Positions 1 through 64,000 of a stretch of DNA of 64,000 nucleotides are shown piece by piece; position 1 is the first letter of the stretch, and each line of letters begins with the position of its first letter. Origin of the DNA: Antedon mediterranea (taxonomy: Eukaryota > Animalia > Echinodermata); NCBI RefSeq assembly GCF_964355755.1, contig NC_092676.1, positions 11,447,888 to 11,511,887 of the forward strand, written 5' to 3'. Below the pieces are notes generated by a model, which was not told the origin of the DNA, searched no databases, and worked only from the letters and a program-made list of their open reading frames with translations. The translations under genes were made by a program, and so were the position numbers.

Positions 1-2666
1 TGTAGGCCGGTAGATTGATTTATAACGGCATGTTATCTATATATTTTATTAATATCCTAAAACCATACGTAATTGTTTGCATAATAAAAGACACGACAGA
101 CGTATATTCTCTATATAATATATTAATTCAGTACATATAAATAGAGGTAAATTATTATATGCCTACACACTTAAAACTAAAGGTGCAATAAAAGGTGCAA
201 ACCTATAAAAGGGTGCTAATTTGCGCCTTTTTCTCATAAAATGGTGCAGAGTTCATAAAAGGTTTATTTTTGCACCTTTTAGATCGAAAAAAAACCGCAA
301 AGGCCCAAGTAGGCCATGGTGACTGTGTGACAAATAAGACCTATTAGATTAATGAACGCTTCTTGATATGTTTAACTTAGGGCTTCTAAAAGCTTAAAAG
401 GTGATGATAAGGACAATTTTTTTAGAATGACATTATTGTGGTAAGTTAAAACAAAAATAAGAAAGATTAATAATAATATAGATAGGTTTGTGGGGACAGC
501 TATCGGAATTCGAACAAATCTTTTTTTTACGGAACATTAGAAAGTCGCTGGCTTGTAACTGAAAATTAAAGTTTAATACCTTTAACATGATAAATTCAAA
601 GGTTCAACTGGGCACCCTATAAGGTTTAACATCAGTTAAAAGGTGCATAATAGCACCTTTTTGTACAATTTTTGTACAATTTTCGTACCGTATGCACACG
701 CAAGATGTCTGTAAACAATTGTTAAAATATTGAATTTCAGAGGTTATTTACTCTGGTTTGCTTAAGTCTAGAATAAGTAAACTTTTCTTTCATATTTAAC
801 AATATTATTAGAATATCTAATATCATAATGTAGGCATCTGTTCTAAATTTATTTGAAACAGGAATTGAACAATAATTTTAAGCGCGTGCGGTGGTTAAAC
901 ATGCAGTTTGAATTGAGGAGTTTGCGCCCAAAAAATCAGGCTATAAAATTAAACTAGGCCTAGCTCCCACACCTCTCCAGTGTAGGATAGCTGTTAAAAG
1001 TAAGTAACGAAGCTTTATAGGCATGTAGTTTGGTTGTTAATTACATTAATTATTGTATAGGCCTATAAGCCTAGGCTAGGCCTAAAACTTAAAAATGATA
1101 GCTAAATAAGGCTAGTTAGAGGCCTCCTACCTAGCCTATCTAGGCGGCCTCTATTAGGCCTAGGCTAGGTTAAGCCTAAAGTAGGCAGTCTAGAGGCCTA
1201 CTTAGCCTACAGTAGCCTTTCGGGCGGGGGCTAGTCCTAGACCAGGCCTAGCCTACTTACCTGGGTCTAGCTAGTAGGTTAGGCATAATAGGCTAGCTAT
1301 GCCTAGGTTACTAGGTAGGCCTAGACCTTAAACTTAATTAAAAGCAGTCCTAGGCCTAGCTAGGCAGGCCAGGGGCCTAGTTATTAATATTAGTTATTAC
1401 AGTAGCTGGGTATTATTAGGCCTAGGCCTATATTAAATTCTTATACACATTATCATTATTTTTAATTATAGTTACAGCCTACATGATGTCATGGAGGGAT
1501 AAAATAAGTTTAAAACATGAAAGAGCACCTCTGCTCTAATCAGCAGCAATAAAGATGTTCAGAAAAGGAGAAAGAAATGTGACCACATGTAATACTCTAG
1601 TAATAATAGGGCCTACTATACTACGAGCTGAGGAAAGGGAGAGGAACATACTTTAAAGTATGTGAAGCATGTGGTCAAGGTAATTTGACTTTAAAAATCA
1701 GAACAATGTCAATAATGTATTGTATGATGTTGTCATATTAATGATAATATTAATAAATAGTATCCCTTCCTATTTCATGCTTTTTAGGAAAGTACATAAT
1801 CAGGTGAAAATGTTCGGAAAAGGTGAACCAGACATCAAGAACACTGTTTCAGATATATGGGGATAAGAAGAGAATATACTGCCAAAGATGTCATCATTAG
1901 ATAATTTTAACAATAGGCCTATTGTTGGTTTGAGAAGAGATGGCCACACTCTATTTAAGGTGCAGAGACTGGTAATTACCATCCATTAATTCAGCAGTTG
2001 AATTGAATAATGTAATGTTTTAAAGTTGAATAAAATTATACAAAGCTTAATCAATATTTTTTGTATTTTAGTGATTTTTATTTGTGCACCTTTTTAACAG
2101 AAATTTGAATCTTAGAGGAGCATTATTGAACCTTTTATTAGGGTGTAAAGTTGCAACTTTATTTAGAGGTTGAATTTTGCTCCTTTGGGGAGCTGCTATT
2201 GTTGCATTTAGTTTGCACCTTTTAGGGTAGAAAATTACACCTTATATTGTGCAAATGTGAACTCCAAAGGAGCATTATAGCACCCTTTATCAGGGTTCAA
2301 AATTGCACCTTCCGTCAAAGGTGCAGTTGTGCACCTTAAAGGGAGCTGCTATTGTTGCATCGGTTTGCACCTTTTTAGGTAGAGATTTGCACCTTTTTAC
2401 TCGGGGTACCCGAGTCTAGTACTTACTCATTTTCTCCTTCTCTTCCTCCATCTGGACACTATTGAGTAAAAAGTGCGATTTTTAAAGTACTACTCCTCCC
2501 TTATTCGTTATAGTATTGAGCTGGGATTTGGCATGAACATACTACAGGGACATGTCCTCAAAGCTATAGAGCCGGATTTTTAATTTTTTGTTAATTAATT
2601 TGTTTAATTAAGAAGCCACAATGTGTGACACACACCACAGCGTTATGTAGTTATATGGTTATATGC

Positions 2667-2739
2667 GGATTCTTGGCGTAGTGGTTATCACGTTTGCTTA
2701 ACACGCAGAAGGTACCTGGTTCGAGCCCGGACGAAACCT
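2667..2739 (+). pseudogene. tRNA-Val(AAC) pseudogene
   Basis: A box TGGCGTAGTGG, anticodon arm TTTGC-TTAACAC-GCAGA, B box GGTTCGAGCCC, followed by a long T-run. Two acceptor-stem mismatches (GGATTCT/CGAAACC). Confidence 0.8.
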
Positions 2740-2951
2740 TTTTTTTTTTAATTTATGGTGAAAAGTACTGTATACGCAATATGATAATTATACAGAGTAT
2801 ATCTTATTTTTATTATTTTTTAAAATACTTATTTTGTGTAATCGGTAATTATCACTTTTACACATGTTTATTTTGCTTTGTGCTTATTACCATTTATTTG
2901 TAATTTAAATGGATTAAAAAACTTTCTGTAACCCACATTTTTAATGTAAGA

Positions 2952-3023
2952 GGTTTCGTAGTGTAGTGGTTGTCAAGTCTGCTTAACACGCAGAAGGTCC
3001 CGGTTCGAGCCCTGGCGAAACCT
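2952..3023 (+). pseudogene. tRNA-Val(AAC), probably a pseudogene
   Basis: Perfect acceptor stem GGTTTCG/CGAAACC and anticodon arm TCTGC-TTAACAC-GCAGA. D-stem is mismatched and the variable/T-arm region is 1 nt short; TTTT lies downstream. Confidence 0.8.
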
Positions 3024-4481
3024 ATTTTCTTTACTTTCTAACTGTATACGTCTGTATACAGCTTCTTTCGCTGTACCCCGAGTATTGCACATTCGTGCTT
3101 GTTTTTTTAGTGTGTAATATTACTCTAGTAGCTAGATCAACTTTTGTATGCACTTTGAGGTCCAGAGAATTTGACTTCAGAAATTGGTTTAGGGTGGTCA
3201 AACAATCATATTTGGCTTGGTTACACATTTTGAAAATGTGGCGAAAGGTCAAAGTGAAAGGTCATAAGACCAAACATAAATATGTCCTTAAATCTCAACA
3301 ACCACTGGTCACAACGAGGTAATTTTGGTCTTAAATTAATCAGAAGGTATACATTTATATTCAGTCTAATGGGACATTTTATTAAAAAATGACCGGAAAT
3401 GCCATTTATGACCTTTGACCCACAACCCAGGGCATGTATGTATCTCCGTAACTACTGGTCGTAGACACTTGAATTTGGTTTTAAACTGTTCGAAATATAT
3501 GTTTTGTTATTTGTTACACATTTTGAAAAATGTTACAAAAGGTCAAAGGGTCAAGGTCAAGGGTTATTTGAACAAATAAAAAAAGGTACTTGTATCTCGG
3601 CAACCACTGGTCGCAGCAAGTCAATTTTGGTCTCATTTTAGTCAAAAATGATCTGAAATTCCATTTCTGACCTTTGACCCACATACCAGGGCATCTTCAT
3701 ATCTCTGTAAGTAAAGGTCGTAGAAACTTAAATTTGGTATCAAATTGTTCGAAATATACATATTTACATTCATTGTAATAGAAAATGTGGTTAAAAGATG
3801 AACAGAAATACTATTACCAATATTTCAAACAAAAAACATATCTACACAACTTATCCTTAGACAGTAATGTTATGCAATAACTGATACTTTAAATTGTTTT
3901 AATTTCAAGTACTAATTATTGCTGTCCCCGAGGACATTTTGATAGAAACGTTAAGCTCAACAGTTCTTTTCAGAATGCTAGAAGTAACTTGCCATATGTA
4001 TCCGATTAAACGCCCCAGGCATTTATTGTTCAAAAGGGTTTTTAGGGGGAAAGGAGGCAACTTTATTTGGGGTATAATATGGTAACATGTATAATCAAAT
4101 AAATACCACCTAGATGTAAAAAAATACTGCACAATTAATATCAAAAAGTAATAAAATTATGTGATAATGCTTGGTAAACTGTAGATTATTGTAGTTAATG
4201 AAATGTGTTGACGTGATACAATTATTGTGTAAATGCATGTGGCGGGGCGTTTATTCCACATGGTGTTCTATTGGAGGGAATGGTGGCGTTTATTTGAAGG
4301 AATACTCTAATTTTAATAACTGTATTTCGTTTCTCAACTGATAAAAGGTACTTTACATGATTCGTTTTCCTCTTTATGCTTTTTAACGAAATGTTTCTGT
4401 CTTTTAAAATAAAAGTGATAGATTCCATTAAATGGATCTTCTCCTCTATGGAACGCCTCCTCTGCCTTCAGTTCACAATGG

Positions 4482-4839
4482 TCATGCAGTACACACCAAT
4501 CGTCATGCAGTACACACCAATGGTCATGCAGTACACACCAATGGTCATGCAGTACACACCAATGGTCATGCAGTACACACCAATCGTCGTTCACATTTAT
4601 CATGCAGTACACACCAATGGTCATGCAGTACACACCAATCGTCATGCAGTACACACCAATAGTCTTGCAGTACACACCAATCGTCATGCAGTACACACCA
4701 AACATCATGCAGTACACACCAATCGTCATGCAGTACACACCAAACATCATGCAGTACACACCAATGGTCATGCAGTACACACCAATTGTCATGCAGTACA
4801 CACCAATCGTCATGCAGTACACACCAATCGTCATGCAGT
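4482..4839 (+). repeat. 21-bp minisatellite (CATGCAGTACACACCAATCGT)n, ~17 units
   Basis: Directly visible tandem array; produces the MQYTPIV/HAVHTNR repeat ORFs. Confidence 0.95.
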
Positions 4840-5173
4840 GAAATATTGCGTAATTTATACCGCCACCTATCGACAAAATCGAATATCACGTGACGTTTAT
4901 TAGACGGCTGTAAAACTAGGCCATCGACTCTAAGATTTCTTTTATGTTTGACATACTGTACTTATTTTAACCGCTACACATCTCTGTGAATGCTCTGTTT
5001 TTTTATATATACAATAATTTATTATGCGAGACACAGGCGCGGCTAGGAGGCCATTGCAATTATTGAATTCCATAAAAGAAGTTTAAATAGTCTTAGTTTT
5101 ACAGCCGTCTAATAAACCTCACGTGATATTCGATTTTGTCGATAGGTGGCGGTATAAATTACGCAATATTTGA

Positions 5174-5593
5174 CTGCATGACGATTGGTGTGTACTACAT
5201 GACGATTGGTGTGTACTGCATGACAATTGGTGTGTACTGCATGATGTTTGGTGTGTACTGCATGACGATTGGTGTGTACTGCATGACGATTGGTGTGTAC
5301 TGCATGATAAATGTGAGAAACGATTGGTGTGTACTGCATGACAATTGGTGTGTACTGCATGACCATTGGTGTGTACTGCATGACCATTGGTGTGTACTGC
5401 ATGACGATTGGTGTGTACTGCATGACGATTGGTGTGTACTGCATGACGATTGGTGTGTACTGCATGATGTTTGGTGTGTACTGCATGACGATTGGTGTGT
5501 ACTGCATGACGATTGGTGTGTACTGCATGACCAATGGTGTGTACTGCATGACGATTGGTGTGTACTGCATGACGATTGGTGTGTACTGCATGA
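5174..5593 (-). repeat. 21-bp minisatellite, inverted counterpart, ~20 units
   Basis: (ACGATTGGTGTGTACTGCATG)n, the reverse complement of the 4482-4839 array. Confidence 0.95.
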
Positions 5594-7494
5594 TAAATGT
5601 GAACTGAAGGCAGAGGAGGCGTTCCATACTCCTCCAGGTGCCAGTATAATGATATAAAACAATGACACATCATTATCCTGACACGATTGCACTCATAATG
5701 GATCTTCATTCTATCATCTATTTGTTTGTAACTACAATTTGACAACAATCTTTTGCATAGTTTTAAATGCCAATACATAGTTTCATTACTATTGTACAAT
5801 ATGTCCAGCTTTCCTGAAAACACCCTTGTGTACTGTAGTACAGTGTTGTAGTATGATTTTATCATGATAAACTTCTGATGCTTTTATTGTCAATACATTC
5901 AGTACCTAAAACATGTCAAAGTTTCTAGTGGTATTGATAATAAATCTCCAGAAATATATATTTTGTTTTATTATCTACACTGGGAACAGACGTGTATATG
6001 TATAAGTTTTGTCGTTGACATTCAAAACTATTATGCAACAGTGTTACGGAATAATGACAATGAATTGGTCTATTATAGTTGTCTCTGATACCTTTTATTA
6101 CATGATTGTACTTCCACCAGGATAGAATGAGGTTTAATCCCGTTATTATTCTTATTATATATATATATTTGTTTATATATATATCTGGGGTGTATTTATT
6201 TGATTATACATGTTACCATTATTACACCCAACAAAATAAACGCCTTCCCTGAATAAATAAATTCCCGAGGCTTTTATTCAGGTAACTACAGTAAATTACT
6301 TTTAGCATTCTCAAAATATTTGAACGTTCGGGGGTCAACAATACTTTCTAGCATTATTATAAGCAAAAGTACAATTATTACAAACAGTAAAGGATTTGTT
6401 TTAATTCCTACAGTATAATGAAATCATTAAGCATCAATTATTGCATAACATTACTGTCTAATGATAAGTTGGGTAGATATGTTTTTCATTTAAAAGATTA
6501 ATAATTAATAGTATTTCTGATCATCTTTTATCCAAATTTTCTGTTAGAATGAATGTAAATATGTGTATTTCTAACAATTTGATACTAAATTTAAGATTCT
6601 ACAACCTGTACTTACAGAGATAAGAAGATGCCCTGGTATGTATGTCAAAGGTCAGAAATGTTACTTCCGGTCATTTTTTACTAAAATGTTTCATTAGACT
6701 GAATATGAATGTATACCTTCTGAACATTTTGAGACCAAAATTTACTCGCTGTGACCAGTGGTTGCCGAGATACAAATACCTATTTGTGTTTATTCATATA
6801 ACCCCTGGCCTTGACCTTTTGTAACATTGTTCAAAATGTGTAACAAATAACTAAATGTATATTTCGAACAATTTGAGCCCAAATTCAAGTCTCTACGGCC
6901 AATAGTTACGGAGATACAGACATGCCCTGGTTTATGGGTCAAAGGTCAGAAATGGCATTTCCGGTCATTTTCGACTAAAATGTTTCATTAGACTGAATAT
7001 GAATGTATACCTTCTGATCAATTTGAGACCAAAATTACCTCGCTGTGACCAGTGGTTGTCGAGATTTAAGGACATAATGGTGTTTGATCTTATAACCTTT
7101 GACCCTGACCTTTTGACCTTTCGCCACATTTTCAAAATGTGTAACCAAGCCAAAAATGATTGTTTGACCACCCTAAACCAATTTCTGAAGTCAAATTCTC
7201 TGGACCTCAAAGTGCATACGAAAGTTGATCTAGCTACTAGAGTATATAACATTATGCCTAATAATAATATAATATTTAAACGTGTTTAGAAATGGCCATT
7301 TTGAAAAGACACAGTCCTTCTCCGAGACCTGTGATATACAAAAAAAAAATTAATTTAATGATTAATAATAAATATTTATTAACCAAGTAAAAATATCCAC
7401 ATAAATAATCTAGTTCCTAAAAAATATCAATTAAATCTATATAAACGAAAAATGTATATCCCGCTCTAGCATGCATCCCGCTCGATCCATACAA

Positions 7495-7710
7495 AATAGC
7501 GCGACCGATTTCAAACGCGACCGATTTCAAACGCGACCGATATAATCAAAAGTATAGTTCTAGCGGCGCGCCATACAAAATACTGGAAGTTGATTTTATC
7601 GCGACCGATTTCAAACGCGACCGATTTCATCTGACACCATTTGCGATATGGGGCGACAAGTTTGTAAGTGTAAGGGGCGACTTTGTATGGGGCGACTTGA
7701 CTAGCATCCC
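7495..7710 (-). repeat. Fragments of two DNA-transposon ends (CGCGACCGATTTCAAA repeats; GGGGCGAC repeats)
   Basis: 16-bp repeats end in ATCTGACACCA, the reverse complement of 23454-23478. GGGGCGACTTGACTAGCATCC is identical to the end of the 9228-10800 element. Confidence 0.6.
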
Positions 7711-7723
7711 TACTAGGCTCTAG

Positions 7724-8609
7724 GAATACAGATCACTCCGGCCGCGCTTCACTCCGGCCGCGATTCATTCCGGCCGCAGCAATGGAGCGCCCAATGAGTC
7801 TTTTACAACCGAGACACGTTTTTTGTAGAGAATCAAAATAAACATTTGTAATCATACAGTATATTTTTTCTCTTTCAGGATCACAACAACATCGCAAGTG
7901 TTTTAAATTAGGTCTAATGCTAAAACAAAATAATGTGTTTTATCCAATGTAATAGGCTAGTATATTAATTGTAATGTGATTAATTAATGTAATTTATTGC
8001 AATGTACCCTATATGTCATTATTTTTATCATATATAAATTAAAATATAAAATCATTGTAAATTGGACTGTACAAAAATGATATATTAATTCTTGATACAA
8101 TTCCAGGTAACATTAATTAGACAGATATTTGATTATTTGAAATAAATAAATTAATATTGTAAATATTGTTATTAACTATAATTAGTAAGTATGGGTACTG
8201 GCAAGATAAAGTGTTATAAAAATAAGGGTTTTAACTAATTTTTAATGTTAATAAATGTAAAGCTATAAAATGTACATAGAAAGAAATTAAATATTGTTAT
8301 TCAAGCATTAAGACGGGTATTTGATTATTATTTTATTATTGAATTAATTAAGTTAAGTTTAGTTTGAAAGAAAAAGCAGTTCCAACTTCTTTGAATGTTA
8401 TTGTTGAAAAAAGTAAAATTGTTGCTAATAAATATTCAACTAGTTCCATTTAAATTAAATTTAAATTTAGATATGGGCGCCCCATACTAACGGCCCCTTT
8501 GGCAAAGGCTTTGCACAGGAAGTCGAATTGAATAGCGGCCGGAGTGCATAACATCGCGCTAAACTGATACGGCGGCCGGAGTGAAGCGCGGCCGGAGTGA
8601 TCGGCTACC
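7724..8609. mobile_element. MULE-like MITE with 8-bp TSD
   Basis: GGCTCTAG at 7716-7723 and 8610-8617; TIRs contain CACTCCGGCCGCG repeats. Confidence 0.75.
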
Positions 8610-9227
8610 GGCTCTAGTAGCCTACTAACTAAAGGCCTATACCTAGTGTAGTAGGCTACTACCTACCCTCCCCTAGCTAGCCTAGGCTAGGCCTGGCCCT
8701 TCATTAGTAAGAATACAGGTCAACCCGTACCCATGATGGGTACGGGTACGGGTTGGTTTGGGTACGGGTTGACCAGCACCCCATAGTAAAGGGCCAGCCA
8801 GCAGGAGGCCTATAGCGTATATAGGCCTAGCTAGGCTAGCTAGGCCTCTAGTATAGGCCCTCTAGGCTAATCCGGCCTAGCTAGTAGCCTACACCCGTCA
8901 ACTAGGCCTAGCTAGGCTAAGCTAGGTCTACAGCTCAGGGGCAGGTATGCTACTTACCTATAATGACTATCATATAAAAATATAACAGATATTTTGAGTT
9001 GAGTAGCATGTTAAAAAGGACGCCGTGGTTAGGATTCCGGCACCGGAACTCAACTGCCCAGCGTTAGGGATTCCGACACGCTATTGCGCATGCCCAGAGC
9101 GAGGTAATCGGCGACTCTATACTTATCAACAGCGATGGATTATTTCATAGCTGCGCCACACGGCGAACTAGCCTAGAGGCCTTCTAATATGGGATCCACT
9201 AATCTAGGCTAGGGCTACCAGTTAGAC

Positions 9228-10800
9228 GGGATCCAGTCAAGTTGCCCCATCGCAAAGTCGCCCCATACAAAGTCGCCCAATACAAAGTCGCCCCATCGCA
9301 AAGTCGCCCCATAACAAAGTCGCCCCGGCACAGTCGCCCCATCGCAAAGTCGCTCCATCACAAAGTCGCCCCATCGCAAAGTCGCCAAATCTCAAAGTCG
9401 CCCCAACGCAAAGTCGCCCCATCGCAAAGTCGCCCACGGTTTTATTTTGGTAGTTAGTACGCTGTTTTAATCATATCGGTTGCGTTTGATTGATCGCGTT
9501 GTTACTTTGGTCGCGCTAAATGTCGTATTCGTATACATAATGTTTATCCTATTATATACATAATTTGTGGTTTAATTTTTATTTTACAGGTTTTAATGGA
9601 GTGATGTGCTTTTTAAAAATCATTAAAAAAATAGTTCCATGTTTGAAAGTTCTAAAAAGATTATCCCTGATTTATAGTTTCAAAAATGTTCATTTAATAT
9701 GATTTTAAAATTAGTTACCAGAGCCACAATTATGAATCTTTCTTCAACCTACGCGTTGATACCAGCTCATTTTTTAGGATAATATAATAAATGTATAAAT
9801 GTGTAGTAGGCCTTCGTATAGATTAGTTAAAACATAGAGATATTATAGTATAATATCTCTATGGTTAAAACAATAACAGCGTTGTAAGAGTGTGACACAA
9901 TGAGTGTTATAGGCTACTTATTGATCATTTTGCATTTATTGACAAGTTGTGTCTATTGTTATTTAATTTTATTATGACTTTTCAAAATGACTTTTTATAT
10001 ATGCAGGTATTTTAGCAAAATTAAAACGCTACATTTTTACCATGGAAAAACCATCGTAGAGTATCGTGTGCGTGTTTTTAAAAAAGGGGAATCCCCGGCC
10101 GATGGTCAGCAGAAAGACGTAGCAGCTGTGAGAAAACAGGTACCAGAAAGGCGCAGCTCCGATTGGTTTCAGATTGCAAGTCGCCTTTTATTCAAAATTG
10201 TCATTTTTTAAGGCACACATCTTTCTCATCATAAACCTGTAAAATTAAAAAAAAATCAATTATTAATATAGCCCTAATAATAATAATAAATATTCATCGA
10301 CCAAAGTAAAATAATCTAGATCGTAACATCATTTTATTGCGACCAAAATTAAACACGACCGATTTCAAACGCGACGCGACTGATATCATCGTAAAACTCC
10401 GGTGGGGTTTCCCCATCTTCAGATGGGGGTTTTCCTCTGGTGAGTTCAGTGCGACCGCGGATGATGATGATGATGGGGGAGCGTGCCGATCGTGTAACCT
10501 GAGAATACATGGCGGGGCTTCCCATTTTATGCCGTGTTATTTTGTGTATCATTGCGACATTTTACGCACTTGTAAACTATTTTAACGTTTTGGGGCGACT
10601 TTGCGATGGGGCGACTTTGTGTTGGGGCGACTTTGCGATGGGGCGACTTTGCGTTGGGGCGACTTTGCGTTGGGGCGACTTTGCGATGGGGCGACTTTGC
10701 GATGGGGCGACTGTTTTGGGGCGACTTTGCGATGGGGCGACTTTGTATTGGGCGACTTTGTATGGGGCGACTTTGCGATGGGGCGACTTGACTAGCATCC
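9228..10800. mobile_element. Mutator-like foldback MITE with tandem-repeat TIRs and 9-bp TSD
   Basis: CAGTTAGAC at 9219-9227 and 10801-10809; ~210-bp arms made of 15-17-bp (AAAGTCGCCCCATCGC) repeats; GG..CC ends. Confidence 0.85.
9833..9863. other. 31-bp CA..TG palindrome in a 7-bp direct repeat (putative P-type excision footprint)
   Basis: GTTAAAA|CATAGAGATATTATA-G-TATAATATCTCTATG|GTTAAAA. Confidence 0.7.
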
Positions 10801-10943
10801 CAGTTAGACTACGTGACCAGTTGTGGGCCTATAGTATTTATTTTGTAATTAAAAAGTGGTTGCTTCATTCATATATTAAATTCATATCATTATGAATTAT
10901 ATAATTACATGACTAGTTTTTTGATTTTTCATAACGCATTATA

Positions 10944-11915
10944 TAGTCTGGGTTCCAGACGGAGTTTTGTCTTAATATTAGTTAAAAGATAAATATTTTG
11001 GCACAGATGGCGTTTCATACGTATACTACTTGATTTTGGATACTCCGTCTGGGGAAACACGCACAAGTCACGTGGTTTGACACCAAGAATTCTTGGTGCA
11101 TACGATTATCCGGTTGACTAGTTTCAGCTGCATGCGATTGGCTACTCACTCGTACACTGTGTAAATATTCATATTTCAGAATTTTAAAGACTCAACAACT
11201 AAGATGATGCGCATGCGCTATGTTACGTTTAGACAATGTGTACTTCTTGGGTACATTTATGAAAGTTCTGAAGGCTAGAAATTATTTTATATGCCTAGTA
11301 CTAGTAGTCTGGTAAACATTCGATGGGATCTTTGAAACATGAAAACTCGTCTTGATATATGATAGGCTAGCTTCTCCGCAAATCAAACATTGAATGGATC
11401 ATTTATTACGCGGAGATAATTTTGATTTAATTCCCACCGAGACCCTGTCCTGTTCTGTGTGGTGGTGTAGCCCTGTTGTGTGCCGGTGGTATGTAATGTA
11501 GGCCTAGGCCTACTTCATTGGCGTTTTATTTGGCAGGTCATACACGCGAGTTGAGTAGGACCTACGAAAGAGGCCTAGGCCTAAACAATTAATAAACAAA
11601 ACAACTTGGCATTACTATTTTATATTTCAACAGTCTCGATCGTACATTAAGCACTGGTTGGTAGGCCTACGTACTCGATCTCTTTCATTTTGAAACAAAA
11701 TGATCATTGGTTGATTCGAAATCCATATTTACATACCGCCCGCCCCATATAGCCAAATACGGTATGATAACCTACGTCATTCTTATCGTATGTTTGCGGT
11801 CTGCAAATCGATTTCTATACGTGTTTCACAAGTCTGTATTTTCAGACAAAAATCGCGGTCGAAATAAAAACAAATAAATAAAAAAAAAAGATAATACAGA
11901 CTTGGGGCAAGTCTA
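10944..11915. mobile_element. Non-autonomous element with 9-bp TSD and hairpin termini (possibly AcademH-like)
   Basis: CGCATTATA at 10935-10943 and 11916-11924; ends TAGTCTGGGTTCCAGAC and GACTTGGGGCAAGTCTA. Confidence 0.8.
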
Positions 11916-13023
11916 CGCATTATACTGTAGGGCCTACATATACAACATGCAATCACAAGTTGATTTGTTGAAGGCAGCCACCGCGTGGATGTGAAAAAAC
12001 TGTTCGGGAAGTCAGGGTCACAACGCTAAAAACAGCATTACGATTCTTAGATAGATACTGATACTTATTAATATCATTATAATTATTTTAACGCGTAGTC
12101 ATATTTTAATTATTAATTCATGTATGGCATAGGCCAAGTTTCATCCATCGCTCTCTCGCTCGCGCAACGACTATCTAGGCTACAGTAAATCCCTATAACA
12201 CTCCGACTCTCCGTGGTGTGGCACTATTATTAGTGCAAGCTATAATTAATTCACTTCCCAGAGCTCTGGACATGCGCAATAGCGTGTCGGATTCCCTAAC
12301 GGTGGGCAGTTGAGTTCCGGTGCCGGAATCCTAACCACGGCGTCTGTGAAGTTGGTTACTAGTTCCTAGTTCCTTATTCAAATTCAATTAAAGGGACAGT
12401 CACAAATATTTAAAAAACAGATTTTAATACGTAATAACTGTCTAATTGAGTTGTTATTGCATCAACATGTTAGCCTTGACCTCCTCTACTTCTTCCGGTC
12501 AAAGTTCAATAACATTTGATGCATTTACAGCGAATAAGTAACTAGCTTTTACGGACGTTATAACACTTGACCTACTTAATATTTTCAAAATATTTTGTTA
12601 TAGATCGATGACCCTTGACCTACTCTACCATTTGCCACCCCAGTTCCGCGAACTTTTTTGCATCTACGCCCTCTACGGCGAATAAGTAACTGCCTTTTAA
12701 TTATGCAAATTAGGCTACTTCCCGTTGTCGAAAAATGTCCTAACGTTGATAAATGTGTTCAGTAGGGTCTAAAGAACACATTTCATCAAAAAAACCTTTT
12801 CTTGCAATTTGTGTGAGTTAAAAGTCTAAATCCCATGGACTATATGTTCCATACAGTGTAAATCAACTGTTATTTAGAATTTCTTGATAAAATATATTGA
12901 TTGACAGTATACGATTATTGTTCACAGAGAAGAAGATATAATAGTTCGTGCGTTGTCATCGATTGATGAAATGTTTTATTCAACACAATTCCTGGCAGTT
13001 ATTATCTGACGGACGCTGTCTCA

Positions 13024-13186
13024 CCCACTAACGTAACAACCAACCATCAATGTAACATTAACCACTAACGTAACAAAAGTCAAACACTATTTAACATTAA
13101 CCACTAACGTAACAAAAGTCAAACACTATTTAACAATTTCATTAACCGATAACGTAACAACCTAAATTTAACCACTAACGTAACAG
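13024..13186 (+). repeat. ~39-bp tandem repeat (ACCACTAACGTAACAAAAGTCAAACACTATTTAACATTA), ~4 degenerate units
   Basis: Directly visible. Confidence 0.8.
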
Positions 13187-13344
13187 CAGTAGAAAATGTT
13201 GAGATATGGTTGGACTTATACTTTTTGGAAATCTTTCTTGAAGTTCACTTTTAACTATGTGTGTTTTTTACAAACCTATGTTTAAATTTGTGAATGCATC
13301 TCTTTACTTATAGCTATCAGTCTCCACCTTTTGTAAAGACTTTC

Positions 13345-13730
13345 AAAAGCAGCCATCTCGTAAGTGATCACCTCCCTAAAACGATCATATAATCTCTCGT
13401 AAGAGGGACCGCGTCTTATAATCGACCACCTCTCGTAAAAAGTGACCACCTCCTATTGTAAGGGACCGCTTCTCATAATCGACCACCTCTCTTAACGACC
13501 ACTGACTCTCGTGAGGAACCACCTCTTTTAAAGGACCACCACCTCTTGTAAGGGACCGCTTCTCATAATTGACCATCTCTCTTAAATGACCACTATGGTC
13601 CCTTAACGAGAGGTGGTGGTTCTGGCCTTTTAGAGAAAAGGTGATTCCTTCCGAGAGGTACCGTAGTCGATTGTTCCATAGGAGAGGTCACTAACGAGAA
13701 ATGGTCAATTATAAGACTCGGTACCTAACG
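13345..13730. repeat. GACCACCTCTC-type subterminal repeat array of a degraded DNA element; resumes at 19708-19760
   Basis: Repeated TAAGGGACCGCTTCTCATAATCGACCACCTCTC; inverted units GAGAGGTGGTC at 13608-13720 and 19720-19760. Confidence 0.55.
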
Positions 13731-14465
13731 AGGATACAAGATACAAGATACAAGATAACTTTATTGTCAAAATTGTTAACAATTTCGAGATATGTTTTGT
13801 ACCTGAGTAGAATAAATAATACGATGTGATAACTATATAAATAAATACAAATGATACAAGTGACTATCTTGAAAAGTTTTTGTTAAATAAATTGCATACT
13901 ATGTACATTGGTGAAAATCTGAAACGGTTTGTGGATTTTTTTTTTCTGTGTCAGTCTAACCCTTCCTGATCTACTTATAATGATGTCTGAATGTAATGGA
14001 TTTATGGTCATTTAAGATGGGTAGCAGGGGCGCAGCCAGCAAAGAATTAAAGGGGGGGTCAACCAATATGTGAGTATTTTGCGAGCGAAGCGAGCAACCA
14101 TGGGCTGGGGGCCAGGGGGCCGGCAAGGGCCCCCGGTTGGGGTCCAGGGGGCGATTTTTTTTTCCGTACGAGAGTTCCTCCATCGGTTCGTTTCGGACTC
14201 AATCGACTCTCTTCGGTATTCGGTAAAGTCAGCTCACTGATGCGTGACAACATAATACAATTTACATTTACAAACCGCGAGCTAACTTTCACACAGGCTC
14301 TCATAATAGTAAAATGAATCTACACTAATACGAGTTTTGATGACATTAATTAATAAATACTAGGCCTACTTAGTAATTACATTAAGAACCCAATAGCATA
14401 TTGAAGATATTTAGGTCTACGACCCAATAGTAGGTCGTATCAGATATTATTTTTTGAAGTTGAAC

Positions 14466-14486
14466 CATGGAGGTATAACCTCCATG
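14466..14486. other. 21-bp CA..TG palindrome in a 7-bp direct repeat (putative P-type excision footprint)
   Basis: GTTGAAC|CATGGAGGT-ATA-ACCTCCATG|GTTGAAC. Confidence 0.7.
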
Positions 14487-15405
14487 GTTGAACGACCTTT
14501 TGTCACGAACGAGAGGCCCTTTTCTTATCGTTTATGGTATTGTTTGTAGCTAGCCCATGCAGTGTATGTTTTTTATACCTTTTAAAATAATATTATTAAA
14601 TTAATATTTATATTGTAAGGTAATGGAAATTTTACGTTAAAGGTGTACGTATTAATTATCCCCAATCTTGAAAAATAAAGATTTCAGACTTTTAAAATAG
14701 GCAATTTTGGAGTTTTAATTAAGTTATAGGCCTACAACTAATATTATTGTTTATTATGTGTATATGTAATTTGGAAAATCATAAAAAATACATGCAAAGT
14801 AAAAAACATTCAATTACGGTACTGACACGACTGCAATAGTACAAATACATTAAATAAAACACATTTTCCAGGAAGCTTATAATTATATAGTATACTATCA
14901 TCTTGTCATGAAGATCGGTTTTCTGTATTCCATATTCTTGATTTTATTTTTTTTATTATGGTTTCTGAAATAAATTTTTTTTTTTAAATTGTTCATTTTA
15001 ATTCGAAATTTCCACCGGCCAAGATATCAATAATTATTAAATTAACACAATATTAAACGCTTTATAAGCAAGCATGTGTTTCTATACATTACAACTTACA
15101 AGAATACATGTTACTAATAGGCCTATAATGTATACAATTTTTCAAATGTTACACTTAAAAACCTGAAGACAATTGTAATTTTCTTGATAAAAACATCTGT
15201 TAGTGTTACTTCTGTACATATAATTCCTAACCTACTAGTACCTACTGCTGTACTTCATTATTAAAATAAAAAATAGTACTGTAGATGGAAATGTACTACA
15301 TTGAATTTGAAGCACACGTACGTAGGGCTAGGCTAGCTAGGCCTTGCTTGTGACGACCAACAAAGTGCTGCTGCTGTATGTGTGTTACTGTTTGTGAATC
15401 TGATG

Positions 15406-16196
15406 CAGGCCCGTAGCCAGGGGGGTTTTTATGGTTCGGGCGAACCCCCCTTTACAGCGAACCCCCCTTAACCAACTGCGAACCCCCATCCCCGACATGC
15501 CCAATACCTCACCCTCATCTCCAAAAATCCTCCAAATACGTGCCCACCACAGTACAAAAAGTTGTTTGTAAATTGAAAAATTCGTAAACTTGTTCGTGAA
15601 CCTTCTTCTCTGTATGAGCGTCAACTAGTGATACGTGTCTGTAAATTTCTAAAAGCTGCAAATGAATTGCCGATTTTAACCTAAAAAATAAATGTTTGGT
15701 CCCTGCATGTAACATGATATTGACGCGTCTCATAGCGAGCTGGCGCACGAACGATTCGTACAAAGGACACCGCCAGACAAACTGCGTACCTATAATTGTT
15801 TAGATCACTGGCAGTCAGGCAGCATGCATAAAGTATATAGCCTTCCGACGTACATCAGTATTTATGTGTGACTATGAAGTATAATGTATCATAGAGGATT
15901 ATAGTGAATATTAATATTTTACACTATAATAATATCTATGGTATCAAGTACTGTAGTTCACATTATGGCATCCGATTATTTTTTTCTAGACCACCAGCCG
16001 ATACGTACTAAAATGTATCAATATCACCTATTTACATATTTATATTCCTCAACAAATTTCTGTAAATAAATATTATAGATAGAGCTAGCAAATAGCATTT
16101 GCCTTCGCCCAGTTTGCTTTTTTCGGGGCTGCTCCTAGATATATTCAAATATTTAGTGTCCGAACCCCCCCTTGACAGATCCTGGCTACGCCCCTA
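15406..16196. mobile_element. hAT-like MITE with 5-bp TSD
   Basis: TGATG|CAGGCCCGTAGCCAGG ... CCTGGCTACGCCCCTA|TGATG. Confidence 0.75.
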
Positions 16197-16323
16197 TGAT
16201 GGTACATACATTGGTTTGTGGCTGCCTATACAGTATTATATTATTAAAATTCTAGGCCTATTATTATTATTACAATGACGTTCAGTACTACTATTTTTAC
16301 AGTGAGTATAGTATTAGCCTCTA

Positions 16324-18369
16324 CAGGCCCGTATGCAGCATTTATAATGGGGGGGTGCGAGCGAAGCGAGCAACAATGGCTGGGGGCCAGGGGGCCGCCA
16401 AGGGCCCCCGGTCAGGGTCCAGGGGCCGAAGGCCCTGAAAAAATTTGCGTTATTTGACGTTCTAAAGACTGATGTAAGACTGTCTGTTGTGGCTTGGGCT
16501 AGTTGAACGATGGACACCAGAACTTAACGCTTTCATGATGAGGCCAACTCAGCAGGGGTGGCGCCAGGATCTTCCCGACGCGGGGGCTACATTCCCCGAT
16601 GAGGGGGCTATGCGAGCGAAGCGAGCATCACTAGGCTGAGGGCCAGGGGCCGCCAAGAGCCCCCGGTGGGGTCCAGGGGGTCGAAGCCCCCGGAAGCAAC
16701 GCGTTCTAGCGTCATTTGAGGTCTTTTTAATCAGATTTAGGGTAGCCATTTTTTCCATTTTTTATAATGCATAAATAAAATACTGCGTGCAAAAAAACGA
16801 TGCGCGATGACTGTTTCAATCCATATTTTTCAATTTAAAAAATAAAAGTTCAAAGAAAATTTAGAAAAATAGAGTTGGAGGTCCCGGAAATTGGACTTAT
16901 TATACTTCAAAACATGAAAAAAAATATATAAGTCCCTATCATGGGTTGTGACTGAGCTAAGAAATGTTTGAAAAATAGAGATGCTAGGTCTCGGAAAATG
17001 TACTTCTTGTTCTTCGAAATATGACCAGCTTTATTGTTGGGGCTGAGCTAAGAAAATGTTTAAAACTAGAGCTGCAGGTCTTCAAAAAATTGCATTTTAT
17101 ACTTTGGAAACATCAGGCCTAGAGGCTTAAAAAACGCAAGCGTAGACCTTTTTCAGTCGGGGAAAAAAGTTTATTCCTCCCAGGTGTATGCATGCGTACC
17201 ATCTGGACTTCCGAGTGGTGAGAAATTCATGACATACAGGATATTGAAAATGTAATAAGTATAGCTATAATGTTGGCTAAGCGAAAATGGCATGTTTTTT
17301 TGTTTAGTAATAGATGAAAAATTTATTTTAGGTGCCCCACGGTACAGAAGGTTACTTGTAAATTAAAAAATTGGTGAACAAACGAACAATTAACATAATT
17401 CGTTTTTGCTGTAGTGTAGCGTACGTCGACGCAGTACACGACGTAACCGTCGGTAAACTTCGCCTGGAAAATAACACATTACACATTTTGGTCCCTGGAT
17501 GAAACTTGATATCACGCGTCTCGACCCAACGTTGAACGATTCGTACAAAGGGATACCGCCAGACAAGTGCGTACCTAGCTATTGTTTAGTAGTAAGTTAG
17601 ATCGCTGGCAATAATGAATGCATATAAAGTGCATATTATCACTCTGACGTACTCTCACGGTCAATGAAACGTCGCGGTTTTCTAGGCGCTGAAGCTAGCT
17701 ACGAAGTGAACGCGAACGCTTTTTACTGTATATTATATTCCCCGACAAAAAGTACACGTGTTCCCTTCGGTAACCGTCGGTAAACTTCGCCTGGAAAATA
17801 ACTACATTACACATTTTGGTCCCTGGATGAAACTTGATATCACGCGTCTCGACCCAACGTTGAACGATTCGTACAAAAGGATACCGCCAGACAAGTGCGT
17901 ACCTAGCTAATGTTTATTAGTAAGTTAGATCGCTGGCAATAATGAATGCATAAAAGTGCATATTAGCCCTCTGACATACTCTCACGGTCAATGGAACATC
18001 GTGGTTTTCTAGGCGCTGAAGCTATATGAAGTGAACGCGAACGTTTTTACTGTATATTATACCGCGTACCGCGTACATGAAGCGCTAAGCTATTGCTTGT
18101 CGTCACATGATCGACTGCGCATGTTTTACATCGAGTTTGTAGTCAGTTCAGATTCCGTAATTTAATTACCGGTATTTTTTCATTTTATATTAGCATATTT
18201 TTGTTTGTATACCATTGATAATGTAAATTTTGTATATATATAATGATATTGTCTTTAGTTAAACAAGACAAGAAAAAATACCAACCGAGGAAATAGTGGA
18301 CCTTTTGGGACTTGGGGGGGGGGGGGGGGTGCGTCTGCACCCAACGCACCCCCCCTGGATACGGGCCTG
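16324..18369. mobile_element. hAT-like non-autonomous element with 5-bp TSD
   Basis: CTCTA|CAGGCCCGTATGCAG ... CTGGATACGGGCCTG|CTCTA; a further CAGGGGTGGCGCCAGG left end lies at 16553. Confidence 0.8.
17442..18061 (+). repeat. ~328-bp tandem duplication
   Basis: GTAACCGTCGGTAAACTTCGCCTGGAAAATAAC at ~17442 and ~17770; a diverged third copy lies at ~15695-15850. Confidence 0.9.
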
Positions 18370-19103
18370 CTCTAGTATGTATAAATCTGTCACTCGTGCA
18401 AAAAACTGCTCACGTTTTGTCTTGTGGTTGCTGTCACGCATCAGTGAGCATCGGTGGCTTACCGAAGAGTCGATTGAGTCCGAAACGAACCGATGGAGGA
18501 ACTCTCGTACGGAAAAAAAAATCGCGTCCAGGGGGCGAAGCCCCCTGGAAGCTTTGGCGGTCTAGGGCAATCTAGATCATTTGAATCGGTTTACGCACAA
18601 ACAAATATGACAATGTTAACACTAATAAACTGAAACAAAGAAAACAAAAAACAACATTTTTTATATTCCAGGCTGCCACAGACAAACACTTTTTTTCTTG
18701 CTTGTTTGTTGATTTGTGTAGAGAGGCTGTAAACTCAGGAGGAATTATTTGAATTCCTCCCTTTTCACCAATACAAAAGTTGCATGAAATGAACGTAGAG
18801 ATGCAAAAGTTTGAAAAAAGATATTAAAATGATAGCATGGAGTGATATTATTGAGAACCGTAAGGTTATAGAGTTCATACACTGTGCAAGTCCAAGAAGC
18901 TATCTTGGCTCCATGTGTATGTGAGACGCTTAATATCATACCCAGAACATATACAATATTTTGTTTAAAAATATACCTATTTTGTTCGAATGTATAGTAT
19001 AGGTGATAGCTTATACATAATTGTAATAACTAACTTCTAAATTATTATCATACATTTTACGTTAGTTACTATAACGGCGCTCTAGACATCGCGTGATGCA
19101 TCT

Positions 19104-19628
19104 TTAAACATAAGTTTGGAACATTCTTCTCTTGGCTTGGAGACAGAATTCGCGAATGACATTCTCTGTATTAATGTTCATGTTAAAGTGTATGTTCATG
19201 AGGCACAATCCCGAAAGCTGCTCATAAGACATGTGATTTTGTAAACAGGTTTTCGTTCTCCATAAAGTCGAAAAACTCCGCTCAGCTTCAGCAGACGTTA
19301 CGGGCATAGGGCCTACGCGATTAGAAGAAGTGCACGCACATTCGGGAACACATCTGGATCCGCTAATTTTACACAGTCGCTTCCATCACTGAAGCTCGGA
19401 ATGAAGATGTTCGTGTCTTGGCAGATCATCGTACCAAATTCAAGTTCCTTGAAGACTTCTTCAACATTACACTTCGATAGACTTGGGTGCTACGCCAAAT
19501 ATGTTAGAGCATGGCCTGTTATCGGCAGAAAAACGTGTTTTTAACTCGGTTTGTTGATTTGGTAATACTGCTCGGTAGTAATCGTCCACAGTATCTCCAG
19601 GATGATTTGATCTGTATTGTTGTCTCAT
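19104..19628 (-). pseudogene. hAT transposase C-terminal relic (dimerisation domain; Tip100/ZMYM1/PRKRIR-like)
   Basis: ORF MPVTSAEAERSFSTLWRTKTCLQNHMSYEQLSGLCLMNIH carries the ERSFS motif; an upstream frame reads RQQYRSNHPGDTVDDYYR; frameshifted. Confidence 0.85.
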
Positions 19629-20589
19629 GTTTTTATTTATTTTTTCTAAAAAAAAGGGGGGGGGGGGGGTCAGGACCCCCGTGACCCCCCCACTGGCTGC
19701 GCCCCTGGGTGGTCACTTATGAGAGGTGGTCTATTATGAGAAGCTGTCCCCTAAGAGAGACATAAAACATTGAAGGATAAACAGACAAACGTTTAATCTA
19801 GTTAAATGTAACACCATTATTTATCTAGTTAAAAAACACTTATATCCTTCAAATATTAACTTTGTCTAGAAACGATGCATGAGAAATATAGTTAGTTCTT
19901 AGCTGGGATGATGTTTTTGGCACATTTGCCTTATCTAGTTCAGTTTCGTCACTAAACGAAAACGTTTGGTAAAGACTTTCCTTAGGTGCCAAGCTTGTGA
20001 TGACCATAGTACCATCTCGTTGTCGTTTTTAAACGATAACATAACGTTTTAATAAATGTTGAAGTATTCTGCATAAGTTCTTTTGATACGTTCTATTCAT
20101 CACCTACATTATGTACACGTAATTCACGTAAAAAATATACATCGCACGCTTGTTCGATGTTCGAATAAACCATCCGCCGAATGGACAGATTCACAAAGTT
20201 GTATACTTCATATATTGGGGTCATGTTAACTGTAGCTTAATGAATGAAAGATTAATCTCATGTGGTGGTTATATCATCCCCTTTTGCACACGACTCCGTG
20301 CCGGGTTAGTTTCCATTAGGAAAAAATATTGTGCAACCAATCAAAACAGATGATTTTTCGATTCGGGCGAATATATTCTATACTTTGTCTTACACATTGT
20401 CTCGCGTTCGTTGTACCTGTATATTGTTTTGATTGGTTGAACAACTTTTCACCTATTGGTGGAAACAACAACCTGGCTCGAACTCGATGTGCTGCGCAAG
20501 TTTGAGCAAGTTCGACTAGGCTTCATGCAGCAGTCAAATGTTTTCATTTGACCCGATGTCAAGGGTCATATTTGTTGAGACGTGAAAAG

Positions 20590-20815
20590 GCCGAAAGGTA
20601 AAAGCACTGAACGATGACAGCACCGAACGTAATGGTAAAATGGCCAAATAGAAAAGCACCGAACGATTAGATGAAATGATGAAATAGCCGTATAAAATGA
20701 TGAAAGTGCCGTATGAAATGGTAAATGTGCCGAACGTAATGGTAAAAGTGCCGTATAAAATGGTGAAAGTGCAGAATGGTAAAAGAGCCGAAGAAGGCAG
20801 TAACGGCGTTCCATA
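20590..20815 (-). mobile_element. Solo terminus related to the 4447-5628 element, with 21-bp subterminal repeats
   Basis: Reverse complement reads TATGGAACGCCGTTACTGCC; units AATGGTAAAAGTGCCGTATAA have a 21-bp period. Confidence 0.6.
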
Positions 20816-21156
20816 CTATGATGTGTGTGTAAAATTGGGATAGGAGCTGTGTGTGTTAGGCGATCACACGAGGTACACGACGGTATATCGACGAGGTAGA
20901 TGTCATCTGGGCATGCCATGCGATGCTGCTGCGTAGAAGCAAATAAAAGATAGTTTGGTAGAAGAAAAGAAGCATCATGATGGATAAAATGTCACGAACA
21001 AGATTTCTAGGTTGCTATTTACATTGTTACACTATAAGGTATAGAGAATAATACTTACTTGATAAGAATTATATATCATTATCTAGCCTATCTACTACTA
21101 GGCCTACTAGGCCTAGGAGGGCTAGGCTAGGCTATAGATAGTAGGTAGGCCTAGCT

Positions 21157-23401
21157 CAGGGCTGCAAATTAACTTTTTTACTTGGTAGCACTATCAAATT
21201 TGTATGATGGCTCATAATAATTTTAGGTAGCACCACCACTCAAACCCCATCCGCGCAGATCCGTTTTTAGTTTAGTGGGGGGGGGGGGGGGGGGAGGGAG
21301 GGTAGGGGTGTATAAAAATGAAATACAACTTTAGGCTGGTCAGGCCAGGGTGGGGGGGGGGGGGGGTCAATGACCCCGCTTGGGGGGGGGGGGGGGAGGA
21401 TTTTTGAGTAATTATATAGGTTGTTTCAATCGATTTCTGAGCACATAAAAATTCCGCACTGAAGAATTCAATTAATTTGGGTTATGCACATTTAGGCACT
21501 GGTCCTGATGCGCCACTTATATTCACGCAAGATCTATTCTTTTTACGGTAGAGAAAGAAATTACTGCTTTGTATATACGCGTAACCTTTCATAGCCTACG
21601 CGTAAATAGATCAGGTCATTGTTCGCTAAACATATCCTGTAATTTCCAAAGTATTGTTCGTTGCCATGCCTACGATGTATTGTTTATGATAATATCTACG
21701 CGTCGATCGTAGGGTGGTTCGTAGGGTTAGTAATTTGTAAAAACACCAATGTCATCGCCTTTAGGAGCATGAACAATGGAAACAAACATGTATTGTTGGC
21801 TAATTAAAATCCTAGACGTTAATTTTTGTAGCCACCCTACACATCGGTTGTCCTAATTTGGCAGGACATCCGCCGACGAGACGACATCGGGCCCGAGGCC
21901 CTCAGCTCGCGCAGAGAGAGTTTCGGCGGCCTACATGATTCAATCCTACCTTGGTTTAGCGAATTATAAAAACAACAACACCTTGACTAGGACACCAACA
22001 AAATATATGCAAAATAAATATATTCCATGTTAAGATTTAACATAGGCCTTTGTAAATTATTATTACGACAAAAGACCCGACCAGAATTTGGAGGGGAAAA
22101 CGTTCGAATCGTGGGAACAGTTTAGAGCTGTATTACGTTTCATGTGACGCAAAATTCAGGTACTGTACACTGCATGTTTTGTACCGAGTAAAAAAAAACA
22201 TGCGAGAGGTTTGCGGTGGTAAAACAGAGTATCGCGTTTCATGACATGTGACCAAAAAACTAGCTAGGTCTGTATTAATTATGGTCTTCTGTCGGCAGTC
22301 TTTTTGAGCGACCGATTTTTCTGATACTATATTTAGAATGAATTGTTTACGATCTTTTTGTTTGCATGTTTCTGGATCGACTGGACGTTCGCTATATTAT
22401 TTTTATTAGTTGGCATAGTTCATTGTGTTGGATCGTGTCTCTACGTTTTATTGTGGGAAATTTATATTCGCCGTTGAGAGTAAAAAAACACTACACGAAT
22501 GAAACATTTACGAATAAAAACTATTATATTATATATTTCTTAGTAATGTACAAATTGGTCCTCCTCCGCCAGTCAAAAATAACACATTAAGTAATAATTT
22601 TCACACCTTGTTACTTACTAAGAACATCGTGGGGTTGTTTATTGAGGTTACTAACGAAGCCAAACAATGTAACCTACAAAGCCAACAACGTAGCCTGTTT
22701 TATCTACGAAGCTACTTCGTAGGAAAAGTTGCTGTATTTTGGATATATAATTTTCGATAATCAGAATCTGGAATAAAGTATTAAATCTACTGATAAACAA
22801 TAGGCTACTGCTGTTTAATCTATATAATGAATAGATATTATTATATATATCATTAATTACATTATTTAGTAATCATGATATAACCATTATACTGCCTAAA
22901 AAATACTAATGACTGCACGGCGACAATCCTTTGTATCTACCGCGCCCGCCCTGGCTAACTTCTGTGTACGGCGGTACAATTGTTTTTATATTATTCCTTC
23001 TTTAAAACGGAGGTGATTTTCCACGAGGTTTGTGTCGTCCGCGCGTCACACTGTGCTGTGTGTTTGGTGTCCTTTTGTGTGATTGGGTAAGGCAGCATGC
23101 AATAAATGGACGAACTTCCAATCACAACGAGTGTAAAATGTTTAGGGGCTTTGTACGCTTGAATGAACCTGACTCCTTTGCGGCGACGGTGACTAGTGGA
23201 AACTCCTGAGCCTTCCGTAGTAGAGAGATTAAATTACAACACAGTGTTTGAAATAGGGAAAACACACCTGACTTCAATTTTAAACAACTCGCACAAGCAG
23301 ACGATCTTGTCGCGCTATGCACGACCTATTCTGTTTCTTTAGTCGCAAACAGAAAAATTAGGTCGCAAATGCGACCAAATACCCCTTAATTTGCAGCCCT
23401 G
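21157..23401. mobile_element. hAT-like non-autonomous element, 16-bp TIR, 5-bp TSD
   Basis: TAGCT|CAGGGCTGCAAATTAA ... TTAATTTGCAGCCCTG|TAGCT. Confidence 0.85.
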
Positions 23402-23894
23402 TAGCTACTAGGCCTAGTACTAGCCTAGGCTAGGCCTACACTTCACTATAATACTGGTGTCAGATGAAATGGGTCGCGCTGTCGTGTTTTATTTTGGCCG
23501 CATTAATTTGTATATGATGGCGCATTAGATACATTTTTAATGAAAACGCTCATTATGTTTTAATTAATTTTGAATATTAGAATTTCTAATAGTAGGCCTA
23601 CTATTTGACATTTTTTTTAACCTCGATCGTTATTTTTTAAGTGCAGTAATAGGGATAACGATGTAAAATTAAAAGTTAATATTTTTCAAACAAATTATAC
23701 ATTGTCTGTTAGTATTTTGTATCAATATTACAATAAAGAAAGAATTATGAAAATATGACTTGTAGTTTTCGAAATATAGGGTTTAAAACATCGCCGAAAA
23801 TGATCGTTTTTTAGCCACGAACGATGTAAACAAATTGTAATTGTATGAACTCGTAATTTTTCGTTAAAATAATTATATAAAATCACGATTTTAA

Positions 23895-24230
23895 AGATGT
23901 ATTGTCCCCCAAAATCATGAAAAATAAAGATTTTTAAAATCGGACTTTGAATAGGCAGTTTTGCAGTTTTAATGAAGTTGTTCACTTCCATAAGAAAAAA
24001 AACGTGGGAAAAAAATTATTTCACCTTTAAAAAGACAAAATAAACAGTTAAATTACCCAAAAACAAACAATTTGACCATTTTTTGCTTTAAATTACATTT
24101 TTCTCAGGTAAATAAAATTTTTTCAGACCCAATTTTTTGTGAGAGTGTTCAATAACTATAATGTGACATTAAAATAACATATTAAAAAAAAAAATTAAAA
24201 AAAATATTTTTTTAGGGGGACAATATATCT
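23895..24230. mobile_element. Kolobok-like MITE
   Basis: TTAA|AGATGTATTGTCCCCC ... GGGGGACAATATATCT|TCAA. Confidence 0.65.
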
Positions 24231-26576
24231 TCAAGTAACATATTTTATATATCAACATTGTAAAATTCAATAAAATATGATATTACTTATTTATTATATA
24301 AAAAAGAGTGATATTTAACCTCATTTGAAGAATTTCAATGCATTATTTTCCCGTGTAATTGGACAGGCCTGACACCATGTGACTTCACGGCACTCGCGAG
24401 AAAATTATTCCGCTGTGTGTTGAATCGCGTCAACCAATCAAAGGGCGAGAATCCAAAATCGTTCAACCGTGAGACTTGCGGAGCGGTCGAATGCGGAGGT
24501 TTGATTGGCTTGCGATGACATCATACCATAAAATGGCGTTTTTGTAGTTGAGCCCCTCGGAATTTTTCAAAAATTATTAAAAAAATGGACAAAACGGATA
24601 TTTTTTATGGTATATGGGTTGTTACTATGAAATATTCGAATCATAAAGGCCTCATATCGGGATAAAATTGTTTTTTTAGCAGTTAAAATTAATATTTTTC
24701 TTAGTAACAAGCACATGGTATGTGGAATTATATTATCTTGGTGTAGGAATAAAAAACATTTTGAGGTCATAAGAGGCTCAACTACAAAAATAAGGTTGAA
24801 ATGGTAGGTCATTGAGCCTTCCGAGGGTTTCGTAGTAAACAAAAGCTCTACGCGCTAGGCGATAACAATCTTTTAACCACCAACCATTTTTGGTTGAATG
24901 AAATGGAAATAAAAAATACTTGATCTTATAGAATAATAGGTAAATAAATATATACTCAAAATGATATATTTATAATTAATTTATTTTCAGAACAATTACT
25001 GTACCTAATAAAAAGTGTTTACCAAAGTAAAAAAATACCGCGTCAATGACATTGCGCGCATTGTAACGTGCGCGCTGTTTAATCGTGGTAATGAAAATGG
25101 AGTCAGCTCTCGGTATCCCTAGCAGTAAATATTTATCTCATTATTTATAAATAGTTTGTGTTTTCATCTTACAGGTTTTAAGCCTGTTTTCCTGTCGATC
25201 GTTGAGTTGCGTTGAGTTGACATATTCAATGATTTGACAGGAAAAGGGAGTAAAAAGCCAATGTTGGAAATCGTTAAAATCTGAAATTGTTAAAGTTGAA
25301 ACCAGTTCAACTTTAACGTTACGATCGTTAAAACTGACCAATCAAATGGTCCACAAATTACATCATTGCAGTTTTAAAAAAAATAGGTACGCGCTGACAA
25401 TTCTTGAATTTTTACAACACGACGATGTTTTTCACCTTTTTTGTACACTTTTAAGGTCTGATATTTCAAAAGTAATAGTCCATGGGCTGGAGGGGAGTTA
25501 CCGTGCACCCCCCCCCCCACAGTTAAACTTCTTTGGTATCATTTTCTTCCCACGGACATATAGAGTGAAAAAATCGATGTTAACAAGAAAAATATAGGGA
25601 TGCATTGTATGTACTTGCGTCATTTGTAATGATCATCAGTGTTTTATCTTCAAATATTTTTTGGGGTAGGGGGTAACATTTATCCTAATAACCCAATAAT
25701 CCAACATCTAATTAGTATTATCTTGGTACCATTGTGTAGCATACATCTTTTAAAATCTTATAAAATTTAAATAAAATTAATCGGACTATTAGTAGGGTCA
25801 GTAGAGGTCAAAAGGTCATTGACCTTTTACAAAAATGCACATTTTTGCCAAAATATAGATAAATTTCAACATAGTATCTATAATTTTCAATATGTTTTAT
25901 CTTAATTGTGTTTTACTTGTGCTTACTGACATATTGAATAAGAAAATATATGTTAACAAGATTAAAATTGCAGTTCATTATACACAAATTATCATTTTTT
26001 ATTCTTAAAAATTGCAATAAAAATACATTTTTTGGGGTAGGGTGTAACATTAATAGCAATAACCCAAGAATCAAACATCTAATTAGTATGATCTTGGTGT
26101 TGTTGTGTAGCATTCGTGTTTTTTAACCATATAGAATTTTAATAAAATTAATTGAACCATGTTTAAGGTCAGTAGAGGTCAAAAAGGTCACTGACCTTTT
26201 GCAAAATTACAAATATTTGCCATAATGAGATACATTTCAATATCAAATCTCCAATTTTTTCAATACTTTTCATTTTAATTGTGTTTTACTTGTGTTTACT
26301 GACATTGAATAACAAAATGTGTGTTAACATGAAAAAAAATTGCACTGCATTTAATACCAATTGTCATGTAATTTTGTTATTCTTCAAAATTACAATAAAA
26401 AGACATTTTTGGGGTAGGGGGTAGCATTAATACCAATAACCCAAGAATCAAACATCCATTGACCTTAATAATCGTTCGATTAATTTCATTTAAATTCAAC
26501 ATGATTACAAAAACATATACTGTATGCTACACATCGATACCAAGATCGTACTAATTAGATGTTAATAAAAAATAAC

Positions 26577-27623
26577 AATTTATTTATTTATTTATTTATT
26601 TCGTTTTCTTTCAGTAGGGTAGCCCTCTCAGTAATAAAATAAAACTGCTCTTCCGAGGGGCCCTACGGCACATTTAAACAAAATTTGAAAACAACTTAAA
26701 CTAAACTTAAACTAAAACTTAAACTAAAACTAAACTTCAATGCATGTTCTCATTATTATTATAACTTTTATACCATATTTAAATATATTTCACTGGAACC
26801 ATCCTAGACCACCGGCAACAATAAATGAATCTTAACAAGTGATTTAAAACGGTTATAATTGTTTTGTTTTCTTAATTCATAAGGTAGGCCATTCCAGAGT
26901 GAACTTCCATAATAAACAAAACTACGTTTGTATATTTCGAGGTTACATCTGGGCAAATACAACAGATTATTTTCATAGTTTCTGGTTTGAATATTGTGTA
27001 CACTACTAATATATTGCAAAACATCACATAAGTATGAAGGTACAGATTCTTGTAAACATCTAAATATTGTACAAATTGTATGATATTCAATTCTTGTCTT
27101 AATTGTTAGCCAACCTAAATCATAATGCATTTGTCTAACAGGAGTTCGAATATTAGCACCTAGTATTAATCGTGCAGCTCTATTTTGTACCCTTTGCAAT
27201 TTTAAAATATGGGCATTTGAACCAGTACCCCAGACTGTTGAACAATAGTCAATATGTGATAAAAATAGAGCATTGTATAATCTTTTAATAATTTTAGGAG
27301 ATGTAAAACTTTTCAATCTATAAAATAGATGTAGAATTTTTGATAGTTTTGCACATATAGAATCAATATGTACTTTCCATGAGAGTTGTTCATCAAATGT
27401 AAGTCCCAAGTATTTAAACGTTTCAACTTTCTCAATCGGAATGTTATCAAAAATTACTGTTTCATCTGTTGTTTTATTAACACGTGCATGAGTACCAAAA
27501 AGCATGTATTTGGTTTTATCAATGTTTAGAGTTAATTTATGTTTATCTAACCATTGTTTTACATTTTCCAACTGTTCAGTTAAAACTGTTGTAAGCTCTT
27601 CATTTGATTTACATGCATAAAAA
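26577..27623 (-). mobile_element. L2/CR1-group LINE, 3' part (RT C-terminus, 3' UTR, (TAAA)n tail)
   Basis: ORF 26804-27571 has WLDKHKLTLNIDKTKYM, KYLGLTFDEQLSW, HIDYCSTVWG and LQRVQNRAARLI; TTTA repeats at 26577-26601. Confidence 0.9.
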
Positions 27624-30600
27624 TAGGTATCCCAATGAAAAAATTCAGATTAATTGTTTTACTTTTTCTTTCAGTTAACCATAAAGGACTTAATGTAATT
27701 AGCATTTTGCAATTTAAATGATTGAAATCCGATTACCCGTTCTAAAGTTATGGTTATTTAAAGTGGTAAAAAATGTACGATTTTTTGCTTAAAAATGGTG
27801 TTTTTTGCAGTTAAAATTGGAAGCATTTTTAAAAGGTTATAACTTTTACAATAATGAGTTAAAAGTTTTGAATTTTGTTAAACCTATAGATATCACAGAG
27901 TTGTAAAACTCTATTTTTTTTGGAGCCTCAACGAAACCTATTTTAAAAATTATTGGTCCGCAAAGTTGGTCGGAAAGCATTTTGCGCCCATTTTTGTTGA
28001 ATTTCCCTAAAAAATGAAAAAAAATGCAATTTTTTCAATGATCTATAACTTTTGAACTATTGTACTAATTCATTTAATTTTTGTTTTACTTGTTAGAATG
28101 TAGTGTATATTTCATTAATAAATATATCAGAGATATGTGTAATATGAAACAATAATGTTTTTTTAATGGTGAAATTTAAAATTATCCCCAAAAAAATGAA
28201 AAATTATGTTAAAAACGGTGTGTACTGTTTCCTTTCTTTCACACTAATTTTTGGTAAGTATGATTATTATAATTATTATTTTAATGTACTTTATATTCAT
28301 AATTTCAATCATAAATACTATTATATATAACTTTTGAATACGTAAAACAAGATTTTAGGCCCGTATGATTATGACACCAAATCTAAGCCGGGCTAAGATA
28401 TGCTCTTTTAGGCAAACACACAATTGGTCAAAATAAACTCATTTAAAATAATCAATGTTAATTAAAACAATTAATTGTTTACCTGAATAGTATATATGCA
28501 CAAATTTGATACTGCAACAAAAAATGTGACATGACAACAAAAAATTAGAATTGTTCGTAATTCAATAAAGTCAATCTTATTTTGAATTTACATATCCCAA
28601 CAAACATAATACAAAACATAAAGATAGTCAAGTATCAACTTCCCGGGAAAATTGAGATCACAGGCTTACTATGTTGGATGTATTATGTTCGTAACATGGT
28701 GTCATTTAGAAAACTGCCTCTCCAAGGTGAGTACTTTTTTTTTCTTTATTTGATATCTGAATGATACTTATACTTAATAGAAAGACAAAAACACACATAA
28801 AAAAAATTACATGTTTTGCACACATTTATTATAATCCGTAAATTAGTTGACACCGTTACGCACATCATCAACAGTTCTTCAACAATTTGCCTGAAACTTT
28901 GCAAGAACATGAACAAAGAATGAGATGCCTACTTGCAATCAGCAAGTTTAAACCTCACTTTGAACATACCATATGGTTGTTTGTAAACCCAGCATTGTAT
29001 AATAAATACAAAATTCAATAGTTGATTATGTTGGTAACAAAGACACCAACAATTTTGACTGTTGATTCACGTCATCGCAGCTTTAAATTTGACCTGTATC
29101 CAGACGTTTTATTGTGTATATTATTAGTTGTACTGCTGGGGCTTCCTTATCAATGACCAGCGATGACAGACTAGCGCTCTGCACATGTGGTGTGGGTCAA
29201 TCTTCCAAATGACGTTCGTAACAGACTTGACACGACACACGTAAACATGTTTTACGAACATCAACAACATCTCTATAAACATAGGAAAATAACACTTATC
29301 AAAACGTAATACATTTATTGCAGAATACTTAATAAATGTATTGACTTATAATTGTATTTTATGTTGATCAACACACTTTAGGATACGTGTTATTAGCAAA
29401 GGACAGCATGTATGAATTTAATTTTATGTTCGTAACAGGCGACATGATTATTCAGTGAGGGTAATTGTGTCAAAGTTACGAACGTCAACAATGCATCAAT
29501 TGAAAGTCGGAACTACGTAATAATATAATACAACTTCACACAAAATTATATTTATTTAAAATACAAAATCAACATGATGATTTTAAATTAAATTTGTTAT
29601 TGTTAAAACAACGAAGATGTGTTTTATTTGGCAAAAAGCAGATGTTTATATTGATGTTCGTAACAGCTGACCCCAAAGTATCGGCTGAAAAATGTTTGTT
29701 TACACCCAGGGAACTGTAAAAAGCACTAAGTAAATTATGATTTTAACATAAATTTCTACCATTAAGTAAAAAATCAAAGGTTATTAGTGTCCATAGATAC
29801 TTATATTACAATAATATTTGAAAACATACCTTGATTGTGTTCCAATGTGATAGGATATTTGATGATAATAAAGTAATATGATGTGCGTAACACAGCGCAA
29901 AAAAAGTTGACACGAAAGGTGTTATCATCTGTAGCAGTGACATTTGACCTGTATCCAGACGTTTTATTGTGTATATTAGTTGTACTGCTGGGGCTTCCTT
30001 ATCAACAACCAGTGATGACAGACTAGCACTCTGCACATGTGGTGTGGGCCTGTCTAATCTTCCAAATGATGTTCGTAACAGACTTGACACGACACGTAAA
30101 CATGTTTTGAATTGTTTTTTTTTAACTGATATAAATAGCCATACAAAATTATTAAAACTTTCCAATGTTTTAGTTTAATAGATAAGATATAAATTACTAA
30201 TAATTCGTTGATTGATTAAACCTATGTTAACTCGCAAGCTAGCCCCATATGATGTTCGTAACATTTCTTGACACGACATGTTACGAACATAAGCCTGTGT
30301 TTACCATTCGAATCAAATTACATAATTTGCTATTTTTTCACATTCTCTAAAACGATCTCATAGAGCAACACATAATGCATAATGCACACACAAAAAACAC
30401 ATAAATATTTATTTATTTTTATGTCACAATTTGGTGTCTATTTTTGGTACATAAATTACATTTATTAAGGTTTCATTCTTAATATTATCTTACATATTAC
30501 CTATATCAACAACTTATATGATTGTAAAATATATGTTCATTTAAATACATATAAGACTAATTAGCAACATGTTTTAAAGAAATATATAAAATCTCTGCAG

Positions 30601-31780
30601 TATCATATTTGTGCATATATATAACATTATAAAAATGGTTTTCTTTTCGTATTTCTAACCGTAAGTATGTTATTAAATTGAAATACGGAGCTAAAGTTTA
30701 GGCCAAGTAACGGCTTACTCGCGATCAGCAGTAGCTCCCGTCAAAGTATTTCGGTCGCAGTTAATGACTTTCGACCGCCGTATACAGAGTCAAATGTAAC
30801 GTTGGTAAATTAGCTTAATAAATGTCTTCGGTACATTTAAACCTAACGCATTTGCATTGTATACTTGCATAATAAATCTTCCGCACATTACACCAATTTA
30901 AAGTTGTTAAATTAATGTCTAAAATCAGATATTCTACGATGGAAAAGGACATGTCAAGCTCCGACATCGCTGCTGTCACACATCTCGCGTCGAGCCAACC
31001 GAACTCGAGCGAGGAAAACTAAAACAACGTGTTGAAAATATGGAACGTACCATTCGCTGATAGGGTGCATTAATGTATTTAACGGAAAACACCACAACAA
31101 ACGCGCGCGTATTTTACAGTACAATATTTTACTCACTACAATATTCACCGGATTATAATGGTTGAATCTTTAAAATTCCGAACGGGATTTACGCCTCATG
31201 CACCAGTTTAAAAATGTAGATCGCTTGACGACCATAGGAAATACATTAATAAACGATGTTTTATCGAATAAAATAATGATTTCGCTTCAATTTATTACCG
31301 AATTCGATATTTTTTGATCATGCGCAATGGGTCAAAATAATACTTTTCTCACGAAAATTGATATTTCAGACTGATAAACCTGTCCGTACCAGCCTTTTTA
31401 CGTATCAAATTAAAGCTTATTCAAAATCTGATAACATACAAAAGAAATCACTCCGCTAGCTCTGACGGCCATCAAGCGATCGTGTTTTGAAAACAGGCTA
31501 GGGCTTTTCCGAATATTTTTTATCGCGCGAAAATTCGCTGGTTTGCGTTTTAGATTAATTTTGAAATGATGTTTTCGCTGGAAATACTTGATCAATTTTA
31601 ATAAATAACACATGTAATTGTAAGTGAACAATAAAACACACTCTTTCAATATATTTAATTTGTATTAAAATACAATCAAAATTACTGTAGTAATTTTAAC
31701 ATCAAAGTCATATCACTTTATAGAATTTCGTGAATTTTTCAAAACTGTCACTACGTATCGCGCGTTCATTGGGATACCTA
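27624..31780. mobile_element. hATw-like non-autonomous element with 7-bp TSD, inserted in the LINE RT
   Basis: ATAAAAA|TAGGTATCCCAATGAA ... TTCATTGGGATACCTA|ATAAAAA; removing it rejoins [17 protein letters not shown]. Confidence 0.9.
28491..30621. mobile_element. Nested element with 26-bp inverted ends and dispersed GTTCGTAACA motifs
   Basis: TATATATGCACAAATTTGATACTGCA / TGCAGTATCATATTTGTGCATATATA; internal direct duplication ~29088-29232 and ~29943-30108. Confidence 0.55.
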
Positions 31781-32826
31781 ATAAAAAAGCGCAGTGTCGT
31801 CTGCATAGAGGACTGTTTTACAAATCCCATCTACACTATCATGTAAGTCATTTATGTATAAAATAAACAACAAAGGGCCAAGAATTGAGCCTTGTGGTAC
31901 CCCATAGTTGACATTTAAAATTTCAGATTTTTTTCCATTACAATTAACAAATTGTTTGCGATTTTTTAAATAATTACTGAACCATGCAAGCTCAGTGTTT
32001 ATCATTCCAAAGGTGCATAATTTACGTAATAAAATATCGTGGTCTACCGTATCAAACGCCTTTTTTAGGTCAAGAAAAATTGCTCCAGTTACCAAGCCAT
32101 TATCAATATTTTTATATATATAATTGCATACATCTATCAGTGTAGTAGAAGTTTATTCATTTATATGATTCATAACTTGATTATGGATGCATCTTTCAAA
32201 AACTTTCATAACAATAGGTATAACAGATATTGGACGGTAGTTGTTAAGTTCATGTTTACATCCTCCTTTATAAAGCGGAGTAACCTTAGCACATTTCCAT
32301 TCACTTGGAATAACACCAGATCTTAATGACCAGTTAAACAAAAAGGCAAGACTTTGAGAAATTTGTGAAGATGCAATTTTAAGTAACCTAGCGGAAATCC
32401 CATCAATTCCAGTAGCTTTTCCAATTTCTAACTTTTCCAACAAAGCTTCAATTTCATTTCCATTAATATCTTTAAAGTTGAAACGTTGTTGACATTGTGA
32501 TAACGATTCAACGGTAATATCGTTTTGGTTGTCATTAAAATGGGATGCAAGTTCATTAGAAATTGAACAAAAATATTTATTAAAATGATTAGCAATATCA
32601 GTTGGATTGTTTATTTCATTACCGTTTACATTGAGAGTTGTTTTAGTTTGTTTCTTTTTATTGGGTAAAAAGTCTTTCATGGTTTTCCATAATGTTTTAG
32701 TGTCATTAACATAATCCTTTAATTTATTATTTATATAGTCGCGTTTTAGTGATTTAGACAAATTATTTAATTTATTTCTTGCCTTTTTGTAAGAATTCCA
32801 ATCATCTATGTTCTTAGTTTTTTTTG
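31781..32826 (-). pseudogene. L2/CR1-group LINE ORF2 relic (tether plus RT domains), 5'-truncated
   Basis: Motifs [70 protein letters not shown]; the frame breaks near 32150. Confidence 0.92.
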
Positions 32827-32916
32827 TATATAATGAACTGCAATTTTTATCTTGTTAACATATATTTTCTTATTCAATATGTCAGTAAGCACAAGTAAAA
32901 CACAATTAAGATAAAA

Positions 32917-34475
32917 ACTAGAATTCAATTCGTCACTTTGACGAATTATAGGTGATCATTTTTATCATTTTAATGAAATTAACACTTTTTAAACATGCAT
33001 GTACGTTAACATACGATCGTAAAAAGTTGATGTACGCCATCCTATGACATGATGCATACGCTTATAGTGCTGAGTTGTGCCTGTTATATGCCATATACAA
33101 TATGTACAGTATATACTGTATATCTATATACAGTGTAGCATAGTAAAATTACGGGACACACATCATGTTCTAATTTTTTGGTATGATGGAATTATCAAAA
33201 TAAACTCAAAGATGACAATTTCGAAAGATAATGAATTGAGCAAATAAACATAAGAATAGGAAGAGAATCAGGCACGTAGAAGCGCTGTGCGTGCTCTTTG
33301 AAATTTGTATAACTTTGACGAAAAAGATGAAAAAACTACTTTTTAACTTCAACTGGCCATATGTTAACTTCACAACATCCGATAGGCTTGATTTTTATAT
33401 GAATTCATATCTACATTTCATCAGCTTTCATAATAAATTATAATCATCAAGGTAACCTTCAATTCCGAAGAGCTGTATGATATTCAAATTTACGGCGAAG
33501 GTGAAATTACACGACCTACGTTATTCAAGTTTTTACGCGTGATGATGTCATCAAAATAAAAATAGTGGCAAGTCATGAGAAAGTTAATTAATTGAGCAAT
33601 CACATACTAACATTTTAGCGAAAATCGGGTACAAAATAACAGAGATGCGTTCTAATGAATGTGATAAAATATGACGAAAAAGAAAAAAAACTTAATTTTA
33701 AATTCAAGTGGCCATTTGATGACGTCACAACATTTTGTACGTACAATGTGTAAATGTATTCATATCTACAACTCAATGGCTTCCAGAATAAGTTCAAAAA
33801 ATTGGGGGTCATCATTCTGAAGAATTATTTTCATTTTAAAAATGCCTTATTTTTCACTATTTGATGCAATTAATTTGCGCATTTTGTCATTTTGAACCTG
33901 CTCGTATAGCGTTATTTTATATCGGAACTGACTCAAATTTGGTGAATGTACTAAAGATGGTGAGTAGAATGCGATTTGTAAAAAAAAAATCGTATTTTTT
34001 ACGCTTTTTAAGTATCGCGCGCGCAAAAAATTTTTTTTGCGCAGTAATTTTTTGAAACACGCAAATGGCCTAATTCATGCTCTAAATTGATCAAAACTTA
34101 ATTTTGAGGTTTTTAAATTTTTAAAGCGCGATTTCACGCGCATGACCCTACGTGTGCGTGCGTTTTTATTTGCTAATATTTTTACCCTTGACCTGAAGTT
34201 TACATTTAGTGAATTACATTAATACGTGATAATTAATTATGGAGATATGATTGATAATGTGATTTCACAAAATGGCGTATAAATTACGTCACGGATGAGT
34301 GATCACGCTGAAAAGCTTATTAGAACTAAGTTAAAGTATTTGAAAGACATTGTGAAATTTTGGTAATCATTGACATTAAACTTTTTGAGATATCTGTTAC
34401 ACAAAATCTGTACAGAAAGTAATAAATAATAACAAAGATTTCATACAATAACAATAGGTGATCATTTTATTCTAA
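32917..34475 (-). mobile_element. HINE/Helentron-like insertion splitting the right foldback arm
   Basis: Begins AAACTAG plus hairpin AATTCGTCA-CTT-TGACGAATT; ATAGGTGATCATTT near both ends; inserted in an A-run, and the host arm resumes at ~34476. Confidence 0.6.
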
Positions 34476-35744
34476 ATATTGAAAATTGTAGATACGATAT
34501 TGAAATTTATCTATATTTTGGGAAAAATTTGCATTTTGCAAAAGGTCAATGACCTTTTGACCTCTACTGACCTTAATAATCTTCCGATTAATTTTATTTA
34601 AATTTTAAAAGATTTTAAAAGATGTATGCTACACAATGTTACTAAGATAATACTAATTAGATGTTGGATTCTTGGGTTATTAGGATAAATGTTACCCCCT
34701 ACCTCAAAAAATATTTGAAGATAAAACACTGATGATCATTACAAATGACGCAAGTACATACAATGCATCCCTATATTTTTCTTTTTAACATCGATTTTTT
34801 CACTCTATATGTATATATAAATAAAAATTCCGCCCAGAAGAATGCAATTATTTTGGGTTATGCACTTTTTAGGCACTGGTCCTGATGCGCCACTGGTTAT
34901 ATTCAAGCAAGATCTATTCTTTTTACAGTACAGAAAGAAAGTACTGCTTTGTAATAGTATCTCATTGTTCTCGGAAAGTATCCTACAATGTACAAAGTAT
35001 TGTTTGTAGCAGCCAACGATGTATTGTTTATGATAATTATCTACGCGTCGATCGTAGAGGGTGGTTCGTAGGGTTAGTAATTTGTAAACACCAATGTCAT
35101 TACCTTTAGAAGCATGAACAATGGAAACAAACAATGTATTGTTGGCTAATTAAAATCCTAGAAGACGTCAATTTTTGTAGCCGCCCTACACATCGGTCGT
35201 CCTAATTTGGCAGAACATCCGCCGACGAGACGACATCGGGCCCGAGGCCCTCAGCTCACGCAGAGAGTTTCGGCGGCCTACACTATATAAATGATTTAAT
35301 CCTACCTTGGGTTAGCGAATTATAAAAACAACGACACTTAGGCTAGGACACCAACAAAATACTGTATAATATGCAAAATAAATATATATCCATGTTAAGA
35401 TTTAACATTGGCCTTTGTAAATTATTATTACGAAAAAAGGCCCGACCAGAATTTGGAGGGGAAAAACATGCGAGTCGTGGGAACAGTTTAGAGCTGTATT
35501 ACGTTTCATGTGACGCAAAATCCAGGTACACTGTTTGTAGCCACCCCTTGTCGCGTACCGAGTTAAAAAAACATGTGAGAGCGGCTGTGACGTGTCTAGG
35601 CTCGCACTGGCCGGTCGCCATGGGCGAAAACGTTTCCTGATTGGCGAAAAATAAAACGGCTACTTTAGCCATTTTGGCGATGACATATGATAAAATAGAT
35701 AATTAAATAATCATTTTGGCGAAAGCATAAAGTCCAACTAAAAG

Positions 35745-37769
35745 TAGGTATCCCAATGAAGCGGATTTTCGTTACCGCGATTTTAACACGTTCGTGAAAT
35801 TTCAAAAAGTGACGTGTCTTTGAAGTTAAAAATATACTATTTCTGATATACACATGTGAATAAAAATTATATGTCTGGAAAGATCTTGTTTAAGGGATTA
35901 TTTTCATATATTTTTAATCTATGTTTATTAAATATTTTAATAGAAAACGCGAGTTAAAAATGAGGTACAAAAGCCGGCGAGCCGAAATCCGCGCGCTAAA
36001 AATAACTTTGGAAAACACCTACCCATTTTCAAAACACGATCGCACGAGGTCCATAATAGGTGGTGGAGTAATTTTTGTTGTATGTTATCAGGCTTTAAAT
36101 ACTCTTTATTTTGATATGTAAATCGGTTATTATTATTATGTACATCCGCCTCAAATGTCAATTTTAACGATAAAAATTGAATTTTTTAGTCTTTCTCATT
36201 ATCAAAATCTGGCTAATTTAGTATTGAATTGAAGCTAATTTATATTTTTGTTTGATAAACCACATCGTTTTATTTGACTTTGCGTGGACCTCGTGCGAAG
36301 AGGCCAACAAGACCAACCACTGAAAAAAATAATCCCTACCATAAATATCAGTGTTTACCATTTTCCTTACGGGGGGGATTCAGTTCTCCGCTTATTACTA
36401 AATTATCGTCGCCCACACAATGTGCATGGAATGCATGTATTAGCGCGTTAATTAATGATTGGATAACCCCTGCAGTGGACTGTTCCATTTTCTGAACTAG
36501 TCTTCGCCGCACACGAGGCATGTCGAAAAATGTCGCCTCTCATGGAATATTTGCTTCGAAACGTCAATTTTACCGATTTATTAAATTATTTAATAAGTGG
36601 AATATTTATAAATCTACTATATAAAGCAAGTAGGTTAGGAAGAATTGTACCGAAGAAATTTAAGAAGCTTTGATTTTGCTATGCAGCGGCCGTAAGCCAT
36701 TGTATGTAGGCGGCCGAAACGCGCTTTGGCCTGTGTTGCCGTTGTATGTCTACGCTGTTTCTAGGCCTAAATTTTATTCCGTATATTTCAATTCAAAGTG
36801 CAACTTTCGGTTAGAATAATCGAAAGGGAAATAAAATTAAACATGCTACAATTATACCATTGAGGTAATTACTTTGTTAAATAAAAAATTTCTTCCCGAT
36901 ATTTCTTAGGCAGAATTTAGCGTCAGGCTTTTATTTAGACCTTGCTAGCTAGGGGCCTATCTTAACTTGTAGTAGGCGCGGCCGAGTCTACGTTCGGCCC
37001 GGCGCTCCAAATGGAATCGAACACATAATAAGCACGGGCTTAATTCTTATTTTTGGCGGTTCGAAAATCAATTTAAATAATATATGATTATAAATATAAC
37101 TTTAAATACTAGAATTATTAAAAAAAATGTATACTTACGAAAAATAATATTTAATGAAAAGAAACAATACCCACACAGTTTTTTAACGCAATATTTTTTT
37201 TTTTCACATTTTAACATTTTTTAACAATATTTTATGTTGTATTTCAGAATTACCTACCTGTCAATATAAATAACCTTACTAAAATACATATTACATTTTA
37301 TGCAATGCAAAAAAAAAGAAGTTAATTCACACATTGGTTCAAAAGTTATGAATCATTTAAAGACAGGAACTTTTTGGGCATTTTTGAGACATTGGGAAAA
37401 TCACGCGTAAAAAGCCCTCGGACGAATTTTGTAGGGCGATATCTAAAAAAAAAAATGAGGAGGACACCCAAAAAAATTTTTTTCTTGTACAACTCTGTTG
37501 TATCTATGGGTTTGGAAAAAATAAGAACTTTAAAATTATTAGTATAAAAGTTATAACCCTTCAAAAATGGGTTCAAATATAATTAGAAAAAGTGCCATTT
37601 TTCAAGCAAAAATCACTGTTTTTTGGGCACTTTAACGGACCATAACTTTTGAATGGATAATCCGATTTCAATCATTTAAATTGCAAAAGTTTATGTTCAG
37701 TAAGTTCCTTCTGATTAACTGAAAGAAAAAGTACCATCATTAATTTGAATTTTTACATTGGGATACCTA
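35745..37769. mobile_element. hATw-like element with 7-bp TSD (relative of 27624-31780, opposite orientation)
   Basis: CTAAAAG|TAGGTATCCCAATGAA ... TACATTGGGATACCTA|CTAAAAG. Confidence 0.9.
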
Positions 37770-38154
37770 CTAAAAGGTCCATTTGTCGATCTTCAAGCAT
37801 TTATTTTGTTCGTTATCACGTTGTTTACTTCAAGCTCCATTTTTCGTCGACTTGTTTCGTTGTACCAGGCGTCTCTTTGTTATTTCAAAAGATGGAGATA
37901 GCAGAGGTAGACTGCACAGAGAGACAGACGTTACACGACACATGGATGATGAAGTCTACCCAAACTATCACGTGTTGTGCGCTGCACAAACGACCACGTA
38001 GCCGACGGTCGGCTAATTACCGGGATTGTCTATTTTTCGATAGGGGTGTACTTTTCAGATTAAAAAGAAACATTATAGTATCTTCGATGAATTTAATCTT
38101 ATCAAAATCAAAAATGTATGCGTTATGCATTTTAGAGTCTTTCAATTTAATGTA

Positions 38155-40207
38155 CAGTACCGGACAGAATTATTGCAGATTTTGAACGCATTCAACGCAT
38201 TGTTAAAGTGTTGACAACGCGTTGAAACTGCGTTGTCCGTTGGCGTTGAAAGTGTTGAGTTCGTTGAACTGTTTATTCAACCAACACAATGTGTTGCGTT
38301 GAGTTTGCGTTGAAATAACGAACAATCGGATTCGTATGGTATTTACAGATTGCCAGTGTGTATTAGTAGTAGTAGTAATAGTATAAAATACCGTATTACA
38401 AATATTTAAGAAAACAAACATAATGTGTATTTTTCCGCGGAAACCTAGCTTAATATATTACACTAGGCTAGGCCTACTACTAACGAGTAGGCCCCGTGTG
38501 TATATGAGCCGCGTCTGCCATCGCAGTTAAAAGTAGTGGTCATGTCCTTAATTACTGTGTGCCTATATTAACTGGAGTATTAAATACCAAAGTTAAGGCG
38601 GCGGTGAATCTTGGAGGCTAGGTCACATCGTAATTAATTATTTCCAAACTAAAAACTTCGCAGTACTGTACTACATTTTTCTCGATTATTTATAAAAACA
38701 ACGTAGCCTACACCCGCCGCCATGGAAGGCAACAATTCACCACCAACATAACGATCCAGCATGGTCGTCGTCTTTTTCACGCATGCTTTTCGTGACGTGA
38801 GGGACGAACTGATCGAAAGGTGAAGAGTTCATTCATTATGAAATAACGCGTAATTAAAAGGGAAAAAATCGTTTAGTTTTATTATTATCCATAAATATAT
38901 CATTATCATGTATTATATTATAAATTAATTATTGTGATGCCTAACGTAACCCATGCAGAGAAAAGCGTTAAATATAATAACCAAGAAATAGGAATGACCA
39001 ATTTGATGACAATAGGCAATTTTAGGCGTTTTCTTTAAAATCAAAACCTGTGCCATACCATATTATTCACGCCAAGGTGTAACCCACAAATATTTGAATA
39101 ACCAAACAATTCAGAATAAAGAACCACTTTATTCTGATGCAAGACAATATATTATTACAGGCGAGGTTTAGGCGTTTTCTCTGTAACATACTATTGTTTT
39201 GTTTCTTAATATAATTATATTGGCCTCCTCCTGAAACTGTATGAATGGGATGGGAGTTGCGAGAATATGCGAGCGAACAGCCAACATTTAAATCAGTTTA
39301 CAGTGTGATGCTTTTCAAAACGCGCAACGTTTTCAACGCGTTCAACGCTATGGGATTCAATTGTTTAACGTCGTCAATGAACGGTCAACGGGTTCAACAC
39401 ATTCAACACGCTCTATTGTTAACGTATTCAAAACGCTTTTTGTACTTAAAAATGTAATGTTGTTCGATTTATAAAGATTTAAATTGGTTCATGGGTGTCG
39501 GACACGTCAAATTTTTTAGTTCTTTCAAATTACATTACAACAAACAATGGGACAATTATAAAATAAAAACCAAAATAGAGAAACAATATTTTAACTTTAT
39601 CTCTTGAATCTCGAACAGCTAAAAAATGTAGGCCTAAATAAAATTAATTACTTCGTCGTCATTAACGATCGTTAAATACGTCATAACACACGTGGTGTTT
39701 TTCTTGAGGAAACCAGGGTGGCGGCCTCGTGTGTTGATGTCAGTAATTTCCACGTTGTTTGATTTTACGACGTGAGATCGTGTTTTCCCCCGGAAGGCCT
39801 ACAGTACAGTGTTAACTGTTAGACTTGGCATCAACCTTATTATTCGATGTTTTCCTTCACTAAACACTGGGAAATATCACTGTGTGTTTTACTTGGTAAC
39901 TGTCCGTTCAATACTTAAAAATATATCTAAGCTTCATATATATTTTTTATTTATATTAAAATATCTGGTAGTGACTGCCGATAGGTATTTTGCCTGTTGT
40001 TGTTACTGATCGTTCAGGCGTGCAATCGGCCAGTCTAGCGCTGCAGCAGCTAGCGTTGAAATAACTAATTGTTTACTTGACATGCTGATAATGACTTTCG
40101 TTGAATAAACAACTAAACGTTGAAAGCCGTTCAACGCAACGCAAACACAACGCAACGACAACGTGTTGAATGCGTTGGGATTTTTGCAATAATTCTGTCC
40201 TGTACTG
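38155..40207. mobile_element. TA-flanked Tc1/mariner-like non-autonomous element with CAACGC/GCGTTG subterminal motifs
   Basis: ta|CAGTACCGGACAGAATTATTGCA ... TGCAATAATTCTGTCCTGTACTG|ta. Confidence 0.75.
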
Positions 40208-42869
40208 TAGTTTCATATTTTACCCGTAAATAAACTTCCCTCATGCGTCAGTGTAAACAAAATAACATGCGGGAAATGGTAGAGTCTAACTGGGATTTAG
40301 CAAAACACACACGTGCATCTGACGGCCGCCGGCTTCTGTGTTGTTGTGTAAATAAATAATAATCGGGATAAATTTCTCGCCCAGCCAGAAAACGCTTCGG
40401 CGCAGCCTTGAGGGATGGAAAGACGTGTACTCTGTGCTTTGGCCTATATTATCTTACGTTCAACAACGATACGAGTGGTCGTTTGCTAGAAATTTTCATC
40501 AATATTTTTAGCATAGCCTACGATATACCGTTGTTGTACATAATTTTGTAGGCCTAGGCCGGCGGTTCTGCACTTTCGCACCTCTTGAGCATACCCAATT
40601 TAAAAACATTAACCCGCTGCGCGGCGGTGATGCTGAGTGACCGTGAAGTCTAGGACACGATTTTCGCCTGGTACGCGATGGGAAGCCGTCACACACAAAC
40701 ATGACCAGCCAAGCGTAAAAAACAAAAGTAACATAGCGTTCAGGGGATTTCAGAAAAATGTAAAATGTTTCTTATTAAATTGATAACTGTATGAATGCTG
40801 TATGATTAAAAACAATTTGAACAATTGTTTTGATCATGTAAAAAAAATACAAAAAGAATATTATTTTTTTTAATCATACAGTGATTTTAGGCATGGTTCT
40901 TTATCTCAATGCCTTACAAAAATGTTCAGGGAACAGTGTATAGACCTGTTGACATAGATAAATTGACTAAAATGTTTTTACCATTATATTTCAACAATTT
41001 TAAATTTTGGCTAAAAACCGATTCATTTGGCTAAATAAGAAAATTTGACGTTAGCCATTTTGGCTATAGATAAACTGATTTGACTAAAAAAAATATTTTG
41101 ACTTTCGCCAAATGGCTAAACAAAATGAAATGTTAGTGCTACCCCAGCGTGTGGAAACTCTCCTTGTTGGTGAGCCTTCTGATTAAATTGCAACAGTGTT
41201 TGAAATATAGGGAAAACACATAACTTCAATTTGAAACAACTCGCACAAGCAGACAATAGCGCGACCTATTTTAATCCTTTAGTCGCAACCAGAAAAATGA
41301 CCAAATACCCCTTAATTTGCAGCCCTGAACTTAACGCAACTTAACGTCGACAGGAAAACAGGCTTTAATGAATTGTAATGTGTTCTTTTAGAAAATCGTT
41401 TTTAAAAATGTTTTTTTATTTTATTGAATATTGTGCAAGTTTTTGAAAAGATTGGCATGCCACTGTTTAAAGTTTTGAAAATAATAAATAATAATGTAAT
41501 ACTAGTTAAACAAGTAGACGTGCCTATTGCATATTTTTTAATCACAGTTAATTACGAAACTCGTTCTATACCTGCTTAGGAGGTTTATGCAATAAGGCGT
41601 CATGTCCAAATGTTTTCAAACTGACAAAGCGCGTTAATCGCGTTTCCTTTTGTTTTAGCGTTAGCGTGAAAATTCTAAAATTGTCAGACCATTTGGAAAA
41701 TGGACAATATGCATAGCTTGTAATAGTTCCGCCCACTAACATGCTTGACTGATTTTTACGAATCGTTTAACGTCATTGCGAATCGCTTCGTGAACGTCGT
41801 TTAACGATGAGTCATCACAAACAGGCCCAAACACTTCGTTTCAGTTTGCCTTTTAATTAAGAGAGTTTGTAGCTGAATTGTATTCCAGGGGTGCCGATCT
41901 CAAACATCATTCTAAAATGTTTATAAGTTCGTAACCTCAATAAATAATTTAATATTAATAATAAACAGGGGCCTGGAATGTTTTTGAGTTGCTTTTTTTT
42001 ACATAGCTGATTGAAAATATCATTAGGAAGTTCATACGATGAACTAAGCACCTGAGACAATAGCAACACGATGTGCCATGCCACCGGTGAACTATTCACA
42101 TCTCACTTCTAAATGCATTAGCGAACGTCTACAGTAGCCGATCGATAAAAATAAGGTCTTCTAAAAATAGCAGCAGTGAATGCTCGGCCGACCGTCGGTG
42201 TTCGCGCGCTCATAGATTGCAGGCCGACAACATAAGGTAAACAAGTACCTAGATGTTGGTCACGCGATATCCTCTTTCTCCTCCTGTTCACAGCGCTCAC
42301 ATGTTTTTACTTCAAATTCTGCCGCTCGGTAATCATATTTAGATCGTTGAAAAGATGACTGATCATTAATTTAATTCATTTAATGTTTGATTCTATTTTT
42401 GTGCTTTATTTTATTTGGTTTATCTTTATAAATTTGATTGATTTATTTTAATTAAATTTTTATTGTTATATATGTCTCGTCATATTGTAACTTTGTGAGG
42501 GTCCCTATTGATCAGCTTCGGTGGATGGACCACCCTCGTAAAATATTCTTGAAAATAAATATATAAATCATTGGCTATTTTTCCGTTGCACAAGGGCCTA
42601 GTTGTATTAATAATAACAATTATTATACTTATTAAACAAGGAATTGATTTTGTATTTATTTTGTGAAGGCTTTTGAGCTTTGTCGTCGCTGTATTTTTTA
42701 ATTTGTTAACTAAGTTAGAATTTACTAGCATAATTTAATACTGTAAAACCAGACACTTTTGTGACATAGAACTTTTGCAAATTTGAAAAGTACAAGTAAA
42801 TAACTGTATACTGTAAAAAAAAGATCGCGTTAATCCATTGTGGATGCGATCTTCTTATATATCGAACAT

Positions 42870-45285
42870 CCGTCGGTCCAGAAACGATGCCCACAAAAAA
42901 GATGGTAAAACATTCATTCTAAATATACGTTCAAGTCGCTCAAAAAGATTGCCGACAGAGAAAACCGTATTAATACAGACCTGAGTTTTTTGGCATGAAA
43001 CGCGATACTACTCGATGTTTTACCTCAACCTCTAACATGATATTTTTTAACTCAGTACGGCCGGCCGTCCATTAGAGGGTGGTGGAGGCTGTGCTGACGA
43101 CAATAAAACAGTAATTAAGATCGTGTACGTGGATTTCCTCTATTTATATCTAAACTGTTCCCAGACTCCGATCCACTCGCATGTTTTTCCCACTCCAAAT
43201 TCTGGTCGGGCCTTTTTCTTTACACAATATATTAATCATTTAAAAGGCCTATGACTGGTAAATCTTAACATGGAATATGAATTTATTTTGCATATATTTT
43301 GTTGGTGTCCTAGCCTAGGTGTCGTTGTTTTTATAATTCGCTAACCCACGGTAGGATTAAATAATTTATAGTGTAGGCCGCCGAAACTAGGCTAGCCTGA
43401 ACTCTCTCTGTGTGAGCTGAGGTCCACGGGCCCGATGGAGTGTTGCCAAAGTGCGAGTCAACGAGGCACGCAATGCACGCATAATACACGAAATCCACGC
43501 AATGCATGCAATCCACGACGTTAATTCAACGGAAAAAATATCAACAGCGAGCGAGCCTTCGAATAATAATAAGCCTTCGTTTTCGTTAATATTTGTGTAC
43601 AATTCATACCGTATATTTCGGTGTATAAGTCGCACTTTTGACACGCAAATTTGACCTCTAAATTAAGGGTGCGGTGCGTCTTATACACCGAACATAAATG
43701 CCTCACCACACAGATTGTACATATAGGCCTAGGCTATCGTCACCTCGTTTGCTAGGCCTGAGTAGGCTAGGCCTAGCTACAGTAACTAACTAACGTAACG
43801 GCAACCTGCTTCTGCCTAGTTTTCAAGGCATTTTAGCATGATGTTATACTAAATATGATGAAAAGATTTGTTCATTATGGCGATAAAATTTCATTTGTAA
43901 ACGTTTACGTACGATTGGAATAGTATTTATTTATACAGTAGTTATACGCACGATCGCAAGCCCTCTTGGCGGCCACATGGTGTACGGTATTCGACTAGTA
44001 TATTCTCCAGGTGATTATAGCATGGACCTAGCGTGTACACTTCAATTCTCGGATACATACATAGATACTAATCGAATACGATTGTCCGTGAAAACGTGCG
44101 CCCTCTCGAAATGATCGAGCGAGGCTAGCCCACACGTACATGTTACACACACGGTCATGCACTCGATGTTGCGGCTGTTGAGGCTGGGCGCGGCCGAGCC
44201 TAGGTAAGAAAAAACCTAAATAAAGGACGCCGTTGCAGATATAACAAAATATATTATTACAATAATATTGATTACAATTTAAAAAAACATTGTTTTGATG
44301 AAATATAAGGTGCGTCTTATACACCGACGATATAAAAAATACCGATATTTTACTCTCAGTCTCAGTTAGGGGGTGCGTCTTATACACAGGTGCGACTTAT
44401 ACACCGAAATATACGGTAAACATTTATGAATCACTCAATTTCGAATATCCAAATGCGACTTCGATGTTTACAGTTAGTTTTAGGTGGTGCCTGGTCACCG
44501 TCTGAGAAGCCTGGCTAGCTAGCTTAGGCCCTATATAGTATACTGTAGCCCGCCCGCCGGGGAGTAGAGAGGCTATTCGCTGTATGCCTAGTACGCTCTA
44601 GGCCTAGCAGTAGCTTCTATATCAACGCTGTCAATGGACGAAATACAGTAGATTACAGATATTTTAAATCTAAGTCTTGTGAAACGTATTTTTTTCAACA
44701 AAATATCATCCAGTAGGAAGCCCTATATTGTATTAGGGGCTAGACTAGGCCTGGGCTGTGTGGTGGGCTACCCGTGTGGTGGGCCGGCGGGGGACATTTT
44801 GAAAAAAATGACTACAGTACAAGCGAGACCAACAAGAAGGGAGCAGCAGGCAGGCTTGACTTTATTTTAGTAGTAGTACTGGTAGGGTATGTTTAGAACA
44901 ACATAACATAAAATAATGATTTGATTTTATAATTACTCCTCTCTAATGTTTCATATGAACATACTTATATTAAATTATTTTATATGTTTTATGGTGCCTC
45001 GCACTTTTGGTACAATAGTGCAGTTACACTTCGTACTGACTCGCTTGAATTGCAATTAACATGGTCACGTGGGCCGTTGACTCCACTGACTCCAATGAAT
45101 CCATGGCTTGCAGTTTGTCAATACCCGGCCCGATGTCGTCTCGTCGGCTGATGTTTACGGCCAAATTAGGATAACTGATGCGTAGGGCGGCTACAAAAAT
45201 TGACGTCTTCCAGCTTTAAATAGGATTTTAATTAGCGAACAATACATTGTTTGTGTGTATTGTCCATGCTTCTAAAGGCGATGAC
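42870..45285 (-). mobile_element. Third fragmented copy (inverted) of the 21157-23401 family
   Basis: 42930-43435 and 45127-45285 are reverse complements of parts of 21750-22320. Confidence 0.7.
43609..44416. mobile_element. Tc2/pogo-like MITE with TA TSD
   Basis: ta|CCGTATATTTCGGTGTATAAGTCGCAC ... GTGCGACTTATACACCGAAATATACGG|ta (perfect 27-bp TIR). Confidence 0.9.
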
Positions 45286-47014
45286 ACATAGACATTTTAA
45301 AACAAACGACGTTTAACGGTAACACGCGTCTAACGGCAAAACAATTACAGTGGGCGGTGGGCGGTACAATACTAAATGCATAAGGGGCCGTGTCAAAATT
45401 ATATTACTCCGTGTAACGCGGTGCACCGCGGTTAACGTTATCCTGTGTATTACAATTCGTTAATGAGGTGGGTGTAACCATGTTCATTGAAGCGTTAAGT
45501 ACTTAACACTACTAACGTTTTGCCTCATTCATATTCATGAGGTAATTACGGATTCGTTTGCTCTGTTTACTGTAATAAAAAAACGGTTTGAACATTTTGT
45601 AATACATTATACGTTATGTGTGTTGTTTCCACTGTTTCCAAATTTAGGGGAATTCCAATTTTTTTAGGCTGAATTATTTTTTTTTCAGCAACAACACGCG
45701 GTATAATGTAGTACAGTAGAGTATGCTGTAGTAACATCTGTTCAGTGGACACGGGAATTCCCATTTGTGCTGCAAGGCTCTGGCTATACGTACATACTGT
45801 ATACAATGTTATTCTTAGTATAGTAAAGTGCAGTAATGATTTTTTTAAACATTAAAATACAGTTACATATTTTATCTATATTTTCATTGTAAATACAATA
45901 AAAAATCACAATTTTCCCACGGTCTTTCACATTTTCCCACGGTGATCCCAGTAGGCCTACTGCACGCATGGTCCTAAAAGGGCTTTATACTTAAATGTAG
46001 GCTTTCTTTTTTTATTTAAAATAAACCTATGATCATGGTATACAATAGTGTGTACGTGTATTTAATGCGAACGATCTTTGTAAAAAACAATTCCATAAGT
46101 AAGAAACTACCATGTGTGTGTTCGTGAGCCGCACGATCAATCGTTGGAAAAACAATTCCGAGCGAGCCGAACGACTGTTGTAGAAATTCCATTTGATGTA
46201 CACGCACCCATCTGGTAAGAAATTACCACGTGCGTTCACCATGCGAGTTTTTGTTATCCGAACGTACGCCGAACGACTGTTATGAAATTCCATTTGATGT
46301 ACACGCACCCATCTGGTAAGAAATTACCACGTGCGTTCACCATGCAAGTTTTTGTTATCCGAACGTACGCCGAACGACTGTTATGAAATTCCATTCACTA
46401 ACACTGTCAGCAGTAGGCTACAGTATTGCGCTAGCCCAGTGGCGATCACGTGTGTTTCGCGCTCTAGTCGAATTCTCTGGATAGAAGAAATAGAAAAAAA
46501 AATTACCATTTTCTACAAGATATTTGTGTAAAGTCAATCGCGATGCAATTATTTTATTTATGATTTTTAATGAAAAAAAAAAAAAAAAAAGTACACGAAT
46601 ATTTTTTTCAGAATTAGGCCTATATTTTTCACCTAATAATATTAGCACCGTCGTCTTGTTCATTTCGCTAGCCTAGTCAACAACGTCATGCGTGTATATA
46701 CCACCAACGACATCGCGCTATATTTAGACGTTGACAGGGTTTGCCCACTGTCTGGTCATGAAAGCGTACGGCTTGTTTTTGAACGTCTAATGGTATAAAT
46801 AATAGTAACAGTGTAATAAAATTAGGCAGGATATTTATTGTTTAAAAAAGGCTTGCATTAATTTCAAAAATCAACGGAGCGTATCTCCTGTTTCTGCTGT
46901 ACTACTCATGAATATTCATTTGCTTACTAACGCAATCAACGAAATCCGCAAGTTTATGCATAATCGAACATCCGTTAGGAGCGTTAGTGCGTTAACCGCG
47001 GTAAAAAAAAGAAA

Positions 47015-48940
47015 AAGGCCAAACTTTTCACTCTCCCTTCTTACTTTTTCAACCAGACCTTCCATTTCCTGTGCATTATCTGTTAATAAAGTAGTATCAT
47101 CAGCATACCTTATATTATTTATAGTTCTGCCACCAATAGATATTCCACTATTGCAGTTTTCTAGAGCCAATCTCATAATATATTCTGCATAGACATTAAA
47201 CAAGTGCGGAGACAGTATGCAACCTTGTCTCACCCCTTGTTTTATTTTAAGCCAAATACTGTCGCCGCATGCAGTCCTCACAGCAGCTTCCTGGTTATCA
47301 ATGACCTGAGGAGTTCTACTACATGCCTTGGAAAGCCCATTGCTATTAAAATATTCCAGAGTCTTTGATGCTGGACCGTATCAAAAGCTTTTGAATAGTC
47401 AATAAAGCACATATATAGCGGACGGTTAAATTCTATAGCTCTTTCCATTATATTTCTAATATTTGATATTTGGTCTCTTGTACCTCTTTCTTCCACAAAA
47501 CCTGCTTGTTCTTGAGGAATTTCACGACGAATGTATTGTTTAGTCCTCTCAACAATTATGTACAGCATAATCTTACTCGCGTGTGATATCAGAGAGATAG
47601 TCCTATTGTTTTTGCATTCTCTTGTATCTCCTTTCTTGGGGAGCGGTATAAATATTGATCTAGCCCAATCAGTCAGCCAGCTCTTATCGGTCCATATTAA
47701 GTTACATAGATTATGCATTAAAGTGATACCTTCACCCCCTGTCTCCTTAAGAAGCTCAGCTGGAATATCATCATGTCCAGGTGTTTTCCCATCCTTAATT
47801 TTCTTTATTGCAAATTCCACTTCTGATCTTAGTATATTTGGTTCATGTTGATCTATCTCAATTGCTTTTGTAACTTGATCTGCATCTTTACTATCATACA
47901 ACCTTTGACAATATTCTTTCCACCTATCCTTAATTTGGTGACTCTCGGTTAGAATCGCACCGTCCCCATCTTTAATAACATTTGATTTTACAACCCTCTT
48001 GCCAGTAATTTCTTTTACAGCTTTAAAGAAGTCTCTAGAATGATTGTTAACGAAATGAGTTTCAACCTCCCTGCATTTTCTTTCAAGGAAGGTCCGTTTA
48101 TCTTGTCTAGTAACACGTTGGATACTTTTACTAATATGTTTATATTGACTGCGGTCTCTCTCATTGTGTAAACCATTTGCTTTTATTTGCCGCCTCTCAT
48201 CTGCCAGTGCAACCACCTTGTCCGATATCCAAGGGGCTCTGCATTTCTTTAGTTTTGGTAAATTTTTCCGAGCTGCTAATGAGATTGCATTTTTTGTCAA
48301 CTCCCACAATTCATTCGGTTTCTATTTTTTTTCCTTTTAAGTATTACCTTAAAAGAGTTTCTGACTTCTGCTCGATATTGGTCATTTATTTGTTTAACAT
48401 CATATCTGTGTGGTGTGGTAGAGAGTCTCGTTTTACTATCTTTATTTTGCAACGGATTTCAGCAGTTAAAAGTTGGTGATCTGAGCCGCAGTCCGCTCCT
48501 GGGTACGTTTTTGCCACTTTGACACTTGATCTCCACCGATGTCTAATCAAAATGTAATCTATTTGATTTCGGTATTTTCCATCTGGTGATGCCCAAGTAC
48601 AGTATATAGTCGTCGTGGATGCTGTTGAAATAATGTATTTGTTAAAACCAGGTCATTCTCAATGCAGAAATCCAGCAGTTTTTCACCTCTCTCGTTAGCA
48701 TGGCCAAGCCCAAACCTTCCCAGTGCATGATTCTTCTCCAGGTTACTTCCAACTTTGGCATTAAAATCACCCATAATAATAACAATGTCTCTCTTTGGGG
48801 TTTTATTAATAGTTTCTTGGAGTTCTTGGTAAAAGTAATTAATTATCTCCTCATCTACTGAAGAGGTTGGCACATACACTTGAATAATTGAGATATTGAC
48901 TGGTTTTGCTATAGATAATTTGCCTTTATAAATCAATCTA
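47015..48940 (-). pseudogene. RTE-clade LINE relic (AP endonuclease plus reverse transcriptase), truncated at both ends and frameshifted
   Basis: EN motifs IIQVYVPT and IMGDFNAKVG; RT motifs IPLPKKGD..C.NNRTISLISHASKI, FIDYSKAFD, GVRQGCILSPHLFNVY and RYADD. Confidence 0.92.
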
Positions 48941-49254
48941 CCAGCCCTACAGTAGGACTATGATGTACAATGATAGATGTGAGTATAATAATGTATGGAT
49001 AATATTAATAAAGGTGGACACGATTCTCAAAGAGGTAATCTGCACTGATATTTAAACATCTATTTCGTGCCTAGCTTACCTGGATAAACCAACAATAGCC
49101 CCTTCTCCTCGAAGAGCGAGATATAACTCGAAAAGTAGAAGTTTTCATTGAATCCCCCTCTCCACAAATGGTATAGTCCATGAACTATGCCCTCAAGTGG
49201 GAGCCTGCCCACAAACCACCATCATCATTTCTTTTCGAGACATGAAAGAGTTAA

Positions 49255-50750
49255 GAGAGCCAGTCACTAAAAATCAAACATTAGGTGGCAAGGGTCAAAA
49301 TTTCGAATTGGCTCATATTTTGCACATTGGTAGACCTTGATCTAAGTAAACCTGATGTGTAGATTGTTTGGTAAAATATCGCTTAGTTTTTGAGAAAATC
49401 GAAAAATAACGATTTTCGGCCAATTTTGTTAATTTTTGGTGTATAATTTACATTAAGTTTAACAGCCTCTGGAAGCCAAACGTAGCAACCTAGCGTTTTA
49501 ATATTTTACACTTGCGTTAACTATCATCTTGACAATAATTTAGTAAAGTTTCAAAAAATTTGATGAAATTTTAAGATTTTGACTAATTAATTACTAATTA
49601 GCATATATAAAACTCTTAAAAAGTAGGGTAAAAACAAACGGTTTTTTTTTCATGTGCGACGAATTTTTGTAAAATAAAAAAGTCATCAATCTAAAGTTTA
49701 GATACTAATATTTATGAATCAAGTAAAAAAAATTTGGGGAAACTATTTTGCACTCCGCGCCAGAGCCACAAAGTTGTAAGAAATTCAAAGATTTTATCTG
49801 TCGGCAAGATCAATCAGATGTACCTATTGTTCTCTATTTAGCAATCTAAGTCGAATTAAGCCAAACTTTTATTACGAGAAACAAACTTGAAAGATAAATT
49901 TTGAATTAAGTTTCAATTTAAACACAAACTAAAAATACGTTTCTGGTAAAATTTCAATCACTAACCAATATACGAAATTAAGCAATTAACTAAAAATCAC
50001 TCACTTATTCTTTGTCAAACCACATTATTATAAATTATTCCATCCTCTCATAGTTTATAGGATAAAACTGAAAAACAAATTTGTTTTAACTTGTTATCGT
50101 TTTCCTGTTTGTCGAACCTGGTCGAACTTACTCAACGAGAATGTTTCAAAACATTAACCACAGTAGACAAAACACTTTACTGCGTATATTCGATAGATAA
50201 CGATATCTTCATTGACGTTGACAACGGAACAGATTTGTTATCCATTTTAGTTTATGTCTTACAATGTAAAGACGTGTTGAAAATAATTCTTATATATAAT
50301 TATTGTCTGATGGCTTTAATGTTCTTTTAAATCGGTTGTCGGCGGAGCTTGTGGATTCGATAGAAAAGACCGCAAACAGAGCACTGAAGTCCTACCTTTA
50401 CAAGCATGCCAGAAGGAAATCGCTGCACACAGATACATGTTTAGGTTTACAGGCATCGATAGTGAGTGGTACTATTTGTGCAGCAGGGAAATGGAAATAA
50501 AAGACGCGAGTCACATCAACAACATAGAGTATGGAAGCAGGTCCATGAAGGTGTGGATGGCGTATGGTGTTGGTGCAGGACAAAATCTACTTTTGAGTAA
50601 ATTCTGTGTGCCTTCGAAGCTACCCAATTTAATTCATAACCAAGATACAACGTCTGATTAAAATAAATCAAGTATCATCTATTGCAGTAAAAGCAAGAAT
50701 ACAAGCCAAGACATCTCATGAAGAACAAGCTGATATAAAAGACTACCCGC
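49255..50750 (+). mobile_element. Possible Sola3-like element left end with a transposase fragment
   Basis: TTAA|GAGAGCCAGTCACT terminus; ORF 50437-50661 contains INNIEY...KVWMAYGVGAG; no partner end found. Confidence 0.4.
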
Positions 50751-51354
50751 TGAAAAAAAGTTCGACGTCGAACTTGCAGTTAGTTACCGACAGTAATTCG
50801 ATAGTATTTAGACAATGCGTCGATACTAAATCGACAGTATTTTAAGGATCTTTAAACAATAGAAGCAAGCAAAAACTAATTGGATTTACTATAAATAAAC
50901 AGTTGGCACGCGCTATCCTAATTAAGGCGGTTTATTCAAAAGCAGTGTTTTCTTTGAAGAATGACAATACGCCGCCACATCGGTGACTTCCCTTACCCGC
51001 CTGATAAGATGATCCGCCCACACCATGTGCCGCATGTTGACCGACTATTAGCGTCCGATGTTTACAATTACAATCTTTGTGCGAGAAAATAAAACTTGGA
51101 CCGTTCGACGAGCCTGTACAGAGCTGACGTCTTTTTTGTATATATACAATACACGTAGGCCTAGCTTGCCGAGTACCTAGCCTACACTAGTATTAATAAT
51201 ATATTTATAATAATGTATATTAATAAAAAATATAAAAAAATATATCAAATACTGTACATCACAGGACACGGTACAGAATTCCATTACGTTCTGTATAACT
51301 CCCAACCCAACACGTTTTATTAGCAAGGGCATGCCACGTTTGCATTAGCCTGTC

Positions 51355-51374
51355 CAGGGAGTTACAACTCCCTG
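51355..51374. other. 20-bp CA..TG palindrome in a 7-bp direct repeat (putative P-type excision footprint)
   Basis: GCCTGTC|CAGGGAGTT-AC-AACTCCCTG|GCCTGTC. Confidence 0.7.
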
Positions 51375-52252
51375 GCCTGTCTATTTGCATGTTTCCTCGA
51401 TTTTCAACTTAACCACCGGCAATTACAGTATTGTGAAAAAATATATATACCCGATAACGTATACATAGTCTTACGGTTCTTTTGAAAATGTATTCATAAA
51501 CACGCCCCATATCATTATCATAACAACCCATCCTCTTTATAGTTTCGTAAAATAGTATAGTCCATTTTATAGACCTAACATGTTCCTAGCGCAGCACATG
51601 GTTTAACAGCAACGCATAGACTTCTCCCTTTTTAGCGGCGGCGTGTTAAAGACATTTTTGGCATTCCAGGAAATAGCCTATCCACTACTGCAACGTCATA
51701 CTTCGTCACTAAATTTCTGTGTTTTTTTTTTTATTTTGAGTTCGTTTGGCTCAATCTCACTCAGACCAGGGAGTTGTAAAATAAGACAATATTTTTATTG
51801 TTAACAACAAACAGTAACATAGGCCTATGTATGATTATGAAACTAATTTTAAATACATTTTGGTAATTAAACATTTATTAATTAAGTATATTTCTTCTAT
51901 CCAGAGAATTCGAGCGCGAAACACATGTGATCGCCACTGAGCTAGCGCGAAACTAGGCCTATAGCCTACTGCTGACACTGTTGATGAAAAAATGTTAATG
52001 TTTTGCCAATTTTGTCAGCAGAAACGGACAGGTACTATACAGGCATGAACACACATGTTAATTTTTTAGGGTGCGTGTGTGTACGTCAAATGGAATGTCC
52101 ACAATAATCGTTCGTTCGGCGGCGAAACTCGCATGATGAACACACATGGTAATTTCTTACCAGAGGGGCGCGTGTACATCAAGTGGAATTTTCACAGCAC
52201 TCGTTGGTTCGGGCAACAAAATCGCATGGTGAACACACGTGGTAATTTCTTA

Positions 52253-52456
52253 AGCGTGGTTCCCACTGGAACGCAACGCAGCGACGTATCGACGCAAAAT
52301 GCTGTATTGCGTAATCACAAGTGGGAACAAAATACAACAGTGCTGGAAACATCGCAGGTTTGATTTCATGCAGACGGGGCAAACACAATTATTAGAAGGG
52401 CATTTGCTTACGTTGCGCAAATTGCGTTACATTGCTTCGCCAGTGGGAACCAACCT
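52253..52456. mobile_element. PIF/Harbinger-like MITE (204 bp)
   Basis: tta|AGCGTGGTTCCCACTGG ... CCAGTGGGAACCAACCT|ata; the host repeat AATTTCTTA-CCAGAGGGG is restored on removal. Confidence 0.7.
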
Positions 52457-54031
52457 ATACCAGAGGGGTACGTTTACATCAAATGGAATTTCACAAGTCA
52501 TTTGGCGTTCGGATAACAAACTTGTTACTTGCATGATGAATATACATGTGGTAAATTCTTAACAGAGGGGTACATGTACATCAAATGGAATTTCACAACA
52601 GTCGTTCGGCGTTCGGGCAACAAACTTGCATGATGAATATACACGTGGTAATTTCTTACCATATGAGTGCGTGTACATCAAATGGAATTTCTACAACAAT
52701 CGTTCGGCTCGCTCGGATTTGTTTTTCTAACGATTGGTGCGGCTCACGAACAGTAACACACATGGTAGTTTCTTACTTATGGAATTGTTTTTCTACAAAG
52801 ATTCGCATTAAATACACGTACACTATTCTATACCATGATGATAGGTTTATTTTAAATAAAAAAACAATAGCCTACATTTAAGTATAAAGCGTGAGAAAAT
52901 TGTGATTTTTTATTGTAAATATTTAGATCAGACCAAAAAAAAAAATTTACAATGACAATATGATAAAATAACTATCATTACTGCACTTTACTATACTAAA
53001 AATAACATTGTATACAGTATGTACGTATGCATTTGTTTGTTTATTCATTTCCACTGAGCATTAGCGAATTTACACAAATGTCACAGATCGTTAAGCTCAT
53101 ACCATTTATAAAAATATTTCACTAAAAAGCTCACTCAATATTAAAATTGATTTTCAGTTTTCGATGCAGATAATGATTAAAAACGTAATTAAGTCACATT
53201 ACTACCGACAAACAGCGATCGGAACAACATCCATTTCTTATTCGCCTTCCTACCGGTATACCAGCAACATTTGTGAATAGGCCTACGAATCATTATAAAC
53301 ATTGTGCAAATGGTACGCATCGTCAAGCTCATTCATTCATAAAACGAATGCAGTGTTTTATTTCACTCACTAAAAGCTAATTGAATATTAAAGTTGGTTT
53401 TCAATTTTCACTGCAGTAATTACTATTAATTATTGATTTTTATATCGGGTTTTTTTTTTTCGAAAAAGTATTTTGTAAATATTGGAATAAAATTATATAT
53501 ATATAAACAAATTCTTCTAAATTTTTGTAATTTACTGTTTAAAAAATATTAAGTGAGACCTATCGGTTAAATTGATTGTATTGGTTTTATTATTACTATT
53601 ATTTAGGCCTAATTATTGATTTTTATGTCGTTTTTTTTTAAAGTATTTTATAAATATTTGAATAAAATTATATAGGCCTATATTTTAACAAAATTATTCT
53701 AAATTTGGATAAATAGTTTTAATTTTCTATTTAAAACAAATATTAAGTATGACTCAAATTTATTTTGACCCCCAAAAACCTGCTTGCGCTATACATTAAG
53801 TCACACAGTGTAACGTCACATTATACTAACGACAAACAGCGATCGGAAATCCATTCAAATTTCTTATTCGCCTTTCTACCAGAATGTATATACTGTACCA
53901 GCAACATTTGTAAATACAATTAATTGATTGAATCATATAAACATCGTGCAAATGTCACGCATCGTCAAGCTCATTCATTATGATTGAATATTAAAGTTGG
54001 TTTTCAATTTTTACTGCAGTAATGACTATTA

Positions 54032-54783
54032 CCGTAGTTCCTCGGGTATAATCCCACCTCGGGTATAATCCCACCCCCGACATTACGATTACCTTCGCAC
54101 GCAAGCATATCCCCGGGCAAAGTCTCAGTGTATAATTTAATATTAGGCCAGAGGTGGGCCTAGGCCTACTGTAGCTAGCTAGGCCGACGTCAATATTTTT
54201 AAAGAAATTCTCACCAAAAAATAGAGTAATTTCTCTGAATTTGGCTGACTTAAAACTCATCAAACATTGTTAAGTTGAATACAACCTAAGGCTAGTATGC
54301 TTCGATCGTCACGTTCTGTACATCCTTTCGCCGTGTACATTCTTTCTTGTTGTTTACACTACTGCATGCTTAATTACCGTAAAAAAAACACCGCCCTCTA
54401 TACCGACCTGCTTGTGCAGTAGTTTGTGTCACATGCAACAACATGCGATTTACACAGAGAGCTCGAGCGTGGGTGAACCACCGGGATGGAGAACTCGTAT
54501 GATGTCGATTTAGGAAGTTAGGCCTAGATCACATTTTAGGGTATTTTTTAAGTAGAAATCTGGGGGAAAAATACGGTAGGCATAGCACAGGTAAGACCAA
54601 TTAGGCCGCCTAGGTCTAGATGGCCTGGCCTACATCGGAATATAGCTTTAGATCGTAGCTACAGTAGAAGAAATATCGTCATTTTCAATTCATGCAGTGG
54701 GAAATCCCCGGGTATAGTCCCACCTCCCAAATTCGGGCAAATTTCACGTACAAGGGGGTGGGATTATACCCGGGGAACTACGG
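54032..54783. mobile_element. Tc2/pogo-like MITE, variant A
   Basis: ta|CCGTAGTTCCTCGGGTATAATCCCACC ... GGTGGGATTATACCCGGGGAACTACGG|ta; an empty-site paralogue lies at ~53420. Confidence 0.9.
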
Positions 54784-56100
54784 TAATTATTGATTTTTAT
54801 ATCGGGTTTTTTTTTCCCAAAAAGTAGTTGGAATTAAATTATATATATAATATATATATAAATAAATAAAATAACAGCAGAAAACTTGGTTACTTCATTG
54901 TTTTAATCACTACAAATATATATATATATATATATGAACAAATTTTCTATTAAGTGAGACCTATCGGTTAAATTGATTGTTTTGGTTTTATTGTGTGTAT
55001 TAGCAGCATGTTTTATAACATTTGTTTTTAATTTTTCACAATGACAACATGGTATTTTTTAAGTGGTCATGTTTTAACATGACAAAAAGTATTTGATAAG
55101 TTAGAAATAAAGAAACATTCAAAATGAATTAAAATAACAATTTTGAAACAACGTTCAAGTAATTTCCGTAGAAAGGAAGTTATACAATAGACCCATCTAT
55201 CAGCAAAATGTGCAAAATACAATTAATCACATAAACATTTTGCTAATGCCACGCATCGTTAAGCTCATGGCTGTTACGATACCCCTTCATGATGACTTCT
55301 TTTCACTACTATACTCCAATTTTTTTTTTTTGTATCATGTCGTGAATAAATCGATTGGTCAAACTTGCTTGATCAATATAATAAAGCATCATGAGTGTTT
55401 TATTTCACTAAAATGTTAGATTTATAAACGAGAATGTCAATAATTCAAAGTGAAATTTTTTTTTAAAGCAAAATAAATTCTTTTCAAGCTCGGTAAAGGT
55501 TAACGTTTGCATGAGGTTGTGTTTAAAATGTATTTAAAACATGTTTTAACATGACCACAAAAAATGTAAAAAATAAAACAAAATTCAAAATGAATTCAAA
55601 TGATAATTTGAAAACAACGTTAAAAAGAAAATTGAAAAAAAAAATGAAACAATTAAGGTTATTATCATATCGTACATGTGACCCTACCATGGAGTAATCA
55701 CTCCGTGGTACAATGTCGATAACATTTCGACATCGAATTGCTATCGTCTGGCTTACGTAACAGAATCCACGACGCTCATTCAGGGTACAATATAAAAGTA
55801 AAAATGAATCGCTTGCTTTTAGTTTTACCAAACCCATCCCGAAATGCGTGTCCTGTATAAATAAAACAAGTATTAGGATTAATAATAATCTTTAGTTAAC
55901 TCGTCGTAGAACTGTGATCCTGTTCTACTATGGAGTAATAGAACACAATGTCGATAACATTTCGACATCGAATTGCTATCGTCTGGCTTATGTAACAGAA
56001 TCCACGACGCTCATTCAGGGTACAATATAAAGTAAAAATGAATCGCTTGCTTTTACCAAACCCATCCCGAAATGTGTGTCCTGTATAAATAAAACAAGTA

Positions 56101-56926
56101 CCGTAGTTCCTCGGGTATAATCCCACCTCGAGTATAATCCCACCCCCGACTTTACGATTACCTTCGCACGCAAGCATATCCCCGGGCAAAGTCCCAGTGT
56201 ATAATTTATCATTAGGAAAGAAGAGGTAGGCCTAGCTAGCTAGGCCGACGTCGATTTTTTTAAAAGAAATTCTCACCAAAAAATAGAGTAATATCTCTGA
56301 ATTCGGCTGACTTAAAACTCATCAAACATTGGCCATCGTAAAATTGAATACAACCTTAATATCATCGCCCCGATCTTCGCGTTCTGCACATCATGCATTC
56401 GCCGCACACTCGCTCGCCGTGTACATTCTGCATGCCTTGTTTACACAACTGCATGCTTGATTACCATAAAAAAAAACACCGCCATCTATACCGACCGGAC
56501 CAGTACTGTAGTTCGTGTCACGTACCATGGACCATACCTCCATGGTGTCACATGCAACAACATGCGATTTGCACAGAGCTCGAGCGTGGGGAATCGGGAG
56601 AGACGGAGAACTCGTATGAGTTATGTCGATATTATTTAGGAAGCCAGGCCCAGATCACATTTTAGGGTATTTTTTAAGTAGAAATCTGGGAGAAAATGTA
56701 TACAGTAGGCATAGACCAATTAGGCCGCCTAGGCCTAGATGACCTGGCAGTCTAATGTCTAGGCCTACATTGGAATATAGCTTTAGATAGCCTAAATCGT
56801 AGCCAAAAGAAATATTGTCATTTTCAGTAGTTCATGCACCGGGAAATCCCCGGGTATAGTCCCACCTCCCAAATTCGGGCAAATTTCACGTACAAGGGGG
56901 GTGGGATTATACCCGGGGAACTACGG
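56101..56926. mobile_element. Tc2/pogo-like MITE, variant B
   Basis: Same TIRs and TA flanks; the empty site ACAAGTATTAGG is seen at ~55866. Confidence 0.9.
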
Positions 56927-56978
56927 TATTAGGATTAATAATAATCTTTAGTTTAGTTTACTGCAGTAATGACTATTA

Positions 56979-57731
56979 CCGTAGTTCCTCGGGTATAATC
57001 CCACCTCGGGTATAATCCCACCCCCGACATTACGATTACCTTCGCACGCAAGCATATCCCCGGGCAAAGTCTCAGTGTATAATTTAATATTAGGCCAGAG
57101 GTGGGCCTAGGCCTACTGTAGCTAGCTAGGCCGACGTCAATATTTTTAAAGAAATTCTCACCAAAAAATAGAGTAATTTCTCTGAATTTGGCTGACTTAA
57201 AACTCATCAAACATTGTTAAGTTGAATACAACCTAAGGCTAGTATGCTTCGATCGTCACGTTCTGTACATCCTTTCGCCGTGTACATTCTTTCTTGTTGT
57301 TTACACTACTGCATGCTTAATTACCGTAAAAAAAACACCGCCCTCTATACCGACCTGCTTGTGCAGTAGTTTGTGTCACATGCAACAACATGCGATTTAC
57401 ACAGAGAGCTCGAGCGTGGGTGAACCACCGGGATGGAGAACTCGTATGATGTCGATTTAGGAAGTTAGGCCTAGATCACATTTTAGGGTATTTTTTAAGT
57501 AGAAATCTGGGGGAAAAATACGGTAGGCATAGCACAGGTAAGACCAATTAGGCCGCCTAGGTCTAGATGGCCTGGCCTACATCGGAATATAGCTTTAGAT
57601 CGTAGCTACAGTAGAAGAAATATCGTCATTTTCAATTCATGCAGTGGGAAATCCCCGGGTATAGTCCCACCTCCCAAATTCGGGCAAATTTCACGTACAA
57701 GGGGGGTGGGATTATACCCGGGGAACTACGG
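56979..57731. mobile_element. Tc2/pogo-like MITE, variant A (duplicated copy)
   Basis: Copy of 54032-54783. Confidence 0.9.
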
Positions 57732-59046
57732 TAATTATTGATTTTTATATCGGGTTTTTTTTTCCCAAAAAGTAGTTGGAATTAAATTATTTATAATATA
57801 TATATAAATAAATAAAATAACAGCAGAAAACTTGGTTACTTCATTGTTTTAATCACTACAAATATATATATATATATATATGAACAAATTTTCTATTAAG
57901 TGAGACCTATCGGTTAAATTGATTGTTTTGGTTTTATTGTGTGTATTAGCAGCATGTTTTATAACATTTGTTTTTAATTTTTCACAATGACAACATGGTA
58001 TTTTTTAAGTGGTCATGTTTTAACATGACAAAAAGTATTTGATAAGTTAGAAATAAAGAAACATTCAAAATGAATTAAAATAACAATTTTGAAACAACGT
58101 TCAAGTAATTTCCGTAGAAAGGAAGTTATACAATAGACCCATCTATCAGCAAAATGTGCAAAATACAATTAATCACATAAACATTTTGCTAATGCCACGC
58201 ATCGTTAAGCTCATGGCTGTTACGATACCCCTTCATGATGACTTCTTTTCACTACTATACTCCAATTTTTTTTTTTTGTATCATGTCGTGAATAAATCGA
58301 TTGGTCAAACTTGCTTGATCAATATAATAAAGCATCATGAGTGTTTTATTTCACTAAAATGTTAGATTTATAAACGAGAATGTCAATAATTCAAAGTGAA
58401 ATTTTTTTTTAAAGCAAAATAAATTCTTTTCAAGCTCGGTAAAGGTTAACGTTTGCATGAGGTTGTGTTTAAAATGTATTTAAAACATGTTTTAACATGA
58501 CCACAAAAAATGTAAAAAATAAAACAAAATTCAAAATGAATTCAAATGATAATTTGAAAACAACGTTAAAAAGAAAATTGAAAAAAAAAATGAAACAATT
58601 AAGGTTATTATCATATCGTACATGTGACCCTACCATGGAGTAATCACTCCGTGGTACAATGTCGATAACATTTCGACATCGAATTGCTATCGTCTGGCTT
58701 ACGTAACAGAATCCACGACGCTCATTCAGGGTACAATATAAAAGTAAAAATGAATCGCTTGCTTTTAGTTTTACCAAACCCATCCCGAAATGCGTGTCCT
58801 GTATAAATAAAACAAGTATTAGGATTAATAATAATCTTTAGTTAACTCGTCGTAGAACTGTGATCCTGTTCTACTATGGAGTAATAGAACACAATGTCGA
58901 TAACATTTCGACATCGAATTGCTATCGTCTGGCTTATGTAACAGAATCCACGACGCTCATTCAGGGTACAATATAAAGTAAAAATGAATCGCTTGCTTTT
59001 ACCAAACCCATCCCGAAATGTGTGTCCTGTATAAATAAAACAAGTA

Positions 59047-59872
59047 CCGTAGTTCCTCGGGTATAATCCCACCTCGAGTATAATCCCACCCCCGACTTTA
59101 CGATTACCTTCGCACGCAAGCATATCCCCGGGCAAAGTCCCAGTGTATAATTTATCATTAGGAAAGAAGAGGTAGGCCTAGCTAGCTAGGCCGACGTCGA
59201 TTTTTTTAAAAGAAATTCTCACCAAAAAATAGAGTAATATCTCTGAATTCGGCTGACTTAAAACTCATCAAACATTGGCCATCGTAAAATTGAATACAAC
59301 CTTAATATCATCGCCCCGATCTTCGCGTTCTGCACATCATGCATTCGCCGCACACTCGCTCGCCGTGTACATTCTGCATGCCTTGTTTACACAACTGCAT
59401 GCTTGATTACCATAAAAAAAAACACCGCCATCTATACCGACCGGACCAGTACTGTAGTTCGTGTCACGTACCATGGACCATACCTCCATGGTGTCACATG
59501 CAACAACATGCGATTTGCACAGAGCTCGAGCGTGGGGAATCGGGAGAGACGGAGAACTCGTATGAGTTATGTCGATATTATTTAGGAAGCCAGGCCCAGA
59601 TCACATTTTAGGGTATTTTTTAAGTAGAAATCTGGGAGAAAATGTATACAGTAGGCATAGACCAATTAGGCCGCCTAGGCCTAGATGACCTGGCAGTCTA
59701 ATGTCTAGGCCTACATTGGAATATAGCTTTAGATAGCCTAAATCGTAGCCAAAAGAAATATTGTCATTTTCAGTAGTTCATGCACCGGGAAATCCCCGGG
59801 TATAGTCCCACCTCCCAAATTCGGGCAATTTTCACGTACAAGGGGGGTGGGATTATACCCGGGGAACTACGG
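59047..59872. mobile_element. Tc2/pogo-like MITE, variant B (duplicated copy)
   Basis: Copy of 56101-56926; a truncated fifth copy lies at ~62553-62925. Confidence 0.9.
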
Positions 59873-59874
59873 TA

Positions 59875-60900
59875 TTAGGATTAATAATAATCTTTAGTTA
59901 ACTCCTCGTAGAACTGTGATCCTGTTCTACTATGGAGTAATAGAACACAATGTCGATAACATTTCGACATCGAATTGCTATCGTCTGGCTTACGTAACAG
60001 AATCCACGATGCTCATTCAATAGAAAAGTAAAAATGAGATCAGTTGCTTTTACCAAACCCATCCCGAAATGTGTGTCGTGTATAAATAAAACAATTATTA
60101 AGATTAATACTAATCTTTAGTTAACTCGTCGTAGAACTGTGATCCTGTTCTACCATGGAGTAATAACTCCATGGTAGAACACAATGTCGATAACATTTCG
60201 ACATCGAATTGCTATTGTCTGGCTTACTTTTAACTATCTTTGAAATGCGTGCCGTGTATAAAAAAATTTAAAAGGAATAATTAAGAATAATAACCTTCAG
60301 TTAACTCGTCGTTAATTATCGAAAAAAAAGAAACAAAAAATTATTAAGATTAATAATCTTCAGTTAACTGTGACCCTGTTCTACCATAAGTATAATAACT
60401 CCATGGTAGAACACAATGTCGATAACTTTTCGATATCGAATTGCAATCTGAATCCTTAGCTCGGGTACAATACAAAAGTCAAAATTAATGAGATCGCTTG
60501 CTTTTATTATCTATCCTCGAAATACATCGGAACAAAATGAAACAATCATAATTAATAATATTCAGTTAACTTAGAACTGCGACCGTGTTCTTCAATAAAG
60601 TCATCACTCCATTATAGAACACATTATCGATAATTTTTCGACATCGAACTGCTATCGTCTAATCTAGCTAACGAAATCGTTTAGGCTACTACACGACGCT
60701 TCTGGTCAGGGTAGATACACGTCAATGAGAGCATGTTTTATCACCCATCCTAGAAATGGATATGGGGTAAACTATAAAAAAAACTATTACTGTACAATAA
60801 ATTGTAGGTTAACTCATCATTAGTTGCTATTAATAGCTCAACAGTTCAACAACAATGTCGACATCGAATTGCTATCGTTTATTAAATGAATAACAATAAT
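59875..60900 (+). repeat. ~210-235-bp tandem satellite; further units at 55680-56100 and 58626-59046
   Basis: Recurrent ACAATGTCGATAACATTTCGACATCGAATTGCTATCGTC core near 55712, 55947, 59948, 60183, 60414, 60623 and 60853. Confidence 0.85.
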
Positions 60901-61729
60901 ATGGAAGGAGCTAATTTCGTATGTGTTTGTTATCGAAATGTGTAGTATGGAATACACAAAATTAAATTTTATTCAGGCTGTTTCAGTGTGCGGTTACATT
61001 AAAAATTGTACTCATTTTCGGGGTACTGTAGGCGCGCCTATGTTACAGCAGCGGGTAGGTCATTAAACAACACCACCACGCGTCGATACGTTCGTATTCG
61101 TAGACTACACTACTGACTGCACTCTGGCCACCGCCGCCGTGGCGACATCGAACTGTCATCGTTTTGCTAACGAATCTGCTTACCAGTAAAATACTGCTTT
61201 TTTTCATTATTAAACTATTTTGAACTAAAAACATTTAAATAGCTAAAATCTAATCTTAAGCCATGGTCAGGTTTATAATACACACAGACCTGGCCTAGCC
61301 TTGATTAAGTGTTCTTCCAAGCCTAACGTCGTGGCCTGAGGAGGCCTAAAAGATAGCCTGATAATATTTGCGTAGCCTATAATTTTCGTTGTTAAACAAA
61401 TATAGGGGGCACAATTGATGGAAAATAACTATGTTTAAGTCTTGTAAATGAAAATCTGTCAATCAAAACATATTTGTCAATCAAAACATAACACACCCAA
61501 CAATTCGAAGGGAGATAAACAACTTATCAGCTCTTATCGGGTGTGAAGTGTGCCTGTATCGGAGCTTCCTGGCAACATATATTTGGTGATTTCCCTAATC
61601 TACAAATAGACGTCGACGCGGTAGCGCGTTTGTGTCGAAACTGTCGAACTTTTTTCCAGCGGGCATCACTATGTTCAAAATTACCAATAATTTAGCACCA
61701 ACTTACTGGGTATTGCTAAACTGCGCAAA

Positions 61730-62554
61730 CTGCGCAAACAACAAAAAAAGCTGCGCAAACCTCCTTCAAAACAATTATTATTGATTAGAACACAACTAGA
61801 ACTATATAGGGAGACAATTTATGAGAAAAAAAAATTGAAATTCCTTTAAGTTTGCCTTTTTTGGGTGAAAAACTTCAATTTTTGGGAAAAATACAGATTT
61901 CACTGCGCAAACAACAAAAAAAACTGCGCAAACCTCCTTCAAAACAATTATTATTGATTAGAACACAACTAGAACTATATAGGGAGACAATTTATGAGAA
62001 AAAAAATTTGAAATTCCTTTAAGTTTGCCTTTTTTGGGTGAAAAACTTCAATTTTTGGGAAAAATACAGATTTCACTGCGCAAACAACAAAAAAAACTGC
62101 GCAAACCTCCTTCAAAACAATTATTATTGATTAGAACACAACTAGAACTATATAGGGAGACAATTTATGAGAAAAAAAATTTGAAATTCCTTTAAGTTTG
62201 CCTCTTTTGGGTGAAAAACTTCAATTTTTGGGAAAAATACAGATTTCACTGCGCAAACAACAAAAAAAGCTGCGCAAACCTCCTTCAAAACAATTATTAT
62301 TGATTAGAACACAACTAGAACTATATAGGGAGACAATTTATGAGAAAAAAAATTTGAAATTCCTTTAAGTTTGCCTTTTTTTGGGTGAAAAACTTCAATT
62401 TTTGGGAAAATTACTGATTTCACAGCGCAAACAACAAAAAAAGCTGCGCAAACCTCCTTTAAATCAATTAATATTGATTAAAACACAACTAGACCTAGGG
62501 AGACAATTTATGGGGAAAAAAATTTGAAATTCCTTTAAGTTTGCCTTTTTTTGG
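61730..62554 (+). repeat. 173-bp tandem satellite, ~4.8 units
   Basis: Unit starts CTGCGCAAACAAC at 61730, 61903, 62076, 62249 and ~62423. Confidence 0.95.
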
Positions 62555-63845
62555 TATAATCCCACCTCGAGTATAATCCCACCCCCGACTTTACGATTAC
62601 CTTCGCACGCAAGCATACCCCGGGCAAAGTCCCAGTGTATAATTTATCATTAGGACAGAGGTAGGCCTAGCTAGCTAGGCCGACGTCGATTTTTTAAAAA
62701 GAAATTCTCACCCAAAAATAGAGTAATTTCTCTGAATTCGGCTGACTTAAAACTCATCAAACATTGGCCATCGTAAAGTTGAATACAACCTTAATATCAT
62801 CGCCCCGATCTTCGCGTTCTGCACATCATGCATTCGCCGCACACTCGCTCGCCGTGTACATTCTGCATGCCTTGTTTACACTACTGCATGCTTGATTACC
62901 ATAAAAAAAACACCGCCCTCTATATAAGCGGAGGTCCAATAGCTTGTTTAGAGAGCTCCCATTGCCATGTTTCTACACACTCAGCACACCAACTTTTTTT
63001 GATAGCTACTACCCTTAGACACAATAATCACGAGGTGTGCCGTTGCAAATTTACTGCGGCCATCTTGAAATCCAAGATGGCGGAAAAAATGGCCGCCATT
63101 TTATAGTGATGCACTTTATTGTTCATAACTTAATAAATATTTGATGTATTTTGTTGACATTAATGTTGATTAATAGCTAATTACATTATCTATTCAATAA
63201 AATATTTTTATTTCAACTTTATTGAAATTAAATTACTTTTTTTAAGCAAAAATGCAGAATTTTAGCCAAAAAATCAGCAAAATCTGTGATATACGATATT
63301 TATTATGTTAATTAAGGCAAGAAGCCATAATTATTTTTTTTTTCAGATATGCAAAAAAACTGACCCAATATATACTTTAAAAAAATGTGTAAACTACATG
63401 TGCTTGTGAAAAGGCAAACATAAGTTATTCGTTTGTGTACTTGTAGCAGGGATTTAATAATGTTGAGTAAAATTGTGAAGTTGAGGGCGCTATTTAAGTA
63501 AGATACAGGTACTCTATTTTCGGATGTAACTCATTAAATACTTAACCAATTATGATGAAAATAGATTTATTTTATAAATAATTAAACCTTCTTCCACGAG
63601 CCATTGTCTGTAAAAATCAAAGATTTGGTGGCAGATGTAAAAAAATGGATTTCTCTCAAATTTTTACCATGAATAGACATTTCAATAAAAAGCATATCTA
63701 CAACATTCATTTTAATTTTTAGCCTCCGTTGCCATGACAACGGTCAATTATCCAAATTTTGATGTTTTTGCCATTTTTCACAGATTTTCTATAGTGAAAA
63801 AGTACAAACTTGTATACTTATTTTAACCAAAAATACTTACAGTAT

Positions 63846-64000
63846 CAGGGCTCGATTTAGTGCTAGCCCGGCGTACAATGGCTAGTAAAAACAGCTCCGG
63901 GCTACCTAAAGTATCTTCCTTTAAGCCCGTATGGCTAGTAGGTTGTGGGAACTCGAAATTGGGACGAAATGACCTCATAAAAATAACTCCAGCATGAAAG
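63846..64000 (+). mobile_element. Probable hAT-like left end running off the window
   Basis: CAGGGCTCGATTTAG followed by GCTAG/GGCTAC motifs; no partner end visible. Confidence 0.35.

What the first reader, a model, noticed from the sequence alone, without database searches (positions are those of the whole stretch)
10935..11924. Mobile element whose two ends conserve secondary structure rather than sequence (covarying, two-state terminal hairpins)
Seen: a perfect 9-bp TSD (CGCATTATA) brackets 972 bp that has no real TIR. The left end is TA+GTCTGG-GTT-CCAGAC, and the right end read inward is TA+GACTTG-CCC-CAAGTC: the same 6-bp stem/3-nt loop with compensatory changes. At each end, the inner hairpin arm plus 5-6 nt has an exact subterminal complement (CCAGACGGAGT 10955-10965 vs 11042-11052; AATACAGACTTG 11893-11904 vs 11829-11840). 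Each complement is followed, after exactly 1 nt, by a shared GAAACACG box (11054-11061; reverse complement 11820-11827). Established: AcademH transposons make 9-10-bp TSDs and encode a RecQ-like helicase. Inference: the ends may be recognised as alternative ssDNA folds rather than as dsDNA TIRs, which would be unusual for a TSD-forming element. I cannot confirm whether this architecture is already described.
Basis: partly seen in the sequence, partly recalled or inferred. Interest (0 to 1): 0.85.

Follow-up and report, generated by a model that had tools for sequence, protein, structure and literature searches.

The report
Hairpin-tipped gene-less animal transposon
This is a real, multi-copy, gene-less jumping DNA element of an animal genome whose two ends differ in letters yet are both self-complementary, which suggests, without showing it, that a helicase-carrying transposon of the little-studied Academ type would handle its ends as folded single strands.

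Summary
The element is 10944-11915 (972 bp, TAG…CTA, no ORF). Assemblies of public runs show sharp boundaries with many different flanks, and an empty site with one copy of the 9-mer, so the 9-bp duplication is real. TAG tips match curated Academ consensi, and 9 bp fits AcademH, but no autonomous partner was found. Between the two ends, seven base pairs differ and all stay paired. (1) The ends do form a degenerate TIR (6/8, 12/22) plus a perfect 8-bp sub-TIR. (2) Among copies the right-end stems are invariant, so there is no within-family covariation, and template switching could also explain the end-to-end pattern. (3) Shorter forms keep the right tip hairpin but skip both boxes and the left inner arm, and only the right end is predicted to be a balanced two-state fold. 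New here: the two boxes can pair with each other, one base from each long helix. The scan noted hairpin ends before on fungal AcademH-like elements (unchecked notes). Verdict: a new variant of a known kind; tip hairpins plausible, switch unproven.

The parts
10935..10943 (+). Left copy of the 9-bp target-site duplication
   Evidence: Sequence; empty-site contigs carry the 9-mer once (joint 10943 to 11947 in runs X8 and X13)
10944..11915 (.). Non-autonomous element, 972 bp, TAG...CTA; longest stop-free frame 58 codons
   Evidence: Loose ends before 10944 in 100/37/84/7 contigs and behind 11915 in 44/2/14/3 contigs; frames
10946..10960 (+). Left tip hairpin, 6-bp stem, 3-nt loop
10955..10965 (+). 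Left inner arm plus 5 nt; pairs with either the tip arm or 11042-11052
10984..11033 (+). Segment shared with other repeat forms; many contigs join it at 10972-10991 or leave it at 11025-11033
   Evidence: tables 2, 5 and 7
11042..11052 (+). Left subterminal complement (11 bp, exact)
   Evidence: skipped by the short forms
11054..11061 (+). Left 8-bp box (one arm of a perfect sub-TIR); can pair with the right box
11062..11819 (.). Non-coding interior, variable among copies
   Evidence: 28 of the 29 listed substitution rows inside the element lie at 11161-11682; no Rfam match
11820..11827 (-). Right 8-bp box
   Evidence: three low-depth variant rows
11829..11840 (-). Right subterminal complement (12 bp exact; 14 of 15 when extended)
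   Evidence: (I8); no variant row at 2%; degenerate in short forms (table 5c)
11841..11892 (.). Right spacer with a small hairpin and a poly-A run; variable
   Evidence: 13 of 16 variant rows
11893..11914 (-). Right inner arm and tip hairpin (7-bp stem 11898-904/11908-14, 3-nt loop)
   Evidence: no variant row at 2%
11916..11924 (+). Right copy of the 9-bp target-site duplication

Best explanation
This is a multi-copy, gene-less DNA transposon with a 9-bp target duplication and self-complementary tips, likely moved in trans by an AcademH-type transposase and its RecQ-like helicase. Shown: boundaries, duplication, many insertion sites, TAG tips, and pairing kept at both ends although the letters differ. 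Inferred: a DDE transposase binds the short degenerate TIR, cuts at the TAG tips and integrates with a 9-nt stagger. The helicase would open the last 20-110 bp of each end so that the tip hairpin forms, and that fold, more than the letters beyond TAG, would be what selection keeps. The long helices and the box-to-box helix would be an accessory scaffold of the long form rather than a required switch, since shorter forms skip them.
For: Boundaries and empty site. 83 of 93 curated bivalve Academ 5' starts that I saw begin exactly with TAG; two begin with the same 8 letters as the left tip (PMC10294476, supplementary file 24). AcademH makes 9-10-bp and AcademX 3-4-bp duplications (passage of PMC10045372). 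Left against right end: five letters of the inner arm differ; all five are mirrored in the subterminal complement and two also in the tip arm (seven compensated pairs, none broken), while all three loop letters differ. At the right end 0 of 16 variant rows fall in the helices, 13 in the spacer and 3 in the box. Ends vary less than the interior: 1 of 29 rows, P 0.003; run X1 alone 1 of 19, P 0.03 (table truncated to 40 of 75 rows). Joints of the short forms land on 11893-95, so they keep the right tip hairpin.
Against: No autonomous partner: no Academ-type or helicase domain among 114 window frames of 72 aa or more, no genome held, no relatives in other collections. No covariation among copies; invariant pairs say nothing for or against a fold. 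One contig (X13, depth 2.2) changes the loop-closing pair of the right hairpin without compensation. The seven compensations need not be independent: one template switch per helix gives the same picture. None of the 93 Academ-1 starts showed a 6-bp/3-nt tip hairpin by eye, so the hairpin is not a general Academ trait. The left end folds no better than shuffles overall (z -1.3 and -1.5; right end z -3.2 and -3.0). The AcademH paper could not be read.
Confidence: 0.5

Rival explanations
1. Same element class, but the ends are read as ordinary double-stranded DNA. Each end carries three copies of a short transposase-binding motif in alternating orientation, and nearby inverted copies are kept alike by polymerase template switching or conversion. 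The folds are a by-product.
For: A degenerate TIR and a perfect sub-TIR exist. Each end's hexamer occurs at the tip, reversed, and again about 100 (left) or 80 (right) nt inside; a further copy of the right-end hexamer lies at 11064. Template switching homogenises arms of short inverted repeats (abstract start of PMC8604942, search listing). No within-family covariation. Short forms skip the inner copies.
Against: One protein would have to accept two different hexamers, each confined almost wholly to its own end. The same stem and loop geometry and the same 1-nt box offset occur at both ends. Template switching can invert the spacer, yet no loop inversion is listed at 11905-07 at the 2% level.
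Confidence: 0.3
2. One reading: both ends are two-state ssDNA switches (long helix against tip hairpin), and both states and the box are needed for transposition.
For: Mutually exclusive helices share the inner arm at both ends. The right end is near balance (tip 0.21-0.86, long 0.11-0.73 at 37 C, by strand). In the whole-strand fold the boxes pair with each other, 1 nt from each long helix (P 0.35-0.57 at 37 C).
Against: The left end is not balanced (long helix 0.93-0.95). Many contigs leave the element at 11033 (81/35/53/6 loose ends), and joints run from there to 11835-36, 11866 or 11893-95, skipping both boxes and the left complement (one more example). Caveat: the shorter sides of these joints are only 20-29 letters, and I could not see whether the short forms have intact left tips and their own duplications.
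Confidence: 0.12
3. A non-autonomous element of another family with 9-bp duplications (hATm, or a MULE with poor TIRs).
For: hATm makes 8- or 9-bp duplications and starts with TAG (PMC6004678 passages). A hAT dimerisation-domain remnant lies at 19107-19385. MULEs make 9-11-bp duplications (recalled, no call).
Against: hATm termini are a conserved TAGGGTG; here the tips read TAGTCTG and TAGACTT, which resemble Academ starts. Nothing links the hAT remnant to these ends.
Confidence: 0.06
4. A rolling-circle Helentron derivative (HINE/DINE-1 type), whose ends also carry subterminal inverted repeats, a nested inverted repeat and a stem-loop.
For: Similar vocabulary of end structures (PMC4067079 passages).
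Against: HINEs and DINE-1 insert at TT and have asymmetric ends. This element has symmetric ends and a 9-bp duplication confirmed by an empty site.
Confidence: 0.02

Closest known systems
AcademH lineage of the Academ superfamily (Kojima 2020, Mob DNA 11:15; not held, seen only through passages of PMC10045372 and PMC10799480)
   Same: 9-bp duplication; animal host; TAG tips like curated Academ consensi.
   Different: No coding sequence and no partner found. TIR only 6 of 8. Tip hairpins and nested complements, which I could not check against the paper's figures of termini.
Bivalve Academ families labelled Academ-1 (PMC10294476, supplementary file 24; 5' starts of 93 of 100 consensi seen)
   Same: TAG start in 83 of 93; first 8 letters of the left tip identical to two of them.
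   Different: They are autonomous and several kb long; none of the 93 starts showed a 6-bp/3-nt tip hairpin by eye; their duplication lengths and 3' ends were not visible.
HINE / DINE-1, non-autonomous Helentrons (PMC4067079, passages)
   Same: Gene-less, high-copy, subterminal inverted repeats, an inverted repeat nested with the terminal one, stem-loops; the partner carries a helicase.
   Different: Rolling-circle, TT insertion, asymmetric ends; no 9-bp duplication.
hATm MITEs (PMC6004678, passages)
   Same: TAG start, 8-9-bp duplication.
   Different: Conserved TAGGGTG termini and clear TIRs, absent here.
IS200/IS605 elements (recalled, no call)
   Same: The functional analogy: subterminal hairpins recognised on single-stranded DNA.
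   Different: HUH chemistry, no target duplication, prokaryotic.

Membership tests
AcademH | 9- or 10-bp target-site duplication | tested here: met
   9 bp; empty site and right boundary; criterion from PMC10045372 passage
AcademH | Academ-type termini (TAG start) | tested here: met
   TAG at both tips; 83 of 93 curated Academ starts are TAG; those are labelled Academ-1, not AcademH
AcademH | Terminal inverted repeats | tested here: inconclusive
   Degenerate only: 6/8, 10/17, 12/22; the usual AcademH TIR length could not be read
AcademH | Academ DDE transposase and RecQ-like helicase in an autonomous copy with the same ends | not testable with these tools
   Element is non-coding; none among 114 window frames; no genome held
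hATm | TAGGGTG termini | tested here: not met
   Tips are TAGTCTG and TAGACTT
hATm | 8- or 9-bp duplication | tested here: met
Helentron / HINE | Insertion at TT without a long duplication; asymmetric ends with a 3' stem-loop | tested here: not met
   9-bp duplication, symmetric ends
   Right-end stems invariant at 2% in runs of up to three named organisms; left end seen only at 10% in a truncated table; compensation seen only between the two ends
   Short forms skip them, but their own mobility was not shown

The most novel reading that the evidence does not exclude
AcademH is a DDE transposon that works on folded single strands. The helicase unwinds the element, one strand folds so that the left long helix, the box-to-box helix and the right long helix stack with single-base hinges, and this intramolecular junction brings the two TAG tips together in place of conventional TIR synapsis. 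Refolding into the tip hairpins then sets up cleavage or integration. This would be a peel-off-like, structure-guided pathway in a eukaryotic transposon that still makes target duplications.
Probability: 0.12. Interest if true: 0.8.

Novelty: new variant of a known kind. Interest (0 to 1): 0.45.

Why it matters
Why AcademH elements carry a RecQ-like helicase has, as far as I could find, no tested answer. Ends that keep pairing while changing letters give a direct handle: a 1-kb, high-copy substrate with defined helices that can be broken and restored one at a time. If the fold matters, a duplication-forming eukaryotic DNA transposon would recognise single-stranded structure, a trait otherwise tied to HUH and rolling-circle elements. 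It would also explain why TIR-based annotation can miss such families. If it does not, this is one more non-autonomous Academ-like repeat.

Tried and rejected
No whole genome is held, so copies could not be collected or aligned; no R-scape or Infernal covariation test was possible. The AcademH paper is not held. The metagenome scan with the left 17-mer gave 31 loci; none extends beyond 21 nt, none has the 9-bp duplication downstream or an 11-nt complement, and 12-35 chance hits are expected for 1-3 x 10^11 bases, a size I assumed. No hit in viral contigs, GTDB contigs or phages. No Rfam match at E up to 1. No second copy in the window. No RNA holder listed; run X5 is only guessed to be RNA. 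Hairpin-transfer replication with loop flip-flop: no loop inversion row at the right end. A 10-bp duplication was rejected. The transposase-like remnant at 50453-50743 has no link to these ends. The bivalve library has no Academ-H or Academ-2 label; its sequences are cut after about 370 letters, 7 of 100 starts were not viewed, and of its 33 supplementary files only files 1-12, 24 and 25 were searched. The binomial used a miscount (31 rows); the right count is 29. Literature searches for a description of such ends found none; the key paper and Repbase/Dfam entries were not searchable, so this is not proof of absence.

Full report
Setting. The window is AT-rich (28-42% GC), repeat-dense animal DNA with LINE and hAT remnants. 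A frame at 50320-50661 matches a protein named by its source as from the feather star Antedon mediterranea at 92% over 53 residues, so the host is probably a crinoid. No whole genome is held, so family evidence comes from contigs of public runs laid on the window. I laid 5 of the 20 listed runs.

Observation. The right tip stem is 7 bp. In 20,000 shuffles of each end, tip hairpin and 11-nt complement never arose together; 12 of 18,250 mock ends from the window had both. The element is the only duplication-bracketed pair of hairpin ends in the window. A simpler scan for TAG…CTA with a 9-bp repeat found two cases, the other being a 2.9-kb tandem duplication. The longest stop-free frame is 58 codons, and there is no Rfam match.

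It is a mobile family. Contigs leave the window sequence exactly before 10944 in 100, 37, 84 and 7 cases (runs X1, X5, X8, X13), with flank agreement of only 0.37-0.52. They leave behind 11915 in 44, 2, 14 and 3 cases (X1, X6, X8, X13), with 15 and 10 more one base later, as expected from chance matches; summed depth in X1 falls from about 406,000 to 11,000 there. The insertion site is itself a repeat, and one contig each in X8 and X13 joins 10943 to the right flank with the 9-mer present once. So the element is 10944-11915 and the duplication is 9 bp.

Family assignment. AcademH makes 9-10-bp duplications and encodes a helicase; AcademX makes 3-4 bp (passage of PMC10045372). The AcademH paper itself is not held. 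As a test of termini I viewed the 5' starts of 93 of 100 curated bivalve Academ consensi (PMC10294476, supplementary file 24): 83 start exactly with TAG, 4 with TAC, 3 have extra leading letters, 3 are trimmed. Two share the first 8 letters of the left tip. All are labelled Academ-1, and none showed a 6-bp/3-nt tip hairpin by eye. hATm also starts with TAG and makes 8-9-bp duplications but has fixed TAGGGTG ends (PMC6004678 passages), not met here. HINE/DINE-1 have similar end structures but insert at TT (PMC4067079 passages), not met. No partner gene was found among 114 window frames. I put an AcademH partner at about 0.75; it is inferred, not shown.

Anatomy of the ends. Read inward, the ends match at 6 of 8, 10 of 17 and 12 of 22 letters, and the boxes form a perfect 8-bp sub-TIR, so the ends are degenerate TIRs. 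Of the ten differences in the first 22 letters, three are the loop, two are in the tip arm and five in the inner arm. All five inner-arm differences are mirrored in the subterminal complement and two in the tip arm: seven compensated pairs, none broken. These are not seven independent events, since one template switch per helix would copy several at once (mechanism: abstract start of PMC8604942).

Folding. With DNA parameters the left end prefers the long helix (-8.9 against -4.9 kcal/mol; P 0.93-0.95 against 0.02-0.06 at 37 C), while the right end is near balance and strand-dependent. Against shuffles the left end is unremarkable overall (z -1.3, -1.5) and the right end stands out (z -3.2, -3.0). 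The box helix has P 0.35 and 0.57 at 37 C and swings between 0.05 and 0.85 at 15 C, so it is a possibility, not a robust prediction. Any sub-TIR can pair this way; the exact 1-nt hinges at both ends are the notable part.

Variation among copies. At the right end, at a 2% threshold, all 8 substitution and 8 indel rows were listed: none in the helices or the loop, 13 in the spacer (partly poly-A slippage) and 3, at low depth, in the box. Over the whole element, 1 of 29 listed substitution rows lies in the outer 120 bp of either end (P 0.003; X1 alone 1 of 19, P 0.03). That table showed 40 of 75 rows, many X13 rows come from one contig, and variants near contig ends are not listed. Conserved ends are expected of any transposon, and invariant pairs are neutral on structure. 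One X13 contig of depth 2.2 changes the loop-closing pair without compensation. The left stems were seen only in the truncated 10% table.

Short forms. Many contigs leave the element at 11033 (81, 35, 53, 6), and joints run from 11032-33 to 11835-36 (12 contigs in X1, 7 in X8, among the rows shown), to 11866, or to 11893-95. An X13 contig shows left-end sequence, then 11841-85, then a right tip. These forms lack both boxes and the left complement and have a degenerate or absent right complement, but keep the right tip hairpin where it is visible. Summed depth is higher over the outer parts than over the interior in both lays, though depth is no copy number. The joints have short sides (20-29 letters) at relaxed likeness, and I could not see the left tips or duplications of these forms. 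Still, they argue that the long helices and boxes are not essential.

Mechanism. Shown: a gene-less element inserting with a 9-nt stagger. Inferred: mobilisation by an AcademH transposase; helicase-driven opening of the ends; selection on the tip hairpins (together about 0.5). The main rival is duplex recognition of repeated motifs kept alike by template switching (0.3). The strict two-state model gets 0.12.

Prior record. Seven searches found no paper describing such ends, but the key paper and Repbase/Dfam were out of reach. I also recall similar TAG-plus-hairpin tips on coral and fish repeats (recalled, no call). Earlier notes of this scan report hairpin ends with compensatory changes on two fungal helicase-carrying elements and hairpin-tipped elements with 9-bp duplications in another genome. 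I could not test them; they are leads, and they suggest the trait is lineage-wide rather than special to this copy.

Verdict. Real feature; new variant of a known kind; interest 0.45.

Noticed in passing
window 10803-10943 and 11925-12200: The insertion site is itself a multi-copy repeat; empty-site contigs exist in runs of two other organisms.
   Followed up: partly
window 10984-11033: A 50-bp segment with the highest summed depth of the left end; contigs join it with other left sequences and leave it at 11025-33, and some join a similar motif to 11757. It holds an ATGGCG motif at 11007 (YY1-like core; label recalled), and a related motif is common 100-170 bp inside the bivalve Academ starts.
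   Followed up: partly
window 10962-10978 and 11838-11854: A further 14-of-17 inverted match between the two ends at different offsets (I6); also an extra copy of the right-end hexamer at 11064.
   Followed up: no
window 9228-9435 and 10593-10801: Inverted arrays of a 16-bp minisatellite (about 12.6 units each, 91% alike) bracket about 1.15 kb: a fold-back-like element just left of the finding.
   Followed up: no
window 50453-50743: Remnant of a transposase-like gene, 92% to a 1046-aa feather-star protein with no Pfam family; ESM Atlas look-alikes are unnamed animal clusters, one with DUF7869 in 12% of members.
   Followed up: partly
window 19107-19385 (-): hAT C-terminal dimerisation-domain remnant (PF05699, E 3e-7).
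   Followed up: no
window 26807-27649, 31781-32854, 46919-48957 (all -): Broken LINE reverse-transcriptase and endonuclease pieces.
   Followed up: no
window 54010-59899: Near-perfect 2.9-kb tandem duplication (99.8%): recent duplication or assembly artefact.
   Followed up: no
window 3113-7251: Nested inverted repeats (832 bp at 83%, 1.1 kb at 84%) around a 21-nt-type minisatellite.
   Followed up: no
window 9019-9100 and 12263-12344: An 82-bp inverted match at 96% on either side of the region that holds the element.
   Followed up: no
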